This document shows positions 1 through 64,000 of a stretch of 64,000 nucleotides of DNA, one piece after another. Below the pieces are notes generated by a model that was not told where the DNA came from, ran no database searches, and was given only the letters and a program-made list of their open reading frames with translations. The stretch's first letter is position 1. The number at the start of each line of letters is the position of its first letter. The translations under genes and the position numbers were made by a program. Origin of the DNA: Candidatus Poseidoniaceae archaeon (GTDB lineage Archaea > Thermoplasmatota > Poseidoniia > Poseidoniales > Poseidoniaceae). The DNA is taken from positions 63,934 to 127,933 of the forward strand of contig CASICQ010000004.1 of assembly GCA_949373235.1 (NCBI GenBank). The letters run 5' to 3'.

Positions 1-2
1 CC

Positions 3-587
3 AAGTCGACCTTCGGAACCGGCACCCCAACAGGCGATGGCTCCATCGTCAAGGATTGCACAAGTGTGGGAATGGCCTGATGAAAGCGTGATTGCTTTTT
101 GACCCGACGGGAAGGGGAGCACAGGTGAAGGAACACTGCTGGTGCTTTGCATTGCACCGTTGCCAAGTTGCCCGTCTTCGCCCTTCCCCCAACAGGAAAC
201 TGAGCCGTTATCGAGCAGAGCGCAGGTATGACGAGCCCCTGCACTGATTGCTGTTGCAGTGCGACCTGGTCCGAAACTTGAGACATAGACCGGGATTGAC
301 TGATCGGATGTGTCGTTGTTTCCAAGTTGCCCATCCGATCCTTTACCCCAACAAGCCACCGATGCATTGTCAAGGATCATGCACATGTGCTCAGCGCCGA
401 TTGCAATTGTGGCTTGAGTGAAAATCGATCCTTCTTGATAGCCCCCCGCATTCACTGATGCTGGAGGCGTGAGCACAAATTGTTCTCTGTTATCTTCGAG
501 AGGGGGTACCATTTCACCTAAACCTGCGGAGAAACTCAGCATCAACATCAACAACACGAGAAAGTAGGCTTTTCTCTGCACGCTCAT
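3..587 (-). CDS. Secreted RCC1/BLIP-II repeat protein (partial; runs off the window start)
   Basis: Not in the ORF track (no stop inside the window). Manual translation from ATG 587: MSVQRKAYFLVLLMLMLSFSAG (signal-like), then repeats GAEHMCMILDNASVACWGKGSDGQLG, GARHTCALLDNGSVSCWGKGEDGQLG, GHSHTCAILDDGAIACWGAGSEGRL. Confidence 0.85.
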   Translation of the reverse strand, partial: MSVQRKAYFLVLLMLMLSFSAGLGEMVPPLEDNREQFVLTPPASVNAGGYQEGSIFTQATIAIGAEHMCMILDNASVACWGKGSDGQLGNNDTSDQSIPVYVSSFGPGRTATAISAGARHTCALLDNGSVSCWGKGEDGQLGNGAMQSTSSVPSPVLPFPSGQKAITLSSGHSHTCAILDDGAIACWGAGSEGRL

Positions 588-624
588 GTCGGTTCTCTCC
601 GTCCAAATCAAACGCTTTGGTTCT

Positions 625-1878
625 TCAATTCCCATTTGAGTCAGCATCGCTTAACTTGTCCAAATCAGGGGCACTTGGCAATTCAAAGGAAGAGTCTGCA
701 CCCTCCCGCTGAAGGCGTTCGTTGAGTTCGTTAAGAAGTTCTGTGGATTCGGCAGAGGTATCTTGAGGGGTTGCCAGGGGCGATACATCGACGTCTTCAC
801 CGCGCTCGAGTGCTGCAAGTTGGTCTTCAATCGCTTGCTTTCGACGACGACGTTCGGCCATGCTTGGAACCTCGAAGGTCGCCACAAGCATGATTGGATC
901 TCCGTGGGACAAGGCGGCCTTGTATTCCATGACGTCGGGAACCCCATCATTGTCTTCATCGCTGAGAGAGTTGATGATGACTTGGAACTTCGTTGGATCC
1001 TTAGCACGTCGCTTCTTGTGCTTTTTGTAATGGTGTACATACACTTGGTACTTGCCGGCCGGAGCAGTCCCCTCTGGCCAGTAAACGTTCTCAACAGGTT
1101 TCTTGCTTTCAGGGCGTACGTTAGCGTCGACGTCAAGTTCTCCACCGCATTTTGAAATTTTATTTCCGCCATGAATGCGCTCTCCTGAAGGGCAGACGAT
1201 ATGCAAATCAAGGTCGTTAAAGTTGTTCCACATGAGTGATACTTGTACGTCTGATGAACGAGCACCTTCACGGTCGAGTCGAGCTTGTAGGTCCTTCATG
1301 GCTGCTTGAGCCGCTTGTTTCGATTGTACTGCCTCTGCGTCTCGAGCGGTCTGAATCTCATCGAGACGAGCGGCTTCGGCAGCGGCGAGTTCGGATTGGC
1401 GTTCTGCTTCCATTTGCTCAATTTGAGCCAATCGAGCCTCTGCCAGTCGACCTTCTTCCCGTTCACGGCGTCGACGTTCTGCTTCGTCTTCAGCGCGTTG
1501 TGCTTCGAGATCTGCTTCTGCTTGTGCTTCGGCGATTGCAGCCAAGCGTAGCCGTTCTGCTTCGCGTGCATTTTCTGCAACATCCTTAGCCGATCGCTCT
1601 GCTGCTTGCTTCTGAACATTCCGTTCTGCATCGAGTTGGGCCTGTCGGCCACGGGCGATATCTCGAGCGCGGCGGCGCTCTTCAACCACTGCCAATTTGG
1701 CGTTAATCTGAAGCTTAGCATTTCCAAAGCCGGGCTCTCCAGTGCCGTAGCGCAACCCTTCTGGATTCATGCCTTGACGCATGGTGAGGTTTGCATCGCC
1801 GCGGGCCACAATATACCACAGGCCAACCCCGAATCCTCCTCCGAGAATCGCGAGCATACCGAGCGACTGTGCATCCAT
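625..1878 (-). CDS. Membrane-anchored coiled-coil protein with YfaP/DUF2135-like domain
   Basis: N-terminal hydrophobic helix, long A/E/R/Q-rich helical stalk, then WNNFNDLDLHIVCPSGERI...GGELDVDAN...ENVYW...GKYQVYVHHY. Confidence 0.7.
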   Translation of the reverse strand: MDAQSLGMLAILGGGFGVGLWYIVARGDANLTMRQGMNPEGLRYGTGEPGFGNAKLQINAKLAVVEERRRARDIARGRQAQLDAERNVQKQAAERSAKDVAENAREAERLRLAAIAEAQAEADLEAQRAEDEAERRRREREEGRLAEARLAQIEQMEAERQSELAAAEAARLDEIQTARDAEAVQSKQAAQAAMKDLQARLDREGARSSDVQVSLMWNNFNDLDLHIVCPSGERIHGGNKISKCGGELDVDANVRPESKKPVENVYWPEGTAPAGKYQVYVHHYKKHKKRRAKDPTKFQVIINSLSDEDNDGVPDVMEYKAALSHGDPIMLVATFEVPSMAERRRRKQAIEDQLAALERGEDVDVSPLATPQDTSAESTELLNELNERLQREGADSSFELPSAPDLDKLSDADSNGN

Positions 1879-1931
1879 TAGTCAAGCCTAACAAGACGAC
1901 GCCTATTGTAGCATCGGTCAATTGGCGATGC

Positions 1932-4400
1932 TCAACTCGACAAATCTTTGACCTTCTCTATCAGATCCATTTTCCGCAATCGCCACACGCCAATAGGCGT
2001 CATAGCGACTGCAATCACAACAACGCCACCCATCAGCTGGTAAGCCACATCTGGGACAATGGTAACCGGGACAAAGAACTGCCAAGATGAGAACGACGCT
2101 GCCAATCCAACTGCGCCTCCATATGCAAACAAAACGCCAACTATACCGCCTATAATACCGATAAGCAGGCTCTCAAACAGAAGCATCAAGCCAAGGCTGC
2201 GGGTTGATGCTCCAAGGACCCGCAACGTAGCCAATTCGAAATCACGTTCTGCTACATTCATGATCATGGTGTTGAACATAACAACAATGGTGAACAGGAG
2301 GCCAAGGTACATCATGGTCTGGAAAATCTGGGTCTGCTGGTCCAGTAAACTGTTGATGCCATCAAGCAAGGTTTGCCGTTGAACTACACCTGTCGAGGCT
2401 TCACCAAGAGATGAGTCAACTTCCACCCCTTCAGGGAGTTCAAGGTACACCGAAGTAGCGTTTACTCCGAGAATTTCGCCCAAATCGCCACGTAAGAAAT
2501 ACATGGTACGGGCCAATTCTGCTGTCGATGTGCCAACGATTTCCACATCGATTGGTGCGCCATTGATGAGAACTGTTTGTTGTTCTCCAACATTCCATCC
2601 GAGGAAGCGCATGCTCCCTTCTTCCATTACAACCTGAGTGACTGCCATATTCCCAGAGGGACCCTTGCCATCCAAAAGGGACACTGCACGCATACCGCTC
2701 TCGAACGAATCAATGCCGACAAGAGTGAATATTCGCTCGATATCATCAGCATCAGCAACTGAGCCAAGAGGCATTTCAATGAGCATTTCATAATTGGCAG
2801 AATTGTTCTCTGCCCAATCAATAACGGGTTGTTCCCCATCTGCGGTAATGTAGACTTGCGCATCCCAAGTTTGGTCGTTCTCAAGACCGCCAACCATTGT
2901 CTCTTGCAATCCTGCTGACATCATTTGAATTGAACCAAACAGCATCAGAGAAATACCGACTGCGATAAATGTCATCGTAAGTCGGATCGGTTTGCGAACG
3001 CTTGAACGAATCGAAAGGCCGAGCGTTGTAGGCATCCATGAAGTGAGTTTTCGAAGGATGTTTGAGCCGACGCGCATTTCATTTTGCCCACTCAGCACCT
3101 CAAGCGGGTCGAGTCGACTCGCTTTCCATGCAGGGAAGGCTCCGGAAAGGAACACGACAAACATGGTAGAGCCGATGACGGTGAGATAGATTGATGACGG
3201 AATTGTACGCACTATGATTGGCATACCAACGAGGTCTTGATAGAAATCAAGCATTCCATTCATACCCCAGGGCCCTGCTAAGGCACCAAGCGAACAGCCG
3301 ATTCCACCGATGACAAGAGGCGCAACAAGATAGCCGGTCATCAGCGCTGAGCGCTCGACTCCAAGCGTTCGTAAGACGGCGATTTCCTTCGCTTGACTTT
3401 GTACTAAACGTTGTAAACTCAAGACAATCGTGATTGCTGCAATTGATGCGATCATTACGGTAAAGGGAACGGTTGTCCGCTTGGTCCCTTCCAAATCTTG
3501 TCGCATGACTTCGACCGGTTCATTCTGCCCTCGGTCTCGAACGCGTGCATCCAATTCGGTGTCAGAAAGTGAAGCATCAACAATCCCTTTCAAAACATCA
3601 ATTTCTTCCCCTTCATACTCAGGCGTATCGGGTAAATCATAGGACGGTGTTCCTTCAACATCCAAAACAATCGTGTTGCTTGTTCCAACAACATGGCCTG
3701 TCAGTCGAGCCATTCCAGTATCGGAAAGGTAGCCTACGACATATTGTCCAGATTCTGGTGGAAACAATGTCCCTTCAGGAGCCATAATGACGTGCAAAGG
3801 ATGGTAGCCGGTTCCAACAACAGTGAACGTTGCACTCGCATTTCCAGCACTGATGTTCACCGTATCTCCAAGTTCGATTTCAAGGGCCTCTGTGACATGG
3901 GCATCAATAACGATTTCATCTGCAGCAACCGCAGTTCGACCTGTTGAATACCCTTCAGGCATCCATACGCGGTCAGTGTTTGCATCGGCAGGAATACCGT
4001 GCCAGAACGAATTGATGATGTGCTCTCCAGTGTCGTTGGTGTGGAACATCGCACCTTGGGTCACGGTGCGTCCTTCACATGATTCAAGGGGGAAGGAGGC
4101 TGTCGAACTTGATGCAAACCCGGACGCCAATGACTCACAGAAGGCATTGACTTGTTCAGAACTCCACGCAGCACTTCGGTTGTCAATCCAAAGGTCTGCC
4201 AGATTAGAACCGCTTTCTTCATCGGCTTGCATGGTGTCGTACATGCCACCAAGGTTGTGCGCATAGCCTCCAAAAGTTATGCCAGCAAATACGCCAACAA
4301 ACACCATCAAAACAACGGCCACAAGCCGAAGTTTTGTACGCCAAAGGCTTCTTGCCAAGCGCTTATTCAGTAGATTTGACACCCTAAGACCTCCAATCAC
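1932..4400 (-). CDS. ABC transporter permease, FtsX/MacB-like (two FtsX modules)
   Basis: Two repeats of TM-extracellular domain-EIAVLRTLG / ELATLRVLG-3TM; directly downstream of the ATPase with a 4-nt overlap. Confidence 0.9.
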   Translation of the reverse strand: MIGGLRVSNLLNKRLARSLWRTKLRLVAVVLMVFVGVFAGITFGGYAHNLGGMYDTMQADEESGSNLADLWIDNRSAAWSSEQVNAFCESLASGFASSSTASFPLESCEGRTVTQGAMFHTNDTGEHIINSFWHGIPADANTDRVWMPEGYSTGRTAVAADEIVIDAHVTEALEIELGDTVNISAGNASATFTVVGTGYHPLHVIMAPEGTLFPPESGQYVVGYLSDTGMARLTGHVVGTSNTIVLDVEGTPSYDLPDTPEYEGEEIDVLKGIVDASLSDTELDARVRDRGQNEPVEVMRQDLEGTKRTTVPFTVMIASIAAITIVLSLQRLVQSQAKEIAVLRTLGVERSALMTGYLVAPLVIGGIGCSLGALAGPWGMNGMLDFYQDLVGMPIIVRTIPSSIYLTVIGSTMFVVFLSGAFPAWKASRLDPLEVLSGQNEMRVGSNILRKLTSWMPTTLGLSIRSSVRKPIRLTMTFIAVGISLMLFGSIQMMSAGLQETMVGGLENDQTWDAQVYITADGEQPVIDWAENNSANYEMLIEMPLGSVADADDIERIFTLVGIDSFESGMRAVSLLDGKGPSGNMAVTQVVMEEGSMRFLGWNVGEQQTVLINGAPIDVEIVGTSTAELARTMYFLRGDLGEILGVNATSVYLELPEGVEVDSSLGEASTGVVQRQTLLDGINSLLDQQTQIFQTMMYLGLLFTIVVMFNTMIMNVAERDFELATLRVLGASTRSLGLMLLFESLLIGIIGGIVGVLFAYGGAVGLAASFSSWQFFVPVTIVPDVAYQLMGGVVVIAVAMTPIGVWRLRKMDLIEKVKDLSS

Positions 4401-5095
4401 GCTTCTTCGTCTGAACTGTCAATCTTTTCATCCGAGATGATTTTACCACTATCAATTCGAATGACTCTGGTCGCATACTTGACTAAACCTTCATCGTGAG
4501 TGACGAAAACTGCGGTGATGTTCTCTTGCTTGCAAGCGTGAACCAAAGCCTCCATGACTTTGTTTGAAGTTTCGGTATCGAGGTTTCCGGTCAATTCATC
4601 CCCAAGAAGAAGAGTTGGGCGTTTGGCGATGCTTCGAGCGATAGCAACGCGCTGTTGCTGGCCACCACTTATTTCACCAGGAAAACGGTTCACTTCAGCT
4701 TCGAGTCCTACGAGTTTGAGTAATTCTTTGGCTCGCCCAGCATCTTTCTTCCCTGCCAATTCTTGGATGAGAAGGATGTTTTCAAGAACCGAGAGATCTT
4801 GAAGGAGATTGAAAAATTGAAAGACATAGCCAATGTTTTCACGTCGGAATGAGGTCATTTTTTCTGAATGCTTGCGAGGCACTTCAGCGTCTTGGAAGAT
4901 GTAACTTCCATCCGTCGGACTGTCGAGAGCTGACAAGCAATTGAGAAGAGTGGTTTTTCCTGAACCTGAAGGGCCCAACAGAATGACGCGCTCGCCTTCA
5001 TGAATCACTAAGTCAATTCCATCAAGTGCTTTGACAACGCCTGCTGGTGTTTCGTAATGCCGTTCTAGGTTTTCCATTTGCAATAATTTGTTCAT
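4397..5095 (-). CDS. ABC transporter ATP-binding protein (LolD/MacB-like)
   Basis: GPSGSGKTT Walker A, ISGGQQQRVAIAR signature, DELTGNLD, VTHD; ATG 5095 overlaps the TetR stop (ORF track start 5104). Confidence 0.95.
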   Translation of the reverse strand: MNKLLQMENLERHYETPAGVVKALDGIDLVIHEGERVILLGPSGSGKTTLLNCLSALDSPTDGSYIFQDAEVPRKHSEKMTSFRRENIGYVFQFFNLLQDLSVLENILLIQELAGKKDAGRAKELLKLVGLEAEVNRFPGEISGGQQQRVAIARSIAKRPTLLLGDELTGNLDTETSNKVMEALVHACKQENITAVFVTHDEGLVKYATRVIRIDSGKIISDEKIDSSDEEA

Positions 5096-5727
5096 TTGTT
5101 CCACCTTCTTATTTCAAAGAGTTGCTTAAACATCTCAAAGAATTTGCCTGCCACTTGTTGTTCACCCAAGCGCTTTTCTTGCATTTCTTTCAACAGCCAG
5201 ACCTCATATTCGGTGTTCATGCGAATGAGCACATGGAGAGGAACATCATCACGGATCGCCCCAATCTGCACCCCATGTTCGAGAATGGCCATAAAATCAC
5301 CATACTCGCTCAAGCCCTCACATTCAGCGTTCAATTTACGGAAAATGGGGTGATCGGTGCCCAGCGATACCAATTGACGCATGAGGGACATGAGCAGCGG
5401 ATGCTGAAGAACGTCATTCCACTGCTTTGATGAAATCGTCTTAATTGAGTCCCAATATGTTTGCTCGTCATCCCCCAACGGGAGTGAAGCGTTTGCGAAA
5501 CCAAAACTTCCTGTTGCGTGTGCAAAAGCGTCCAGAAAACATGTGATGAACAAATCTTCCTTGTTTTCAAAATAATAGTACATCGATCCTTTGGAAATTC
5601 CAATTTTTTGTATGATTTGGTTGTACGAGGCGCCGTCATAACCAAGCGCTGCAAATTCCTGCTTTGACACTTCAAGAATCCTCGCTTTGAGGGATTCTTC
5701 AATGGATTCATAGCGTGCGAGAGGCAT
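5092..5727 (-). CDS. TetR/AcrR family transcriptional regulator
   Basis: RILEVSKQEFAALGYDGASYNQIIQKIGISKGSMYYYFENKEDLF TetR HTH; start refined to MPLARY (ORF track 5934). Confidence 0.9.
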   Translation of the reverse strand: MPLARYESIEESLKARILEVSKQEFAALGYDGASYNQIIQKIGISKGSMYYYFENKEDLFITCFLDAFAHATGSFGFANASLPLGDDEQTYWDSIKTISSKQWNDVLQHPLLMSLMRQLVSLGTDHPIFRKLNAECEGLSEYGDFMAILEHGVQIGAIRDDVPLHVLIRMNTEYEVWLLKEMQEKRLGEQQVAGKFFEMFKQLFEIRRWNK

Positions 5728-5758
5728 TCGACCAGTTGGTCGGACCATCCGGTCGAAT
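5726..5758. promoter_or_regulatory. Putative TetR operator: tandem GACCAnnTGGTC-type palindromes
   Basis: Perfect CGACCA-gt-TGGTCG at 5729-5742, imperfect GGACCA-tc-CGGTCG at 5742-5755, outer 8-bp inverted repeat ATTCGACC (5726-5733) / GGTCGAAT (5751-5758), abutting the TetR start codon. Confidence 0.65.
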
Positions 5759-5766
5759 ATAGTATT
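5757..5766 (-). promoter_or_regulatory. Candidate TATA box for a leaderless tetR-ABC operon transcript
   Basis: Minus strand AATACTATAT about 30 nt upstream of ATG 5727. Confidence 0.4.
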
Positions 5767-5845
5767 GATGGTTGCTGGAAAGGGGATTGAACGCTGGAAT
5801 GGGGCATTGAAGCACCACGCGTTGAAGAGGGCAAGCCCATATACC

Positions 5846-6502
5846 ATGCCTTCCTTCATTAAATTGATGAGAGAAATCCATCTGGGTTGGACGGCTGAAA
5901 CCGTAGCCAATTCTGAATATGCACCGATCGCCAAAATTGCTCATTCGCTCGAAGTTGTTGGCCATCTTGACATCGGAGAAGATGGAATCAGACAACTCAT
6001 CTCTCCCACCTTTTGTGAAGGGCAAGACCCCGAAAATCTGAATGAAGTCCCCTTCTTGAAGGTTGAATCGGTTTTAGGCGTAGGAGATGGGGGCTACGTT
6101 GTCGTTTGGAATTCACACCCGCTGTCCATGGCTGCGATCAAATTTCCAGACATTCACATCCTACCGCCATACACCTACGGTGGCGAAGGAATTTCAATCA
6201 AAGTTCGAGGGGTCCCGAGTGGAATTTCAGATTTCCTAAAAGTCGCTCGGAAAATCCTCCCCCCTGATGTGGTCAAGGTTGTCGAAATGGAAAGCAATCA
6301 AAGCATCGTTGAAACATTGCTTACAGAGCGGCAAATTGAATGCATGAAAATCGCTGTATCCTCAGGGTATTATGAGCACCCAAAGAAAATCAATTTGCGG
6401 GAACTCGCAGAACTCATCGACACCCCACGCTCGACCCTTCAAGAACACCTCAGCAGAGCAGAAATTGCGATGATGCATTGGAGTTCAGAGCAAATTGAAT
6501 GA
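5846..6502 (+). CDS. HTH-10 (bacterio-opsin activator-type) transcriptional regulator
   Basis: C-terminal LTERQIECMKIAVSSGYYEHPKKINLRELAELIDTPRSTLQEHLSRAE; start uncertain (ORF track 5765). Confidence 0.85.
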   Translation: MPSFIKLMREIHLGWTAETVANSEYAPIAKIAHSLEVVGHLDIGEDGIRQLISPTFCEGQDPENLNEVPFLKVESVLGVGDGGYVVVWNSHPLSMAAIKFPDIHILPPYTYGGEGISIKVRGVPSGISDFLKVARKILPPDVVKVVEMESNQSIVETLLTERQIECMKIAVSSGYYEHPKKINLRELAELIDTPRSTLQEHLSRAEIAMMHWSSEQIE

Positions 6503-6550
6503 TTTCTTCGAGGTGCAAAGCCTTGAGAATAGAGACTGGGTGGCACCGAC

Positions 6551-7348
6551 ATGGACAAAGCAGCACGGATGGCTAAGTTGCTGCCACAAGGGCGAGGCGT
6601 CTGGATTCCAATCGACCACGGTGCTTCGGATTTCCCAATCCCTGGCTTAACCGACACCGAAGCTGTGATTCGTTCCTTGATCGCCGCCGGCGTGGATGGG
6701 ATTGTCGCTCAAAAAGGTCTTGTTTCACATTACCACCACCTGTGTGAAGGGACTTCGACCTCGATGGTGATTCATTTTTCAGTATCGACCAGGCATGCTG
6801 GCCCCGACGGAGCAAACAAGGTCCTGGTTGGTCATGCTGATGAGGTCCTGCCACGTGGAGGCTTGGGTGTTTCATGCCAAGTCAACATGGGGAGCCCGAA
6901 TGAGGCTCAGATGATTGAACGAATGGGTCAAATTAGCAGAGAAGCCCTTCATCACAACTTGCCAATGTTTGGCATGGTGTACGCCCGGGGTGAATACCTC
7001 AACCCAATCGAAGGGGACACAACTGGAGGCAACGCCCATGCGGTCCGGCTTGCCTTTGAACTGGGCTGTGACGCTGCTAAAACCGTGTGGAACGGGGACG
7101 CTGAAGCGTTCAAAACCATCACCTCTGCTGCACCAATTCCGGTGTTGGTTGCGGGTGGACCATCCACCGGCGACAGCCACAGCATCCTCACTATGGTTCG
7201 ATCTGCGCTCGACGCAGGCGCCTCCGGGGTGTGCATGGGTCGGCAGGTGTTTGCCCATGAAAATGTCGAAGGCATCGCTCGTGCACTTGTGATGCTGGTG
7301 CATGAAAATGCCTCCGTTGAAGACGCCATGAGCGCTTGTCAACTGTAA
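6551..7348 (+). CDS. aroA': 2-amino-3,7-dideoxy-D-threo-hept-6-ulosonate synthase (class I aldolase)
   Basis: IPIDHG, DGIVAQKG, AFELGCDAAKT, PVLVAGGP, GVCMGRQVF motifs; immediately upstream of DHQ synthase II. Confidence 0.85.
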   Translation: MDKAARMAKLLPQGRGVWIPIDHGASDFPIPGLTDTEAVIRSLIAAGVDGIVAQKGLVSHYHHLCEGTSTSMVIHFSVSTRHAGPDGANKVLVGHADEVLPRGGLGVSCQVNMGSPNEAQMIERMGQISREALHHNLPMFGMVYARGEYLNPIEGDTTGGNAHAVRLAFELGCDAAKTVWNGDAEAFKTITSAAPIPVLVAGGPSTGDSHSILTMVRSALDAGASGVCMGRQVFAHENVEGIARALVMLVHENASVEDAMSACQL

Positions 7349-7359
7349 GAGGGAACGTC

Positions 7360-8370
7360 ATGGAATTATGGATCGACCGACGTGATGTTCCCGCCGGCGA
7401 GAAAACGTTGCCAAATGGTTTTACTCGTAGCCTCGATGGGGAAGGAATGTCCATCGAAGGAAAGAAAATTCTCCTAAACGGTGCTGTGATTGGGGCTTAT
7501 ATCCACATCAGAGATGGCACGCATCAAGACGATGCAAGAGCGTTGATTGGCAGCGTGGAATGGCTGTTGGTTTCGTTTGAGGACTGGTCGATGATCCCAC
7601 TGGAGAATTTCATTGCTGCATCAGAAGGAACACCGACTAAAATCGCAGCACTGCTCACCGATGCATCTCAAATCCAAGGGGCTGCTTTTGCTCTTGAACG
7701 AGGTGTGGATGCAATTGTGGTCAGCGAAACGAACGATTTGGTCGAAGCAGCACAAATCGCAATGGCGCAGCGCTTAGAACGACCTGATTCACCGGCCACG
7801 ACGGCCTCCGAAGTCACCTCTGAAATCATTCCAACTGTCCTGACCATCACTTCAGTTGAAGATGGAGGACTTGGGGAACGGTATTGCATTGATTTCACTT
7901 CACTGCTCCGCCCTGGAGAAGGCATGCTCATCGGTTCTAACGCCTCAAGTTTCATGCTCGTTCATGGTGAAACTGTATCCTCCGAATTTGTACCTGTGCG
8001 CCCGTTCAGAGTCAACGCTGGATCGCCACAATCATACACGCTGATGGCGGACGGCTCAACCAAATACCTTGCAGAACTCTCTTCCGGTGATAACGTTACA
8101 GTGGTCAACCATGAAGGCCATTCACGCCATGTCGTTGTTGGCAGGCTTAAAATTGAACAACGCCCCCTTTTACTGCTAAAATGGATGAATGCCAACCATA
8201 AAGAGGGGCATATGTTCTTGCAGCAAGCAGAGACGGTCCGAGCCGTTGATTCATCCGGAATTCCAGTGTCAGTGACTTCAATCTCAATTGGCGATGAAAT
8301 ATTCGGCTGGAACGACACAGGTGCACGCCACATTGGCGTCGCTATCTCGAGCAATGTCTTCGAGAGGTGA
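7360..8370 (+). CDS. aroB': 3-dehydroquinate synthase II
   Basis: DWSMIPLENFIA, ALERGVD, GERYCIDFTSLLRPGEGMLIG, RPFRVNAG, TKYLAEL, KIEQRPL, LQQAETVR, ARHIG. Confidence 0.92.
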   Translation: MELWIDRRDVPAGEKTLPNGFTRSLDGEGMSIEGKKILLNGAVIGAYIHIRDGTHQDDARALIGSVEWLLVSFEDWSMIPLENFIAASEGTPTKIAALLTDASQIQGAAFALERGVDAIVVSETNDLVEAAQIAMAQRLERPDSPATTASEVTSEIIPTVLTITSVEDGGLGERYCIDFTSLLRPGEGMLIGSNASSFMLVHGETVSSEFVPVRPFRVNAGSPQSYTLMADGSTKYLAELSSGDNVTVVNHEGHSRHVVVGRLKIEQRPLLLLKWMNANHKEGHMFLQQAETVRAVDSSGIPVSVTSISIGDEIFGWNDTGARHIGVAISSNVFER

Positions 8371-8374
8371 AACA

Positions 8375-9262
8375 GTGGCGGTACTTGGAAACGGCAAAGC
8401 ACATGGTGCTTGCAGCCTTCTTCATGCAGCAGGTTTGGGGTACGGTGCGAGCGTTGCGCTTGACTTGCCAGTTGCGGTTCGTCTGCTCGATGCTGCAAGT
8501 AAACGGACCTTAGAAGATCCTGATGGGTTGCTTAAGTGCGTGCTTGCGGCTTGGTCCAACGCCGGCCACCCTTTTCCTCAAGACCGCTCAGCGGAAGAGT
8601 TCCACTGGGCCGTTGCCTCAAAAATACCACCTCGTCAGGGCCTAAAATCCAGCGCAGCAATTGCAGTTGCAGCAATTCGTGCGCTCGCAGACGCCACCTC
8701 GATTGAACTTGAGGACGCAGCGATTGTAGCCATCGCCGCTCAAGCGCAGATTGAATCGGGCGTTTCCCTCACAGGTTCGATTGACGATGCTTGGGCCTGC
8801 GCAACAACCGGTTGGAAACTGATTGACACTCAGGCGGAAACCATCCAAGAAGGCGTGCTCCTCGAGAGCCCGGGTCCCAGTTCCGAGGATTGGTATGTTC
8901 TCCTGATTTGTCGAGGCGACCGAGAACACAAACCAGTCATGGAAGATTTTGTCCCTCATACGGCTGCATTCCAACAAGCCTTGAGCGCCTTGCAAGAAGG
9001 TCGGGAATTGGTCGCCCTGACGTGGAACGGGCGCGCTATGATTGGGGTTTTGGGCGATTTAGGCGGCCGGAAACTAACAAATGACGCCCTTATGAATGGG
9101 GCGCGCGCAGCTGGATTGTCTGGTTCTGGCTCTGCTTTAGTGATCGTGGCCCCAAAGGTCAGCAAACCCACATGTGAACGTTTGAAAAACTTCTTTGAAT
9201 CTCGCAAGGATGGAATCACCGTCATTGAAACAACATTTTTGAGTCAAGTTCCAGATGAATGA
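8375..9262 (+). CDS. aroK: Archaeal shikimate kinase (GHMP family)
   Basis: GKAHGACSLLHA..G.GAS, SKIPPRQGLKSSAA, LTGSIDDAWAC, GLSGSGSA; GTG start after GAGGTGA (ORF track 8288). Confidence 0.88.
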   Translation: MAVLGNGKAHGACSLLHAAGLGYGASVALDLPVAVRLLDAASKRTLEDPDGLLKCVLAAWSNAGHPFPQDRSAEEFHWAVASKIPPRQGLKSSAAIAVAAIRALADATSIELEDAAIVAIAAQAQIESGVSLTGSIDDAWACATTGWKLIDTQAETIQEGVLLESPGPSSEDWYVLLICRGDREHKPVMEDFVPHTAAFQQALSALQEGRELVALTWNGRAMIGVLGDLGGRKLTNDALMNGARAAGLSGSGSALVIVAPKVSKPTCERLKNFFESRKDGITVIETTFLSQVPDE

Positions 9263-9322
9263 GCCCCTATGGTCCCGCACGCACCTTCTTGAAGGAAGTA
9301 CGGCTGGGTCGGATTGAATTAC

Positions 9323-10405
9323 ATGCAGATGCAGTTCGGAGAACAACTTCGCTTGACCCTTTTTGGGACAAGCCACGGGCCAAGAGTCGGCGCCGTGTTG
9401 GAAGGGGTTCCTAAGGGACTTATTGTGGATGAAGACGGAATTCGTTCTGCTATGATTTCACGCCGTCCCGGCGGCCGGTATGCGAGCAAACGCAAAGAAG
9501 AAGACAAGGTCGAAGTGTTGAGCGGTGTTGCAGAAGGGCGCACAACTGGCGAATCCATCGAACTCTCCATTGAAAATCAAGATGCAAAATCCAAAGATTA
9601 CAGTTTCCTCCCCAATCACCCCAGACCAGGCCACCAAGACATGGTGATGCACAAGCGTACAAAGGGCCAGGCAGATCTTCGTGGAGGCGGTACATCTTCG
9701 GCACGTTTGACTGCCCCTTTGGTTGCAGCATCAGCGTTTGTTGCACCCTTGCTTGCTTCGCTTGGTGTTGAAATTGAAGCGCAGGTTGGCGCTGTTGGAA
9801 ATGTCATATCTGGGCCGATGCTCGAACAACCTCCAAGGTGGGCTGATGAAGCCTGCAAAGAGATGCGATGCAGAGACCCAGTTGCTGCCCGGGCCATGGT
9901 GGATACCGTTGAAAAGCATCGTATGAGTCTCAATTCTATAGGAAGCAGGGTTGATCTCACGGTTCAAGGGATTCCGTTTGGTTTAGGGGAGCCGTGGTTT
10001 GATGGAATCGAACCCGCTATGGCCCGAGCCATGATGGCAATTCCTGCGGCACGAGGTGTGACGTTTGGTCGGGGTTTCTCTGTTGTTTCCATGAATGGAA
10101 TTGATCACAACGATGCTTGGGGCGGTTCGCCAGAACACCCTGAACCACTTGGAGAGCGTCCTGATGGCGCTTTAGCCGGTTTAGCGACTGGAGCCCCCCT
10201 CTGCTGTTCTGTAGCGTTCAAGCCACCCTCAAGCATCGCTGCGGAGCAAATCACCCTGAACCTCGAAACCGGTACGATGGAACCGCTTACTGTCAAAGGC
10301 AGGCATGACCCCGTGCTCGGCCCCCGTGCGGTTGCTGTGGTCGAAGCAATGGCCACGTTGGTGCTGACGGACCTTGCTCTTCGTGGAGGCTACCTCGATG
10401 AATGA
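9323..10405 (+). CDS. aroC: Chorismate synthase
   Basis: FGTSHG, RRPGG, PRPGHQD, GGGTSSAR, FKPPSSI, KGRHDPV motifs. Confidence 0.95.
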   Translation: MQMQFGEQLRLTLFGTSHGPRVGAVLEGVPKGLIVDEDGIRSAMISRRPGGRYASKRKEEDKVEVLSGVAEGRTTGESIELSIENQDAKSKDYSFLPNHPRPGHQDMVMHKRTKGQADLRGGGTSSARLTAPLVAASAFVAPLLASLGVEIEAQVGAVGNVISGPMLEQPPRWADEACKEMRCRDPVAARAMVDTVEKHRMSLNSIGSRVDLTVQGIPFGLGEPWFDGIEPAMARAMMAIPAARGVTFGRGFSVVSMNGIDHNDAWGGSPEHPEPLGERPDGALAGLATGAPLCCSVAFKPPSSIAAEQITLNLETGTMEPLTVKGRHDPVLGPRAVAVVEAMATLVLTDLALRGGYLDE

Positions 10406-11729
10406 AACACTCACGGTCCACAAATTTGGAGGCTCGTGCCTTCGAGACGCTTCGGACCTGGATCGAATCGCTGAAGTGATTGGCGATTGGAGTGGGCAAT
10501 CAATCGTGGTTGTTTCCGCTCTGTGGGGCACAACAGACCGGCTGATGCGAGCGAGCAAAGAGCCTCGGTACGCCAGCCGACTGGTCAATGATTTATCCAG
10601 TCAGCACTTGCGTTTTGCCCCTGGTTTGTTGAAAAGCGAACTTGGACCCTTGTTCACAAAAGTCCTCAACGGCATTGAACAATCGCTTGTGGAACTTGCA
10701 AAGCAGCCAGCCGACCGGGTGGCGATCAACCGACTTCTTGCCGCAGGTGAACGCCTCTCTGCTTTGGTCGTGGCTCATCGCCTCAAACAATACGGCATCA
10801 TCGCCCACCCAGTTGGTTCCGAGGACATCGGATTGAGGCTCAACGGCATCAACAGAGCCCCCACCGTTGATTTGGCGGCATCGATGGGGTTGCTTGACCG
10901 CAAAGCGCTTCATGACACCCCCGTGATCACGGGTTGGTTTGGCGAAGGCAACGATGGGGAATTGGCGCTGCTAAGCCGAGGTGGCTCCGACCACACCGCA
11001 ACATCGATTGCTCGATTGGTTGATGCTTCCCGAGTCATTCTGTGGAAGGATGTAGAGGGGGTTTTGCCACTCAACCCACGCTGGGGCATTGAAACTGAGC
11101 CAATTTCATACCTCGGCTATGGAGAGGCGATGGAACTTTCTCGCCTTGACACACCTATTCTTCATCCAGCAACTGTGGAACCACTCACCGATACGGGAAT
11201 TCCACTCGAAATTAGGCATCTTCGCGGGTCGATTCAATCGCAAGCTGCCACGGTGATTGGCCCAGATTTGTATGAGGCAAACGTCATCAAGGCAATTGGA
11301 TGCTTGCCCCGTGTGGTCTCCATTCGTTGCCAAACCAAATCACTTGGACAACAGAGTGGTAAGTTGGGTGATGTTTTAGTGGATTTGGATAAAGCCGAAA
11401 TCGCATGTTGGCATTTGGATGCACAACCTGGTGAATTGCGATGGATTGTGTCGCAACACGATGTAGAGGAGGCGCGTGGGTTGATCGAGAAGCAATTTGG
11501 AACCACCGAAACCGAATCGTTCAGTGCAATTATTTCTCTTGTTGGGAACCAATTCGATGCAGAGCGGCAAGCCTGGCACTCGGATGAATCCGCCCGGTTG
11601 GGCATCGAAGTCCTGTCCGACACCGGGCATGCGGTTCGAATGCTAACGAAAAATGACGATATGGTGGATTTGTTGCACCAATTAAGTCAACGGTGTGGAT
11701 TAAAGCACACCTTGCAGTCAAACGACTGA
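10398..11729 (+). CDS. lysC: Aspartate kinase with degenerate ACT-like C-terminus
   Basis: VHKFGGSC, IVVVSA, GERLSA, PVITGW, LSRGGSDHTA, WKDVEGV...NPR, EAMELS, ILHPAT; start overlaps the aroC end. Confidence 0.9.
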   Translation: MNETLTVHKFGGSCLRDASDLDRIAEVIGDWSGQSIVVVSALWGTTDRLMRASKEPRYASRLVNDLSSQHLRFAPGLLKSELGPLFTKVLNGIEQSLVELAKQPADRVAINRLLAAGERLSALVVAHRLKQYGIIAHPVGSEDIGLRLNGINRAPTVDLAASMGLLDRKALHDTPVITGWFGEGNDGELALLSRGGSDHTATSIARLVDASRVILWKDVEGVLPLNPRWGIETEPISYLGYGEAMELSRLDTPILHPATVEPLTDTGIPLEIRHLRGSIQSQAATVIGPDLYEANVIKAIGCLPRVVSIRCQTKSLGQQSGKLGDVLVDLDKAEIACWHLDAQPGELRWIVSQHDVEEARGLIEKQFGTTETESFSAIISLVGNQFDAERQAWHSDESARLGIEVLSDTGHAVRMLTKNDDMVDLLHQLSQRCGLKHTLQSND

Positions 11730-11730
11730 A

Positions 11731-12654
11731 TCACTCTGCACGCTTCTCACGAAGGTTTTGCAAGTGCATTGGAAGGTTAAGGGCAAACAGTCCTCCAACA
11801 ACACAGAAGACAAAGAAGGTTCCAAGGGCAACACCATAAACAGAAATCAGTTCAACCGATTCTTCCATGCGGGTCGCTGTATCTTTGGAGAATATACCGA
11901 CAAAGAACGGAAGAATTGTGTTTGCAGAAAGGACGATTGTGGCAAGGACAACCGCAATGATTGGGTTGATGAGCAAGGAACGGTGGTACTTGCCGACGAT
12001 TTTCAGAGGGTTCATCACATACACTTCATTGGTGCGAATGCTCGTGTCCAGCATTGAATAGCGGAGCACACCGTTGCTGAGTTCGAAGTACATGATGAGC
12101 AAAACTGCGTAAATAACGACGAGTGCAGAGAGAAGGAAGGGCTTGTCTTGCAGCCCAAACAGGTCGCTCGACAGTGTGACCTTCGATGATGCGAAGCGCA
12201 AAATGGCGAGAATGAACAGAATGTTGCTGATCAACGTGAACCGCCCGTCGCGTTGGAAGGTGCCCCAGAAACCGGTTCCTGTTGCGGTGACAATCAAGAC
12301 CAACTGAAGAATTGTAGCGATACCTAGGCTTCCAGTAATCATGTACCAGATGGTACCTTCGGGAGGGGAAATCATGTAGGTGAGCATGGCAAGAGCCACA
12401 AGCACACCGTACACGCAAAGTTGGAGGGTTTGCACCCATTTTGCGGGTGGCAAAAATTTGGTTTTCGGGACCAAAGGTCCGCCGAGCAAGCTTTCGATGA
12501 AAGAAGGTATTTCGACGGTTGGAATTGCGTCCTTTGGAATCTCGCTTCCAGACCCAATTTGTCCTGCTGCCTTCTTTCTTGAAGGGGCTGAAGAACGAAC
12601 GGTCTTTCCGTCGTACAAGTGGGCGGTATCGCTGGATGGCTTGTTGACAGTCAT
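11731..12654 (-). CDS. Hypothetical multi-pass membrane protein
   Basis: About 6-7 hydrophobic segments; last gene of the MoxR cluster. Confidence 0.7.
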   Translation of the reverse strand: MTVNKPSSDTAHLYDGKTVRSSAPSRKKAAGQIGSGSEIPKDAIPTVEIPSFIESLLGGPLVPKTKFLPPAKWVQTLQLCVYGVLVALAMLTYMISPPEGTIWYMITGSLGIATILQLVLIVTATGTGFWGTFQRDGRFTLISNILFILAILRFASSKVTLSSDLFGLQDKPFLLSALVVIYAVLLIMYFELSNGVLRYSMLDTSIRTNEVYVMNPLKIVGKYHRSLLINPIIAVVLATIVLSANTILPFFVGIFSKDTATRMEESVELISVYGVALGTFFVFCVVGGLFALNLPMHLQNLREKRAE

Positions 12655-12663
12655 CTTTTCACC

Positions 12664-13986
12664 TCAGAATCCTCGTGCTCCAGCAAGAGCGGTTGACAGA
12701 AGCATGTCAGGCTCCCAATCCATGATGTTGACACCGAGGCCGCGCAATTCGCTGATGAGCACGTCTCGTTCGGTCTTCATGACTTCATACCCGGTTCGGT
12801 CGAGGCGGCGGGCATCGAATTCAAACTCGAGTGAAGATGGGGTGAGCACTGTGACGTCGAAGTCACGGGCTCGGAAATCCCGAAGCGCGTTGACGATGGT
12901 CGGATCATCCTCTAAGTTGGAAAGGAAGATAATCGGACTTCCCTTGTTGATGTGAGGTAAAATACGGTTGACAACGACCTGCAATGGGATGTTACCACGG
13001 GCAACAGCACCTGCAAGTTTGGTCAAGATCACATAGAGTTGCTTCTTTCCTGTGTCTCGGTCAACGCTGACCACTTCATCGCCATAGACGATGACGCCGA
13101 CGCTGTCACGGCGACCGAGGAAGTACTTCGCCAACGAAGCTGCTGCTCGAGTGGAGTACACCAGAGCGTTTCGTGAAACAGGTCCGGTCTCTGCGACCGA
13201 GCGTGAGTCAACGATGATGATGATGTCGGAGACAGCGTCTCGTTCGCGTTCATTCACCATGAGTTTTCCAGACCGGGCATAAGCGGACCAGTTGATGGCT
13301 CGGAAGGAGTCGCCTTCGAAATACTCTCGAAGGGAGTAAAATTCGGAACCAGGACCTGGTTGTCGGATGTTCACTGCACCGGTAAAAATCTTAGGAACAC
13401 GCGATTTAACGAATGTTTCTTTGAGGTCTTCCATTTTCGGGAACACAAGGAAATCATTGTAGACATGCAATTCCTTTTCCTTGTGGAACAGACCGAAGGG
13501 GTCTTGAATCCTGACAGCCACAGGACCCACGCTGTAGAAGCCTCGGAGTGGGCATTCAACGGTGTAATTGATTTCTGTTTCCCGGCGAGGACCAAGTTCC
13601 ATCAGAATGTAATTTGCACCGTCTTTGATGCGCATAACCTCTGGAACGCGATCTCGTACTTCCAAGATCTTGGCCAGCGACGAATGATTTTGCATCCGCA
13701 GTACGATGTTGAGGTCCCCGTCTTCGAAAATACGGGCGCTCGAGAGTTTTCGCTGAGCGGAAACGCTGCCGAGTGCGACACCCTCTTCGCCGGTCCATTC
13801 CTCTGCACGACGACCGCTTGAAGCGACGTCGGCGTGGCCGCCAAACAAGGCAGCCCAGGTAAGGAACACGAAGATGACAACCGCAATGGTAACCAGTTGG
13901 GAATTTCGCAAGGTTAACCCAAGCAAATACATGGCAACAGCCAAACTTCCCAGCATAGCAGATTTACGGCTCCACATCATCAACAC
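12664..13986 (-). CDS. DUF58 (VWA-like) MoxR partner protein
   Basis: GSEFYSLREYFEGDSFRAINWSAYARSGKLMVNERE, IIIVDSR; two N-terminal TMs. Confidence 0.9.
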   Translation of the reverse strand: MLMMWSRKSAMLGSLAVAMYLLGLTLRNSQLVTIAVVIFVFLTWAALFGGHADVASSGRRAEEWTGEEGVALGSVSAQRKLSSARIFEDGDLNIVLRMQNHSSLAKILEVRDRVPEVMRIKDGANYILMELGPRRETEINYTVECPLRGFYSVGPVAVRIQDPFGLFHKEKELHVYNDFLVFPKMEDLKETFVKSRVPKIFTGAVNIRQPGPGSEFYSLREYFEGDSFRAINWSAYARSGKLMVNERERDAVSDIIIIVDSRSVAETGPVSRNALVYSTRAAASLAKYFLGRRDSVGVIVYGDEVVSVDRDTGKKQLYVILTKLAGAVARGNIPLQVVVNRILPHINKGSPIIFLSNLEDDPTIVNALRDFRARDFDVTVLTPSSLEFEFDARRLDRTGYEVMKTERDVLISELRGLGVNIMDWEPDMLLSTALAGARGF

Positions 13987-14016
13987 CTCAATTTAATTCA
14001 AGTAACGCGAGTCAAC

Positions 14017-15168
14017 TCAAACGGTTGGCACAGGGACTTCTCGTAGGATAGCTTGAATCACTTCACCGGACTCTAGGCCCTTGATTTGATGCTCAGGCTT
14101 GAGAATAATTCGGTGTGCGATAGCCAGTTCAGAAACAGCCTTGATGTCGTCAGGTGTGACGAAGTCACGACCACGAAGGGCTGCTGCTGCACGGGATGTC
14201 TTGAGCAATGCTTGGGAACCACGGGGCGAAGCGCCGACCAGAACACGAGGATCTTCACGGGTTCGTGACACGATTTCGACCATGTACATGCGGAGAGCAG
14301 GGTCGACGTAAACGTCTTCACAAGCTTGTTGCATAGCGATAACTCGCTGTGGGTCAGTGATCACATCGACATCGACGGCGTCCTTACCACGAGCAATACG
14401 TCGGCGGAGAATTTCGTCTTCGTCAGCGCGGTCAGGGTAGCCCACGGACATCTTGAACATGAAACGGTCAAGTTGCGCTTCAGGAAGCGGGTAGGTACCT
14501 TCTTGCTCGACCGGGTTTTGAGTGGCCATAACAATGAACGGTGCAGGGAGTTTGTGAGTAACCGTACCAATGGTCACCTGCTTCTCTTGCATAGCCTCAA
14601 GCAAAGCAGCTTGGGTCTTTGGAGGAGCACGGTTAATCTCGTCAGCAAGAAGAAGGTTGCAGAACAGAGGTCCTGGCTTGAAGGTGAATTCACCCTTCTT
14701 TGCGTCGTAGATGTTGGTACCTGTGATGTCAGCAGGGAGCAAGTCAGGCGTGAATTGGACACGCTTGAAATCGCAACCCAACGCATCAGCGAAGGTGTTG
14801 GTCATCAAGGTCTTCGCCAAACCAGGGTAATCTTCGAAGAGAAGGTTACCGTTCGACAAGATGTTGATCAACACGTTGTCGATAACGTGGGGCTTACCGA
14901 TAATCACTTTCTGCACTTCAGCAGCAATCGCTTGAGAGATTGCGCCGACGTGGGTCAAGCGAGCTTTGACCTCGGGTGTGGCTTGGTGCTTCGGCTGGGC
15001 CGGAGCGGCCGGTGCTGCTGGTGCTGGGGCTGGGGCCGCTGGTGCTGCTGGTGCTGGTGCTGCCGGCATTGGTGGTGCTGGCGCAACAGGTGCTGCGGGG
15101 GCGGCTGGGGCCACTGGCATTGGCGGCGCTGGCGCGGGCGGGGCTGCGGGTGGGGTAGGGGGTTGCAT
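14017..15168 (-). CDS. moxR: MoxR family AAA+ ATPase with Pro/Ala-rich N-terminal arm
   Basis: DYPGLAKT, RVQFTPDLLPADITG, LLADEINRAPPKTQAALLEAM, ATQNPVEQEGTYPLPEAQLDRF. Confidence 0.95.
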   Translation of the reverse strand: MQPPTPPAAPPAPAPPMPVAPAAPAAPVAPAPPMPAAPAPAAPAAPAPAPAAPAAPAQPKHQATPEVKARLTHVGAISQAIAAEVQKVIIGKPHVIDNVLINILSNGNLLFEDYPGLAKTLMTNTFADALGCDFKRVQFTPDLLPADITGTNIYDAKKGEFTFKPGPLFCNLLLADEINRAPPKTQAALLEAMQEKQVTIGTVTHKLPAPFIVMATQNPVEQEGTYPLPEAQLDRFMFKMSVGYPDRADEDEILRRRIARGKDAVDVDVITDPQRVIAMQQACEDVYVDPALRMYMVEIVSRTREDPRVLVGASPRGSQALLKTSRAAAALRGRDFVTPDDIKAVSELAIAHRIILKPEHQIKGLESGEVIQAILREVPVPTV

Positions 15169-15187
15169 GTCTATTGTCCTCCGATTT

Positions 15188-16774
15188 TCAATTTCCCCAA
15201 CGTCGGATGTGCGGGATTACCTCTCGCAATTCTTCGCTGGAATAGATGCGGTTGGAACTGATAAGTTCCACCAAACGCGGATCACGCACCATCTGCATGA
15301 TTTCCGCTTGGGACTTGCGCATGAATTCATCACGCGTCAAATCATTGAACTGGCGTACCTTGGAGAGCAAAGCCTCCCGGGTGCGCATTTGATACTGGCT
15401 GGCGTCGACCTTCTTGGGGCGTTCTCTGAATCGAGTGAGATCGAACACGTGACGCCAGTTTTCTTTCTCTGGTACCACCATGATCGCAATGGCGAGAAGA
15501 GCAAACAGATTGAGGACAATCAGCCACTTGAGGACAACGTCACTTGTGAGCAAGACGACGGCGCCCATTGCTTCAGTGAAAGGCGAGGAAAGGGCGCTGG
15601 AAACGTGGCGGCTCTCGTCAAACACGATGTAGAAGTTGGAGTTGAATCGAGTCACGGTTGTGGAAATATCCTCATTGTCTTTTTCCATCATGTCCTGCAT
15701 GAGCGCTTGGAAGTATTGCCCGTTGCCGTTCCAGGTGGTGTCGCCTTGAGCGTCGGAGAGGCCATTGGAATCTGAGTTCCAGCAGTTGTGGCCTTGCTCA
15801 ACATAGAACGGAGAACTGCACTGTTGGTAACCGAGTTCTTCAGCGATGTCTTTGTCCCAAAGGTGGTTTGCCAGCACGGAATGGTCGGCGACAAAGACAA
15901 TTGAACCTGTGACAGAGACTTCGCCTTGGTCTTTATTTTCCATGATATCCAAGACATTGATTCCCGGGTAGTCAATACGGACAATCAGTCCGGTTTTTCC
16001 TTCACCGAGGGTTGGGTTCTTGTCGCTGTTGATGTCGATGTTGCTTGAATCAGCGACGATCACGGCCGAGGTTGAGGCCGCCGCTAGGACATTGATGTCA
16101 CGGTTGGTGTCGGTTTGGTCGTCAAGGACCTGAATGGCTGTTGGGCGGTGGAACAAGACTGGAAGGCGGCAGTTGTCGTAGACGCCGATGTCCAAGTTGC
16201 CTTGTGCACAAGGAATCAAACGCTCATCGCCCATTTCAGTGACGTTGGCACGTAGACTTGCTGCAGCCCAAAGGCGGCGGTAGTCCCCAGGTTGAACTTC
16301 ATCCAGTTCATTGGTCATTTCGTAGTACCGTTGGTCATCGAGGACCATGTCACCGAAGTACTTGACTCCGAATTGGTCAGCGACCAGTTGAGCGTTGGTG
16401 GAGTTGGCTGCAAGAATGACCTTGCCCCCTTTCTTTGTGACAAAGTCATACAGAGCTGAGGCTTCTGCAGCGTCGAAGGGCTTTTCTGGTCCCGCAATGA
16501 CAAGCATGGTACGGTGAGGGTCCTGCCAGTCGTTGACCAGCATAGGGGTTGACATGGTGTTGGCGATCGAGAAATCTGAATCTGAGAAATCCGCTCGCAT
16601 CGAAGTCAACTGTTGGTTGGAATATTCATTGTCCGCTGTAGCGTAGGGTGAAAGCACGGTCTCCTTGTTGAAGCTGACCAACCCGATGAGGGCGACGGAA
16701 AGCACGAGTGAAGTCATCAACCCGACTTTGAGCCAGGATTCAACGGAGAGTTTTTTGCCTTCTGTTTCTGCCAT
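15188..16774 (-). CDS. DUF4350-like membrane-anchored extracellular protein
   Basis: N- and C-terminal TMs, GATase-like LVIAGPEKPF...LYDFVTKKGGKVILA, IVFVADHSVLAN, IVFDESRH; upstream of moxR. Confidence 0.7.
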   Translation of the reverse strand: MAETEGKKLSVESWLKVGLMTSLVLSVALIGLVSFNKETVLSPYATADNEYSNQQLTSMRADFSDSDFSIANTMSTPMLVNDWQDPHRTMLVIAGPEKPFDAAEASALYDFVTKKGGKVILAANSTNAQLVADQFGVKYFGDMVLDDQRYYEMTNELDEVQPGDYRRLWAAASLRANVTEMGDERLIPCAQGNLDIGVYDNCRLPVLFHRPTAIQVLDDQTDTNRDINVLAAASTSAVIVADSSNIDINSDKNPTLGEGKTGLIVRIDYPGINVLDIMENKDQGEVSVTGSIVFVADHSVLANHLWDKDIAEELGYQQCSSPFYVEQGHNCWNSDSNGLSDAQGDTTWNGNGQYFQALMQDMMEKDNEDISTTVTRFNSNFYIVFDESRHVSSALSSPFTEAMGAVVLLTSDVVLKWLIVLNLFALLAIAIMVVPEKENWRHVFDLTRFRERPKKVDASQYQMRTREALLSKVRQFNDLTRDEFMRKSQAEIMQMVRDPRLVELISSNRIYSSEELREVIPHIRRWGN

Positions 16775-16963
16775 TTCTCTCCCTCCTGTTCATCATCTCG
16801 CGTTGCAATTGCTCGTAAAGACATCTGTCGGAACTTCGCTCCACTCATAATGGTTCTCCATGAGTGCTCCGTAGAATTTTCACTGGACAAGAGGTTCATA
16901 TACCCCCTGTGCACAAAATTACGAAGGTTATCACGCAAAAGGTGTAAGAAAATTGCGTTTTAA

Positions 16964-17944
16964 TCAAACGATTGTCTTTTTCCGGCGAAGCACACTGCAT
17001 GCTGCCAGCATGATGATCGCTTCAAAGGCGAGGAAGCCGGGGATTGTGTTCGATTCAACGTTGAGCCCGTCATCCGAGGCATCGCCGTCGTCGCTGTCCC
17101 CCGAACCAGTCGAGGGTTTCTCTTCACCATCATAGGCAAACACTTCGACGTCAAAGGTTGTGCTTCGAGCAGCGTCATCGCCCTCTGAGATGAGTGAGAT
17201 GGTAATTTCACACGCCCTGCGAGGCTGGCTCTCTGAAGCGACGAGCGTCAACGTCGAGAAGGTGTCTTTGCCGTTTCGAGCATCGGTCGTTTCAACGATC
17301 GTGTTGGTCAATGCATCCAATCCTTCGACCGAAAGGTGTGGGCAACTTCTCACCTGTGCAGATGCGTCCTTAATGGCATCTTTTGCGTTTCCGAGGTTGA
17401 GGATTTGAATCGAAATTTCAACCGACGATCCGGCGTAAAGGTCATCGTTGGAGAGGGTCACTTCAGGCCGCAAGTTGAACATTTTCGGCACGCTTATGTC
17501 GCCTTCTATCTCTTGTGTTTCAGTGGAAGTATCGCCGACTTTTTCTTCTGCCATAACCGTCAGCATGGAATTGTTATCAGGGTTGTATTCGCGAACGTCT
17601 GCATCGTTATCGGTCACCAGCGATATGGTGAAGCTCTTGTTTTCTCCTGCACCGACTGTGATCGTCTCTGGCCCACTGAAGGTGAATGGAACCCAGGTGT
17701 TGACCTCATAGGTCAACTCAAGTTGCACCTGACTCATTCTAGTGTTCTCGACGTAGGCAACGATCTCGCCCTCAATGTCCCAATCATCGTCCAACTCAAC
17801 GGTGTAGCCATCGTCCATATCTGTCGACCATCCAAGCGTCCAACTGGGCGCCTCAAATTGGTCTTGCGCCACAACAGTAGGTGGCAGGCTTAACCCAACC
17901 GTTAGCAGAAATACAAGGAGAAGGGGGAGGGTGCTGCGTTTCAT
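16964..17944 (-). CDS. Secreted surface protein with PGF-CTERM-like anchor
   Basis: Signal peptide; acidic linker then IPGFLAFEAIIMLAACSVL-RRKK. Confidence 0.75.
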   Translation of the reverse strand: MKRSTLPLLLVFLLTVGLSLPPTVVAQDQFEAPSWTLGWSTDMDDGYTVELDDDWDIEGEIVAYVENTRMSQVQLELTYEVNTWVPFTFSGPETITVGAGENKSFTISLVTDNDADVREYNPDNNSMLTVMAEEKVGDTSTETQEIEGDISVPKMFNLRPEVTLSNDDLYAGSSVEISIQILNLGNAKDAIKDASAQVRSCPHLSVEGLDALTNTIVETTDARNGKDTFSTLTLVASESQPRRACEITISLISEGDDAARSTTFDVEVFAYDGEEKPSTGSGDSDDGDASDDGLNVESNTIPGFLAFEAIIMLAACSVLRRKKTIV

Positions 17945-17949
17945 CTTAA

Positions 17950-18927
17950 TCACTCCAGCAACCCTTGTATTGCTCGTTTGGTGAGCACCCGAACCATTGA
18001 TTTGCGGTACCGAGGTGGCAAGGCGGTGTTGTTGACCGGCTTGACGCTCTTTTGCATAGCAGAGGAAAGGGCCTTCACAGAAGCTGCGCCATTCCAGCCA
18101 TCGGCAAAGATGGCTGCGACTTCGTCAGGGTGGCAACGTGGAATTGATTCAAGCGCTGTCGTGGCAATGACAAGCGATGCTGGATCGCCTTCAATCCAAG
18201 AAGCAGCAACACCTGCTTCGGGGAAATCCCATGTGTCACGAACTCGAAGTTTTTGATACGAGCCTGTTCGCTTTGCTGCATCGTCTGGAAGCGTCACTTT
18301 GAGAAGGAATTCTCCTTCTTCAAGCACATTCTTCTTCATCCCATCGAGTTGATAGAACGCGTCAATTGGTAAGGTGCGCGCCCCGTTTGGACCGATGAGG
18401 TGCACGCTGGCGCCCAACACCATCAGTGTAGGTGCAATATCGCCTTGGTAGGTGGCCACACAGAGTGTGTTTTGGTTTGGAATGACGCGACAATCAGCGC
18501 CTGTACCGCAATCTGCTTTATGGCACCAGTCAATCGATCGTCGCCAATCTTCGCCTTGATTGTACCAGAAGCATCGTGTGTCCAAACAGAGGTTACCGCC
18601 CAAGGTTGCGTTGGTTCGAATTAACGATGACGCAACCTTTGAGGCTGCTTGAACGATGACCGGATGCACACCGTTGGCTTCAGTCATGTCCGCCAACCGA
18701 ATCATGCAACCGAGTTCATTTGCAGAAATGGTCGATGTTCCTTCGATTCGTGCGAGCGAGATGACATGCGGCTTGGTGTTGATGTGCCACTTGTAATTTG
18801 GCAGCAAATCGGTTCCGCCAGCGACCCAGTCAAAGGATTCACCAGCAGCCATTAACTCGGCTGCAAGTTCACATGCGGCCTCAACTGTCGTTGGGTGGTG
18901 GAGGGTAAATGGAGGCATCAGCATCAT
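17950..18927 (-). CDS. hcrB: FAD/[4Fe-4S] subunit of XDH-family molybdoenzyme, HcrB-like
   Basis: AGGTDLLPN, ATLGGNLCLDTRC-FWYNQ...WC...C...C-VATYQGDIAP Cys-rich insertion typical of 4-hydroxybenzoyl-CoA reductase beta. Confidence 0.8.
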   Translation of the reverse strand: MMLMPPFTLHHPTTVEAACELAAELMAAGESFDWVAGGTDLLPNYKWHINTKPHVISLARIEGTSTISANELGCMIRLADMTEANGVHPVIVQAASKVASSLIRTNATLGGNLCLDTRCFWYNQGEDWRRSIDWCHKADCGTGADCRVIPNQNTLCVATYQGDIAPTLMVLGASVHLIGPNGARTLPIDAFYQLDGMKKNVLEEGEFLLKVTLPDDAAKRTGSYQKLRVRDTWDFPEAGVAASWIEGDPASLVIATTALESIPRCHPDEVAAIFADGWNGAASVKALSSAMQKSVKPVNNTALPPRYRKSMVRVLTKRAIQGLLE

Positions 18928-21737
18928 TCATCACCGCCCATATGTCGTTGTTCTTTTTTCAGCCAAGCCTTTCCGGCCAGCCCAAGTTCGGCAAGCTGCT
19001 CAGGATCGGGTTCGGTGGCCGTGCGCCAGCCTTCCACTTGATCTTCGAGTGGGATGTTCGGGTCAAAGCCAAACAAGACGCCGTTGACGTACTGACTGGT
19101 ATCTTCGCTGCGTTGTCGCGCTTGATCTCGCGTTTTGTGTTCTGCCGCTCGCTTGACCAAAACCGGTTGCAAGTCGCCGTGTGTGACTCGAGGTGATTCA
19201 AGATCCAGCGGATCGTCAACATCAGCAGCCTTCATGGCTTTCTCGATGCCTTTGAACACGACATCTGGCGTGAGCGGGAGGTCGCGCAGACGAATGCCGA
19301 TGGCGTCGTAGACCGCATTGACCACAGCAGGCAGAATTGGAAGAAGTGGCCCCTCACCTGCTTCCTTGGCACCAAAAGGCCCCTCAGGATCGCAAGATTC
19401 GACGATAATTGGAACCACATGCGGCATTTCATGCACGGATGGGATTTTGTATTCCAAGAGGTTTGGATTTTGCAAATGTCCGGTGCGGCCATAGACCATT
19501 TTCTCAGAGAGAACTTGGCCCAACCCCATGTGGCATGAGCCGATGATTTGACCTTTGACTGCAAGCGGATTGAGGGCTTTTCCACAATCGTGAGCGGCCC
19601 AAACCTTGGTGCACTTGATGATGCCAGTTTCCACATCGACATCAACTTCTGCAACATAAGCGGAGAAGGAGTATGCGGGAGCCAAGCCTGCTGCTGCGCC
19701 TTTGTGAACGCCACCCATTGGGGGGGAACGGTAGGCACCGCTTGCGATGAGTGCACCCTTGTCTTCCTGTGCCTTGTGCAAGGCTTTCAGGTAAGAAACA
19801 CCAATTGCAGGGTCGTGCTTGTAGTAGATCCGGCGATCATTGAGCACCAAATTGTTCGGGTGGTAGCCAAGGATTTCCCAGGCAGCAGCGAGTATTTGTT
19901 CGCGGATTTCAAGCGCTGCGCGGATGGCTGCGTTTGCGTTCATGAACGTAACCCTGCTCGAATAGGAACCCAAATCCACGGGCGAAGTATCGCTTTCATG
20001 GCTTCGAACATGAATCATTTCAAGCGGCAACGCAAGCACTTCGGAAACGACCTGGGCAACAGCGGTTGTCGAACCTTGCCCGATGTCTGCAGCGCCTGTG
20101 TGAACGGTGACGCCTCCATCCATGTCCACTTGGATGTGGACCGTTGCGTGAGGGAATCGGTTTGGATCCCAATGGATTGGCAATCCAGAACCTGAGATGA
20201 AGAAACCACATCCAATGCCAAGACCCTTTCCAAGCGGCATTTGACGGAACTTACTGTCCCAATCTGAGCCTTCTCGTACTTTTTCAAGGGCTTCGCGCAT
20301 TCCATTTGAAGTGATTCGGAAGCCGCTGATGGTTCGGCTGTGAGGGGGCAAGAGGTTGGCCAGGCGAAGATCGATTGGATCGACCTTCATCTGTTCGGAC
20401 ATTTCATCCAAACCAACTTCAACCGCACATCGAGTGTTCACGGCACCGTGGCCTCGCATTGCACCGGATGCTGGTTTGTTGGTCCAAACGCGGGCGCCTG
20501 TGTAATGGAACGAGCCCAATTCGTAAGGCGCTGTAGCGAGCACGCCGTTGTAATAGGAAGTGACGTGTCCAAATGAAGCAAAACCTCCGCCGTCGATGAG
20601 AGCATCGATGTCAAACCCGGATATACGAGCGTCTTCATCCGCCGTCATCTTGACTTCGATGTGACTCGGGTGCCGCCCACGGTTGATCCAGTACACTTCT
20701 TCTCGGTCAAAGGTAATGCGAACAGGTCGGCCTGATTTACGAGCGAGGATGGCTGCGCACATCTCGTGTGGGAAAGGATCTGATTTTCCACCAAAACCGC
20801 CACCGACAAAGGTTCGAATGACGTTGATTTGGTGCATTGGCACATCCAAGACCGTAGCGAGGGCCCTGTGAGTGTAATGAGGGACCTGCTGGGGCGTGTA
20901 GAGTTGCAACCTGCCGTTTGGATCCCAATGGGCAACAACGGCGTGAGGCTCAGTGAACCCGTGATGAACACCAGCCATTTTCCACTTGCCATGGGAAGAA
21001 GCAAGCGGCTTTTCAACAAGCGAGCGGTCTCCGAATTCTTGGAACACTCGCTTTTGAACGTTGGTTCGAGCCAAATGGTACTTGCCTCGCCAGTGAATTG
21101 GTTCATCAGCGTCTTCCAAACCTTTCTTCGGATCGAACACTGGTTCCAACACTTCGTATTCGACTTCAAACAGGTTGAGTGCTTCCATCGCCGTGGCTTC
21201 GTCAACCGCAGCCACACATGCGACAAGATCTCCGACGTGCCTTACCTTTTCAACGGCCATAGCGTGTTCGTCTTTGGTCACAGGAAGCACACCGAATTGG
21301 TGGGGTGAATCTGCGCCAGTTGCGACGGCTAAAACGCCGGGAAGGGCTTCGACTTTGGAGGTGTCAATCGATTTTATCTTCGCGTAATGATGGGGCGAGC
21401 GGAGGATTTTGCCGATCACTTCGTTGGCCAAACGTACGTCATCGCCGTACCAAGCTTGGCCTGTTACTTTCGCGTTGGAATCGACGAGCGCGGTCGGCTT
21501 GCCAACAGAGGTGCCGGTCCGAGCACGATCGTGCACGTGAGCGCCTGCTGGTTGGGCTTCTTTGCCGCCCACCATCTCAGGGATAAAATCGAGATCCCTC
21601 GGCGCCATGGTTGGGTTGGAACCACCCGAGCCAGGAGGGGGGAATGCTTGCTTTCCAGCGACGCGCTTGCCGTCTTTTCGTGTTGTTTTCCCGGCTCCAC
21701 CGGGTTGCTGACGGTATCCTCCTGACATCACAATCAT
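18924..21737 (-). CDS. hcrA: Molybdopterin-binding large subunit of XDH family, HcrA-like
   Basis: QVPHY, FVGGGFGGK, GAMRGHG, GAADIGQGS, GSYSSRVT, GAKEAGEG. Confidence 0.8.
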   Translation of the reverse strand: MIVMSGGYRQQPGGAGKTTRKDGKRVAGKQAFPPPGSGGSNPTMAPRDLDFIPEMVGGKEAQPAGAHVHDRARTGTSVGKPTALVDSNAKVTGQAWYGDDVRLANEVIGKILRSPHHYAKIKSIDTSKVEALPGVLAVATGADSPHQFGVLPVTKDEHAMAVEKVRHVGDLVACVAAVDEATAMEALNLFEVEYEVLEPVFDPKKGLEDADEPIHWRGKYHLARTNVQKRVFQEFGDRSLVEKPLASSHGKWKMAGVHHGFTEPHAVVAHWDPNGRLQLYTPQQVPHYTHRALATVLDVPMHQINVIRTFVGGGFGGKSDPFPHEMCAAILARKSGRPVRITFDREEVYWINRGRHPSHIEVKMTADEDARISGFDIDALIDGGGFASFGHVTSYYNGVLATAPYELGSFHYTGARVWTNKPASGAMRGHGAVNTRCAVEVGLDEMSEQMKVDPIDLRLANLLPPHSRTISGFRITSNGMREALEKVREGSDWDSKFRQMPLGKGLGIGCGFFISGSGLPIHWDPNRFPHATVHIQVDMDGGVTVHTGAADIGQGSTTAVAQVVSEVLALPLEMIHVRSHESDTSPVDLGSYSSRVTFMNANAAIRAALEIREQILAAAWEILGYHPNNLVLNDRRIYYKHDPAIGVSYLKALHKAQEDKGALIASGAYRSPPMGGVHKGAAAGLAPAYSFSAYVAEVDVDVETGIIKCTKVWAAHDCGKALNPLAVKGQIIGSCHMGLGQVLSEKMVYGRTGHLQNPNLLEYKIPSVHEMPHVVPIIVESCDPEGPFGAKEAGEGPLLPILPAVVNAVYDAIGIRLRDLPLTPDVVFKGIEKAMKAADVDDPLDLESPRVTHGDLQPVLVKRAAEHKTRDQARQRSEDTSQYVNGVLFGFDPNIPLEDQVEGWRTATEPDPEQLAELGLAGKAWLKKEQRHMGGDE

Positions 21738-22336
21738 CTCGCGTGGCCCGGCGGCATCTGAGGTTCTTCTGGCCCACTGGGATGTGGGTCAGGGTGAGGG
21801 TTGCTTGCGGGTGCGGCGGGTTCGACTTCGCCACGATGAATAGCGGCTGCGGCTTGAATGGATTCAACAATTTGTTGGTAACCAGTGCAACGGCAAAGGT
21901 TGCCTTCAATCGCCTGAGCCACTTCTTGGTCGCTAGGAGCGTTGTTTTCATTGAGCAGCGCTTGGGCGGTGATGAGGAAACCAGGGGTGCAGAATCCACA
22001 TTGGGAGCCACCATGTTCGGCGAAGCAGGATTGGATCGGAGCAAGATGCGCGCCGTCAGCCAATCCTTCGACGGTCACGATGGAGGTGCCTTCCACTTGC
22101 CCTGCCAAACACAGGCAAGAGATGCGGGGGGTGCCGTCGATCATCACGGTGCAGCAGCCACAGGTTCCAAGGTCGCAGCCTCGTTTCACACCCAGTGTTC
22201 CCACTTTGTCGCGCAGAACATCGAGGAGAATTGCGTTCGAAGGAGCCAGAACTTCAACCGGCCTTCCGTTGACTTCTGCGGACCAGATTTCCTTCTTTGC
22301 GACGGGTATCATTTCAACGTGTTCGGTGCCTACCAT
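21734..22336 (-). CDS. hcrC: 2x[2Fe-2S] small subunit (HcrC/CoxS/XdhA-like)
   Basis: GVKRGCDLGTCGCCTV, SQCGFCTPG, GNLCRCTGY. Confidence 0.88.
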   Translation of the reverse strand: MVGTEHVEMIPVAKKEIWSAEVNGRPVEVLAPSNAILLDVLRDKVGTLGVKRGCDLGTCGCCTVMIDGTPRISCLCLAGQVEGTSIVTVEGLADGAHLAPIQSCFAEHGGSQCGFCTPGFLITAQALLNENNAPSDQEVAQAIEGNLCRCTGYQQIVESIQAAAAIHRGEVEPAAPASNPHPDPHPSGPEEPQMPPGHAR

Positions 22337-22398
22337 GTCTGTCGCCTACGGCGACGTGGGGAGCACCGCATATCAACCTAAGGTAGGATATTTTTCGC

Positions 22399-24000
22399 TC
22401 ATGTTGTCATGCTCGCCCGAGGGCGCACCGACACAACATCATCTTGGCCCGCCGGAGGGTCAATCCAATCTTCATCGCCGGGCAAAACTAAACCCTCTCC
22501 AACGCCAACAAGCCGACCGGCTAAGTTGCGTTGAGTGATCACCAGTTGGTCCCAATCGACCTCTTCATCGCGCCATGATTGCCAGCGCTTGAGCGATCGG
22601 TAATTCACCACGACCTTGGAAAACAGGCGCATGTGTGCTTTGGCGGAGAGGGGCCACCACAAGAAAAACACGCAGAACACGAGGTAGTAAGGCAGGTTCG
22701 CCAGCGGTTCCAGAATCCAATGCATTTGGAGCAACTCGTTGATTGGACTGGCTGAATTCAACAGCAGCCAAGTTGCACCTGCAGATGCAACAATCCACCA
22801 CAGCGGGAAAAACACAAGCGCTGTGAGCACCTTGATGGTGCTAATGATGGACCCGTCCGCTCCTTTCGCCTTCATCCGATTGACCAGCAACGCATTGGCT
22901 TTGTAGGGCACGATGTTGCCGAGCATAGCGCCCCATGAGATCAGGCCAAACATCCAAGCCCCAGCCCAAGCCCAAGACAAGAAAACCTTGAAGAAACCTG
23001 AGGCTGAGAGCCGCTCTGGTTTCGAATCCACATCAAAAGGCGTGATGCCACGGTGGTCCAAGGCTTTGAAGTGAGACTCGGCTTCTTCAACAATAGAAGC
23101 AGCTGTATCAGGCTGGTTTGCCGCCATGTAATCCCACCCTGCTCGAACCCTTCGGGCTCCAAGGACGGCATGGGCATAACTCGGCTTGGTGAGCTTGTCT
23201 TTGGATTGGCGCGCTCGTTCAGCATAAGCCAAACTCCGCCCTTTCCAAATGAGGGTGCGCTCTCGCCAAGTCGTTTTCGAGAGGCTTGCTCGCTTCAGTT
23301 CGACGCTGATGGCGTCTGTAACGCCTTTAACCCAGGCTCGGTCGTTTTGATCTTGAACGGTTTCATCCTCAATCAATTCTGGGATGGGAGGGAACTCCAT
23401 AGCCCGTTCGATGATGACTGCAGCGCGTTCCCTAAACCGCTGAGAGTTCGAGTAATGTAGGCCGATTGGAACCAACTGAGGCTCGTTAAATCCTTCGCTT
23501 TTGGCTTGCCTACGCGCCGCCAAAAGGATTCGCCCCGCCCCTGATCGCACGCGTTTTACGTCCGAGTCAGTGTGCGTGGTGCCTTCCGGGAAAATCATCA
23601 AGCGTCCACCCTTGGCGACAACGGAAGAAACACCAGCCAGCATGTTTGAGTTGCGCTCACTTGCACCTGCTTTGTCACCGCTGTCTTGGGACCGTTCCAC
23701 CGGCACGCCACCCGCAGCGCGAAGCAAGCGGCCAATCAGAGGCAACTTGAACAGCGTGTGTTTGGCAATAATGGAAATTCGACCCGGGAGTGAAGCGTTC
23801 ATCAGCATGGGGTCAATCAACCCACTGGGATGCCAAGCGATGAAAATGATTCCACCCTCTGGAGGTAAGTTCTCGTCGTCAACGATGTTGATTTCTCGGA
23901 ACCAAACTGATGTGAGTGAGCGGAAAAAACGGCGCGCTATCCGATAGGCTCGTGGAACGCGCTGGTGATGTTCACCAACAGGGTCTTTCAGCCACCGCAT
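22399..24000 (-). CDS. Bacterial-type glycerolipid (PlsC-like) acyltransferase with C-terminal TMs
   Basis: WHPSGLIDP (block I), IIAKHTLF, GGVPVERSQD, IFPEGT, LVPIGLHY. Confidence 0.85.
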   Translation of the reverse strand: MRWLKDPVGEHHQRVPRAYRIARRFFRSLTSVWFREINIVDDENLPPEGGIIFIAWHPSGLIDPMLMNASLPGRISIIAKHTLFKLPLIGRLLRAAGGVPVERSQDSGDKAGASERNSNMLAGVSSVVAKGGRLMIFPEGTTHTDSDVKRVRSGAGRILLAARRQAKSEGFNEPQLVPIGLHYSNSQRFRERAAVIIERAMEFPPIPELIEDETVQDQNDRAWVKGVTDAISVELKRASLSKTTWRERTLIWKGRSLAYAERARQSKDKLTKPSYAHAVLGARRVRAGWDYMAANQPDTAASIVEEAESHFKALDHRGITPFDVDSKPERLSASGFFKVFLSWAWAGAWMFGLISWGAMLGNIVPYKANALLVNRMKAKGADGSIISTIKVLTALVFFPLWWIVASAGATWLLLNSASPINELLQMHWILEPLANLPYYLVFCVFFLWWPLSAKAHMRLFSKVVVNYRSLKRWQSWRDEEVDWDQLVITQRNLAGRLVGVGEGLVLPGDEDWIDPPAGQDDVVSVRPRASMTT

Positions 24001-24075
24001 ACCGCGATGAATCGGTTGTTGCTTTTATCATCATCTCCGGCGCGAAGGCCGTGGTGTGTGGAATCGAAGATGGCC

Positions 24076-26076
24076 CTATTCTTCTTTTGAGACCAATTCT
24101 GCTTCGAGGGATTGAGATGTTGCAGCTTGTGAATCTTCTTTCAGCGTGGTGAAATCAATGCCTGCCAAAGTGCCTTCTTCCTTGTCGCTGATAGCGCCGG
24201 TGACCATGAGGACCACGAAGAAGAGGGCAAAGAATCCAAGCAAGCCCAGCGCGAGCATGGTTGTTGAGATGCCCGAGGATGCTTCCTCTTGGGCTTCAAA
24301 TGCACTTGCTGTGTCCATGAGCATGATGTTAGCAGAGATCAGAGGTGAGGATGCGTGCCCTCCGCTGTCATTTGCTTTGATGCCACGGAAAGAGATTGTA
24401 TGGTTGCCTTCGACGTCAATTCCCGGCAAATGCTCGAGTTGGTGAATAATGTCGATGGCCGCCAAAGTACCAGAAGTGTCGCCAGGGGAGAAACTGTGGA
24501 TGTTCGACCAATCGTCACGCAGGTGATTGCTTCGCCATTGAATGGTGTCCACATCGCCAAGAGCGGAATAGGAGAGGGCGTCACTTGGGAACATGTGGAA
24601 GCGGCTGTCCATTCCGGTTTCAGCAGTAATTGATACGTCGAGGGATGTATCGAATTCATAATCACGTTCTGCTGCTTCATAGACCGCCTCGAGTGCTCGA
24701 ACTTCGCCGTGACCATAGACGTTGTTTTGACGGTTCTTGGGAAGGAGGTCTTCCGCACAAGGCTCGTTTGCAGCCATGTAAACGCACAACCGGTAGGTGG
24801 ACGTTTCCTGCATGATGTTCTTGATGTCAAACGGTGACAAGTCAGGGTTGGCTTGATACATCAACGCTGCAACCCCAGCAGCCCCGGGGGTGGCCATTGA
24901 AGTCCCTGACATGGCCGTGTATTGATCGCCAGAGTTGAAGGCGACCGACATGACGTTGCTGCCCACATAAGCGATGTTCGGCTTCACTCGTAGTTCTTCA
25001 GTAGGACCTTGACTGGAATAGACAGCGATGGCTGAATTTTTGTCAAGGGCACCGACGGTGATGGCGTCCTCTGCAGATCCGGGTGTTCCGATTTGGGCCG
25101 AAACGCCGTTGTTACCTGCTGCGATAAAGATGGCAATACCCGCCGACATCATTTCATTGGCATAGCGGTTGACGCTGTCGTCTTCTGAAGAAGCCCATTC
25201 TGCAAGACCTGGGCCCCCAAGGCTCATCGATGCGCCGCGGATGTTGTACCTGTAGCGGTTCTCAACGGTCCATTCCATACCTGCCATCACTGTTGCAAAG
25301 GAACCCGAACCACCTGCATCAAGCACCTTCACGCCAACAAGGAAGGCTTGTGGCGCCATCCCAATGTGCTCATAATTTGGCGCACCTGTTCCGGCGGTCG
25401 TCCCCGCACAATGCGAGCCGTGTCCTTGATCGTCGTAAGGGAACACTTCAGTGCCGTTGGTGAGCGTTGGGTTGTTGACGGGGTCGTAGAAGGCAATGAC
25501 CTTTGGATCGTCTGTTGAATTGTCGTCATCGAGGTCATCAAGACTGGCGTGTGCACCATCAATACCAGTATCGATGATAGCAACGGCCGAACCGGCACCA
25601 TCGTACCCTGTATCTGCCCAAACCGTATCAACGCCATGAAGGACTGCGGCATCACCGTTGGCGGTGGTTAAAATGCCATCCAGTTCAAGCATCACGACGC
25701 CAGGAAGGGCCGTTGCATCGAGGATGCGGTCGACTGGCACTCGGCCAGCGAGGGCGTCAATCCCTTCCAATGTCCATTGGTGTTGGAAGTCGATTTCCCG
25801 TTCAAGCAGAGCAACCTCTGTTTCACCTGGCGTGTGATCGAAGTCGATGATAAGGGGAAGGGTGCCATCTTCGCTCAAAAAGATAGGATTGTCTTTGTGG
25901 AATTCAACCATGTCTCCGATTCCGTTTCCGTCTCGGTCCACGGTGGTTTCGACCCACCAACCTTGTTCTTCTGGTTCGCTCAGAGGGTCTGCTTCAACTG
26001 GCACAGCCATAGCCAAAGCAGGAAGGAGCAGCAAGCTCAAACAGAGCACAGATAGAGTGGATTGAACCTTGGACAT
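24076..26076 (-). CDS. S8 subtilisin-like serine protease, membrane anchored
   Basis: Signal peptide, AIIDTG, GHGSHCAG, AAGN, SGTSMATP; C-terminal TM (ORF track start 26118). Confidence 0.95.
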   Translation of the reverse strand: MSKVQSTLSVLCLSLLLLPALAMAVPVEADPLSEPEEQGWWVETTVDRDGNGIGDMVEFHKDNPIFLSEDGTLPLIIDFDHTPGETEVALLEREIDFQHQWTLEGIDALAGRVPVDRILDATALPGVVMLELDGILTTANGDAAVLHGVDTVWADTGYDGAGSAVAIIDTGIDGAHASLDDLDDDNSTDDPKVIAFYDPVNNPTLTNGTEVFPYDDQGHGSHCAGTTAGTGAPNYEHIGMAPQAFLVGVKVLDAGGSGSFATVMAGMEWTVENRYRYNIRGASMSLGGPGLAEWASSEDDSVNRYANEMMSAGIAIFIAAGNNGVSAQIGTPGSAEDAITVGALDKNSAIAVYSSQGPTEELRVKPNIAYVGSNVMSVAFNSGDQYTAMSGTSMATPGAAGVAALMYQANPDLSPFDIKNIMQETSTYRLCVYMAANEPCAEDLLPKNRQNNVYGHGEVRALEAVYEAAERDYEFDTSLDVSITAETGMDSRFHMFPSDALSYSALGDVDTIQWRSNHLRDDWSNIHSFSPGDTSGTLAAIDIIHQLEHLPGIDVEGNHTISFRGIKANDSGGHASSPLISANIMLMDTASAFEAQEEASSGISTTMLALGLLGFFALFFVVLMVTGAISDKEEGTLAGIDFTTLKEDSQAATSQSLEAELVSKEE

Positions 26077-26235
26077 AGCGACGCCTCGATGTGAGACCAC
26101 AGCGGGGTACTTTTTCAACCCATTGAGGAAATGACTGAATCAACGTCCACCATCTTCGCCCTTTGTAAAAAGGGTAAGGCTGGGCCAATAAACGGGTCAA
26201 CGCTTTTATCGAAAGAGGACTGGATTTCGTACTGT

Positions 26236-29200
26236 ATGGCGGCACCTCGACGAAACACCAACCCCATCCCTCAACCAACTCCCGGTTCAACAGCCGACGC
26301 TGGTACATCTTTGCTCCAACATGCACAACAGACTTCGCAGCCCATGCGCGTCAGAGCGCCGGGCACGGACATCGATGACTCCGAGCGATCACTTATTCGA
26401 TTCTCTCAAATTATTATGCTTGCAATCGCACTGGGCGCCATTTGGTTCAGTATTTACAACATCGCGTTCAGCGACGAAGGGACAAGCAACGCCGATTTCG
26501 CGGTTCTCTTTTTCGGAGGCATTCTATCGGCTGGTTTCGCCATTGGTTGGATTGAGGCTCAAAGTCGCTCAAACGGCCATCAACTCAGAGATGTCCAAGA
26601 TTACATGCTCGGGATTGGGTTCTTTTTCGCCACGGTTGGTACGGTATGGGGCGCACGGTTTGTCCTCGGTTTGTTTGAAGGGGGCACTGTTTTTGGTTCG
26701 CAATCTACAGAAGATGGATGGTATCCGAACGGAAATGGAATCTATGTTCAAACAGCGGCGATCCTCCTGCTGATGGTTGTACAGTACAAACTTTTGCAAC
26801 GGTACAAAGGCCAGACGAAGTTTGGCTGGGCAATCGCATCTTATGCACCAATGATCGTGTTGCTTGGCGCTGGAATGAACATTTGGCTCAAGTGGTCTGA
26901 AGACGTCGTTAGTTATGAAATCGGAATTTCTCTGATCGTTCTGAGCGTGGCTGCAATGGAAATGGCATTGCGTTCCAACAATTCGATCAACCTCACCGTC
27001 ATCGTCATCGCTTCAAGCATAGCGCCAATCTTGTTTGAGAGCGCTCATGATGTCGAAGCTGCCAAACAGGGTGGAGCTCTCTCTCTGCTTGTGTTCATCA
27101 TTGCCATACAAGGGTATTATGCTTCGAAAAAGGAATTGAGAACTGACATCATTCAACGGGCCTCCCTCGTGTTGATCGGCATCATTGTCCTCGCAATGCT
27201 TTTCGCCCGCTCCGATAACCTCTCTCTTATTCTTGGGCCCCTTACTCCAGACGCATTGGGTGGCTTAAGCCAGCACTTCACGCTCATTGTTGCCCTCTGG
27301 TTAGCTGTTCTTGGCTTCTACTTCCCAGCCATGCTTGACCAACGTCTCCCTTGGATCCCGATTGGCTTGGCCTTTGCTCTGATGATCATACCAACCGATG
27401 AAAGCACAGTACCGTGGTTGGTTACCGTCGCAATCCTCCCCTACATGTTGCTGGTTTCAACGGCTACACGGCTTTGGGTGGCAAATGGAACCATGGCGAT
27501 GGCAGCCGTATCTTACATTGTTGTGGACTTGGTGGCGAGCGCTCAAGACATCGCTCAAATTGACACCTATGGGACAGTTGGGTTGCACCTTGTAATCCCG
27601 ATCGCATTGATTGCTGTCTCTGAATTAGCCAATCGGCGTGGGAAAATCGACATTCAGATACACATGCTGGTCATCGGGTGCATTGCTCTATCCCGTGCGG
27701 TGCTGTTTGCCGAGGAATGGTACATGCCTTGGTTTTTCATCGTTTACTTGCTGTACCTTGCCCGCACGGGCTTGGATGGAATTGGAGAGGGTGCATCCCT
27801 TGAGCGTCGCTGGAAGGCAACGCTTGGCGTGTTGCTTGCGAATTCGGTTATGATTGCCTTGGTTGCCTTGGGCCGTTTGGAAGTCCCTGAACAATTGATC
27901 TTTGGAGGGTACAGTTTCCACGTATTCGCCGCAGGTGCAATCTCATACTTCCTATTGCTTTCTGGCCGCAACAAGGAATTCGACCTCGGCATGACTTTGG
28001 CTTGGTCCGGCAGCACCGCCAGCGGCGCTCCGAAGTACGACCCAGAGACGGAGACTTGGAAGGAAACTAAACTTGATGATGATGCAATGATCGAATGGAG
28101 CACCACACACAGTTGGAGCCCACTTGCTCGCAGTTCGTTGATCATCCCTTTCATCATGATGACGGCGGGTATTTTCATAGCAAATGGGATTGAATCAGAA
28201 GAACAGATTAGAGGTTTTGTTTCAAAACCGGTAGGCATTCTTCTTTTAGCCTTGCCAATTTCTTGCTTGGTTTGGGAAATTCTTGATTTGAAAACCATCA
28301 CCTCGAGATCAAGAGCGACCGCAGTGTGGATTCTTTTCGGCATGGGACTTGGACCTTCAGTTTTTATCAACCTCCTTCGCGAAGAAATGCTTGGTATGAG
28401 CCAGTACGCTGGCAAGTTCATTTTACCGGCTGCAATTCTGCTTGATCTCACCCTCTTAGCTGCGCCGCTTGTCGTTGCTTGGGCAATCGAACGCCGTGGG
28501 CTCGACAAAGCCGGCATCTCCGCTCCTGCGGATCTCGCCGCTATGATTGGGTTGATTGGTATCGCTTGCCTTGACACTACAGGTGGCTTACTGATGATCC
28601 CAATGCTGGCTCTCGTCACGTACCAATCGGTGCGATACGGCCACAGTTTGGCGTTGATTCTGGCACCCTTAGCATTGGTTCTCACCAACAACATCTGGTT
28701 GGATCTCCAAGGCTTTGGCTGGAAGTTGTCAGAGACCTTCCCCTCGTGGGGCCTTGATGAGCGGTCGATGTTCTACAGCCTTGGCCTTTCTCGGCTCAGC
28801 GGGGTCTTGGTCGTCTTGCAAATGTCTTACATTTTGATGGCTCAATTCTCAAAGAAGGAAAATAAGCACCAAAAGGCATTGCCTTGGCTGGGTGCCTGGG
28901 TCTGGATGGCCATTGGACTGATGGCTTGCTTCCCTGGCATGGACTGGTTCTTATGGATGCCATTGTTCTTCACCGGAGCCCTCATGCTCAACGCTTGGTT
29001 CAACGGCCAAGTCCAATACTTACCTGTGCTTGGATTTGCTCAGTTTATTTCCCTGATCATCGCTATTGGAGGCCAATCTTGGGGCAACAGTGAGTTGGAG
29101 ATTGTTTCTTGGGCGGCGTTGCTTACGGGCGCTACCGCTCTTGGGTTTTCTGTTTTGCACGAGAGTGACATTTTGTACAAGAATTTCAAGGAAGGCCAAA

Positions 29201-30303
29201 ATCTGGAAAACAGCACCTCCGTATTCATCCACCCCGAAACAATCGAGCAACGCCAAGAGTTGAATGAACAATTCCAGTTGGTGGGCTACCTCGGCCTGAC
29301 GTTGAGCTTCACTGTTCTTTTGGGTATTGGTACGATGGTGGGCGCTTTGATGCTCACGAAACAGGTGGCAACCAAGGGCCAATACAACATCGTTTTGTTG
29401 GCACCGCTTGCCCACAGCCTCGCCTTCTATAATTTCTTGATGCAGGCAGACGTTCTCCATTCCGATCTCAATCTTTCGCTTGTTGGAGGCCTGTTAATCG
29501 CTGAAGGCTTTGCTTTGACCTATGGCTCGATTAAGAACGATGCAATCTATGATTACGCTGGATTTGACTGGCTAAATGATAATGCCTTCTTCGAATTCAC
29601 AGACCGAATGGGCATGATCGGGGTTGGAACCATCATTGCAGGGATTTTCTTCCTCATCAACAACCCAGATTGGGACACCCTCACTTATGGGTTGACAACC
29701 GTGGTGTTGATTGGCGTCGGGATCCAAGGTTACAGCGACGACTATGATGCACGATGGCGCCGTGTGTTTGGTGGTTACGGCTCGATCTTTACAGCGTTCA
29801 TCACTGCGTTCACCCTTGATGGGTTAATGCAAAACGTGAGCATTATGGGCGCCGCGATCGTTGCAATGGGTTGGTTGTTCATGAACAGCAGTCGCTTAGG
29901 CGACACAAATGAACTCTACATCCCAGATCCGAATGCGGTTCAACCGGTGATGGCGAGCGAACAACCTGCGCAACTTGCCCCTCAAGAAAAATCACAGCCA
30001 GAACCTGCAGCCGCCCCTGCATCAAAGGAGGCTGTTGAACTGGTTGAAGAAATTGAACTGGTTGTTCCAAAATCAACGGGCCAAACCGCACCAAAGAAGG
30101 AGAACCTTCCTTTGCAGATTCCTCAGCCAGTGCTCGCTGTTAAAGAGCGAGTGAAGACCCGCCATGGATTTGAGATTGAATTGCCTGATGACATGTTTAA
30201 CACCATCTTGTCGTCCATTGACTTGACGCCGCATGAAGGGTACAAGCCAGTCGTTTCGTTTGGCCCCAGAGGAGAAATTGTTCTGGAATTTGAGGCGATT
30301 TAA
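26236..30303 (+). CDS. Very large polytopic membrane protein, function unknown
   Basis: About 1355 aa, nearly continuous hydrophobic helices (roughly 30+), small C-terminal soluble domain (ORF track start 26131). Confidence 0.8.
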   Translation: MAAPRRNTNPIPQPTPGSTADAGTSLLQHAQQTSQPMRVRAPGTDIDDSERSLIRFSQIIMLAIALGAIWFSIYNIAFSDEGTSNADFAVLFFGGILSAGFAIGWIEAQSRSNGHQLRDVQDYMLGIGFFFATVGTVWGARFVLGLFEGGTVFGSQSTEDGWYPNGNGIYVQTAAILLLMVVQYKLLQRYKGQTKFGWAIASYAPMIVLLGAGMNIWLKWSEDVVSYEIGISLIVLSVAAMEMALRSNNSINLTVIVIASSIAPILFESAHDVEAAKQGGALSLLVFIIAIQGYYASKKELRTDIIQRASLVLIGIIVLAMLFARSDNLSLILGPLTPDALGGLSQHFTLIVALWLAVLGFYFPAMLDQRLPWIPIGLAFALMIIPTDESTVPWLVTVAILPYMLLVSTATRLWVANGTMAMAAVSYIVVDLVASAQDIAQIDTYGTVGLHLVIPIALIAVSELANRRGKIDIQIHMLVIGCIALSRAVLFAEEWYMPWFFIVYLLYLARTGLDGIGEGASLERRWKATLGVLLANSVMIALVALGRLEVPEQLIFGGYSFHVFAAGAISYFLLLSGRNKEFDLGMTLAWSGSTASGAPKYDPETETWKETKLDDDAMIEWSTTHSWSPLARSSLIIPFIMMTAGIFIANGIESEEQIRGFVSKPVGILLLALPISCLVWEILDLKTITSRSRATAVWILFGMGLGPSVFINLLREEMLGMSQYAGKFILPAAILLDLTLLAAPLVVAWAIERRGLDKAGISAPADLAAMIGLIGIACLDTTGGLLMIPMLALVTYQSVRYGHSLALILAPLALVLTNNIWLDLQGFGWKLSETFPSWGLDERSMFYSLGLSRLSGVLVVLQMSYILMAQFSKKENKHQKALPWLGAWVWMAIGLMACFPGMDWFLWMPLFFTGALMLNAWFNGQVQYLPVLGFAQFISLIIAIGGQSWGNSELEIVSWAALLTGATALGFSVLHESDILYKNFKEGQNLENSTSVFIHPETIEQRQELNEQFQLVGYLGLTLSFTVLLGIGTMVGALMLTKQVATKGQYNIVLLAPLAHSLAFYNFLMQADVLHSDLNLSLVGGLLIAEGFALTYGSIKNDAIYDYAGFDWLNDNAFFEFTDRMGMIGVGTIIAGIFFLINNPDWDTLTYGLTTVVLIGVGIQGYSDDYDARWRRVFGGYGSIFTAFITAFTLDGLMQNVSIMGAAIVAMGWLFMNSSRLGDTNELYIPDPNAVQPVMASEQPAQLAPQEKSQPEPAAAPASKEAVELVEEIELVVPKSTGQTAPKKENLPLQIPQPVLAVKERVKTRHGFEIELPDDMFNTILSSIDLTPHEGYKPVVSFGPRGEIVLEFEAI

Positions 30304-31677
30304 TCAGTCTTTGAATCGGGTGCCTTCGGTACCCGTCACGTGGGCCTGTGCTGGCAACGACGGGAAGGCTGCCCAATAGGACTCTCTTAATTGTTGATTG
30401 ACATCCATGCATGCAACTACGTCCCCGGGGCGGTCTGGCAGTGGTTCACTGCCGTTGAGGTGCTTAATGATCGGTTGAATGTTGGATAGATTCACCAGCC
30501 CCCAGCCGGTTTGTGTGCAGGGTGCGACGGGTGAAATTGGCATGGTTCCCGAAGTCGGATCCCAGCCGAGGTCCGGGTACCATGCTGAACGGTTGAGCGC
30601 TTCACGAACCTCTGCGTTCGAGACAGTGAATGCATTTCCGTCTCCATCGGTCCCGTTGACGAGTTGCTTCGAACGTGCGTCGGGTGCAGCACCTGATGAA
30701 GCATCATTGAACTCGTCCCGAAGCGCCTCCAGAACAAAGGAAAGAATGCCTGCTGTGCGAGGGGTTGCGAAGGATGTGCCTGAAGTTTCATGGTAGCCAT
30801 CGGTGTCTTCATGGTTCGGCAACAACTGTGTCCAATCTGCGGAGATGTCAGGGTATGAACCCGACATGATCTCCTTTTGGTCGTCGCCCTCTTCAGCGTA
30901 ACCAGCGATGCCAATCGACCATGGTGGACCTGCAGTGGCGTCTTGGATGGCAGGGGATGGGCTGTTGTCTGCAGCACCGGTGTGTATTTTCCCGAACTCA
31001 ACAACAGCTGATTCCGTCGCCCGTTCGATGCCTGGAACAGGCACTGACCCGGGCGCCCCGAATGAAGTGGTGATGATGTCAACAAGAGGTTGATCCGCCG
31101 CAGATTGTACAGCCTCTGAGGAAAAACCTTCAACGAAGAAAATGATGGCGTTTGGATTTGCGTTCAAAACCGCTCCAGTCACAGCGGAGCCGTGACCGTC
31201 GTTAGGGTCGTCCAGGATCAGAATATCGCTGTCGCCATCTGGAGAACTGCCGATGATTTTGGTACCCGGGAAGTAAACGATGTCGCTTGCAGTAAGGGTG
31301 TCCCAACATTCGCTTTTGTCCGCTTCATAGCGTTCTTGCCATGTGCCTTCAAAGGTCAAGGTACACACCTTGTTGACGCCAAGACCATCCTGAATCCATT
31401 GAGGATAGGTCTCATTGGTGCGGTAATGATCGTGATACACATTGATCCCAGTGTCAATTGGTGCGACAACAGAAAACGCTCGCCAATCATCGCCTTGTGG
31501 CGTCGTTTGTGCAGTTGTCTGCGAAGCGGGGGATTCGTTCAACATTGCCAAAACTGTAGCAAAAGAAACGACTAGAATCGTCGCTAAACTGAGGGCCATC
31601 AACTGCTTAGCCCCCATCGACTTTGCGCTTAATTCGCTGACCAAAAGCACAGCCTCCTCAGTTCCTGCCATGAACAT
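30304..31677 (-). CDS. Atypical S8 family serine protease
   Basis: APIDTG, GHGSAVTG, SGTSFATP, GWGLV; N-terminal hydrophobic segment. Confidence 0.8.
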   Translation of the reverse strand: MFMAGTEEAVLLVSELSAKSMGAKQLMALSLATILVVSFATVLAMLNESPASQTTAQTTPQGDDWRAFSVVAPIDTGINVYHDHYRTNETYPQWIQDGLGVNKVCTLTFEGTWQERYEADKSECWDTLTASDIVYFPGTKIIGSSPDGDSDILILDDPNDGHGSAVTGAVLNANPNAIIFFVEGFSSEAVQSAADQPLVDIITTSFGAPGSVPVPGIERATESAVVEFGKIHTGAADNSPSPAIQDATAGPPWSIGIAGYAEEGDDQKEIMSGSYPDISADWTQLLPNHEDTDGYHETSGTSFATPRTAGILSFVLEALRDEFNDASSGAAPDARSKQLVNGTDGDGNAFTVSNAEVREALNRSAWYPDLGWDPTSGTMPISPVAPCTQTGWGLVNLSNIQPIIKHLNGSEPLPDRPGDVVACMDVNQQLRESYWAAFPSLPAQAHVTGTEGTRFKD

Positions 31678-31742
31678 CCCTCCACATCAGTGCCTCAAGA
31701 ACCCTGCGCCCCATTGAAGAACCGCCACCTTGTGGCCGTTCT

Positions 31743-32285
31743 ATGAGCAAAGCCGGAGAACGCTTGGTTTGGATTGATCTTGAAATGACTGGCCTGGACG
31801 TCACCCGCGAATCGATCATCGAAATTGCCACGGTCATCACAGACGGCGAACTGAATATTCTTGCTCAAGGCCCAAACTTGGCCATCAAGGTGGACGATTC
31901 ACTGTTGGCCGAGATGGATGAATGGAACACCAGCCATCACACCTCAAGCGGCCTCGTGGACCGTGTGAAGCACAACAGTGTCAGCCTCGAAGAAGCAGAA
32001 CAGCAGACCCTTGAGTTTGTTCAAGAATGGGTGCCCGCTGGCGTTGCGCCACTGTGCGGAAACAGCGTTTGGAACGACAAAAAATTCATGGAAAAGGAAA
32101 TGCCAAACCTCGTCGAACACCTGCACTATCGAATGATTGATGTTTCCACGGTCAAAGAATTGGCCCGCAGATGGTATCCAGAAGTGAAGCGATATGAGAA
32201 AAAAGGCGCTCACCTGGCCCTTGATGACATCCTCGAATCGATTGAGGAACTGCGCCACTTCCGTTCTCGAGTGTTCAAGGATTGA
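31743..32285 (+). CDS. orn: Oligoribonuclease (DEDDh)
   Basis: LVWIDLEMTGL, IIEIATVITD, MDEWNTSHH..SGL, PLCGNSV..D, HYRMIDVSTVKELARRW, HLALDDILESIEEL. Confidence 0.95.
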   Translation: MSKAGERLVWIDLEMTGLDVTRESIIEIATVITDGELNILAQGPNLAIKVDDSLLAEMDEWNTSHHTSSGLVDRVKHNSVSLEEAEQQTLEFVQEWVPAGVAPLCGNSVWNDKKFMEKEMPNLVEHLHYRMIDVSTVKELARRWYPEVKRYEKKGAHLALDDILESIEELRHFRSRVFKD

Positions 32286-32288
32286 AGT

Positions 32289-33164
32289 TCAAACCCGCCA
32301 TGTGGCGTCGCTTGGATTCACGCCTTTGTGAAGTGACATAATTTGAGCCACAACCGCAACTGCAATTTCTTCGGGCGATTCAGCTCCAATGTTGACGCCA
32401 ATGGGGCATATCACTTGATCAAGAACCTCTTGTTTGACACCCTGATTCAAAGCAGCCTGTTCAAAGGCCTGCCATTTTGATCGGCTCCCAATCACACCAA
32501 CTCGAGGCGACAATCGGCCATCAAGAGGGGCGTTCTGATCCTGTAACGCAGCCAGAAGGCCCAACAAGCGAGTTTGATCTTCGGCCCAATCATGACCAAG
32601 CAGCAAAACATCCGAGTACCGACTGAGCGTCATTGCGTCGTGATGTTCGACAAAAGAAGATGCTTCCATGTGAAAGTGATCTTTGGCCTGAGGGAACAGG
32701 TTTGCGTTGCAAAATTCTTCACGGGTATCGTGAATGGAATGCGACCATCCAAGCGCCTCAAGGGCCGGAGCAATTGCTTGGGCGCAGTGGCCTCCTCCAA
32801 TCAGCAACACGTGTGGCATTGGAACAAGAACCTCCATACTGAGGGTAACGCGCCCCCCACATAGGGAATCTAACGCCGTTACTTCATAGCCCTTCGCACC
32901 CTTATTCAAACCGAATGTGTGCACTTCACCAGCAGGCAAGTTATGCTTGCTAAGCAGCAAGGCGCTTCGCTTCAGCACTGTCATTTCAAGACCAGCCCCC
33001 CCAACCGTACCGACCCATTCCTCATCCAAAGAGCGCATGGCAAGTCGAGCGCCTGCCTTGCCTGGAACGCTTCCAGAAGTATCGATGACGCTTGCCAAGA
33101 CGACCTTGTGGCCCGCCTCGAGTTGAGCCAATGCCCAAGCGAGAACGGATGCTGTCATATTCAT
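32289..33164 (-). CDS. xdhC: XdhC/CoxI family molybdoenzyme maturation factor
   Basis: GSVPGKAGA, GTVGGAGLE, LCGG, IGGGHCA, GVIGSRSK, CPIGVNIGAESPEEIAVAVVAQI. Confidence 0.92.
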   Translation of the reverse strand: MNMTASVLAWALAQLEAGHKVVLASVIDTSGSVPGKAGARLAMRSLDEEWVGTVGGAGLEMTVLKRSALLLSKHNLPAGEVHTFGLNKGAKGYEVTALDSLCGGRVTLSMEVLVPMPHVLLIGGGHCAQAIAPALEALGWSHSIHDTREEFCNANLFPQAKDHFHMEASSFVEHHDAMTLSRYSDVLLLGHDWAEDQTRLLGLLAALQDQNAPLDGRLSPRVGVIGSRSKWQAFEQAALNQGVKQEVLDQVICPIGVNIGAESPEEIAVAVVAQIMSLHKGVNPSDATWRV

Positions 33165-33208
33165 CGCTTGAAGCGCTTACACATACCCTTTGCCCTTGTG
33201 CTCGGTGC

Positions 33209-33796
33209 TTATTCAAGCAACACAGATTCAAGGCCCAGCAAAGCGTCTAAATCTTCTGGAGCGTCGATGTTAAGCCCAATGTGCGGGCAGGAACCTTGCA
33301 CAAGTTGCGGCGCAATGAGGTCTCGAAGAGGTGTCTGGGGTGGCGCAGCGAGCACAGCCTCAATGTCGGGGTCATGAAGGAGCAAGGGATGGCCGGATCG
33401 GCCCTCATACGCCAGCGTTGAGGTGGCGGCTTGCCCCATGAGCAAGCGAGCATCGTTCGAAGTCCAACCCGGGCGGTCAACTGGGGCGATGACGACGCGC
33501 CTTGGCATGCGTCCCTTGTCCCCCATAAGCGACATGATGCCGCATTGAACACTCCCTGTACGCCCTTGTTCCGGCTTCTTGTTCACAACCACCGTCGCAT
33601 CCACGGCCTTTGTCATGATTTCAAACAGCAGAGACTGGCGAGTGACGACGACGATTGGGGTGCAGCCTGCTTGTTGCAAACGTTGCACTGCAAGACCGAC
33701 GAGGGTTGTCGGGCCAATGGGGACCAGTGCTTTTGGTTGACCCAACCGGCTGCTTGCCCCAGCGGCGAGAACAAGCGCTGGGCATCCCCGGACCAT
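33209..33796 (-). CDS. mocA: Molybdenum cofactor nucleotidyltransferase (MocA-like NTP transferase)
   Basis: VLAAGASSRLGQPKAL, G..GSVQCG, APVDRP, GHPLL, NIDAPEDL; adjacent to xdhC. Confidence 0.75.
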   Translation of the reverse strand: MVRGCPALVLAAGASSRLGQPKALVPIGPTTLVGLAVQRLQQAGCTPIVVVTRQSLLFEIMTKAVDATVVVNKKPEQGRTGSVQCGIMSLMGDKGRMPRRVVIAPVDRPGWTSNDARLLMGQAATSTLAYEGRSGHPLLLHDPDIEAVLAAPPQTPLRDLIAPQLVQGSCPHIGLNIDAPEDLDALLGLESVLLE

Positions 33797-33868
33797 GGTG
33801 AGGGCTTAGATTGGGGTGTCAAGGCCTTTTCGATTTTCCTTGAAATACACTGACCGTTCTTTGCCTGT

Positions 33869-34639
33869 ATGAACGCAAGCGTATCCCCATTTACAGAACC
33901 AGAGCAGCGTTCGCTGGAACTTCTTGCCAGCATCATCGAAGCAAACCCTTGGGCGGAGAGTTTGAGTCAAGAAGAGCATGAAATCAAAATTAGGGTGCAA
34001 GGTCAATCGAAGCGTTGGTACCTTATTTCGGCTGCACGGCTCAAAGGTGCTATGACGAGGCTTTCCATCGACAGTTCGAACCCTTGGAGCGTGAACGTAC
34101 AAGGGGGGGCCCGAAAGAGGGATGTCATCCATAAAAATCAGTACTGCGCAAACCTCTGCCTCAACATTCGTCATGCATCTCCGCTGCCTGTTGGGGATCA
34201 ACTCGCAGCGCTTGGACTCTCGCTTCACAATGATCTTACAACAGCAATGACCATTCCTCTGCTTGCTCAATTCCTCATTTGTCCGCGTGAAGAACTGGCC
34301 AAGATCATGGTGTTTCAAGATGAAATGGTTGTGTTTCACTCGATGGCTTTCGGCAATGAAGGGCCTTTTGGTGCATTTGAAGACCATGAGGAGTTTGAAG
34401 AAGAACCAGACAATGTGCACGGGGGATGGGATGAGAGTTTCTTGGAGATTGAACCCTCGGAATCCGTCCCCTCACCTCAAGAAACTCGAGACAGGACCGC
34501 TGTTGAAGCAAACCCTCCGTTTCAGGACCCGCCACAACTCAGCGAAGAGGAACTGGCTGAACAACGGATGTGGGAAGCCTATGAACAGCACATGGAAGAA
34601 TTGGCTCAAAGCAGCCGTTGGGACGATAGATCGCCTTAA
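33869..34639 (+). CDS. Hypothetical protein with acidic C-terminal tail
   Basis: 256-aa ORF filling the gap between convergent neighbours; no motif recognised. Confidence 0.65.
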   Translation: MNASVSPFTEPEQRSLELLASIIEANPWAESLSQEEHEIKIRVQGQSKRWYLISAARLKGAMTRLSIDSSNPWSVNVQGGARKRDVIHKNQYCANLCLNIRHASPLPVGDQLAALGLSLHNDLTTAMTIPLLAQFLICPREELAKIMVFQDEMVVFHSMAFGNEGPFGAFEDHEEFEEEPDNVHGGWDESFLEIEPSESVPSPQETRDRTAVEANPPFQDPPQLSEEELAEQRMWEAYEQHMEELAQSSRWDDRSP

Positions 34640-34645
34640 TTCGGC

Positions 34646-35794
34646 TCACAGGTCTTTAGTGATTTCACGGCCAATAATCATGCGTTGAACTTGCGATGAG
34701 CCCTCGTAGATTTGCATCACCTTTGCAGCCCGCATCAACCGAGCCACCGGGTATTCTTCTGAATATCCATAGCCACCGTACACCTGGACTGCATCAGTAG
34801 AAACTTCCATTGCGGTGTCAGCTGCAAATCGCTTTGCATGGGCAGCGGATTCAGTGTTGCGAATGCCAGCATCAGATTCAGCGGCCGATTTCCAAGTTAA
34901 CATGCGAGACGCCTCAATCTTTGTTTTCATGTCAGCCAGCATGAATTGAATCGCTTGGTGTTGATGTAAATGCTTTCCAAACGTCTTGCGCTCTCCCGAA
35001 TATTGCAATGCGTGTTCGTAAGAGGCGCGCGCCAAGCCCGTTGCGTGAGCGGCAATGTTTGGACGTGACACGTCAAAGGCCTTCATGGCGTTCATCCACC
35101 CTCCGGATTCAGAACCGCCAATGAGGTGTTCGGCTGGCACCCTTACGTCATCGAAGTTAATCGAGCGAGTGTCTGAGCATCGCTGGCCCATGTTGCTTTC
35201 TTTCTTGCCAAGGCTGAACCCTGCTGCATCCTTCTCGACGATGAAGCCAGACATGCCACGGTAACCTGCGTCCATGTCTGTTTTGGCAAGAACGAAGAAG
35301 AAATCTGCATGACCAGCGCCAGTGATCCACATTTTTGAACCGTTGATGATGTAATCATCACCGTCACGAACTGCGCTTGTTTTGCACGCTGCGACATCGG
35401 AACCAGCTCCAGGTTCAGTTACAGCGTACGAGGCAAGCGCTCCTTCTTCTGCAACCTTGCGTAGCCATACTTCCTTCTGAGCGTCTGTTGCCCCGGTGAT
35501 AATAGGAGCGCATGCGAGGGCGGTGGCGTAAGCTGCTGTTGCGAATCCAGGGTCGCCCCATGCCAGTTCTTCATTGACGAGGACTTCCTCCATTGATCCA
35601 AGACCAGGGCCTCCGTATGCTTCCGGGATGTGGAGGTTGAGCAAACCCATTTCGTGGGCTGCGAGGATTGTTTCTTTTGGGTAAGTGGAGGTCGCGTCCC
35701 AGTGTTCTGCTTTAGGACGAATCTCTTCCAAAGCAAACTCACGGGCGAGTTCCTTCAACATCTCCTGCATTTCATCGAGTTGGAAGTTGACCAT
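34646..35794 (-). CDS. Acyl-CoA dehydrogenase
   Basis: YAVTEPGAGSD, INGSKMWIT, GQRCSDT, QAIQFMLADM, AVQVYGGYGYSEEYPVAR, QIYEGSSQVQR. Confidence 0.95.
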   Translation of the reverse strand: MVNFQLDEMQEMLKELAREFALEEIRPKAEHWDATSTYPKETILAAHEMGLLNLHIPEAYGGPGLGSMEEVLVNEELAWGDPGFATAAYATALACAPIITGATDAQKEVWLRKVAEEGALASYAVTEPGAGSDVAACKTSAVRDGDDYIINGSKMWITGAGHADFFFVLAKTDMDAGYRGMSGFIVEKDAAGFSLGKKESNMGQRCSDTRSINFDDVRVPAEHLIGGSESGGWMNAMKAFDVSRPNIAAHATGLARASYEHALQYSGERKTFGKHLHQHQAIQFMLADMKTKIEASRMLTWKSAAESDAGIRNTESAAHAKRFAADTAMEVSTDAVQVYGGYGYSEEYPVARLMRAAKVMQIYEGSSQVQRMIIGREITKDL

Positions 35795-35831
35795 GCCAAT
35801 GGGAGAAGGCCGCCCCTTATGTCTTCATTGT

Positions 35832-37016
35832 TTAGGAGAAGACAAGAACACCACGACGGTGCGCTTCGAGGGTGATGAGGAAGATTCCATAGATTGCAAT
35901 CATAACCCATCCTTCCCACTTCTTGAATTCGTAGGAAGTGCGCATCATCAACAAAGCAGCAAAGCAACCAAAAATGGTGAATGGCATGATGATGTAAAGA
36001 ATGAGATCGTGCCCCGCATCCGTGATCGCGAGGGGGTAAACCAATCCAGCAATACCGACGGAAAGCAACGGGTCGGTAATGTTTGAACCAATGAGGGTCC
36101 CAATCGCCACGCCTTGGCTGCGTTTTGCAGCCATCAAAGCAATGGTAAGTTCTGGAAGAGAGGTCCCAATGCCAAGAATCGTCGTGCTGACAATCGCATC
36201 TGGCACTTTGAGTTCATGTGCAATTTGAGCCACATTTTGAATCAATTCATTGGCAGCATAAACGGCGAACGTCAAGCCCACAAGCACCATGAGGAGGTAG
36301 GCCGCTGTACTCCAGGAAGTGCCTTGAACTTCAACTTGGATTCCATCTTCCATCTCTTCTTTTTGAATTTCCTTCCTGTTGGTCAACAACCAAGTGATGT
36401 AAAGCAAATAAAGGCTCACGAGGATGGCAGCTTCCCATTGCTGTAGCGTCGCTTCTGTGATCAAAAAGAGGCTGAGGATGAGAACGGAGAGCACCATGAT
36501 TTGGCCATCTCTTTTCAACCATGACTCCCTAATTTTCAAGCCCTTATTGATGACAACAACACCCAAAATCAAAGTGATTTGAACCAAAATCGAACCCAGA
36601 ATGTTTCCAATAGCCGTATCTGCAAACTCCGGCGCCTCGGCAATGTTTGAAGCCGATGAGGCTGAAATGAGGATTTCAGGCAGGGAAGTTCCAATCGAGA
36701 CGATGGTGAGGCCAATCACCACTTCGGGCAGGCCAACCCTGCGAGCAAGCCCCTTTGCACCTTCGATGAAGAAATCGGCGGAGAAAATCAACAAGAAAAG
36801 GGCGAGAATAACCACGCTAAGCGCAACAATCAGGTTGTTAAGACTAATTCCGTTTGAGATTAATTTCACGGCTAAAAGGCCAAGAAAGAGGCCCCCAGTG
36901 GTGACAAGGGTCTGGAAATGAACCAGTTGGGGAATCCCCATTACCTCCTGGTCGGACCCCATGTTCAACGGTCGATGCCCTCCTTCTTCACCATTCTCCT
37001 TCAAGTCAAGCGACAT
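35832..37016 (-). CDS. Ca2+/Na+ antiporter (CaCA/YrbG family)
   Basis: Two alpha repeats GTSLPE...GNILGS and GTSLPE...GTLIGSN. Confidence 0.92.
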   Translation of the reverse strand: MSLDLKENGEEGGHRPLNMGSDQEVMGIPQLVHFQTLVTTGGLFLGLLAVKLISNGISLNNLIVALSVVILALFLLIFSADFFIEGAKGLARRVGLPEVVIGLTIVSIGTSLPEILISASSASNIAEAPEFADTAIGNILGSILVQITLILGVVVINKGLKIRESWLKRDGQIMVLSVLILSLFLITEATLQQWEAAILVSLYLLYITWLLTNRKEIQKEEMEDGIQVEVQGTSWSTAAYLLMVLVGLTFAVYAANELIQNVAQIAHELKVPDAIVSTTILGIGTSLPELTIALMAAKRSQGVAIGTLIGSNITDPLLSVGIAGLVYPLAITDAGHDLILYIIMPFTIFGCFAALLMMRTSYEFKKWEGWVMIAIYGIFLITLEAHRRGVLVFS

Positions 37017-37022
37017 GGGTGA

Positions 37023-37685
37023 TTGAAAAGGGATTTAGAGCATGGCTGGCTCCAGCAAACCATGTGGCAACGTGCCCTTGCCGAATTTGGTGGCACGTGG
37101 TTCATGGTGTTCATTGGATGCGGGAGCATTGCACTTGGAGCGCCAGGTTGGTTGGTTTCATTGGCTTTCGGAGCAGCAGTTACTGCTGCAATCCTGGTGC
37201 TCCAGCCGATCAGTGGCGCTCACATCAACCCTGCAGTGAGCATTGCCTTCATGCGAACTGGCCACTTGGAACGTTCGGCATTGATGCCTTACATCACCGC
37301 ACAATTGGGCGGAGCCCTGCTTGCAGCATGGATGCTGAATGGAGTCGGTCCAACTCAACTCGCAGACGGAGTAAGCGTTGTTGAGGCCACTGCCATTGAA
37401 GTGTTCATCACCTTCATGCTGATGGCTTCGATCTATTGGATTGTGATCAAGTCCAAAACTCATGTTTCAATTGCCTTTTTTGTTGGAGCTACGGTTGCTG
37501 TGCTGGCTTACTTTTTCGGACCCCTTACCGGTGCCTCGATGAACCCTGCAAGAACATTTGGACCGAACATGATGGATGGGTTGTATTCAAGTATTCCGTT
37601 CTATAGTTTTACGACAATCGTTGGAGCCTTAATCGCAGCGGAGGTTTACCTGCGCTTTTACAAGAACCTACAGGCTCAAGACTGA
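37023..37685 (+). CDS. MIP family channel (aquaporin/NIP-like)
   Basis: SGAHINPAVS and GASMNPARTFG NPA boxes; AEFGGT, IEVFIT. Confidence 0.93.
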   Translation: MKRDLEHGWLQQTMWQRALAEFGGTWFMVFIGCGSIALGAPGWLVSLAFGAAVTAAILVLQPISGAHINPAVSIAFMRTGHLERSALMPYITAQLGGALLAAWMLNGVGPTQLADGVSVVEATAIEVFITFMLMASIYWIVIKSKTHVSIAFFVGATVAVLAYFFGPLTGASMNPARTFGPNMMDGLYSSIPFYSFTTIVGALIAAEVYLRFYKNLQAQD

Positions 37686-40279
37686 GCGGTAAAACGGACA
37701 ACATCCACGACATGTTCAGTCGATGGAACTGTGAAGTCTTCAAGCGGTGGGGAGAATGGAACCGGTGTGTCGATCGCACCGATGACAACGGGTGCTGCCT
37801 CAAGTGCGTAGAAACTTGATTCCAAAATACGACTTTGCACCGTGTGGCCAAGACCTCCATTCCATTGCCCTTCTTGTAGAACAACCAGCCGACCAGTACG
37901 GGTGACGGAGTCGATACAAGTTTGTGCATCAAAAGGAAGCAAGGTTCGCAAGTCGACGATTTCGACTTCGATGCCTTCCTTGGCTAGAGCATCAGCTGCT
38001 TGTTTGGCGACGTGAATCATCGCGCCCCAAGTCACGAGGGTGATGTCACGGCCACCACGGATGACCGCAGCCTTGCCGATTTTGAGGTGTCGTTGTTCTT
38101 CAATCGCTTTCTTCACCGGCTCTGTGTCGACCTTTTGGTTGATGTTTTGACCCCAACCTGTCAAGCCACCTCCAAGGCCGTAAAGGCCAATGTGTTCAAG
38201 CATAATCACTGGATCATCGAGTTCAGCGCCTTCCATGAGAAGGTCATAGGCGTCTTGTGGAGAACCGGGTGCGATAACAACCATTCCAGGGTCGTTTGCA
38301 AACCACGATTCAATCATATTGGCATGGAAGGGTCCAGATCGAGTCTTGGCCCCTAAAGGCACCCGGATTGTCATGGGGCAATCAGCACCCCAGCGCCATC
38401 GAAGCATAGCGGCGTTATTGATCAAGGCGTTGTAGCCGAGTGCAGCAAAGCCACCAAATTGTATTTCCACCATCGGACGCATGCCAGAGAGAGCGGCGCC
38501 CGTGCCCGTATGGACAATGACTGCCTCGCAAAGGGGCATGTCTACAAGTTTGTCAGCGTGGCCAGCATTTTTGAGCGCCATGTTCATCCCAAACGCCCCG
38601 GCTACTTCCATGTCTTCGCCAATGAAAACGCATTTCTCACCATGTCGAGTTGCGATGTCCGCCATCGCTTGTTGAATGGCTCTGGCGTAAGTCCAACCTC
38701 CTGTTTCGACATAGTTGAGGGTTGTTTCTCCGACTTCGAGAGGAGCGGTTGATTCGGATTCCAACGATGGTTGTTGGAGGCGTGCAAAGCGCTCTTGATG
38801 AGTCTCAGCATCGTTGAGTGTGGTGACGCCCTTCGTCACGGTCGCCGGGTCCGGCCAAGCCATTTCAGTGACATCGCTCAGGGCTTTGTCCACCATTGAT
38901 TGCTCTTCTTCTTCCATGTTACTGAGTGCGATTTCGTCCACACCTAAATCCAAAAGCAGTTGCCGGTGGGTTGGCAGTGGGTCTTTTGCTTCCCAATACT
39001 CCAACAAATCTCGATCCACATAACCGGGCGGGGTGCCCGAAGCGTTTCCTAAGTACAGATCATCATGATGATGAGCATGCCCGCATCCGCGCATGGTTTC
39101 CACGTGGATTAAGGTCGGACCGCCGCCCTCCATTGCGAATTCTCGGGCGACCGCCGCACTAGCGTGCCATGCAGCAGGGTCAGATCCGTCAATGGTCCAA
39201 GCTGGGAAGCCCATAGCAACCGCTTTATCAGCCCAAACTTCAACACCAGATTGCTTTGCTGGAGGCGTATCAAGAGCGATTTGATTGTTTTGTAAGATGT
39301 AACAAATGGGCAATCCACGAGCTCCTGCGAGGTTCATGGCTTCCCAAAATTCGCCAGAAGATGATGCCCCTTCACCGATGCATGCAACGTGAAAGCGATC
39401 GAGGTTTTGTCGCCAAGCAGCAAACGCCAACCCTGTCATCGTTACGCTTGCAATCGGCAGAGGCGCTGTTGGAGGCAGCACGCCGACGTGCCACGCCCCG
39501 ACGTGTAGATCGCGCCCGCCAGCATCCTTCCAACCGCCGTTTTGGTTGGACCCTGCTTTGCCTAGATTGGCAGCCATAACGTCAAGCGGTGTGTCCCCCA
39601 TAGCGAGGCCAAGGCCAATATCCCGAATCATTGGAGCGACTAAATCCCCATCATAGCCTTGCCCGGGTCGAGCGTCTCGAGGTGAATCTTGTTGCCGATT
39701 GAGAGCGGTTGCCACAGCGACAACGCCTTCCTGCCAGGTGGAACGGAAGCCTTTACCTCCAAATCGACCGCCATCAGGGGTCGACATACCGTCGGTGTAA
39801 ATGGTCTTGAGATGAGCATCGAGTTTTCGCGTACGGGTCATCAAGCGTTGCCACTCAAGACGGTCGCCAATGTGGACCGCCATGTAATGAGCAAGCCGTC
39901 GGAAGGTGAGGCGCAGATCGATGAGGAAGTGTTGTGAACGGCGATCAAGGAATTCAGTCATCGTTCGACGGGGAATGACTTCAACCGCTTCGTCTTCACC
40001 CATCTTCGCCTGAATTTGGGCTTGCAGGCCCCTGTGTACTGCTTCAATGAAACGATTGGTGAAGGTGTGCCATGCTTCTCCCTCAAACTGGCTTGGTTCG
40101 TTTTCAATCAAGACATCCCAAACATTGGCTACCAAAAACAGGTGGCCGTCATGGCGTTGGGCCACGAAACGAAGGAGTTCCCTGCGAGCAGCGTCAGCAA
40201 GCAAAGGCTGATTGAATTTGAGCGGTGAACTTGCCCTCCATTCTGAACCGTGAATTACGGGCAAGTCGCTTTGGCTCAT
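37676..40279 (-). CDS. Fused 2-oxoacid dehydrogenase E1 alpha+beta (BCKDH-like) with N-terminal extension
   Basis: GEGASSSGEFWEAMN...NNQIA TPP motif, then GEDM, MPLCEA, VEIQF, PFHA, VEIVDLRTL, PVPFSPPLE. Confidence 0.9.
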   Translation of the reverse strand: MSQSDLPVIHGSEWRASSPLKFNQPLLADAARRELLRFVAQRHDGHLFLVANVWDVLIENEPSQFEGEAWHTFTNRFIEAVHRGLQAQIQAKMGEDEAVEVIPRRTMTEFLDRRSQHFLIDLRLTFRRLAHYMAVHIGDRLEWQRLMTRTRKLDAHLKTIYTDGMSTPDGGRFGGKGFRSTWQEGVVAVATALNRQQDSPRDARPGQGYDGDLVAPMIRDIGLGLAMGDTPLDVMAANLGKAGSNQNGGWKDAGGRDLHVGAWHVGVLPPTAPLPIASVTMTGLAFAAWRQNLDRFHVACIGEGASSSGEFWEAMNLAGARGLPICYILQNNQIALDTPPAKQSGVEVWADKAVAMGFPAWTIDGSDPAAWHASAAVAREFAMEGGGPTLIHVETMRGCGHAHHHDDLYLGNASGTPPGYVDRDLLEYWEAKDPLPTHRQLLLDLGVDEIALSNMEEEEQSMVDKALSDVTEMAWPDPATVTKGVTTLNDAETHQERFARLQQPSLESESTAPLEVGETTLNYVETGGWTYARAIQQAMADIATRHGEKCVFIGEDMEVAGAFGMNMALKNAGHADKLVDMPLCEAVIVHTGTGAALSGMRPMVEIQFGGFAALGYNALINNAAMLRWRWGADCPMTIRVPLGAKTRSGPFHANMIESWFANDPGMVVIAPGSPQDAYDLLMEGAELDDPVIMLEHIGLYGLGGGLTGWGQNINQKVDTEPVKKAIEEQRHLKIGKAAVIRGGRDITLVTWGAMIHVAKQAADALAKEGIEVEIVDLRTLLPFDAQTCIDSVTRTGRLVVLQEGQWNGGLGHTVQSRILESSFYALEAAPVVIGAIDTPVPFSPPLEDFTVPSTEHVVDVVRFTAQS

Positions 40280-40344
40280 GGTTCGGCCAATCGTCACCCA
40301 AATACAAACCCCACGGGCGATAAAGTTGCTGCAAATCAGCGACT

Positions 40345-41130
40345 TTATTCGCTCTCATCACTCATTGCACCGCCCAAAGCCCGCATCGAAGCCCGAGTGA
40401 CGAATACCGTTGCCAGAATGGAGGCAATGATGCCTAAGCCGAGCATGATGCTTCCGGAAGAGGAGGTTTGCACCTCTTGCAAGGCGTTCCTATTGAGAGC
40501 AAAACTACCCAACGCATGGCCGTAATAAGCGTAGGCCAACGAATAGATGATGCTCGATGCGTTTGAGAGCATGAACACTCGAAACGAGACTGGGCCTGCC
40601 GACATCATGTAATTGAGCCACTCATCTGGAATCAATGGAGAAAGGCGTACAAGGACGGAGATTCGCATGGCATCTTCTGCCAATGCCCGTTCAATGCGTT
40701 TCATTTTTTCATCGTCTGCAATCGAGGCCTGAATTGTATCCCTAAACAACCAGCGGCCCAAGAGAAAGGCGATCATACCACCAATCATTGAGGCTGCGTA
40801 GTTGACCAGTGTGGCGACCCAGAAAGGGAAAATGGCCCCTGCGGCGACCTTGAGCAACGGTGAAGGGATCAACAATACAATGCCAAGGGAAACAGCAAGA
40901 GCGTAGAGAATCGGCCCGAGAGGGCCAACGTCTTCAAACCAAGAAATAATCACTTGTGCGTCTTGAAAAAGGACATACCCTGCACCAGCGCATCCAACCA
41001 ACATCACGGCTCCGAAAAGAGCACGCCAACGGTACAACTGCGGTTGGTTTTCCTTCATTTGTTGAAGGTTGACCTTCCCGTCGATCAATTGCATTTCAGC
41101 CGGCTTGGGAAGGGAAGCAAGGCGCTTCAT
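40345..41130 (-). CDS. TVP38/TMEM64 (VTT/DedA-like) membrane protein
   Basis: IPSPLLKVAAGAIF, FLLGRWLFR, LVRLSPLIP...NY. Confidence 0.85.
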   Translation of the reverse strand: MKRLASLPKPAEMQLIDGKVNLQQMKENQPQLYRWRALFGAVMLVGCAGAGYVLFQDAQVIISWFEDVGPLGPILYALAVSLGIVLLIPSPLLKVAAGAIFPFWVATLVNYAASMIGGMIAFLLGRWLFRDTIQASIADDEKMKRIERALAEDAMRISVLVRLSPLIPDEWLNYMMSAGPVSFRVFMLSNASSIIYSLAYAYYGHALGSFALNRNALQEVQTSSSGSIMLGLGIIASILATVFVTRASMRALGGAMSDESE

Positions 41131-42215
41131 TCCTCTTCCTCCGCTGCTGGTAAGGCTTCAAGAACATCCTTGAGCATTTGTGCAGCGTCTTCGACCTGCG
41201 TCATCAGGGTGATGTCCGAAACGGCCCCTGGCTGCCCAAGGTTCCAAAGTAAATCCGATACAAATTCGGTGGTCAGTCTTGTCATTTGGAGCACTTCGGG
41301 GTCAATGGGCGTCATGTTGGCCTCGTGATAAATAGCCACAAGGTCGGGCGTTTCGCTCAAGATGTCATCCATTGCGTCTTCGACGTCTTGGGCCAAACCT
41401 TGGGCTTGAGCCTCAAGAATATCTTCCATTGAAGATTTGAATCCTTGGTTCATCGATTCTAAGCCAGGCTTACCTTTGCCGAGGGATTCACTGCGTTGGA
41501 TGTCTCCAAAAGAGGGTGCTTGGGATGTTGGTTGCCCGAGCGCTTGCCCAGCCAAGCCTCCTTGAGCTGCTGACAAAGCCGTACCGTCGGCTTCTCCGAC
41601 GAGTTTGTTCAGAGCTAAACGAAGCATTGCCGACATCGTTGATGGGTCCAATTCCTCGTTGACTTCCAATCCTTCTTCGCCCATTTGGCCGAGGATTTCA
41701 TCGATGAAACCGCTGTCAATTTTTTCTGGACCAACAAGGCCTTTCAGCATAGGAAGAGCCCAGGTGCTGTCGCCCATCGTCATCGATACATCGAAACTTC
41801 CACCTTTGCCTCCACCAACGTTGACTTCTGCCGGCGGTGGAACAAATTGTTTTCGAGTGTGCCGATTGAGTTGTTCAATCAGCGCCGACATATCAATCGG
41901 TTTGCCCATCACTTCAGCGACACCTGCCTGCGCCGCACCCACGAGGTATTCTTGACTCGTGTTTCGGGATAGAATGACGATTCGGCACTTAAAGGCAAAT
42001 TCTGGGTCGCTCATTAACCGCTGTGAAGCATCAATAGCATCGCCGTTTTTCCATTCACTGTCAAACAAAACCACCTCTGGCATGATTGCCAAAGCAGTGC
42101 CTTCTGCTTGCCGTAGAGTCCCTGCACGGGTGATTTCGAAGCCCTCTCGCTCAAGGGTGTTGGCGAGGAGGCTTCGACGGCCTTCGTTTTCATCTGCGAC
42201 GATTACCTTGGCCAT
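41127..42215 (-). CDS. Response-regulator receiver domain protein with unknown acidic output region
   Basis: KVIVADE, EVVLFD, IVILS, VMGKP conserved REC positions. Confidence 0.8.
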   Translation of the reverse strand: MAKVIVADENEGRRSLLANTLEREGFEITRAGTLRQAEGTALAIMPEVVLFDSEWKNGDAIDASQRLMSDPEFAFKCRIVILSRNTSQEYLVGAAQAGVAEVMGKPIDMSALIEQLNRHTRKQFVPPPAEVNVGGGKGGSFDVSMTMGDSTWALPMLKGLVGPEKIDSGFIDEILGQMGEEGLEVNEELDPSTMSAMLRLALNKLVGEADGTALSAAQGGLAGQALGQPTSQAPSFGDIQRSESLGKGKPGLESMNQGFKSSMEDILEAQAQGLAQDVEDAMDDILSETPDLVAIYHEANMTPIDPEVLQMTRLTTEFVSDLLWNLGQPGAVSDITLMTQVEDAAQMLKDVLEALPAAEEEE

Positions 42216-42325
42216 GTTCTCCCCCCTTTTCCCTCAAGGGGTTGCTGAGGAGTCTTGAACCTCACCCTTCATTCTGCCCATGCCATGATGATTGGCAGTG
42301 CGCCGGTTGGCGGCCAATGTCGAGG

Positions 42326-43489
42326 TCATTGAAGAATTTCTTCAGGTTGTGCAGCGTTCCACGCCAAGATACCACCCTCGAGGTTGTAGAGGGTGTTACC
42401 ATCCATGCCCGCTTGCATTAACAGCATGGCAGCCATCTGTGATCGCATGCCACTCTTGCAGTAAATCAAAATGTCACGGTCTTTGGGCAGAACATCGATT
42501 GAATCGGTGACTAATTCATGCGCCACGCGATGGTCGCATGAGGCAACACGGGCCTGTTGATGTTCCATAGCCGAACGCACATCGAGTATGAATGGTGCCC
42601 AGCCTTGACTTCTTCGTTCAATAAAATTAGACATTGATATGCGTTGGAACATTGACCCTTCATCGGAGGCTTCACCCTCTTGAATTGAACGCTTGGGGTC
42701 CGCAACTGCACACCATTCAGGTGAATTGAACATAGCAGCAGCAGCCTCCAAGGTGGTGATGGTTTCACGGTCGTGATTGCGACTGAACCGGAGGGTGTTG
42801 AAGGCCATTTCTTCCGCATCGTACAGCAGAAGGCGCCCAGTCAGTACTTTGCCTAGATTGAGGATGATTTTCAGCGCTTCATTCGCTTGTAGAGAGCCGA
42901 TCACACCCGGCAAAACGCCGAGAACTCCGCCTTCGCTGCATGATGGAACCGCACCCGGTGGTGGCGAGGTGGTGAAAAGGTCACGGTATGTGGGTCCACT
43001 TTGGTAATTGAAGACGCTGACTTGGCCTTCATATCGATATATAGAACCATACACCCACGGCATATTTAGCAAAGTGCAACAGTCATCCACAAGGTAACGT
43101 GTCGGAAGATTATCGGTCCCATCGATAATTAGATCCCATCCTTCTTGGAAGATCCCCAATGCGTTTGAAGGGGTGAGTCTTGTGTCATAGGCTACAACTT
43201 CGATCTCATCGTTAAGCTCCCGAAGGCGATTTTGAGCAGAGGTTACCTTTTTTTCTCCAACGGCTCCTGTCGAATGGATGATTTGACGTTGGAGGTTTGA
43301 AAGGGCCACTGTATCATCATCCACAACCCCTAATCGGCCGACGCCGGCTGCTGCAAGGTAAAGCAAAACAGGACTACCAAGGCCGCCAGCACCGACGACA
43401 AGAACGCTCGCTGCAGCAATTTTTTCTTGGCCTTCCAAGCCGACCCCTGGTAAAACGAGGTGGCGGTCGTATCGTTCATTCGTGCTCAT
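42326..43489 (-). CDS. moeB: MoeB/ThiF adenylyltransferase fused to rhodanese
   Basis: RYDRH, VVGAGGLGSP, SNLQRQ, DGTDNLPTRY, SCSEGGVLG, C-terminal ILDVR...YCKSGMRS...NLEGGI. Confidence 0.92.
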   Translation of the reverse strand: MSTNERYDRHLVLPGVGLEGQEKIAAASVLVVGAGGLGSPVLLYLAAAGVGRLGVVDDDTVALSNLQRQIIHSTGAVGEKKVTSAQNRLRELNDEIEVVAYDTRLTPSNALGIFQEGWDLIIDGTDNLPTRYLVDDCCTLLNMPWVYGSIYRYEGQVSVFNYQSGPTYRDLFTTSPPPGAVPSCSEGGVLGVLPGVIGSLQANEALKIILNLGKVLTGRLLLYDAEEMAFNTLRFSRNHDRETITTLEAAAAMFNSPEWCAVADPKRSIQEGEASDEGSMFQRISMSNFIERRSQGWAPFILDVRSAMEHQQARVASCDHRVAHELVTDSIDVLPKDRDILIYCKSGMRSQMAAMLLMQAGMDGNTLYNLEGGILAWNAAQPEEILQ

Positions 43490-43499
43490 TTCGACACCA

Positions 43500-43922
43500 T
43501 CAGAAGCCATTCGTCATCAGTAATGCGAGAAACAATCCTATGATGATCACGCCGAGGAGCAACAAAGTGACAATGATAAGAGAGATGATTTGTGCCGCTC
43601 GTGCTACTCCGTGTTCAGTATGCCCGGGATACATTTCCGTAACACTGAGGGATTTGTTGGCGAGGATCAACGACACCGGTGCGAGAAAAAAGGGGAAGAA
43701 GAACAGAAATCCGCCAACAAGAGCGATGAGAGAGACCACGAGGGCGGCTGTTGCTTGAGTTTGCTGTTGTACCGACTGGTCAAATCTGACAATCATAGGT
43801 TCCTGTGAGCCCTGGAGTATTTGTTGGGGGCTGCCGTACAAGGGTTGTCCCGCCTCATTTCCGGGTCCTTCAGGGGTTGGGTCCCACTTGAAGCCTTGAG
43901 GAGGGTTGTCATCGGAGGTCAT
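43500..43922 (-). CDS. Small membrane protein, DUF4190-like
   Basis: P/Q/G-rich N-terminus, two TMs, then ARAAQII and a TM. Confidence 0.6.
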   Translation of the reverse strand: MTSDDNPPQGFKWDPTPEGPGNEAGQPLYGSPQQILQGSQEPMIVRFDQSVQQQTQATAALVVSLIALVGGFLFFFPFFLAPVSLILANKSLSVTEMYPGHTEHGVARAAQIISLIIVTLLLLGVIIIGLFLALLMTNGF

Positions 43923-43964
43923 GCTCCGTCCAAGACCCATGGCAAAATAAAGGATATGCAAGCC

Positions 43965-44894
43965 TCAAGCATGGTTGTCTTCCAACCACTTTTCGACGTC
44001 AATGGCTGATTGGCAACCCATACCTGCTGCAGTGATGGCTTGTTTGTAGCGAGTGTCCACAACATCGCCTGCGGCAAAGACGCCTTCGACTGAAGTCATG
44101 GTGTGATGCTTGTGAAGGATGTAGCCTTCTTCATCGGTCTCAACTTGACCGCCAAGGAATGCTGTGATGGGTTTGTGACCGATCGCAATGAAGGCCCCAG
44201 TGACGTTAATCGTCTCTGTGCTTCCATCGCGTGGGTCTTCCAGAATCGCTCCTGAGAGCCCCTTTTCATTCGATAGCCAAGACTGAACTTGACGGAAAGT
44301 TTTGATTTCGATTTTCTCATTAGCAGCAGCGCGCTCGTACATGATGGTGGAGGCTTTGAACACATCTCGTCGGTGAACGAGGGTGACCTTTGAAGCGAAG
44401 CGAGTTAGGAAAGTTGCTTCTTCGCAAGCTGAATCTCCGCCACCAACAACCATGACTTCTTCGTCCCTGAAGAAAGCCCCATCGCATGTGGCGCATGTGG
44501 AGATTCCTCGCCCCTTTTGCTCTTCCTCACCAGGTACATTGAGCCAAATGGATTCAGCACCAGTGCAGACAATGATGGCATGGGTAAGGAAGACTTCGCC
44601 TTCCACGACCACCTTATATGGTCGTTCGGACAAGTCGACGGATTCTACATTTTGATCTCGGACTTCCAATCCAAAACGCTCGGCTTGTTCGCGCAACTCG
44701 GTCATCATTTCTGGCCCACCAATGCCCTTAGGGTAGCCGGGGAAGTTCTCTACGTCGGAAGTAAGCATCAACTGACCTCCAGACATGTACCCTGCAAACA
44801 TCAGGGGGTTGAGCATGGCGCGAGCAGCGTAGAGGCCTGCGGTGTATCCGGCTGGTCCGGAACCGATGATGATGACATTGTGAATTTCTGACAT
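43965..44894 (-). CDS. trxB: Thioredoxin reductase
   Basis: GSGPAGYTA, GGQL..T..VENFPG, CATCDG, VGGGDSA, HRRD, GVFAAGDV. Confidence 0.97.
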   Translation of the reverse strand: MSEIHNVIIIGSGPAGYTAGLYAARAMLNPLMFAGYMSGGQLMLTSDVENFPGYPKGIGGPEMMTELREQAERFGLEVRDQNVESVDLSERPYKVVVEGEVFLTHAIIVCTGAESIWLNVPGEEEQKGRGISTCATCDGAFFRDEEVMVVGGGDSACEEATFLTRFASKVTLVHRRDVFKASTIMYERAAANEKIEIKTFRQVQSWLSNEKGLSGAILEDPRDGSTETINVTGAFIAIGHKPITAFLGGQVETDEEGYILHKHHTMTSVEGVFAAGDVVDTRYKQAITAAGMGCQSAIDVEKWLEDNHA

Positions 44895-45030
44895 AAAGAT
44901 GCACTCCAGTAAGTTACCAAGGGGTGGGAGTCGCCATTTGAACATTCACATGCATTCACATCAAAGTGAAGCCGTCAAGGTTGAAGAAAAACATGCGCTG
45001 TGCTTCGCCTCACCATGTGGATTTGCTCGT

Positions 45031-45429
45031 TCAGAGCATGCTTGCAAGAGCAGCCACAGCCGCCCTTGCATGGGGTTCCAGTCTTGGTTCAATGTGTTCA
45101 GGTTCAGCGCCCGGTCCAATAATGCCGAGGCCAACTGGCTTTTCATGAACAAGCTGAAGTTCAATAATCGATTTAATCACGGCTTGACCCATGGCCAATC
45201 CGTGTTGAGTTTGGCCCCGTTCAATGATGCCCAAGCACGCTGCTGCTGCAATGTCTTCTCGACCAAGCAATCTGTCGATGGCCAGTGGAACTTCCATGGC
45301 CCCTGGCACCCAGATCACCTCAACCACCTCGAGATCGTGTTGCTCGGCTTCTTGTTTAGCCCAAACAAGCATGCGTTCAATCTCCTTTTTGTGGAATGAA
45401 CCACAGACGAATCCGATCGGTGCTGTCAT
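45031..45429 (-). CDS. ribH: 6,7-dimethyl-8-ribityllumazine synthase
   Basis: WVPGAMEVP, CLGIIERGQTQH, KPVGLGIIGP. Confidence 0.9.
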   Translation of the reverse strand: MTAPIGFVCGSFHKKEIERMLVWAKQEAEQHDLEVVEVIWVPGAMEVPLAIDRLLGREDIAAAACLGIIERGQTQHGLAMGQAVIKSIIELQLVHEKPVGLGIIGPGAEPEHIEPRLEPHARAAVAALASML

Positions 45430-45433
45430 ATTT

Positions 45434-46042
45434 TCATGCTCCTTTTTGTTGAGATAAGTACCGTTCGACGGTCTCGACGATGGTTTGGGTGGTTGAATCA
45501 ATTTCCAGGTTGACTGCGTCCCCTACTTCCCGCTGACCCAGCGTGGTGAGGCGGAGCGTTTCAGGAATGATGTGGAGGGAAAAACAGCCCTTTTCCACCG
45601 CACCAACGGTCAGTGAGATTCCGTCAACCCCAATGTAGCCTTTTTCGAGAATGAATTTCCGAAGTTCTTCAGGCACCAAGATTTCCAAGTTCATGCCTTC
45701 ACCGCTGGCGTTGACTGCGTGCACTAACCCGGTCCCCATGATATGGCCAGAGAGAAGATGACCGCCGATTTCATCACCAAAAGCAAGAGAGCGCTCAATG
45801 TTGACCTTGTGGCCTGCATCAAGTTCGCCAGTGCTCGTTCGTTGAAGGGTTTCTTCAATGACATCGAAATGGACGCTATTGGATTGGATGGTGGTTGCTG
45901 TCAAGCAAACGCCGTTAATGGCTACGCTTGCCCCGATGGCAAGGTTCTCGACGTTTGGCAGTTCAATCACAAGCGTTCGGATGGTTTCTCCATCCTTGAT
46001 TGAAAGAACTGTACCTGTCCCTTGGACAATACCTGTGAACAT
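45434..46042 (-). CDS. ribE: Riboflavin synthase, bacterial/eukaryotic alpha-chain type
   Basis: MFTGIV N-terminus, GASVAINGVCLT, GGHLLSGH, KGYIGVDGISLT, IIPETL, VNLEID. Confidence 0.95.
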   Translation of the reverse strand: MFTGIVQGTGTVLSIKDGETIRTLVIELPNVENLAIGASVAINGVCLTATTIQSNSVHFDVIEETLQRTSTGELDAGHKVNIERSLAFGDEIGGHLLSGHIMGTGLVHAVNASGEGMNLEILVPEELRKFILEKGYIGVDGISLTVGAVEKGCFSLHIIPETLRLTTLGQREVGDAVNLEIDSTTQTIVETVERYLSQQKGA

Positions 46043-46545
46043 CAAGCCTCATCCCCTGTTGTACGAGCGAGTTCGAGGATCCGGGCAATAATCTTGCGAG
46101 TTCCATCGAGGTCTTCCGAAAGGCCTTCGACCCTTGTCACTTCGATATGTTCGTATCCAAGATCCTTGAGTTGCGTGCGTATTCTGTCTTCAGCGTGTTC
46201 TTGGTCATAGCCAAGAGCAATCACGTTTGGATTGATGGAAGGAAGAATGTCAAAGATTGGCACATCGGGAGGGTTTCCGATCACTGCGCTATCCACTGGT
46301 TTGAGCCCTCGAACCATGCGCAGCCTGAGGTCTTGGCCTGTAACGGGTTCATGCTTTCGCTTTCGTACCGTATCGTCATGAGCAACGACCACAGTCAAAT
46401 GATCGCCAAGCGCTTTGGCTTGCTCCATGTAATGCAAATGACCTGCATGCAAGAGGTCAAACACACCAACCGCCATCACGCGCTTCATTGCCTCACCAAA
46501 TCTGTTCAAAATGCCCTTGCACAAGGTTCTACCGGCGGTGTTCAA
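46042..46545 (-). CDS. ribL: Archaeal FAD synthetase (cytidylyltransferase family)
   Basis: GVFDLLHAGH, VVVAHD, ALGYDQ; inside the rib cluster. Confidence 0.85.
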   Translation of the reverse strand: MNTAGRTLCKGILNRFGEAMKRVMAVGVFDLLHAGHLHYMEQAKALGDHLTVVVAHDDTVRKRKHEPVTGQDLRLRMVRGLKPVDSAVIGNPPDVPIFDILPSINPNVIALGYDQEHAEDRIRTQLKDLGYEHIEVTRVEGLSEDLDGTRKIIARILELARTTGDEA

Positions 46546-47255
46546 GCACCGAGTGCCTCAATCAGTTGAGCGCCTTCGAGGAAGGGGATACCACGCTCAG
46601 TGGCCCAAACACGGGCATCATTCACCGAAAGGGCATGGTCGCCATCAGGCTGAAGCATCTCTGCGCCGATGACAACTGGGGTCATGCCGGCAAGTCGGGC
46701 CAGCCCCACGGCCAATTCAGTGTGGCCTTGTCGACGGGACAATCCACCTTCAGTTTCTCGGCACACCGGGATGTGACCTGGTGTTCGGAATTCTACGCCA
46801 AGCGCCTTTTGAGCGGCTTGACCTTCGGTCCCGGATTCAATGAGTTCGGCTGTGAGTTCAGCAAAGCGCCGGGTGGTTAAGGCCCGGTCATGGTCGGTGA
46901 TTCCGGTGTATGTTTCTCGGTGGTTGAGTGAGAGTGTGAAGGCTGAGCGGGCATCATAGCGTAAATCGTTGGTGACCAAGTGACTGAGCACTTCATGATC
47001 GTTGACCAAACTGGGGTGGGTGTGAAGATCTTGTAAAAACGGCAAAGAAAAACGCTCACCAACGTCGTGGCCAATCGCCAAGAAGAGCAAACCGCCGCAG
47101 TCGAGGCGAAGTTGCCGCATTGTAGCAGGCTCAGCGCATTGGCCGGGGAACAACAGATCGGTTTCTCCTTCTCGCTTTTCGGAATCGAAAAGGCAGACTG
47201 GTTTGCCGTGCTGAAAGGCTTTGATTGCGGCTTGAACTTGCTCGTCCATATCCAC
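46542..47255 (-). CDS. ribB: 3,4-dihydroxy-2-butanone 4-phosphate synthase (archaeal type)
   Basis: FDSEKREGETD, YDARSAF...NH...TGITDHDR, FRTPGH, RQGHTE, AEML. Confidence 0.92.
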   Translation of the reverse strand: MDMDEQVQAAIKAFQHGKPVCLFDSEKREGETDLLFPGQCAEPATMRQLRLDCGGLLFLAIGHDVGERFSLPFLQDLHTHPSLVNDHEVLSHLVTNDLRYDARSAFTLSLNHRETYTGITDHDRALTTRRFAELTAELIESGTEGQAAQKALGVEFRTPGHIPVCRETEGGLSRRQGHTELAVGLARLAGMTPVVIGAEMLQPDGDHALSVNDARVWATERGIPFLEGAQLIEALGA

Positions 47256-47394
47256 GGGTCACCGGCTGGAGTTCATGAAGGGTCGTATGGTAGCACCCTC
47301 AGCAGGGGCTAAGAAATCGTTTGATTTTGCGGACAGCCAACGGAAAGGGGTTATCATAGGATGTCCCTTGGCTTGGACCTGCGGGATGCAAATT

Positions 47395-48633
47395 ATGCCA
47401 GTAAAACTCGGACCCGCAGGTGTACCTTTGTCGTGCAAAGGACGAACGATTGTCGAAGGAATGGACGATATCATCTCCCTTGGCCTCGAAACCATGGAAG
47501 TTCAAACCGTTCGCATGGTCGCACCACACCACTTCGAACAGTACTGGCAAGCTGGTGTCTTGGCTAACAAAACCGAGTTCGAAATGAACATTCACGGACC
47601 TTACTACTCTGAACTGCTTGGCAACCGCGTTGAACGAGGCCGATCGTTGGCAAAAATTGAGTCCACCCTTCAAGCGGCAAGAACCATCAATGCTCGCCAC
47701 ATTACACTCCACGCTGGCCACTATGGTGGCATGAGCCCAGGCTCAGCCGCCAACGAACAGGTTGCGAATGTATTCGCTGGTGTTGTTGATCGTGTAGCCG
47801 AAATTTGGCATGACGATGAGGATGAATTCCCCGTGTTCCCTTGGATTAAAGACGGAACCCCTTCGAAAATAGGCATTGAAACCTCAGGTCGCCAAGAACT
47901 GTGGGGCAGCCTCGAGGAAGTTCTTGAAGTCGTCAACCACGTCGAAGGTACGATTCCAGTTCTCAACATCGCTCACATCCACGCTCGTGGTCACGGCAAG
48001 ATGAGAACCTCCGAAGATTATGGCGAATTGTTTGATCAAGTCCGTGAAACAATTGGAACCAAGGAATTCTACTGTCACTTCTCAGGCGTTGAGCACAGAA
48101 CTGGAAACGCCATGCATTACACACAGATCAAGAAATCTGACTTGAACTTTGAACCGCTCGCTGAATTCATCGTCGAAGATGGTGGTTGGTTGGACATCAC
48201 CTTGATTTCCGACTCCCCGCTCCTTGAACACGATGCAATGTACATGTTGCAAAGCATCGAGAAGTCCCGTCACCGACAACTTGAGCGAAAAGCACGTGAA
48301 AACCGACGCCGAGCTCTCGCTGCACAAACTGGCACAACGCCCGCTGCATTGGCGGCTAAAGAAGCGCAACAAGCAGCGCTTCGCCCCGATGCGCAACCTG
48401 GTGCCAAGAAAGCAGAACCTGAAGCGGTTGTCGAAGAAGCGCCTGCTGCAGTTGCAGAACCCGTTGTTGAACCAATCGAAGAAGCGACCGCCCCAGTGGC
48501 TGAAGCTGCTGAGCCTGCTCCAAAAGCAAAGCCTGCAAAAAAGGCCGCTAAGAAGAAGGCGACCAAGGCAAAAGCCGAGGAGAAGAACGACGATGTCTTT
48601 GACTTCGAAGAAGAAGACGAAGACTTGTTCTGA
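47395..48633 (+). CDS. nfo: Endonuclease IV-like TIM-barrel protein with long A/K/E-rich tail
   Basis: LGPAG, IHGPYY, TLHAG, GIETSG, AHIHAR, HFSG, SPLLEHDA; start refined (ORF track 47275). Confidence 0.75.
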   Translation: MPVKLGPAGVPLSCKGRTIVEGMDDIISLGLETMEVQTVRMVAPHHFEQYWQAGVLANKTEFEMNIHGPYYSELLGNRVERGRSLAKIESTLQAARTINARHITLHAGHYGGMSPGSAANEQVANVFAGVVDRVAEIWHDDEDEFPVFPWIKDGTPSKIGIETSGRQELWGSLEEVLEVVNHVEGTIPVLNIAHIHARGHGKMRTSEDYGELFDQVRETIGTKEFYCHFSGVEHRTGNAMHYTQIKKSDLNFEPLAEFIVEDGGWLDITLISDSPLLEHDAMYMLQSIEKSRHRQLERKARENRRRALAAQTGTTPAALAAKEAQQAALRPDAQPGAKKAEPEAVVEEAPAAVAEPVVEPIEEATAPVAEAAEPAPKAKPAKKAAKKKATKAKAEEKNDDVFDFEEEDEDLF

Positions 48634-48733
48634 ACCTCACGACGCTCATTGAAGGCTCGCAAAACCACCTTTGTGGCAACGCTAACCGTGGGAACCAACA
48701 TAAATGAAGTGGACCGCGTTCGATGTGGTCGCC

Positions 48734-49732
48734 ATGGCACACATCGCAATTCTTGGACTTGGAAACTGGGGCACTGCAATCGCTCGCATGTGGCTTGCTG
48801 ACGGCCACAGCGTCAAAGGCTGGACCATTGAGCAGGAAGTCTATGAATCCATCACGATGGAAGGTGTGAACAAGAAATACCTCCCCAACCATCCTGTCAA
48901 AGGCATGGAAGCAACCATGCATGTAGAGGAGGTGTTGGACGGCGTGGAGATCGTGGTTCTTGCTGTTCCATCATCGGTCATTCTCGATGTCGTCGATCAA
49001 GTCATTCCTCATCTGCGTCCCGGCCATGTGCTGTTGGATCTGGCCAAAGGCCTTGCACCAGGCAACCAACTGATTTCTCAGGCCATTCATGAAAAACTCC
49101 AAGCCGCTGGAAAAAACAACCCTCTTGCAGTCGTCACCGGGCCAACAATTGCACCGGAAGCCGCTGCCGGCGTGATGACGACAGCTCTTGTAGCGAGCGA
49201 GGATGTCTCTGTCGCTCAACATCTTGCTTCAACCTTGACAACACAGACGTTTATTCTTCACCCTGCTGCAGATCCTGCGGGAGCTGAATTGTGGGGGGCG
49301 TTCAAGAATGTCGTCGCCCTTGCTTGCGGATTAGTTGACGGATTGAAGCAGGTTGGAACCCTTGGTGGTGACAACCTCAAAGCAGCCATTTTCATGGCTG
49401 GATTCAAAGAAGGCTGTATCTTACTCCCTCAACTCGGTGCACGGGCTGAGGTGGCGTTTGGTCCTGCAGGCCTTGGAGACTTGTACGTCACGGCCACTTC
49501 ACCACACGGCCGAAATCGGTCGATGGGGGAAAAACTCGGAACGGGCCTCTCAGTGGAAGAAGCCCTTGAAGAAATGCACATGGTGGCTGAAGGCGTTCGT
49601 GCAGCACAAATGTTCGGTGAACGTGCTGAGGCTTTGAAGATTCAAATTCCTTTCACGAAGGCCCTGAACACCCTTTTGGATGGTTACATCGATGCGGAAG
49701 AATGTTGCCGACGGATGGTCGCGCTTCACTGA
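48734..49732 (+). CDS. gpsA: NAD(P)H-dependent glycerol-3-phosphate dehydrogenase
   Basis: GLGNWGTA, LAKG, TGPTIA, GAFKNVVALACG, GDN, GLGDLYVT..S.HGRN, AEGV. Confidence 0.93.
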   Translation: MAHIAILGLGNWGTAIARMWLADGHSVKGWTIEQEVYESITMEGVNKKYLPNHPVKGMEATMHVEEVLDGVEIVVLAVPSSVILDVVDQVIPHLRPGHVLLDLAKGLAPGNQLISQAIHEKLQAAGKNNPLAVVTGPTIAPEAAAGVMTTALVASEDVSVAQHLASTLTTQTFILHPAADPAGAELWGAFKNVVALACGLVDGLKQVGTLGGDNLKAAIFMAGFKEGCILLPQLGARAEVAFGPAGLGDLYVTATSPHGRNRSMGEKLGTGLSVEEALEEMHMVAEGVRAAQMFGERAEALKIQIPFTKALNTLLDGYIDAEECCRRMVALH

Positions 49733-49798
49733 CCAGCACCTCTTAGCCCCTTCAATCCTCATCGGTGTTGTTTTCATCTATGGCCCCGTGGCCGTAGC

Positions 49799-50014
49799 AT
49801 GGCCGAAGAACTGACTGAATTGGAAGCACGTATCTTTGAATGGATTCGTCAATCCGATTTCGAAACAGTAGCATGGTCCACAGCGAAGGCTGCTCGTTCG
49901 TTCAAGGTCAAGCAAGATGAAGTCTACGAAGCGGTCGCTGCGTTGACCCGCAAGGTTCCAGATCGAATTCAAGTGTTCTACAAAGATGGCTCAGTCCACA
50001 TTGCTGCTGAATGA
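49799..50014 (+). CDS. Small winged-helix-like protein
   Basis: 71 aa, LTELEARIFEWIR...TAKAARSFKVKQDEVYEAVAAL then a beta hairpin. Confidence 0.6.
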   Translation: MAEELTELEARIFEWIRQSDFETVAWSTAKAARSFKVKQDEVYEAVAALTRKVPDRIQVFYKDGSVHIAAE

Positions 50015-50767
50015 TTGCTCGGCGTTAGCAGAAGCATTTCTCTTGGCCTTCGCTCGAAGGATCATGTTCAACCAGGTCGGCTTTCGTACATCGCCTTCTT
50101 CGTTAACAAAGGAGCGAACCATCAAGGAGAGCAGGTCGATGAGAACGACAACAACGAAAATAAGGATCAGCAACGCAAAGACCTTGTCGTACTGAAGGAA
50201 TTTAAGATAGGTGCTGATGTAATATCCAATACCACCTGCACCAACAATGCCAATGACAGTGCCATGTCGAACATTGTACTCAAACATAAACATCAGTTGA
50301 CTTAACAGATGGTTGCTGTTTTCAGGAATGACAATGAAGGCAAAGATGCTTGGTCTACTCAACCCCATGGCCCGACCGGCTTCCAGTGGATCGTTCTGCA
50401 TGCCTTCAAACACCTCATACTGAAGTTTACCCAAGTAGCCCACGGTGTAGAAGGTCATTGCGAGGACACCAGAAAGCGGACCAAAGCCGATAACGATGAC
50501 AAACAGAATGGCCCAAATCAGGCTTGGGAGACTTCGTACGGCTGAAAGGAATACCCGAATAGGGATGGAGATGTAAAGCGGCGTAAGGTTGCGTGCTGCT
50601 AGGGATGAAAGGCAAATGGCCCCTACAAACCCGAGGATGGTTGAGACAAAAGCAATCTTCAGCGTCTCCATCATACCCAAGTAGCCAACCGAGCAGAAAA
50701 ATTCGATTTTTTCGTCACATACAGGGTAAGAGCGGGCTTCGAGAACGCTCCAGTTCGGAGGCCACAT
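49991..50767 (-). CDS. phnE: Phosphonate ABC permease PhnE, 5' end disrupted
   Basis: ETLKIAFVST, RSLPSLIWAILF...GFGP, GKLQYE, EAGRAMG, FEYNVR...IGIVGAGGIG. In-frame PhnE-like residues EWDLGRLEGGLANL continue upstream to a TAG at 50831-50833. Confidence 0.8.
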   Translation of the reverse strand: MWPPNWSVLEARSYPVCDEKIEFFCSVGYLGMMETLKIAFVSTILGFVGAICLSSLAARNLTPLYISIPIRVFLSAVRSLPSLIWAILFVIVIGFGPLSGVLAMTFYTVGYLGKLQYEVFEGMQNDPLEAGRAMGLSRPSIFAFIVIPENSNHLLSQLMFMFEYNVRHGTVIGIVGAGGIGYYISTYLKFLQYDKVFALLILIFVVVVLIDLLSLMVRSFVNEEGDVRKPTWLNMILRAKAKRNASANAEQSFSSNVD

Positions 50768-50868
50768 GCTTTCGCTAAAGAAGATTGAAAGATTTGCAAG
50801 ACCGCCTTCAAGCCGCCCTAAATCCCACTCCTACATATAGTTTAGGTCGCCCTAAATATTTCATTTTC

Positions 50869-50877
50869 AAAAAAAAA
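50869..50877 (-). terminator. T9 tract: possible archaeal terminator, or part of a lesion in the phnE 5' end
   Basis: A9 on the plus strand about 25 nt after the stop of 50900..51826. Confidence 0.35.
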
Positions 50878-50899
50878 TACTGCGAGGCAACCTCATCCA

Positions 50900-51826
50900 T
50901 CATTCAGCCAGCCATTCCAAAACGATGGCTTCAGCGAAACGGTCAGAAGAAAGCCCTGGGTGCAAAACTGGGCGCACAACAATCAGCATCTGAAGTTCGC
51001 CTCCAAGGTTGGCTTTTGCCACACAGAGCACCTCGCCAACCCGAGTGCCATCGGATGAGGTGCTGAGCAAACTCCGCAATTCAAAAACTCGAACCTCGAC
51101 TCGTTCATCCACCCCAAGGGCGGTGGAAATGTAACGGTGGGATTCTTCCGTACTGACAGCCTTCAAGTCCATTTCATCGGGGTCCAGTGATGCTCCAGTG
51201 AGTTGTTGATCGAGCAATTCAATCGCTTGTCGCATCCTTCCGTTCTCCATGCCGAACAATTCTGACACATCGAGCGCTGATGAAGAGGCCCCAATCGTTC
51301 CGTATTGATAGGGGAGCCTCAAACTGATCGATTGAACGATTTCAACATCGAAACCCGCCGACTCGGGCAGCATGAGCCAAGTGTATTGCTCACTGGCTGG
51401 ATAGAGCGGAGCGTTTGGATTTTCTTGCAACAGCGGTTCACCCCACGCAGCTGGAGCAATGGGTTGGCCAACGGGAACGAAACCCCCGAGTAAAATCATT
51501 GTGACCAGGCAGGTGCACAACGTAATCCTTGTACGACGATGAGTGCGCCAGTCTTCGCGACCTGCTGGACTCAAAGCCGATACTACAAGCAAAACAGGAA
51601 GCACAACGAGCACGCCCCATGGCACCACCCAAAGAAGAAGAAAACCGCCAATCACCGCTTCAAGCCCGTATGGACCCAAGAGGGGGCGAAGGTTGCGGGT
51701 GGCATCTTCCTTGTCAAGCCCCCTTCGCAACCACCAAACGGCAATGAGGGTACCAAAGAACACCAACAGAGAAGGAACAAGGTTCCACAGTTGGCTCATG
51801 AACGTTGGTGCGTTGTTGCCGGTCAA
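50900..51826 (-). CDS. Hypothetical membrane protein
   Basis: N-terminal TM cluster, then a soluble domain. Confidence 0.7.
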   Translation of the reverse strand: MTGNNAPTFMSQLWNLVPSLLVFFGTLIAVWWLRRGLDKEDATRNLRPLLGPYGLEAVIGGFLLLWVVPWGVLVVLPVLLVVSALSPAGREDWRTHRRTRITLCTCLVTMILLGGFVPVGQPIAPAAWGEPLLQENPNAPLYPASEQYTWLMLPESAGFDVEIVQSISLRLPYQYGTIGASSSALDVSELFGMENGRMRQAIELLDQQLTGASLDPDEMDLKAVSTEESHRYISTALGVDERVEVRVFELRSLLSTSSDGTRVGEVLCVAKANLGGELQMLIVVRPVLHPGLSSDRFAEAIVLEWLAE

Positions 51827-51890
51827 GAGGGTTGGGGTTCGTGGATGATTCTAACGGTATGTTGTCAAGTCATGACCTCATCGCCGTACC

Positions 51891-52904
51891 ATGGAGGAAG
51901 GCGTGCTTGAACTCAAAAACGTCACCTTTCGTCATTTGATTCATGCTCCAACGCGCATCAAACCGTGGAGAAAACAGCCCGGGCCGGGGGTTTTGGGTGT
52001 TTCTTTGAGGCTGCAGCCAGGTGAAATTCTTGGCCTTGTCGGGCCAAACGGTGCTGGAAAAACCACCTTACTGCGTATGATAGCAGGGGTATTACCGATT
52101 GAAAAAGGAAAGATTCATTTGAACAAGAACGGTACTTTTGAGGCGCTTGATGGCTCTTCTCTGCGCACCGTCGTCGGGCACATGCCGGAGCAGGTTCGTT
52201 GGCAAGGACGGCAAACCGTTGAAGATGCTTTATTCGAACTTGCACAAATGCGAGGAAGTTCACTCAAGCGGGTGAATGATTTGCTCCGCTTGGTCGGTTT
52301 AGCAGAACGCACCAAAACACCTCTGTCCAGTTTAAGCCAAGGGATGAGGCAACGCCTCACATTAGCCGCAGCCTTGTTGGGCACGCCCAAGTACCTGCTT
52401 TTGGATGAACCCTTGAACGGCCTCGACCCCGTCGCTGCTGCGGCCTTCATCCGATTGTTGAAGCAATTAACCACGAAGGGGGTCTCGATTGTGATCTCAT
52501 CCCATCAAGTCGAAGGCCTTCAAGCGATCACCGACCGAGTTGCATTGATGCATCGCGGTCAAGTGTTGGCATGCGGTACGCTGGAAGCCATTGCCCAGAA
52601 CCTAGGATTAACAAGCACAATCGAAGCAAGAGGGATTGGAGATGCACCAGACTTCTCTTGGTGCAACCTCACTGAACAAACAGAGGAAAAGGGGCAATGG
52701 ACTGCTGTTTTGCACGACACTCAACCAAACATGCTGGCTGAAGTTCTCAGCCGCGGGATTGACTTCACCGCCTGGATTCCGAAACCACCCGGCATTGTTG
52801 AGATGTTGTGTGCTGCAACTGGCATGGACGTCGAAGAAGTTGGATTGGATATCGCAACTGCGGCAATGCTCCCTCACCGACGCTTAGGAGGGGAGGAAGA
52901 ATGA
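51891..52904 (+). CDS. ABC-2 type transporter ATP-binding protein
   Basis: GPNGAGKTT, LSQGMRQR, LLDEPLNGLDP, ISSH. Confidence 0.93.
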   Translation: MEEGVLELKNVTFRHLIHAPTRIKPWRKQPGPGVLGVSLRLQPGEILGLVGPNGAGKTTLLRMIAGVLPIEKGKIHLNKNGTFEALDGSSLRTVVGHMPEQVRWQGRQTVEDALFELAQMRGSSLKRVNDLLRLVGLAERTKTPLSSLSQGMRQRLTLAAALLGTPKYLLLDEPLNGLDPVAAAAFIRLLKQLTTKGVSIVISSHQVEGLQAITDRVALMHRGQVLACGTLEAIAQNLGLTSTIEARGIGDAPDFSWCNLTEQTEEKGQWTAVLHDTQPNMLAEVLSRGIDFTAWIPKPPGIVEMLCAATGMDVEEVGLDIATAAMLPHRRLGGEEE

Positions 52905-53731
52905 ACGACGGAGTGCGTATATTGGCCCTTGCTCGACGCGTGTTTTTGGATCGTGTAAAGTCGACACGAATGATGATCATGCTCCCCATCTTGGTGCTCT
53001 TTTTGCCCGGAATGGCGTGGGGGTTTTCCGACCCTGATATTATTCTGCCCGGAGGCCACCAACCCGATGAACCGATGGAAGTTTTGTTTTACGCAAGCCT
53101 TGGCGTTGTGTTTGGCGCAACAATGTGTGCGGTCTTGCTGGCCTTTGATGGCGTGAGCAGGGACCGAGCAAGTGGAGTGTTCGAATTGAGGCTTGCGCAA
53201 CCTATGCCACGCACACACCAAGCAATCGCTCTGGTTCTCGGCATGTGGCAGGCTATTTTCATTCCAGTGGCAATTTTAATTTTCATCTCGATTGCAATCA
53301 TCCGTTGGCGTCTTGGCGAATGGGCAAGCGTTGGCGATGCATTGATGCATTTGTTGGCAACAAGTTTGATTCTGCTATGGTATGTCGTGTTCACCCTTCT
53401 CGCTTCTTCAAGGACCAAAGACCAAGGCACCGCCATCGCTTTTGGAGTGGGCATGTGGTTTTTATTCACCTTTTTGTGGGCCCTCGTGACAACCATGGTT
53501 GCTTACGCTTCAGGGGTCACCATTGGAGAGCAAAATGACATGCAATGGATCGCTCTTGAAGGAGCGCTTGACCTTCTCTCACCAAACGGAGTCTACCACC
53601 ATCTCCTCGAAACGAGATTGATTGACATCGACCGAGGTGTAGCCGCATGGCAGACATGGAGCATGGCCCTCGTCTGGACCGCCCTCCCCACCTGGTGGTT
53701 TATTCGCAAAATGGACGAATTGCAACCTTGA
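52901..53731 (+). CDS. ABC-2 type permease
   Basis: FDGVSRDRASGVFELRLAQPMPR, six TMs; ATG overlaps the ATPase stop (ORF track 52808). Confidence 0.85.
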   Translation: MNDGVRILALARRVFLDRVKSTRMMIMLPILVLFLPGMAWGFSDPDIILPGGHQPDEPMEVLFYASLGVVFGATMCAVLLAFDGVSRDRASGVFELRLAQPMPRTHQAIALVLGMWQAIFIPVAILIFISIAIIRWRLGEWASVGDALMHLLATSLILLWYVVFTLLASSRTKDQGTAIAFGVGMWFLFTFLWALVTTMVAYASGVTIGEQNDMQWIALEGALDLLSPNGVYHHLLETRLIDIDRGVAAWQTWSMALVWTALPTWWFIRKMDELQP

Positions 53732-53819
53732 CTGTACCCCGGCTCGATTGTTCAAAGACCGGTGCTGTTTGGTTCAACAAGGGGAAGTCTCTTTGAGAGT
53801 AGACACGCCCGCATTAAGC

Positions 53820-55790
53820 ATGGAGAAGCAACGTTTCGCCCAGACATCAATCGCATTCACGGTCATCATCCTGTTCTTGATGATGGCTGCGTCAAGTATG
53901 ATCACAGGAAATTCAACCATGATCGAATCCTCTGAAGCACCGACGAGCGCCCGTCAGGGCAGCCTTGATGTCGATTGCAGTGGTTACAAATTCGAAGATT
54001 TATTCGATTACAACTACGCTGCCTTCGACATCAACATTGGCGAAGATTGGGCCACTGGACAAATGAGCGCTGTGGCTTTTGTCAACGGAAGCAATTCCGC
54101 AATTGTTCGAGAAAACCTCGATGAGCTGTTCGATGGCACCCCCGGCGGTAACAACTCTTGGATGAGCACGGATGAACGTGAGGCTGTGCGAGCCATTGGA
54201 CCGGAATGCATTGCTGACATGGACACGCGAATCGGCATGAGGGAGGGCTTGCCCCACCGTGGTGGCGTCGATTGGAACGATTTGGAATTCGTCAAGGATG
54301 GCATTTCGCTCGATGAAGTGAACCTTGTTCCTTCCAACCACGACGAAGAACGCGATTGCCAAGACCTCCTCGCTTCATCCGATTGCAAGGAAGTGCCAGT
54401 CACCATTACCGATGATTTGCAAATACACATGTTCACGAAAGAAGACGAAACTCACAATGTTCGCTTTGATCAACTTCCCAACAGTGGGGCATCAAACTTC
54501 ACCCTCGCTCTCAACGTGACCAACATGAGCAACGCTGGCTTGGTCCTCACGTTCCCGCAACTGCAAGGATTGCGCTTGGTCAATTCTTCAATTCAAGATG
54601 ACAACGCAGAAAGCACCGCTATGCCGCTTCCAGAACCACAGTACCTCCCTGATGGACGGTTGAGGGTCATTCAAGAGGTCAGTTATGCCGCAAACGAATA
54701 CCCGATTCTTCGCAACTTGTTCTTAGATTTCACAACCATGGCACCTGAAACGAATGAAATCCCAGAATGGACTGCTGATGCCCCTGTTGACGGAACAGTA
54801 ATTCCCTTTAGCGCCGAAACACGGGATGTTGTGGAAGGCGAAATCACTGAACTTTGGGCAACCGACGACAGCGGATGGGCAATCGATTGCGTATTTGCGA
54901 ACCAAGAATGGGTTGGACAGTGGACCACTGGATTGGATGAAGAGGGGAGCCTCTTCCTCGACGGCCCTGACGACGTGGCACCAGACGCTCAAATCCAAGT
55001 TGAATGCAGCGTTGTGGATCCATTCGGAGCGTCTTCTATTGAAACTCGAAACTGGACCTTTGCTCAACCCTTTACCTCTGAAGCAACCATTTCTGAATCT
55101 GGAGATGCTCTTGAATTTACGGTCACACCTACGGGTGTTGTGAGCGAAATCTCAATCAGCGCACATGCTCACCAAACAGCAACAATGGGTGAAATGAGGA
55201 TGGCGACCGTTGCCGGTGAAGCATCGATGCTCGCCCTTCCTTTGGATGGATTGGCACCTGGGCCAGTTATGATCATGGGCCATGCTGAATCAAACGGCAT
55301 GCTCGACTACGCATTCATGCTTGACTTCAACTTGGAAAAAGCCAGCGCACCTCCGGTGATTGAACTCGAAGTGAACCTCGACGGCACCAACGCCACATGG
55401 GATGCAAGTTACCTCAAGTTCACCCTTCAAGGCAAGGTCTTGGACCCTGACGGTGAAGGCGTTGAAATGGCCCTTTCGCTGTGTGGTTATTCCACCAACG
55501 ACTTTGTCCGATCCGGTGTCGTGTGGGAAATTGATGTCAACATTGTTTCCTGTTCATCCCAAAACCCACCTGTCACAATCTACGACATAACCCTCATTGC
55601 AACAGACGATTCCGGTACCATTGCCACCATGCAAGTGCAGGTTCCAGACCCATATGCAAGCACTGAGGAACCGGTCAACGATGAGGACGAAGTCACTGTC
55701 GAAGAAGGCTTGCCTGCAGTTTCCCTGCTCGCCACATTGTCCGTGGCTCTGCTCGGTGCTGCCGTGGTAAACAATCGAAAAAAGCAGTGA
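53820..55790 (+). CDS. Secreted acidic surface protein with CTERM-like anchor
   Basis: Signal peptide, acidic beta-rich body, GLPAVSLLATLSVALLGAAVV-NNRKKQ tail (ORF track 53748). Confidence 0.75.
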   Translation: MEKQRFAQTSIAFTVIILFLMMAASSMITGNSTMIESSEAPTSARQGSLDVDCSGYKFEDLFDYNYAAFDINIGEDWATGQMSAVAFVNGSNSAIVRENLDELFDGTPGGNNSWMSTDEREAVRAIGPECIADMDTRIGMREGLPHRGGVDWNDLEFVKDGISLDEVNLVPSNHDEERDCQDLLASSDCKEVPVTITDDLQIHMFTKEDETHNVRFDQLPNSGASNFTLALNVTNMSNAGLVLTFPQLQGLRLVNSSIQDDNAESTAMPLPEPQYLPDGRLRVIQEVSYAANEYPILRNLFLDFTTMAPETNEIPEWTADAPVDGTVIPFSAETRDVVEGEITELWATDDSGWAIDCVFANQEWVGQWTTGLDEEGSLFLDGPDDVAPDAQIQVECSVVDPFGASSIETRNWTFAQPFTSEATISESGDALEFTVTPTGVVSEISISAHAHQTATMGEMRMATVAGEASMLALPLDGLAPGPVMIMGHAESNGMLDYAFMLDFNLEKASAPPVIELEVNLDGTNATWDASYLKFTLQGKVLDPDGEGVEMALSLCGYSTNDFVRSGVVWEIDVNIVSCSSQNPPVTIYDITLIATDDSGTIATMQVQVPDPYASTEEPVNDEDEVTVEEGLPAVSLLATLSVALLGAAVVNNRKKQ

Positions 55791-55850
55791 ATGCCGCTAC
55801 CGGCACCCTCAAGAGGGAACGGTTGGCCCCCACAAACTGAGAGTGAGCAT

Positions 55851-57266
55851 ATGTTTGCAGGCACCGTCCAGTCGTTGAGCCACGAAGGTGGGCTCTTAGT
55901 GTCCTTTACCGGCTCCTCTCCAGCTTTAGAATCAATCATTGTCAACCTCGAAACTGGTGATTACATCGGTAAGGTTGACGCTGTGCTTGGCAGCACGAGT
56001 GCCCCTCTTGCACACGTTGCTCACTTGGACAGAAAACTCGACATCCCTGCCTTGGTCGGCATTGAAGTCAACATCCGAGCAAAAAAGGTTCGTGAAGAGC
56101 GAAAATTTGGCGAACGGGGCAACGATCGACAAGACAGAGGACGAAATGATCGTGGCGGCCGATTTGAACACAACGACCGCGGCGGACGCTTCGAGCGAAA
56201 TGACCGCGGTGGTCGCCCAGACCGAAACGACCGTTCCAACGGTGGCGATTGGGACTGCCCCAAATGCCGAAACAACAACTTCGCTTTCCGACACGAATGC
56301 AACCGATGTGGCGAGCCACGCGGCAACGGTGGCGGAGGACGTTCCAACGACCGTGGATTCCAAGGTCGCGAACAACGGGCACCTCGATTTGAGCGAAACG
56401 ATCGTCAAAACAACCGCATGGATGGCGATTGGGATTGCCCAAAATGCCACAATGATAACTTCGCTTGGCGAACCGAATGCAATAAGTGCGGCGCACCAAA
56501 GGCAGGCGGCGGTCAAGGACGGCCACCCCGCAGAGACGACCGAAGGTCGTTCAACGACCGTGACAATCGAGGTGGCGACCGACGAGGTGGCGACCGACGA
56601 GGTGGCGACCGACGAGGTGGAGAAACATTCAACGACAACGATTGGGATTGCCCTCAATGCAACAACTCCAATTTCGCATTCAGACAAGAATGCAACCGAT
56701 GTGGAGTTCCACGAAGCGGTGGCCAAAGTCGGCCACCACGACGCGATGACCGACGAGGTGGCGATTCACGAGGTGGAAGCAGTTACGGTGGCGGAGGCCA
56801 ACGAGGCGGCGACCGACGAGGTGGCGATTCACGAGGCGGAAGCAGTTACGGTGGCGGAGGCCAACGAGGCGGCGACCGACGAGGTGGCGATTCACGAGGC
56901 GGAAGCAGTTACGGTGGTGGCGGCCAACGAGGCGGCGACCGACGAGGTGGCGATTCACGAGGCGGAAGCAGTTACGGTGGCGGAGGCCAACGAGGCGGCG
57001 ACCGACGAGGCGGCGATTCACGAGGCGGAAGCAGTTACGGTGGCGGAGGCCAGCGAGGTGGCGACCGCAGCGGTTCCGATGACCGCCGTGGTGGAGACCG
57101 ACAAGTTCGCAGTAACTTCGGTGGCGACCGAGGCGGGAACGATGGACGTCGTCCACCAAGAGAGCCACGAGAACCACGAGAATTTCGCAAAGCCCGAGGC
57201 AAGAGTTCGGGCCATGCCCACAACCGCCCACCACGCGACTTGATGGGACGAGATCGAGAAGATTGA
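55851..57266 (+). CDS. Gar1-like domain fused to three RanBP2-type zinc fingers and RGG/SYG low-complexity regions
   Basis: N-terminal AGTVQSLSHEGGLLVS...P...IVN...YIGKVDAVLG...PLAHV...LVGIEV follows the archaeal Gar1 pattern; three DWxCPxCxNxNFAxRxECNxC fingers; about 24 RGG. Repeat-unit differences are all silent in this frame. Confidence 0.8.
   Translation: MFAGTVQSLSHEGGLLVSFTGSSPALESIIVNLETGDYIGKVDAVLGSTSAPLAHVAHLDRKLDIPALVGIEVNIRAKKVREERKFGERGNDRQDRGRNDRGGRFEHNDRGGRFERNDRGGRPDRNDRSNGGDWDCPKCRNNNFAFRHECNRCGEPRGNGGGGRSNDRGFQGREQRAPRFERNDRQNNRMDGDWDCPKCHNDNFAWRTECNKCGAPKAGGGQGRPPRRDDRRSFNDRDNRGGDRRGGDRRGGDRRGGETFNDNDWDCPQCNNSNFAFRQECNRCGVPRSGGQSRPPRRDDRRGGDSRGGSSYGGGGQRGGDRRGGDSRGGSSYGGGGQRGGDRRGGDSRGGSSYGGGGQRGGDRRGGDSRGGSSYGGGGQRGGDRRGGDSRGGSSYGGGGQRGGDRSGSDDRRGGDRQVRSNFGGDRGGNDGRRPPREPREPREFRKARGKSSGHAHNRPPRDLMGRDRED
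56571..56615 (+). repeat. 15-bp tandem repeat x3 (GGDRR)
   Basis: GGTGGCGACCGACGA exact at 56571, 56586, 56601. Confidence 0.95.
56748..57062 (+). repeat. 63-bp tandem repeat x5 (DRRGGDSRGGSSYGGGGQRGG)
   Basis: Units start at 56748, 56811, 56874, 56937, 57000; only third-position differences. Confidence 0.97.
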
Positions 57267-57294
57267 TCGAGAAGTCAACGAAAGGTGTGTCGAT

Positions 57295-58329
57295 ATGGGC
57301 GCTGAAGAACACTACCTTGACGCTGTTGAAGCCTATGATGAAGGTGACTTGGAAGCAGCATACGCTTCGGCAAAACTTGCTGTCAAAGAAGACCCACAGC
57401 ATGTAGATGCATTGCAATTATGCGCAGAGGCAGCACTCCCTCCGAAGGGAGAAAGTCCGACCCTCAAGCAAGCCGCACAGTCCCTTTCCGCTGTCAAGAA
57501 GATCATCGCAATCGAACCAGAAAGAACCGCAATGTGGTTTCTTGGCGGCCGATTGCTAAGCGATGAACTGGGCTTGCTGGATGATGCCCTCGACTGGTGG
57601 CAACAACTTCGCCACCACATGCCCGATGAAGTTACACCGCTGGTTGAGCAAGCAACCTTGCTTGCAGACATGGGGTTGTACACTGAAGCTCGCTACAGAC
57701 TCGAAGCAATCACTGAAGAGAACATGGACGTCAGCGGCCAGCAATACGCTAAGATTCAACAATTACATTCGATGGTTATGTCCGCTTCAATGCAAGACCA
57801 AGCGGAATTTTTCAAACCATGGGAACGGCACCACAATGGATGGGGTGCCATCGAAATGAAGATGCGAAAACCTCCAGTCTCGGAGAGTTTCCTGTTCATG
57901 ACAACGACCGTTCCTGTTCTTTTGCTTGAGGTCGTTTTTTCCAACAGGTTTGTCGAGCAAGGGTGGGGCGGTTTTTGCCTCACCACCTTGCTGATTTTCG
58001 GTACGGTACTGTTTGGTATGCGGTTCAGCCGTAAGATCTTCAGAAGGGTGAATCGACCTGCATTCAACCTCTTGCGCGCAATGAATTTCGAAGCCTCGTC
58101 TGGCTATGTTGTGGTTTCTGAAGAAATACGAACTTCGGTGCTCTATGTCTACATCATGCAGCGAAAACCCAAAGCATGGCAGGAACGTATGCTCAAGATC
58201 ATCCAAGATAAAACCAAATTGCCTGGTGGATGGAAACAGACGCTTCCGGATTTCGACTCCCACATTGAGGAGATTGGCCATATTGAAGACGCCGATGATG
58301 AGCAATTCGAGCCCTTTGAAGAAGAGTGA
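57295..58329 (+). CDS. TPR-repeat protein with two C-terminal TMs
   Basis: AVEAYDEGDLEAA...DPQH, IIAIEPE...MWFLGG...GLLDDAL, MPDEVTPLVEQA.LLADMGLYTEA. Confidence 0.75.
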   Translation: MGAEEHYLDAVEAYDEGDLEAAYASAKLAVKEDPQHVDALQLCAEAALPPKGESPTLKQAAQSLSAVKKIIAIEPERTAMWFLGGRLLSDELGLLDDALDWWQQLRHHMPDEVTPLVEQATLLADMGLYTEARYRLEAITEENMDVSGQQYAKIQQLHSMVMSASMQDQAEFFKPWERHHNGWGAIEMKMRKPPVSESFLFMTTTVPVLLLEVVFSNRFVEQGWGGFCLTTLLIFGTVLFGMRFSRKIFRRVNRPAFNLLRAMNFEASSGYVVVSEEIRTSVLYVYIMQRKPKAWQERMLKIIQDKTKLPGGWKQTLPDFDSHIEEIGHIEDADDEQFEPFEEE

Positions 58330-58361
58330 TTTCTTCTCCGTTGGACGGTAACACACCAACC

Positions 58362-58557
58362 TCAAGCCTCTGCAAGCGATGACGTCCAGACAAAGAGCAC
58401 ACCTGCCAGAACGATGAGCAAAATCACTGCAATGAACAATCCAATGGCCACCCTGGCGCAAATCTTAGCGGCTTTAGCAACCAGCGCCGGGATGATTTGG
58501 AACTTGATTGGTGAGGGTCAAGGCCGCTTCACCAAATTCCTTCCAAAACCGGTCTGC
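58362..58557 (-). pseudogene. Frameshifted, 5'-truncated remnant of a DUF4190-like membrane protein
   Basis: One frame gives ALTLTNQVPNHPGAG then stops; an adjacent frame continues AKAAKICARVAIGLFIAVILLIVLAGVLFVWTSSLAEA*. Together they resemble the C-terminus of 43500..43922. No ATG precedes it. Confidence 0.4.
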
Positions 58558-58635
58558 TTAGATGGTGACAAGAACCTTCCTGCGTAGCTTACGCTCAACC
58601 ATTGATCGCCCAAAGGGCGCGCTTGGTCCCTTCCA

Positions 58636-61600
58636 TCATTGCTGCGTTTGAGCGTATTGAGCGGCGTATTGTTGTGCATACGTCGCTGCGGTTGCTTCAT
58701 CGTAGCCTTGGGCAACAAACTGCTGGTAATACTGCTGGTACACTGCATCGTCAGCCACAGGAGCGGCCGCCGCTGCTGCTGGAGCTGCTGCTCCAGCCGC
58801 TTGGGCAGCGTACTGCTGTGCGTAAGTTCGAGCCGTCTCTTCAGGGTAGCCTTGAGCGATGAGTTGCTGAACGTATTGTTCAGTCGCATCGAGTTGAGCG
58901 GATCCGTATCCTGCAGAACTTGCTGCAAAGTCCTTGATTGTGTCATCGCCACCGGCGCCGCCCTTTCGAAGGAAGACGAGGGTGAGAAGAATGATGATGA
59001 TCAAGGCGCCTGCTGCAATACCGATTGTCATGGTATCAACGCCGCTTTGAGTGCCGTCTGAGTCACCAGATTGTGCAGGGGCTTTCCACTCACCGTTTTC
59101 GTAGGTCCAAGCCCCACTCCATTGGCATTCACCATCTGCGTCAAACACGAACTCTCCGCCTGCTGTAAGTGCGCCTGCATCTGCTTCCAAGCCTTGACAG
59201 GCTGGAAGTTGAATTTCGATCCACTTGATTGTGACCCATCGTTCGTCATCGCCTTCGTAAATCTTGATGAAGATTCGTTGGCTTTGTGACTTGTTGGTGT
59301 ACATGTCTTCTAGGGAAAGGGTGAGGTCAAAAGTTTCAGCATCACCTGTCTTGTTTGACCGGTCCCAGGCTCCAATGAGTCCGAGGTTGTACTTGTCCAC
59401 TGCACTTGCATCGAAATCAGATTCGACGAAGGCTGCTTCGACGTAAACGTCGCCGTTTTCTGCACCCGAGAGGACTGTACCAGAGATGGTCACTGTGTCT
59501 GAGGCAACACGGGAAGCGTTGAGGGAAGCGTCCAATTGAACAACCGGTTCTTCATCGCCAAAGCCGTCAGGAACAACGACAAAGTACATTCGATACTTTT
59601 CCGAGAACTTGCCTGCTTTGTCATAAACAATTAATTCGATACGGATTTGATTCTCCGTTGTACCGCTTGGGTCCACTGTCACGTTGCGGAAGGTGTAAGC
59701 CCATGCGCCGTCGCTTGCTGCCGTTTGCTCGAAGGTGTGACCGTCGAGGCTGAACGAGTCGTCGCCGTACGGTGCATCGAAGAGAACCTTCCATTCATAG
59801 GTTTCAATTCCGCTGCCTTCCAGTGCGTCAAGGTCGGTTGAGTTGCTTGCATCAAAGTGCACTGTAACTTCACCATCTTCATCGAGAATAATTCGGTTGA
59901 CAGACCATTCCGTGTTTGAGACGGTCTTCGTTCCAACGAATTCGACAAGATCGGTGTATTCTTCACGCATGTCAATCATTGCTTCAGCAGTTGGTCGATA
60001 TTCGTCAGCGTAAACGTCGTTGGTTTCGACGGTCACCTCAATCACTCGAGCGTGCCCTGCAGCGTCGTGGAGCATCAGAGTGATGGTCCACTGCTCACCT
60101 TGAGCGCAGCCCGTAGCGGAAGAGAGGTCAGCCTTACAGAAGTTCATCACAGGCATAGCATCGGTGTTGACTGCGGTCATTCCAGTGGCCATGGTCGATC
60201 CGTCCCACGAGGTTGGGCCAGAAACAATCCAGTCGGTGCTGAGGGTTTCTGTTGTCGTGGTCGTGTAGGAGAACGTCAAATCAGCGTCGCTCTTCATGTA
60301 ACGAAGTTCGTAGCCACCGGTGCTTGGGTTGATGCCAGGCACTTGGTCGTTGATTTTCAAATCAAGACCGTTTCCAAGCGTTCCGAAGCCTTCAGGGTAC
60401 GGAGTCACTTGGTAGGCAAGCATGTTTCCGAGAAGCGGGAGTGTGGTGCTGTCAGCTCGCTCTGAGTGGGTTGAAACGTCCATGGTGGAAACTATGAGTC
60501 CACCGGAGTAGTAACTGCACACGCCGAGGATGGTGTCTTGATTGTCTGCTCCGTCGCGGATTAACCGCTGGAAGTAACCACCGTCTTCCATGTAACCGTT
60601 GCAGGTCACTGGAACGTTGTTGGCGCTGACCGATTTTGTGTTCAGCACCGCTTGAGCAACGGTTGAATCTGCATCAAAGCCTTGGAAGGCGTTGATGTCA
60701 ACGTTGTCCATCAATGGGTGGTATGGGTCGGCAAAGTCAGTTCCTGCAAAGTCAATTTGAGACTCTGGTGTGTTGCGGCTTTGCACGTCCAATCCGAATG
60801 GCAAACGTCCAGCGAGGCCTTGGTCGACACCGTAAATCTGGCTTCCTTGAGGACCAAGGTGGGCCTGCACTGTACCACCGGAGGACATGAAGCCTTCCAA
60901 GGTGGTCTTGTGTGCGGTGGAGCCCAACTTCTGGTAGTAGCCACGGCCACCGTTTTCGATGTCCTTTGCTGCGATGTCATCTTGCCAAGGCAGGACGATC
61001 TTGTCGTAGTGTGTGAACCATCCAGCGTCGAGGTATGTGTCCCAGTTGTTGATGGTGTACTGGGTGTAACTCATGCCAAGGATGTTCAGATCTTCCTTGA
61101 TGGCGTTGGTTCGAACCGAGGTGTCGGAAAGGATTGCAACATCCACGTGGTCAGCAAAGGTTGCGTGGAAGTATCGCACGTTACCTGAAGGGTTACCGTT
61201 TGCAAGTTCAGCATCGAAGCTGATGTTGTAGGTGTGGCCGTCCATCCAGCCGTTCCAGGGCGTGAAGGTAAGATCGATCTTTTGTTGGGAGTCAAGCGAC
61301 TGTGATGGCCCTGCGGTTGTGGTGTGAGCCATGCTTTGGGTCGTTTCATCATAGATGTTCATGTTGAACACATAATCACCAGCAAGCACACCGTTGGTGG
61401 CTTGTAGGCCCCAGTCGTGGGTGTAAGAACTGTCAATTGGCATTACACATTCCAAAATCTGGTCGTTCAAGCAGGTAAGTGTGTTTGGCTTTCCAAGCGT
61501 GATGTCAACGGATTCAACATTGAAGATCACTCGCTCGATGTTGTTGGATGTGGATATTTCTTGGTCGTTAAACCAAGGCTTACCAGCAGTGGTGTTGTCG

Positions 61601-63999
61601 AAGATTGTTTCCACTTCAATCATGTACACTCCAGAGAAGAACTCGTGGCTTGCGACAATCTCAGTTGCGGATTGTTCTGCGTCAACGTTGGTTCGGGAGA
61701 TGGTGTATGCGTTGTCTTCGATGAAGGTGAACTCTTGCAGCGAGATGTTGTTGAAAGCAACACCCTTGAATCCGTCATTGATACCGTTTCGTCCATCATC
61801 ATCGGACTGGAATTCGAAGTTAATGTCCACGACGGAGCCGGAGAGTGACATGCACTCATAGCCCCAGTTGATTGAACTGGCGTCCGAAGTGTTGAGCACG
61901 TACAAGTGAGTCAAGTCAATCGATGTTGTAGCAACAAGATCGTTGGTGTTGAAGAAGACGTTGTAGTTTCCACCTGTTCCGTCAGTGCTGGAGTCATCAC
62001 CAATGTAGGCGATTTCTGCGTTGTCAATCGGTTCGGAAGCGTTGACAATGTTGTCCCCGTTCTCATCAATTTGGCAGGTACCGTCTTCGTTGTAGTCGTT
62101 CCATTGACCGACCAAAACGCCAGAGTAGGTTGCGCCATCCCGAAGGATGTCGAGGGTCATTGCAGCGTAATCATTGACATCGACGATTGAAGTGCCATCT
62201 GAGTCGATTCCATAGAAGGTATCTGCATAGTACTCAAAGTTCAAGGAGACGAAGTCGCCGCTCATCGAGGTCAAGTCAATGTCTGGGATGGTCAGCGTTT
62301 CGTTGGCCCATGCGTCACCATAGCCGTTGGCGCCGGTATCACACGGATGGCCGAACCAGTAGGCGTTGTTGTTGAAAATTAGATCTTGGCAGGTTGCTTC
62401 GTTGTAGATTACACCCTTGGGATTTGCGCTTTCTTCGTATCGGTAACCATTGGCACCGCCTTCAAAGTCTTCAGCACACAATGCGGTTGGTGTACCACAA
62501 TAGACATCGGATGGTGTAGCGGAGAACACGGTTGCCTTCACATCGAAGTCCACTTCGGTGTTTCCGTAGTTGTTGGTTGCCACTTCAATGTCAAAGACAC
62601 CTTCAGCGTACAATCCACCGGGATTGAAGTATTCAATGCCCTCGACCATTGGGTCGTAGAGGTTGAAAGGTGTGATGTATCCAACGAGTTCATCGTTCTG
62701 GGCTTGCTCATCCCAACTGTTCGCAGAAAGGCTTGCAGAGATGCGATAAATTGTATCATTGAGCAAATCTGCGGTGATTGAAGCGGTGTATTCTTGACCT
62801 GGGCCAAGGTTGTTGAGGTTGATGTTGGTTTGTTGAACTTGCGGGTTGGCCAAGAAAGCAGTGTTCTGCTTGGTAATGGTCAAATTATCCACTGCGAATC
62901 CGTCTCGACCGGTCCAACGGCTTTCATTGTCATCGGAAATCGATCCGGTGAATCCTGTGCGGAATCTGAAACGAACATCGACGGTTTCCCCAGCCCATGG
63001 ACTGAGATCGAACGAACCGACGCCTTCTTCGGTGAAGTTGTTCCAGCCGTAGTAGGTGCCAGCGGAGTAGATACCGTAGTAGTAGACGCCTTCAGCAACG
63101 CCACCAAGGGCTTGCTTGTATTGACGGTCAAGGTCGAATCCGCCCCAAATTGAGTCACCTGAAGCGCATGCTCCGGAGATGTAGGCTTCTTGTGGGCAGG
63201 AGAGAATGTCCCATCCAGATTCTTCGCTGCCGATTTCAATCATGGCCACGTCATCCCAGACATCGCCTGCGAGGTAGTTTCCAGTTTGGTCAAGGCTACC
63301 GAGCACACCGTGACCGAGGTGCTGGAACAGTTCGACGCTCATGAATGCGCGGTCTGAGCCGGTCAAATCGACGTCTTCGAGGACCATAGCATCGTCCCAG
63401 TTCTTGTCGTATCCAGACCATAGGTCGCCGGAAGAGTTCGTCTTGTAGTGCCCAGCCCACATGAAGTCAGTTGGGTTCTGGTAGTTGGCAGAAACGTTTG
63501 GATCGTTGTTTCCATCGCTTGCCCCTTGGGAACTGTTGGTTTCTTCATGCCACTTGGTTGCTTGATCGATGTACTCTTCGAATGCCCAGTTGCAGCCTGT
63601 GCCACAGCCCGTCTTGACTTCTGGATTGTCCCAATCCATTTGGTACACGCTGCTGTTGGTTGAACTTGCTTCATCAACAACCTTCAATTCAAGATCGAGG
63701 GTGGCTGATTGTCCGTTGAGGACGTCCATACCAGTGTTGGTAACCGTGACGTTGATGTCACGAGTTCCTTCTCCAACGATGCCGAAGAATCTGTCAGTTG
63801 GACTGATTTCTAACGAGGTTACAGCGAGATCCTTGCTGTCCATTTCCACCACGGTGATGGTGTCGTATTGACCTTCCCAACCAAAGTTGTCGACCCAGCT
63901 TCCAAAGTCGTAACTGGTGTGGCCAACAACAATGTCGAGGGCGGAATTTGAAGGTCCTGCAAGTTGACCAACTTCGACCATGCTCGGTCGGCGCCCAGC
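58636..63999 (-). CDS. Giant acidic cell-surface protein (Ig/CARDB-like, jelly-roll and PKD-like modules, C-terminal TM), 5'-partial
   Basis: 1781 aa from ATG 63981; the frame stays open to the window edge and no signal peptide is seen. DLAVTSLEISP..VTVTNTG, FDASNSTD..YEW, DENGDNIVNASE loop, TM then a Q/Y/A-rich tail. Confidence 0.85.
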   Translation of the reverse strand, partial: AGRRPSMVEVGQLAGPSNSALDIVVGHTSYDFGSWVDNFGWEGQYDTITVVEMDSKDLAVTSLEISPTDRFFGIVGEGTRDINVTVTNTGMDVLNGQSATLDLELKVVDEASSTNSSVYQMDWDNPEVKTGCGTGCNWAFEEYIDQATKWHEETNSSQGASDGNNDPNVSANYQNPTDFMWAGHYKTNSSGDLWSGYDKNWDDAMVLEDVDLTGSDRAFMSVELFQHLGHGVLGSLDQTGNYLAGDVWDDVAMIEIGSEESGWDILSCPQEAYISGACASGDSIWGGFDLDRQYKQALGGVAEGVYYYGIYSAGTYYGWNNFTEEGVGSFDLSPWAGETVDVRFRFRTGFTGSISDDNESRWTGRDGFAVDNLTITKQNTAFLANPQVQQTNINLNNLGPGQEYTASITADLLNDTIYRISASLSANSWDEQAQNDELVGYITPFNLYDPMVEGIEYFNPGGLYAEGVFDIEVATNNYGNTEVDFDVKATVFSATPSDVYCGTPTALCAEDFEGGANGYRYEESANPKGVIYNEATCQDLIFNNNAYWFGHPCDTGANGYGDAWANETLTIPDIDLTSMSGDFVSLNFEYYADTFYGIDSDGTSIVDVNDYAAMTLDILRDGATYSGVLVGQWNDYNEDGTCQIDENGDNIVNASEPIDNAEIAYIGDDSSTDGTGGNYNVFFNTNDLVATTSIDLTHLYVLNTSDASSINWGYECMSLSGSVVDINFEFQSDDDGRNGINDGFKGVAFNNISLQEFTFIEDNAYTISRTNVDAEQSATEIVASHEFFSGVYMIEVETIFDNTTAGKPWFNDQEISTSNNIERVIFNVESVDITLGKPNTLTCLNDQILECVMPIDSSYTHDWGLQATNGVLAGDYVFNMNIYDETTQSMAHTTTAGPSQSLDSQQKIDLTFTPWNGWMDGHTYNISFDAELANGNPSGNVRYFHATFADHVDVAILSDTSVRTNAIKEDLNILGMSYTQYTINNWDTYLDAGWFTHYDKIVLPWQDDIAAKDIENGGRGYYQKLGSTAHKTTLEGFMSSGGTVQAHLGPQGSQIYGVDQGLAGRLPFGLDVQSRNTPESQIDFAGTDFADPYHPLMDNVDINAFQGFDADSTVAQAVLNTKSVSANNVPVTCNGYMEDGGYFQRLIRDGADNQDTILGVCSYYSGGLIVSTMDVSTHSERADSTTLPLLGNMLAYQVTPYPEGFGTLGNGLDLKINDQVPGINPSTGGYELRYMKSDADLTFSYTTTTTETLSTDWIVSGPTSWDGSTMATGMTAVNTDAMPVMNFCKADLSSATGCAQGEQWTITLMLHDAAGHARVIEVTVETNDVYADEYRPTAEAMIDMREEYTDLVEFVGTKTVSNTEWSVNRIILDEDGEVTVHFDASNSTDLDALEGSGIETYEWKVLFDAPYGDDSFSLDGHTFEQTAASDGAWAYTFRNVTVDPSGTTENQIRIELIVYDKAGKFSEKYRMYFVVVPDGFGDEEPVVQLDASLNASRVASDTVTISGTVLSGAENGDVYVEAAFVESDFDASAVDKYNLGLIGAWDRSNKTGDAETFDLTLSLEDMYTNKSQSQRIFIKIYEGDDERWVTIKWIEIQLPACQGLEADAGALTAGGEFVFDADGECQWSGAWTYENGEWKAPAQSGDSDGTQSGVDTMTIGIAAGALIIIILLTLVFLRKGGAGGDDTIKDFAASSAGYGSAQLDATEQYVQQLIAQGYPEETARTYAQQYAAQAAGAAAPAAAAAAPVADDAVYQQYYQQFVAQGYDEATAATYAQQYAAQYAQTQQ

Positions 64000-64000
64000 C

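What the first reader, a model, noticed from the sequence alone, without database searches (positions are those of the whole stretch)
17950..22336. Complete hcrCAB-like (4-hydroxybenzoyl-CoA reductase-type) molybdoenzyme in a presumed aerobic marine archaeon
Seen: gene order small-large-FAD; the FAD subunit has the extra four-Cys insertion (RC-x15-C...C...C); the large subunit has GAMRGHG and KEAGEG. Known: order hcrCAB, the [4Fe-4S] insertion and (as I recall) GAMRGHG characterise Thauera 4-HBCR, an anaerobic aromatic-degradation enzyme; CO dehydrogenases have AYxCSFR or AYxGAGR, absent here. Inference: an uncharacterised aromatic or N-heterocycle (de)hydroxylase; substrate and reaction direction unknown.
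Basis: partly seen in the sequence, partly recalled or inferred. Interest (0 to 1): 0.7.

Follow-up and report, generated by a model that had tools for sequence, protein, structure and literature searches.

The report
HcrCAB-like molybdenum enzyme of Poseidoniales
A Marine Group II archaeon, a group described as oxygen-using, carries and transcribes a complete three-subunit molybdenum enzyme whose nearest studied relative is the "anaerobic" 4-hydroxybenzoyl-CoA reductase, but it sits on a large unstudied side branch that is never found next to benzoyl-CoA genes, so its substrate is still open.

Summary
Three tightly packed minus-strand genes encode a 2x[2Fe-2S] subunit (21734-22336), a 937-aa Mo subunit (18924-21737) and an FAD subunit (17950-18927). 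The FAD subunit carries the four-Cys loop of HcrB.

[quoted passage not shown] All three score below NCBI's equivalog cut-offs.

In trees the Mo subunit lies inside the HcrA-containing clade, far from E. coli XdhA, XdhD and PaoC. Its closest sisters include two metagenomic enzymes embedded in genuine bcrCBAD benzoyl-CoA reductase clusters.

The archaeal enzyme itself belongs to an "orphan" clade with at least 577 species-level hits, all from MAGs. None of 80 sampled loci has bcr or aryl-CoA ligase genes within 6 kb.

The enzyme occurs in both Poseidoniales families. It has clade-specific N- and C-terminal extensions. XdhC and MocA-like maturation genes lie about 10 kb away. Marine metatranscriptome assemblies cover it.

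Verdict: a real, expressed, order-wide variant of the HcrCAB enzyme type. It most likely uses 4-HBCR-like, ferredoxin-linked electron wiring. Substrate and reaction direction are unproven.

Databases already label it automatically, under inconsistent names. I found no paper that analyses it.

The parts
21734..22336 (-). Small subunit (200 aa), 2x[2Fe-2S], HcrC-like, with a roughly 35-aa Pro-rich C-terminal tail
   Evidence: Pfam Fer2_2 at 1.1e-30 plus Fer2. Best NCBIfam model is TIGR03193, 4-HBCR gamma, at 179.6 bits, below the 257.8 cut-off. Cys at 54, 59, 62, 74/76 and at 113, 116, 148, 150.
18924..21737 (-). Large Mo-cofactor subunit (937 aa; the true start may be Met4), HcrA-like
   Evidence: Pfam Ald_Xan_dh_C, MoCoBD_1 and MoCoBD_2. 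TIGR03194 scores 775.6 bits, against 514 for XdhA. 1RM6_A matches at 593.6 bits; the next hit, CoxL, scores 261. The AF2 model matches 1RM6 at TM 0.96 and rmsd 1.8 A. Trees.
17950..18927 (-). FAD subunit (325 aa), HcrB-like
   Evidence: Pfam FAD_binding_5. TIGR03195 scores 232.7 bits over the full length, below the 404.55 cut-off. 1RM6_B matches at E 3.4e-48.
18460..18588 (-). Cys-rich insertion of the FAD subunit (residues 114-156), a putative [4Fe-4S] site
   Evidence: Cys119, 135, 146 and 156 align with Cys122, 138, 146 and 155 of the 1RM6_B chain. The loop is conserved in all Hcr-like FAD subunits aligned and absent from E. coli XdhB. It is present in 50 of 52 FAD ORFs of the orphan family.
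20445..20465 (-). GAMRGHG active-site loop (residues 425-431, Arg428)
   Evidence: Invariant across 64 Poseidoniales and orphan-family sequences.
19350..19367 (-). KEAGEG motif (residues 791-796) holding the putative catalytic Glu795
   Evidence: The Glu is kept here, but is Gln in representatives P0126 and P0130.
21513..21737 (-). N-terminal extension of the large subunit (about 75 aa) with motifs conserved across Poseidoniales
   Evidence: Alignment A1, with invariant G7, Q10, P12, F32, PGSGG 35-39, D48, P53 and others. Residues about 45-80 have pLDDT 74-89.
18927..19235 (-). C-terminal extension of the large subunit (about 100 aa; Y.NG.LFG.DP...W...AW...E), specific to Poseidoniales
   Evidence: Conserved in A1. 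Among the 73 large-subunit ORFs listed from the 80 loci, all 15 Poseidoniales-clade ORFs have it, and the bacterial and other Thermoplasmata ORFs do not. Helix 856-875 has pLDDT 82-95 by 10-residue blocks.
32289..33164 (-). XdhC-family Mo-cofactor insertion chaperone, about 10 kb upstream
   Evidence: Pfam XdhC_CoxI plus XdhC_C. NCBIfam XdhC-related models score below their cut-offs. The same pair lies near the operon in L003.
33209..33796 (-). MobA/MocA-like nucleotidyl transferase (probable cytidylyltransferase that makes MCD)
   Evidence: Pfam NTP_transf_3 at 3.1e-25. The match to TIGR03310 MocA is weak: 69 bits against a 186 cut-off.
16964..17953 (-). Adjacent 329-aa secreted or membrane-anchored protein, tightly abutting the FAD gene. 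It is a neighbour, not shown to be a functional part.
   Evidence: A GTGA overlap, or an ATG 8 nt after the stop. Conserved downstream in L001-L003 and, with homologs at 25-41% identity by tblastn, in 12 of the 80 genome loci, all of the Poseidoniales clade. Only a marginal CARDB match. No NCBIfam match.

Best explanation
[quoted passage not shown] It has the cofactor set and electron wiring of 4-hydroxybenzoyl-CoA reductase: Mo-pterin (probably the cytosine dinucleotide form), two [2Fe-2S] clusters, FAD, and an extra [4Fe-4S] cluster on a four-Cys loop of the FAD subunit. It belongs to an orphan sister clade of benzoyl-CoA-reductase-linked Hcr enzymes. That clade was inherited vertically within Poseidoniales (both MGIIa and MGIIb). 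My preferred mechanism is 4-HBCR-like. A low-potential ferredoxin-type carrier docks at the surface [4Fe-4S] loop. Electrons pass through FAD and the two [2Fe-2S] clusters to Mo. There, with Glu795 and Arg428, a phenolic OH para to an electron-withdrawing, thioester-type group is removed. The substrate need not be 4-hydroxybenzoyl-CoA, and the product is not handed to a neighbouring benzoyl-CoA reductase. Shown here: the genes, the motifs, the clade position, order-wide conservation, nearby maturation genes, and coverage by metatranscriptome assemblies. Inferred: cluster binding, the ferredoxin partner, the substrate class and the reductive direction. The confidence given is for the whole statement. 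The 'HcrCAB-type orphan-clade enzyme' part alone I put at about 0.9, and the reductive phenolic-thioester reaction at about 0.35.
For: All three subunits hit the 4-HBCR models best and 1RM6 best. Foldseek gives TM 0.96 and rmsd 1.8 A to 1RM6, against 0.81-0.87 (most 0.81-0.84) for the CODH, quinoline oxidoreductase, XDH and PaoC chains ranked next. In the careful tree, Poseidoniales + P0121 + (P0122, P0123) form a clade with 100/99 support. It is sister to Thauera HcrA + P0136 inside a 22-row clade with 100/99 support. P0122 sits in a bcrC-bcrB-bcrA-bcrD::ligase cluster, with three of the four bcr genes above their NCBIfam equivalog cut-offs. P0123 sits next to bcrB and bcrC. Of 164 positions invariant in Poseidoniales plus the orphan family, P0122 keeps 95% and P0123 91%; Thauera HcrA keeps 70% and E. 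coli XdhA 53%. The four-Cys loop is conserved and the catalytic Glu is kept. XdhC, a MocA-like gene and a MoeB-like gene are in the window. Homologs at 70-99% identity occur in Poseidoniaceae and Thalassarchaeaceae with conserved synteny. Marine metatranscriptome contigs cover nearly the whole operon at near-identity, at depth 25-75 in runs X1 and X2.
Against: No aryl-CoA ligase, bcr or Box gene, and no CxxCxxCxxxC[PAG] ferredoxin-motif ORF, was found among the roughly 41 of 48 long ORFs of the 64-kb window that I scanned. None of 80 orphan-clade loci has bcr or ligase genes within 6 kb. No neighbour recurs across phyla. All three subunits score below the equivalog cut-offs. The Thauera-type enzyme differs from this clade at residues beside the active-site motifs: K318R, S319T, D320E, H356P, H716V, H736W. 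A Cys-rich insertion at the same place also occurs in aldehyde oxidoreductase FAD subunits such as PaoB, so it does not fix the direction of electron flow. Thauera 4-HBCR is oxygen-sensitive, as cited in 10.1101/2025.01.17.632430, and the host is regarded as aerobic.
Confidence: 0.55

Rival explanations
1. It is a true 4-hydroxybenzoyl-CoA reductase ortholog. 4-Hydroxybenzoate is activated by a CoA ligase encoded elsewhere, dehydroxylated to benzoyl-CoA, and then degraded by a reductive (Bcr/Bam) or oxygen-dependent (Box) benzoyl-CoA pathway encoded elsewhere in the genome.
For: It lies in the HcrA clade. The bcr-linked sisters P0122 and P0123 score the same on TIGR03194 (773-785 bits) as the archaeal enzymes (775-820 bits), so missing the cut-off is not disqualifying. 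91-95% of the invariant core is shared with those sisters.
Against: No ligase, bcr or Box gene was found among the scanned ORFs of the 64-kb window, in the conserved neighbourhoods, or in 80 related loci. No paper links Poseidoniales to 4-HBCR; the four papers that hold both 'Poseidoniales' and 'benzoyl-CoA' do not connect them where I read them, and the one I opened reports bcr in other Thermoplasmatota. The orphan clade separates from the bcr-linked enzymes with SH-aLRT 96.
Confidence: 0.12
2. It works in the ordinary oxidative direction of the family. It hydroxylates an aromatic, N-heterocyclic or aldehyde substrate at Mo, and sends the electrons out through FAD and the [4Fe-4S] loop to ferredoxin, another carrier or O2, as periplasmic PaoABC is thought to do.
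For: The host is regarded as aerobic. The enzyme is a stand-alone operon with housekeeping neighbours in most phyla, like detoxifying aldehyde oxidoreductases. A Cys-rich insertion at the same place occurs in PaoB and another aldehyde oxidase FAD subunit. Most characterised family members are oxidative (10.1101/2025.01.17.632430).
Against: PaoC, XdhA and XdhD are phylogenetically distant, and PaoC matches at only about 200 bits. The nearest relatives with informative context are bcr-linked, that is, reductive. The two characterised enzymes named as closest in the papers read, 4-HBCR and Ucd, are both reductive dehydroxylases.
Confidence: 0.25
3. It is the xanthine dehydrogenase of purine catabolism or salvage, as implied for MGIIb MAGs ('xdhC and yagS') by Damashek et al. 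2021 (PMC9723583).
For: PMC9723583 notes putative xdh genes together with high pbuG (xanthine/uracil permease) transcription in Thalassarchaeaceae. XdhA models are the second-best NCBIfam hits at 506-514 bits.
Against: XdhA models score far below the HcrA model and below their own cut-offs of 780 and 916. E. coli XdhA lies outside the clade and shares only 53% of the invariant positions. The residue after GGGFGGK, where bovine XDH has Glu802 by my recollection, is Ser319. E. coli XdhB lacks the Cys loop.
Confidence: 0.05

Closest known systems
4-Hydroxybenzoyl-CoA reductase HcrCAB of Thauera aromatica (PDB 1RM6/1SB3); HbaBCD of Rhodopseudomonas palustris
   Same: Gene order is small-large-FAD. 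All cofactor motifs are present, including the four-Cys [4Fe-4S] loop of the FAD subunit. The GAMRGHG and AKEA.EG motifs are shared. It is the best sequence and fold match: 593.6 bits, TM 0.96, rmsd 1.8 A. Both lie in the same 100/99-supported clade.
   Different: Identity is only about 41-42%. Scores fall below all three equivalog cut-offs. 30% of this clade's invariant positions differ in Thauera HcrA, several beside active-site motifs. Poseidoniales add an extra Cys and a 3+1-residue insertion in the loop, a 2-residue insertion at HWDPN, and N- and C-terminal extensions. There is no benzoyl-CoA pathway context. The host is regarded as aerobic.
Uncharacterised bcr-linked Hcr-like enzymes from metagenomes (P0122 on L007/L008; P0123 on L009)
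   Same: They are the closest relatives with informative context, at 45-50% identity, and keep 91-95% of the invariant core, including GGKSDPF.HE, GRHP, AHDCG and HMG. Their TIGR03194 scores are the same.
   Different: Those enzymes sit inside bcrCBAD, ligase and thiolase clusters; the archaeal one does not. They branch just outside the orphan clade.
Orphan Hcr-like family of Planctomycetota, Calditrichota/KSB1, Acidobacteriota, Gemmatimonadota, marine 'Delta/Rickettsiales' MAGs and other Thermoplasmata (P0121 family)
   Same: The archaeal enzyme is in the same clade (SH-aLRT 96) at 50-57% identity. 164 positions are invariant across both. The Cys loop is present in 50 of 52 FAD subunits. The genes are mostly stand-alone operons.
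   Different: They lack the Poseidoniales terminal extensions. In Calditrichota/KSB1 a DUF1028 gene is inserted between the large and FAD genes, and generic beta-oxidation genes lie nearby. All are from MAGs and none is characterised.
Urolithin C dehydroxylase UcdCFO/UcdhABC of Enterocloster (PMC11760930; 10.1101/2025.01.17.632430)
   Same: It is the second known reductive dehydroxylase of the xanthine-oxidase family. It is MCD-dependent, and XdhC co-expression raised its activity in E. coli.
   Different: Ucd lacks the [4Fe-4S] loop and uses NADH. It is only about 33% identical to 4-HBCR. I did not place it in my trees.
Periplasmic aldehyde oxidoreductase PaoABC of E. coli (PDB 5G5G)
   Same: It is a three-subunit enzyme whose FAD subunit has a Cys-rich insertion at the same place and is annotated 'FAD-binding Fe-S subunit'.
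   Different: Gene order is small-FAD-large. PaoC is very distant: 200 bits, the outgroup in the tree, and it keeps 44% of the invariant positions.

Membership tests
Xanthine-oxidase family of Mo hydroxylases (three-subunit bacterial/archaeal type) | Mo-binding subunit with the Ald_Xan_dh_C, MoCoBD_1 and MoCoBD_2 domains and the catalytic Glu | tested here: met
   Pfam E-values from 5e-26 to 7e-71. Glu795 in KEAGEG aligns with the family Glu.
Xanthine-oxidase family of Mo hydroxylases (three-subunit bacterial/archaeal type) | A 2x[2Fe-2S] subunit and an FAD subunit, plus XdhC/MocA-type maturation genes | tested here: met
   Fer2_2, Fer2 and FAD_binding_5. Cys motifs. XdhC and NTP_transf_3 genes at 32289-33796.
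4-Hydroxybenzoyl-CoA reductase (HcrCAB/HbaBCD; TIGR03193/4/5 equivalogs) | Gene order small-large-FAD | tested here: met
   The same order is seen in L006, L007, L011, L012 and L013.
4-Hydroxybenzoyl-CoA reductase (HcrCAB/HbaBCD; TIGR03193/4/5 equivalogs) | Four-Cys [4Fe-4S] insertion in the FAD subunit | tested here: met
   Met at the sequence level only. Cys119, 135, 146 and 156 align with Cys122, 138, 146 and 155 of 1RM6_B. Cluster binding was not testable.
4-Hydroxybenzoyl-CoA reductase (HcrCAB/HbaBCD; TIGR03193/4/5 equivalogs) | Large subunit falls in the HcrA clade rather than with XDH, AOR or CODH | tested here: met
   The HcrA-containing clades have 100/99 support, with E. coli XdhA, XdhD and PaoC outside. 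However, the enzyme is not inside the Thauera-type subclade.
4-Hydroxybenzoyl-CoA reductase (HcrCAB/HbaBCD; TIGR03193/4/5 equivalogs) | Scores at or above NCBI's curated equivalog cut-offs | tested here: not met
   775.6 against 994.55, 232.7 against 404.55, and 179.6 against 257.8. Among the relatives tested, only the Thauera-type P0136 passes, at 1301.7.
4-Hydroxybenzoyl-CoA reductase (HcrCAB/HbaBCD; TIGR03193/4/5 equivalogs) | Genomic association with an aryl-CoA ligase and a benzoyl-CoA-consuming pathway | tested here: not met
   None among the scanned ORFs of the window. 0 of 80 related loci have such genes within 6 kb. The rest of the genome could not be searched.
4-Hydroxybenzoyl-CoA reductase (HcrCAB/HbaBCD; TIGR03193/4/5 equivalogs) | Ferredoxin-dependent dehydroxylation of 4-hydroxybenzoyl-CoA | not testable with these tools
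   This needs an enzyme assay.
Xanthine dehydrogenase (XdhABC/PucCDE type) | Equivalog-level match to XdhA or PucD, and grouping with XdhA | tested here: not met
   514.2 against a cut-off of 780, 506.1 against 916, and 387.1 against 783.65. E. coli XdhA falls outside the clade.
Aerobic CO dehydrogenase (CoxSML) | Active-site loop AYRCSFR (form I) or AYRGAGR (form II) | tested here: not met
   Both motifs are absent. CODH models score 278-306 bits against cut-offs of 950-991.
PaoABC-type aldehyde oxidoreductase | PaoC-like Mo subunit and paoABC gene order | tested here: not met
   PaoC model NF041671 scores 287.6 against a cut-off of 1180. PaoC serves as the outgroup in the tree. The gene order differs.

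The most novel reading that the evidence does not exclude
The orphan Hcr-like clade is present in at least 577 species-level MAG genomes, including all sampled Poseidoniales, which are among the most abundant archaea of the oxic surface ocean. On this reading it is a functionally distinct class of ferredoxin-linked molybdenum enzyme. In oxygen-using cells it would run a 4-HBCR-type low-potential reductive dehydroxylation, or a still undescribed reaction, on a common phenolic or other dissolved-organic-matter compound, independently of any benzoyl-CoA reductase. The Poseidoniales-specific terminal extensions would adapt it to a lineage-specific partner or protect it from oxygen.
Probability: 0.25. 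Interest if true: 0.75.

Novelty: new variant of a known kind. Interest (0 to 1): 0.5.

Why it matters
Poseidoniales are abundant, uncultured planktonic archaea described as (photo)heterotrophs that metabolise dissolved organic matter such as lipids and peptides (PMC9723583). An order-wide, strongly conserved enzyme covered by metatranscriptome assemblies, whose only characterised close relative removes a phenolic hydroxyl in strictly anaerobic aromatic breakdown, points to an unrecognised reaction in their handling of dissolved organic matter. It also shows that database labels for it are unreliable: it is variously called '4-HBCR alpha', 'aldehyde oxidase' and 'xanthine dehydrogenase', and one published reading is xanthine catabolism. 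More broadly, the orphan clade is large and phylogenetically wide, and has no characterised member, so one biochemical assignment would annotate hundreds of genomes. The practical route exists: E. coli TP1000 plus XdhC co-expression worked for the related Ucd enzyme.

Tried and rejected
I therefore could not search the window's own genome for aryl-CoA ligase, Bcr, Bam, Box, ferredoxin or 2-oxoacid:ferredoxin oxidoreductase genes.

2. A tblastn search of plasmids gave only XDH-family hits at 35% identity or less, with no useful annotated references.

3. I tested whether the Poseidoniales C-terminal extension is a fused copy of the 141-aa ORF that lies between the large and FAD genes in L006. 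There is no similarity (E 1.7).

4. No ORF in the window carries a CxxCxxCxxxC[PAG] ferredoxin motif.

5. De novo clustering of neighbours in 80 loci gave one apparent cross-phylum family. It was made of Arg-rich antisense shadow ORFs in GC-rich DNA, so I rejected it.

6. I considered the MoxR/DUF58/DUF4350 genes downstream as CoxD/CoxE-like maturation factors. I rejected this as unsupported. The DUF4350, MoxR and DUF58 genes recur only at Poseidoniales-clade loci among the 80 genome loci (13, 6 and 6 loci). The 329-aa and DUF4350 proteins look membrane-anchored or secreted from their sequences. No such genes accompany the enzyme in other phyla.

7. I considered the ABC transporter at 49991-52904 as a molybdate importer. 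Its permease is PhnE-like instead.

8. The review I wanted for 4-HBCR active-site residues (PMC4080432) is not held. Residue-level comparison of a CoA channel was therefore not possible, and model coordinates are not exposed.

9. I did not run a second structure prediction for the FAD subunit, because Cys geometry cannot be read from the tool output.

Full report
**Observation.**
They are a 200-aa small subunit (21734-22336), a 937-aa large subunit (18924-21737) and a 325-aa FAD subunit (17950-18927). The junctions are ATGA overlaps.

Pfam finds Fer2_2 and Fer2 in the small subunit. It finds Ald_Xan_dh_C, MoCoBD_1 and MoCoBD_2 in the large subunit, and FAD_binding_5 in the FAD subunit. GAMRGHG is at residues 425-431 and KEAGEG at 791-796, and neither CODH loop motif is present.

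The FAD subunit has Cys at 114, 119, 135, 140, 146 and 156. In the phmmer alignment to 1RM6 chain B (E 3.4e-48), Cys119, 135, 146 and 156 pair with the chain's Cys122, 138, 146 and 155. From memory, those four are the [4Fe-4S] ligands of HcrB. The spacing is C-x15-C-x10-C-x9-C, so the loop is 3+1 residues longer than in Thauera and carries one extra Cys.

**Which family.**
All three subunits hit NCBI's 4-HBCR models best, but all three score below the curated equivalog cut-offs:
- TIGR03194: 775.6 bits against a cut-off of 994.55.
- TIGR03195: 232.7 against 404.55.
- TIGR03193: 179.6 against 257.8.

The next-best model for the large subunit, XdhA, scores 514 bits. Among solved structures, 1RM6_A scores 593.6 bits and the next hit, CoxL, 261. 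An AF2 model (pLDDT 82.2, pTM 0.86) superposes on 1RM6 A/D with TM 0.96 and rmsd 1.8 A. The CODH, quinoline oxidoreductase, XDH and PaoC chains ranked next give TM 0.81-0.87.

I searched 1.84 billion 50%-identity cluster representatives. I then built trees with Thauera HcrA (residues 10-762, copied from the PDB alignment) and with E. coli XdhA, XdhD and PaoC taken from NC_000913.3.

In the careful IQ-TREE run of 44 rows:
- Poseidoniales form a 100/100 clade.
- They join P0121 with 87/76 support.
- That group joins (P0122, P0123) in a 100/99 clade.
- This is sister (93/81) to Thauera HcrA + P0136 and to P0129.
- All of these lie inside nested clades with 100/99 support.
- E. coli XdhA, XdhD and PaoC lie far outside.

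The refuting outcome, grouping with xanthine or aldehyde oxidoreductases, did not occur.

**What the neighbours in the tree are.**
P0122 (49-50% identity) lies on contigs where it is preceded by four benzoyl-CoA reductase genes. Scores against cut-offs are: bcrC 530.6/421, bcrB 711.5/487, bcrA 575.2/578, and bcrD 325.5/313, the last fused to an acyl-CoA ligase. An SDR and a thiolase follow. P0123 (45-48% identity, small and large subunits fused) lies next to bcrB (616.8), bcrC (431.8), XdhC and a MocA-like gene.

These two are therefore very probably real hydroxybenzoyl-CoA reductases. Yet they score 773-785 bits on TIGR03194, the same as the archaeal enzymes at 775-820. Only the Thauera-type P0136 passes the cut-off, at 1301.7. 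Missing the cut-off is thus weak evidence against a 4-HBCR-like reaction.

Of 164 positions invariant across 64 Poseidoniales and P0121-family sequences (A3), the share kept is:
- P0122: 95%.
- P0123: 91%.
- P0136: 73%.
- Thauera HcrA: 70%.
- E. coli XdhA: 53%.

The Thauera type differs beside active-site motifs, at K318R, S319T, D320E, H356P, H716V, H736W and H287Y. The bcr-linked sisters share the archaeal residues GGKSDPF.HE, GRHP, AHDCG and HMG.

**The orphan clade.**
P0121's relatives form a large family at about 60% identity to it and 50-57% to the query. It is found in MAGs labelled Planctomycetota, Wallbacteria, Calditrichota/KSB1, Acidobacteriota, Gemmatimonadota, Krumholzibacteriota, marine 'Deltaproteobacteria/Rickettsiales', and other Thermoplasmata.

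In the 80 loci kept, with 6-kb flanks, tblastn found:
- The small subunit in 72 loci and the FAD subunit in 73.
- A MocA-like gene in 15 and XdhC in 10.
- bcrA, bcrB, bcrC, bcrD and the ligase in 0.

De novo clustering of neighbours found no partner shared across phyla. The one recurrent context is in Calditrichota/KSB1. There the order is ACAD - small - large - DUF1028 - FAD, among generic enoyl-CoA hydratase, thiolase, aldehyde dehydrogenase and 3-hydroxyacyl-CoA dehydrogenase genes. That is a faint hint of CoA-ester metabolism.

In an 82-row tree the orphan clade has SH-aLRT 96, with P0122 and P0123 just outside it (99). Poseidoniales (15 rows, support 100, stem length 0.49) lie in a 99-supported group with two other Thermoplasmata and three Planctomycetota. 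The tool flags the Planctomycetota join as a meeting of long branches. The FAD-subunit Cys loop is present in 50 of 52 orphan-family ORFs.

**Within Poseidoniales.**
Hits at 91-99% identity are labelled Candidatus Poseidoniaceae. Hits at 70-73% are labelled Candidatus Thalassarchaeaceae, in clusters of up to about 1000 sequences that include Tara Oceans genes. The tree recovers the split between the two families. The enzyme is therefore order-wide and looks vertically inherited.

Synteny is conserved down to 72% identity: S8 peptidase, often an acyltransferase, then small - large - FAD - an approximately 328-aa exported protein - DUF4350 - MoxR - DUF58. XdhC (32289-33164) and a MocA-like nucleotidyl transferase (33209-33796) lie about 10 kb upstream, and a MoeB-like ThiF-rhodanese protein is at 42326-43510.

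The large subunit has an N-terminal extension of about 75 aa and a C-terminal extension of about 100 aa. Both carry motifs conserved across the order. Among the large-subunit ORFs of the 80 loci, the C-terminal extension appears only in the Poseidoniales clade, and its helix 856-875 is modelled with pLDDT 82-95. GC content is unremarkable, so this is not a recent island.

**Expression.**
Two marine metatranscriptome runs hold 93% of the operon's sampled 31-mers. Their contigs cover nearly the whole operon with only a few base differences, at depth 25-75. The nearby MoxR gene reaches 300-820 and the flanks about 20-35. The uneven depth argues for RNA rather than contaminating DNA. However, contig depth is a poor expression measure, and the sample's depth and oxygen level are coded. 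I therefore claim only that the operon is transcribed in seawater.

**Literature.**
No paper in the searchable library combines 4-HBCR with Marine Group II or Poseidoniales. Four papers hold both 'Poseidoniales' and 'benzoyl-CoA'. I opened one, and it does not link the two. The only touching statement I found is in Damashek et al. 2021 (PMC9723583). It reads 'xdhC and yagS' in MGIIb MAGs as putative xanthine dehydrogenase. Public databases label the large subunit inconsistently, as 4-HBCR alpha, aldehyde oxidase or XDH-family protein.

Earlier notes of this scan on other Poseidoniales genomes reached the same general reading. I treated them as leads only. The trees, contexts and invariant-position counts above were made here.

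**Mechanism.**
*Shown.* The cofactor-binding motifs for a Mo / 2x[2Fe-2S] / FAD / [4Fe-4S] chain are complete. The catalytic Glu and the Arg of the RGHG loop are kept. Maturation genes lie nearby. The genes are transcribed and strongly constrained.

*Inferred.* The loop binds a cluster and exchanges electrons with a ferredoxin-type carrier. Chemistry at Mo is removal or insertion of an OH on an sp2 carbon.

I prefer the 4-HBCR-like reductive reaction on a phenolic thioester-type substrate, at about 0.35. The reason is that the only relatives with informative context are bcr-linked and share 91-95% of the invariant core.

The total absence of ligase, bcr and Box context in 80 loci keeps two alternatives alive: an oxidative role (0.25) and another substrate. 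So do the host's oxic lifestyle and the Cys-rich insertion at the same place in PaoB-type FAD subunits. Xanthine dehydrogenase is unlikely (0.05).

**Limits.**
The key co-occurrence test is therefore undone. Model coordinates are not exposed, so I could not check the Cys-cluster geometry or the substrate channel. Thauera HcrA and HcrB were reconstructed from the aligned parts of PDB search output. The [4Fe-4S] ligand numbering and the bovine Glu802 correspondence rest on my recollection.

Noticed in passing
window 6551-8370 and 9314-10405: Genes of the archaeal shikimate route lie 8-15 kb from the operon: a DeoC/LacD-family aldolase, type II 3-dehydroquinate synthase and chorismate synthase. 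Relatives (L001/L002) also have a GHMP kinase next to chorismate synthase. This is probably only conserved synteny, but these are aromatic-ring genes.
   Followed up: no
window 26131-30303 (+): A 1390-aa ORF, apparently almost entirely membrane-spanning, with no Pfam match. It lies between the operon and the XdhC/MocA genes and is conserved at the same place in L001/L002.
   Followed up: no
window 14017-15168 (-): The MoxR-type AAA_3 ATPase has an N-terminal Pro/Ala-rich low-complexity tract of about 60 aa. It shows the highest contig depth of the region in the metatranscriptomes (300-820).
   Followed up: partly
L001 12811-13784: In one 97%-identical relative (a JGI contig) the FAD subunit is called as two ORFs of 146 and 157 aa. 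This is a frameshift or an assembly error. The ENA copy (L002) is intact at 322 aa.
   Followed up: no
L007 3929-6565 (also L008 1661-4297): BcrD, a benzoyl-CoA reductase subunit (325.5 bits against a cut-off of 312.85), is fused to an AMP-forming acyl-CoA ligase in one 878-aa protein, directly upstream of an Hcr-like operon. Activation and ring reduction are joined on one polypeptide.
   Followed up: partly
L013 10402-11436; also L036, L044, L058, L064, L068: In Calditrichota/KSB1 a DUF1028 gene is inserted between the large-subunit and FAD-subunit genes of the orphan Hcr-like operon, and an acyl-CoA dehydrogenase gene precedes the small subunit.
   Followed up: partly
P0126 and P0130 (representatives): A sub-branch of the Hcr-like clade has Gln in place of the family's catalytic Glu (KEAGQG).
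   Followed up: no
window 49991-52904: An ABC transporter whose permease scores at the threshold of the phosphonate PhnE model (216.0 against 216.7), beside a 308-aa protein with no family match and a divergently oriented ABC ATPase gene. It may be a phosphonate importer.
   Followed up: partly
window 45434-47255 (-): A run of riboflavin and flavin cofactor genes: riboflavin synthase (Lum_binding), a cytidylyltransferase-like or FAD-synthetase-like gene, and DHBP synthase.
   Followed up: no
window 58636-63981 (-): A 1781-aa ORF at the window end, not analysed.
   Followed up: no

What the first reader, a model, noticed from the sequence alone, without database searches (positions are those of the whole stretch)
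55851..57266. Archaeal Gar1 fused to RanBP2 zinc fingers and RGG/SYG tracts: a FUS/TAF15-like RNA-binding protein
Seen: an ~80-aa N-terminal domain matching the archaeal Gar1 pattern (G.V......G.L.V....P......V......+G.V..V.G....P...+....VG..+), then alternating RGG tracts and three C4 fingers, ending in five DRRGGDSRGGSSYGGGGQRGG repeats (about 24 RGG by my count). Known: archaeal Gar1 is normally a bare ~75-100-aa subunit of the Cbf5/Nop10/L7Ae pseudouridylation RNP; RGG flanks are a eukaryotic Gar1 trait; RanBP2 finger + RGG + [G/S]Y[G/S] is the hallmark of the phase-separating FET proteins. Inference: a possibly undescribed archaeal RNP organiser that could form nucleolus-like condensates linking H/ACA modification to RNA capture, either by convergence or by gene capture from eukaryotes.
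Basis: partly seen in the sequence, partly recalled or inferred. Interest (0 to 1): 0.92.

Follow-up and report, generated by a model that had tools for sequence, protein, structure and literature searches.

The report
Archaeal Gar1 with RNA-finger, RGG tail
A marine Group II archaeon (Poseidoniaceae) encodes a very diverged Gar1, normally a small subunit of the RNA-guided pseudouridine machine. It carries a roughly 390-residue disordered arginine/glycine tail with three FUS/ZRANB2-type RNA-binding zinc fingers, a design so far described only for eukaryotic proteins, and I found no paper describing it.

Summary
ORF 55851-57266 (+) encodes 471 aa: an 82-aa N-terminal barrel, three RanBP2 zinc fingers (Pfam E 1.7e-23), 24 RGG, and five identical 21-aa DRRGGDSRGGSSYGGGGQRGG repeats.

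The barrel is a Gar1 homologue:
- AlphaFold pLDDT is 90, and the ten best PDB fold matches are all Gar1 of H/ACA RNPs.
- A clade profile against Thermococcales Gar1 gives hhalign 94.5%, E 8e-8.
- PDB hmmsearch puts P. furiosus Gar1 on top.
- It stays below the Pfam and NCBIfam cut-offs, which is why NCBI calls it "hypothetical".

The architecture is not a misassembly. Relatives exist in 220 GTDB species, the best 80 all Poseidoniales, in conserved gene order, including a long-read MAG. Metatranscriptome contigs cover the gene.

The fingers keep every GGU-contacting residue of FUS/EWS/ZRANB2. A conserved C-terminal motif (RKARGK..GHAHN..P) is unexplained.

The FET analogy is only partial. There is no RRM and no SYGQ domain, and the SYG repeats are a local expansion. 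Condensate formation is untested. Capture of the Gar1 barrel from eukaryotes is not supported.

Genome-wide search was shut, so I could not test whether this is the only Gar1 or whether it binds Cbf5. I found no paper describing it.

The parts
55851..57266 (+). Whole gene: Gar1-ZnF-RGG protein, 471 aa plus stop. An in-frame ATG at 55791 would add 20 aa but is not used by homologues.
55851..56096 (+). Gar1 beta-barrel domain, aa 1-82.
   Evidence: AF2 pLDDT about 90. Foldseek top 10 are Gar1 of H/ACA RNPs: 2ey4_D E 6e-4, 2hvy_B TM 0.84 and rmsd 1.6 A. hhalign A5 vs Thermococcales Gar1 94.5%, E 8e-8. PDB hmmsearch top hit is PfGar1, E 1.7e-4.
56097..56240 (+). Disordered R/D/G/N linker 1, aa 83-130, with three NDRGGRFE-type 27-nt repeats.
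   Evidence: pLDDT below 50; TRF 27-nt repeats 56141-56233
56241..56330 (+). RanBP2-type zinc finger 1, aa 131-160 (WDCPKCRNNNFAFRHECNRC).
   Evidence: pLDDT 85-92
56406..56510 (+). RanBP2-type zinc finger 2, aa 186-220 (WDCPKCHNDNFAWRTECNKC). Its closest PDB sequence is the FUS finger.
   Evidence: 6g99_B E 4.4e-7
56511..56627 (+). Disordered linker 3, aa 221-259, with four GDRRG units (15-nt repeat 56568-56620).
56628..56726 (+). RanBP2-type zinc finger 3, aa 260-292 (WDCPQCNNSNFAFRQECNRC).
   Evidence: RBM10 and ZRANB2 finger hits
56748..57062 (+). Five tandem 63-nt / 21-aa repeats DRRGGDSRGGSSYGGGGQRGG, aa 300-404. Disordered RGG/SYG tract.
   Evidence: All six DNA differences are synonymous. 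pLDDT below 50.
57183..57233 (+). Conserved C-terminal short motif FRKARGKSSGHAHNRPP, aa 445-461. Function unknown.
   Evidence: Invariant R446, G450, G454, H455, A456, H457, N458 and P461 in 58 full-length members. Present in 106 of 121 proteins. Consensus. Occurs only in this gene in 836 kb of DNA.

Best explanation
This is the Poseidoniales version of Gar1, the subunit of the box H/ACA pseudouridylation RNP that sits on the catalytic domain of Cbf5 and receives its thumb loop during product release. Its 82-aa barrel has diverged so far that standard family models miss it.

The tail that follows the barrel in ordinary archaeal Gar1 proteins is short and basic. Here it has grown into a roughly 390-residue 'beads-on-a-string' extension: three independently folded RanBP2-type zinc fingers separated by disordered RGG/RD linkers, a recently expanded RGG/SYG repeat, and a conserved C-terminal short motif.

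Shown: domain identities, disorder, conservation across the order, and transcript coverage.

Inferred:
- The barrel binds Cbf5 as in P. furiosus.
- Each finger binds a GGU/GGN trinucleotide in single-stranded RNA, as the FUS, EWS and ZRANB2 fingers do.
- The RGG tracts add unspecific RNA affinity.
- Together they tether the H/ACA RNP, or Gar1 alone, to G-rich single-stranded stretches of substrate RNA, probably pre-rRNA. This would raise local concentration or chaperone RNA folding.
- The C-terminal motif recruits an unidentified partner.
For: Gar1 identity:
- AF2 model of the N-domain has pLDDT 89.6.
- Foldseek against PDB: ranks 1-10 are all Gar1 from archaeal, yeast, human and insect H/ACA RNPs, best TM 0.82-0.84 and rmsd 1.6-2.1 A over about 75 residues.
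- All 22 family N-domains hit only Pfam Gar1 among relevant families.
- Divergent relatives hit only Pfam Gar1 and NCBIfam Gar1 equivalogs.
- hhalign of the clade profile against Thermococcales Gar1: 94.5%, E 8.2e-8, colinear over 74 columns.
- PDB hmmsearch top hits are PfGar1, E 1.7e-4, and yeast Gar1.
- In reverse, a Thermococcales Gar1 HMM searched against all ORFs of 836 kb of Poseidoniales DNA hits this gene only, once per locus, in 68 loci.
- JGI names some members 'rRNA processing protein Gar1'.

Orthology-like pattern:
- One copy sits at a syntenic locus in up to 77 of 80 species.
- 220 GTDB species encode a relative.
- Relatives in Thalassarchaeaceae and other marine Thermoplasmatota have the same barrel with only a plain basic tail (P0183, P0186, P0366, P0383), like ordinary archaeal Gar1.

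Fingers:
- PF00641 x3, E 1.7e-23.
- Best PDB sequence matches are the FUS, ZNF265/ZRANB2 and RBM10 fingers.
- RNA-contact positions D4, N14, aromatic 17, R20 and N24 are 97-100% conserved over 137 distinct family fingers. PMC6384913 shows that ZRANB2, EWS and FUS fingers with these residues bind GGU at about 0.2-0.3 uM as pairs, and that arrays bind more tightly.

Disorder: everything outside the barrel and fingers has pLDDT below 50.

Real gene:
- Synonymous-only variation among the repeats.
- Metatranscriptome contigs at 100% identity in three RNA runs.
- The architecture is present in a long-read MAG (L044).
Against: - Pfam and NCBIfam Gar1 scores are far below the curated cut-offs (12-23 bits against 29.3).
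- The window's own copy is not picked up by the Thermococcales HMM at E<=1, although 68 orthologues are.
- I could not search the genome for a second, canonical Gar1, nor for Cbf5, Nop10, L7Ae or H/ACA RNAs.
- No RNA-related gene lies nearby; neighbours are an ABC-2 transporter, unknown large proteins and a TPR/membrane protein.
- Rfam finds no H/ACA RNA in the window.
- Cbf5 binding, RNA binding and any effect of the tail are inferred, not shown.
- The RNA contigs have depth similar to the DNA runs and run into the upstream gene, so DNA carry-over cannot be excluded.
Confidence: 0.68

Rival explanations
1. A Gar1-fold paralogue that is not part of the mature H/ACA RNP. It could be a Naf1-like assembly factor that occupies the Gar1 site on Cbf5 transiently, or a stand-alone general RNA chaperone or RNA-binding protein that uses the barrel for another contact. 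A canonical Gar1 would then exist elsewhere in the genome.
For: - The barrel is strongly diverged and below all curated Gar1 thresholds.
- The Naf1 Gar1-domain (2v3m) is also among the fold hits.
- There is no H/ACA-related genomic context.
- The genome-wide count of Gar1 homologues could not be made.
Against: - Gar1 chains outrank Naf1 in fold similarity (TM 0.71-0.75 against 0.59-0.68).
- Naf1 is known only from eukaryotes (established knowledge).
- Sister lineages have the same barrel with an ordinary short basic tail, as expected for the lineage's regular Gar1.
- No short Gar1-like second form on long contigs turned up among 78 short relatives; those seen are fragments or frameshifted copies.
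- A Thermococcales Gar1 HMM finds nothing else in 836 kb, though that is only a small part of each genome.
Confidence: 0.2
2. The N-domain is an unrelated small beta-barrel of the translation-factor domain II, PRC/RimM or F1-ATPase N-terminal type. It would resemble Gar1 only by fold convergence, making the protein a lineage-specific zinc-finger RNA-binding protein with no link to pseudouridylation.
For: - F1-ATPase beta N-terminal barrels, IF2/eIF5B and RimM appear lower in the Foldseek list.
- A plain HMM of the narrow family (A2) did not reach Gar1 in PDB.
- The whole-library profile search found only 119 relatives and no canonical Gar1.
Against: - Those other barrels align with TMq 0.47-0.60 and rmsd 3-5 A, against 0.71-0.75 and 1.6-2.5 A for Gar1.
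- Sequence-level profile comparisons reach Gar1 specifically and colinearly.
- Pfam and NCBIfam sub-threshold hits are to Gar1 models only.
- The reciprocal HMM search is specific.
Confidence: 0.05
3. Assembly artefact: a chimera or collapsed/expanded repeat that joins a small Gar1 gene to unrelated low-complexity sequence.
For: - The repeats break short-read assemblies: 22 of 79 loci end inside the gene.
- Unitigs break at 56597-57023.
- Several public copies are frameshifted.
Against: - The same architecture, with N-barrel, 1-4 fingers and the C-terminal motif in frame, is seen in more than 100 independent assemblies, including a long-read MAG and the 2-Mb MG-II chromosome record.
- The flanks are syntenic.
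- Only the repeat copy number is uncertain.
Confidence: 0.02

Closest known systems
Archaeal Gar1 of the box H/ACA RNP (Pyrococcus furiosus PF1791; PDB 2EY4, 2HVY, 3HAY, 2RFK, 3MQK; Pfam PF04410)
   Same: Same six-stranded barrel (TM 0.82-0.84, rmsd 1.6-2.1 A). It aligns colinearly and shares the core Gly/Pro/hydrophobic positions H, G14, L16, P24, L26, G-x-V-x-x-V-x-G and P52. The domain is N-terminal and followed by a basic tail.
   Different: About 21% identity, below the Pfam and NCBIfam cut-offs. The tail is about 390 aa rather than about 25 aa. It contains three zinc fingers, 24 RGG, tandem repeats and a conserved C-terminal motif. Binding to Cbf5 is not shown.
Eukaryotic GAR1 (yeast Gar1p, human GAR1; PDB 3U28, 7BGB, 8OUE)
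   Same: A Gar1 core joined to glycine/arginine-rich (GAR/RGG) disordered sequence. The literature treats GAR domains as a eukaryotic addition linked to the nucleus and nucleolus (PMC7194090, for fibrillarin).
   Different: Eukaryotic GAR1 has GAR domains on both sides and a eukaryote-specific helix 1 after the barrel that contacts the dyskerin thumb loop (PMC10811338). Here the extension is only C-terminal, no helix is predicted after the barrel, and zinc fingers are present, which eukaryotic GAR1 lacks. The barrel scores closer to archaeal Gar1, so convergence is the simplest reading.
FET proteins (FUS, EWS, TAF15), in their RGG-ZnF-RGG part
   Same: A RanBP2-type finger with the FUS/EWS residue set: aromatic at position 19, plus D4, N14, F17, R20 and N24. 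Finger 2 is the best PDB sequence match to the FUS finger (E 4e-7). The fingers are flanked by RGG tracts, and a conserved basic motif sits at the extreme C-terminus.
   Different: No RRM and no N-terminal SYGQ prion-like domain. Only five SYG, in a local repeat expansion that the family does not share. Three fingers instead of one. The C-terminal motif has no PY. The N-terminal domain is Gar1. The protein is not a member of the family.
ZRANB2 (ZNF265) and RBM5/RBM10 RanBP2 fingers
   Same: Multiple ssRNA-binding RanBP2 fingers in one chain, with conserved GGU-contact residues.
   Different: Those are eukaryotic splicing factors with RS or RRM/OCRE domains. Here the fingers are attached to an RNA-modification RNP subunit in an organism without a spliceosome.

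Membership tests
Gar1 (H/ACA RNP subunit; PF04410) | Gar1-type six-stranded beta-barrel fold | tested here: met
   AF2 pLDDT 89.6. The Foldseek top 10 are all Gar1; TM 0.82-0.84 to PfGar1.
Gar1 (H/ACA RNP subunit; PF04410) | Statistically significant sequence homology to bona fide Gar1 | tested here: met
   hhalign of the clade profile against Thermococcales Gar1 gives 94.5%, E 8.2e-8. hmmsearch against PDB puts PfGar1 on top, E 1.7e-4. The reciprocal HMM search is specific.
Gar1 (H/ACA RNP subunit; PF04410) | Score above the curated Pfam / NCBIfam cut-off (an operational criterion, not a biological one) | tested here: not met
   12.3-16.6 bits against 29.3. Relatives score 14-23 bits. NCBIfam equivalogs score about 20 bits against more than 100.
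Gar1 (H/ACA RNP subunit; PF04410) | Binds the catalytic domain and thumb loop of Cbf5 within Cbf5-Nop10-L7Ae-guide RNA | not testable with these tools
Gar1 (H/ACA RNP subunit; PF04410) | It is the genome's Gar1 orthologue, with no other Gar1, and Cbf5, Nop10 and H/ACA RNAs are present | not testable with these tools
   The genome search was shut. Indirect evidence only: a single syntenic copy per locus, finger-less relatives in sister lineages, and no second hit in 836 kb.
RanBP2-type zinc finger, ssRNA-binding subclass (PF00641; ZRANB2/FUS type) | W-x-C-x2-C-x3-N-x6-C-x2-C zinc ribbon matching PF00641 | tested here: met
   Three matches, E 1.7e-23. Pattern at aa 134, 194 and 265. pLDDT 85-93.
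RanBP2-type zinc finger, ssRNA-binding subclass (PF00641; ZRANB2/FUS type) | RNA-contact residues D4, N14, aromatic 17, R/W19, R20 and N24 (numbering of PMC6384913) | tested here: met
   97-100% conserved across 137 distinct family fingers. Position 19 is F/W in 90%.
RanBP2-type zinc finger, ssRNA-binding subclass (PF00641; ZRANB2/FUS type) | Binds GGU/GGN in single-stranded RNA | not testable with these tools
   Needs EMSA, ITC or SELEX with purified fingers.
FET family (FUS/EWS/TAF15) | N-terminal SYGQ-rich prion-like domain with many [G/S]Y[G/S] | tested here: not met
   Only five SYG, all inside the RGG repeats. Y is 1.3% of the tail. Only 9 of 121 family members have three or more.
FET family (FUS/EWS/TAF15) | RRM domain | tested here: not met
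   No RRM in Pfam or NCBIfam scans.
FET family (FUS/EWS/TAF15) | RanBP2 finger flanked by RGG tracts | tested here: met
Eukaryotic GAR1 | GAR domains on both sides of the core, and the eukaryote-specific helix 1 after the barrel | tested here: not met
   There is no N-terminal extension, because the protein starts at the barrel. No helix is predicted after residue 82. The helix 1 role is taken from PMC10811338.

The most novel reading that the evidence does not exclude
Poseidoniales have independently turned an snoRNP-type subunit into a multivalent scaffold. In this reading, several GGU-binding fingers strung on RGG/RD disorder, plus a conserved C-terminal docking motif, cross-link nascent rRNA and H/ACA RNPs into a membrane-less, nucleolus-like ribosome-biogenesis compartment in an archaeon. 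That would mean GAR-type tails on rRNA-modification RNPs evolved for RNA capture or condensation, not for nuclear or nucleolar targeting.
Probability: 0.15. Interest if true: 0.9.

Novelty: new variant of a known kind. Interest (0 to 1): 0.6.

Why it matters
GAR/RGG tails on the rRNA-modifying RNP proteins Gar1 and fibrillarin, and FUS/ZRANB2-type RNA fingers, are treated in the literature as eukaryotic features tied to the nucleus, the nucleolus and splicing (PMC7194090, PMC6384913).

Here the combination sits on Gar1 throughout one of the most abundant groups of ocean archaea. This gives three things:
- A natural, nucleus-free test case for what such tails do: RNA capture, chaperoning, or condensation.
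- An explanation for why Gar1 appears 'missing' or 'hypothetical' in NCBI annotations of these genomes.
- A compact, naturally arrayed set of RNA-binding fingers.

It also has a practical side for genome curation. The gene is a recurrent contig breakpoint and frameshift site in Poseidoniales MAGs.

Tried and rejected
- Plain sequence searches do not reach Gar1. phmmer of the N-terminus against PDB found nothing. An HMM of the narrow family (A2) against PDB gave only noise. The whole-library HMMER search with A2 found 119 relatives and no canonical Gar1. Homology appeared only after divergent relatives were added to the profile.
- Genome-wide tests (only Gar1?
- Searching the big protein collection with PfGar1 returned only Thermococcales. 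It could not show whether Poseidoniales also have a canonical Gar1.
- Searching with the clade profile for short relatives returned fragments, frameshifted copies, and complete forms with plain basic tails. It found no distinct short paralogue.
- Full-length AF2 was run to see whether the C-terminal motif docks on the barrel. It does not (pLDDT about 47-50).
- Genomic context gave no functional hint. There are no tRNA or Rfam hits in the window.
- Repeat copy number could not be checked with Logan unitigs, which break in the repeats.
- Misassembly was rejected.
- FET membership was rejected.
- Eukaryotic origin of the barrel was rejected as unsupported.
Full report
**Observation**

The + strand ORF 55791..57266 is best read from ATG 55851. 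All homologues begin MF.GT there, and a GAGTGA box lies 5 nt upstream.

- 24 RGG.
- Three W.C..C...N......C..C fingers, at aa 134-153, 194-213 and 265-284.
- Five identical 21-aa units DRRGGDSRGGSSYGGGGQRGG, aa 300-404.

Tandem Repeats Finder reports a 63-nt unit x5.1 at 96% identity. Pfam finds three RanBP2 zinc fingers at E 1.7e-23. The six DNA differences among the five units all lie at third codon positions and are synonymous. Under equal chances per codon position, (1/3)^6 is about 0.001, which confirms the frame and suggests selection on the peptide.

**Is the N-domain Gar1?**

Plain HMM evidence is weak. Pfam Gar1 gives E 0.15 for the whole protein and 0.007 for the domain alone, below the 29.3-bit cut-off. 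phmmer against PDB finds nothing.

Four independent lines settle it:
1. An AlphaFold model built on 22 family N-domains is confident (pLDDT 89.6). Its ten best PDB fold matches are all Gar1 chains of H/ACA RNPs: P. furiosus 2EY4 and 2HVY (TM 0.82-0.84, rmsd 1.6-2.1 A), then yeast, human telomerase and insect. Naf1 and other small barrels score clearly lower.
2. Every family member, and every divergent relative tested, hits only Gar1 models in Pfam and NCBIfam, though below threshold.
3. I widened the profile with divergent relatives found by a whole-library HMMER search. hhalign against 20 Thermococcales Gar1 proteins then gives 94.5% probability and E 8.2e-8, colinear over 74 columns. hmmsearch against PDB puts PfGar1 first (E 1.7e-4) and yeast Gar1 next.
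4. In reverse, the Thermococcales Gar1 HMM was searched against every ORF of 836 kb of Poseidoniales DNA. It hits this gene family only, once per locus, in 68 loci. The window's own copy is not among those at E<=1.

**Is the architecture real and conserved?**

- 142 proteins at 90% clustering share the N-domain. Nearly all carry PF00641, and those with names come from Poseidoniaceae, Poseidoniales or 'Euryarchaeota' MAGs.
- 220 GTDB species representatives encode a relative. The best 80 are all Poseidoniales-type records, among them the 2-Mb MG-II chromosome record and a long-read MAG.
- Complete copies have one to four fingers (one in 24, two in 58, three in 35, four in 3).
- Gene order is conserved: ABC ATPase, ABC-2 permease, a 656-680-aa unknown protein, this gene, a TPR/membrane protein, and a giant ORF. 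These neighbours are found in 40-77 of 80 species.
- Three metatranscriptomes hold contigs at 100% identity over the gene outside the repeats. This fits transcription, but DNA carry-over is not excluded.
- The repeats are a technical hazard. In 22 of 79 loci the contig ends inside the gene. Several public copies are frameshifted into the EATEEVA... alternative frame. Unitigs break at 56597-57023. A near-identical strain has four units rather than five. Copy number here is therefore uncertain, but the architecture is not.

**Anatomy of the tail**

Full-length AlphaFold on 58 sequences gives four folded beads: the barrel (aa 1-82) and fingers at aa 131-160, 186-220 and 260-292, all with pLDDT 85-93. 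Everything else has pLDDT below 50.

The best PDB sequence matches to the fingers are FUS (E 4e-7), ZNF265/ZRANB2 and RBM10. Over 137 distinct family fingers the consensus is x-D-W-x-C-P-x-C-x-N-x-N-F-[AS]-[FW]-R-x-E-C-N-x-C-G-x-P-[RK]. In the numbering of PMC6384913, conservation is:

| Position | Residue | Conserved |
|---|---|---|
| D4 | D | 100% |
| N14 | N | 99% |
| 17 (stacking aromatic) | F | 97% |
| 19 | F/W, as in FUS/EWS | 90% |
| R20 | R | 100% |
| N24 | N | 98% |

That paper shows that ZRANB2, EWS and FUS fingers with these residues bind GGU, or GGG, at 0.2-0.3 uM as pairs, and that longer arrays bind more tightly. GGU-type ssRNA binding by each finger is therefore a well-founded inference, but it was not shown here.

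The tail is 25% G, 21% R and 12% D, with net charge about +30.

**An extra conserved element**

The family ends with [FY]-R-[KR]-[AS]-[RK]-G-[KN]-x-x-G-H-A-H-N-x-x-P, placed 17-25 residues from the C-terminus. Most members follow it with P-R-[RK]-[YF] and an acidic end.
- Eight of its positions are invariant in 58 full-length members.
- It is present in 106 of 121 proteins.
- Variants occur even in distant relatives.
- It is not predicted to dock on the barrel.
- It occurs nowhere else in 836 kb of these genomes.

It looks like a short linear motif for an unknown partner. I have no explanation for it.

**Wider family and origin**

The whole-library profile search finds only 119 clusters, so this is a narrow clade. 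Its distant members come from Thalassarchaeaceae (MGIIb) and other marine Thermoplasmatota. They show a gradient: the barrel with only a plain K/R/S-rich tail of about 60-80 aa (P0183, P0186, P0366, P0383, P0386), the barrel with one divergent zinc ribbon (P0216), and the barrel with several canonical fingers.

This is what one expects if the barrel is the lineage's ordinary Gar1, whose basic tail was elaborated step by step. It argues against capture of a eukaryotic GAR1. The barrel also scores closer to archaeal than to eukaryotic Gar1. It lacks the eukaryote-specific helix after the barrel (PMC10811338). Where the fingers came from is unresolved. RanBP2-type fingers are known in some archaeal proteins.

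**How it most likely works**

In P. furiosus, Gar1 binds Cbf5, does not touch the guide RNA, and receives the thumb loop in the open state to promote substrate turnover (PMC12710931; PMC10811338). I infer that the Poseidoniales barrel does the same. I also infer that the tail adds what archaeal Gar1 otherwise lacks: several sequence-selective (GGU/GGN) and unspecific (RGG) contacts with single-stranded RNA. These would tether the RNP to substrate RNA, most plausibly pre-rRNA, or help it fold.

Confidence that the domains are what I say is about 0.95. Confidence in the functional reading as the lineage's H/ACA Gar1 with an RNA-tethering tail is about 0.68.

The main rival is a paralogue beside a canonical Gar1 (0.2). 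It could not be excluded because genome-wide search was shut.

The FET analogy holds for the RGG-finger-RGG part only. There is no RRM and no SYGQ domain. The SYG units are a recent local expansion seen in few relatives. Condensate formation is possible for a multivalent RGG/finger protein, but it is untested. I put that boldest reading at about 0.15.

**Novelty**

Ten full-text searches found no paper that describes Gar1 with zinc fingers or RGG tails in archaea, or Gar1 in Marine Group II. The literature states that GAR domains are missing from archaeal homologues, for fibrillarin, and ties them to the nucleus (PMC7194090). Public annotation is 'hypothetical protein', 'zinc finger Ran-binding domain-containing protein' or, in JGI, 'rRNA processing protein Gar1'.

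Earlier notes of this scan describe the same family in at least six other genomes, with the same reading. I treated them as leads and re-derived the claims here. This window adds:
- The SYG-type repeat expansion, with synonymous-only variation.
- The statistics on the C-terminal motif.
- The profile-level proof of Gar1 homology.
- The reciprocal HMM test.

Noticed in passing
It is invariant in 58 full-length members, and variants occur in distant relatives. It is not docked in the AF2 model. Partner unknown.
   Followed up: partly
window 56748-57062; loci L001, L004, L005, L022 and others: The gene is a recurrent assembly breakpoint. In 22 of 79 species loci the contig ends inside it, and Logan unitigs break at 56597-57023. 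Repeat units 2 and 4 are identical in DNA, so the copy number (5) is unverified. A near-identical strain (P0002) has 4.
   Followed up: partly
P0108, P0112, P0115, P0107, P0032, P0010; L008: Public homologues are frameshifted within the RG repeats and read through in the alternative frame (EATEEVA...). These are probably sequencing or assembly errors that spoil annotation.
   Followed up: partly
window 51891-63981: Strongly conserved gene order across Poseidoniales: ABC ATPase, ABC-2 permease, a 656-680-aa protein with no Pfam hit, the Gar1-ZnF gene, a 344-aa TPR/membrane protein, and a 1781-aa ORF (58636-63981, minus strand) with no Pfam hit. Neighbours are found in 40-77 of 80 species.
   Followed up: partly
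window 26131-30303 (+): A 1390-aa ORF with no Pfam match at E<=1e-5, lying between two subtilase-family (S8) genes (24076-26076 and 30304-31677).
   Followed up: no
window 55939-57243 (+2 frame) and 55932-56726, 56680-57417 (- strand): Long overlapping ORFs of 434, 264 and 245 aa in other frames of the gene. They are by-products of the GC-rich repeats, not genes. The same alternative frame appears in frameshifted database entries.
   Followed up: yes
P0216 family (Thalassarchaeaceae); P0195, P0201, P0202: Sister-lineage Gar1 relatives carry different zinc ribbons, WVCKKCRTLNSKTWKCTNCG and CPKCKNHNYA..VCNRSNC, that lack the GGU-contact residues. The tail is evolutionarily plastic.
   Followed up: no
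window 6551-10405 and 12664-16774: Ordinary metabolism around the gene. One cluster holds archaeal-type shikimate genes: DeoC-family aldolase, DHQ synthase II and chorismate synthase. Another is a MoxR AAA / DUF58 / DUF4350 cluster.
   Followed up: no
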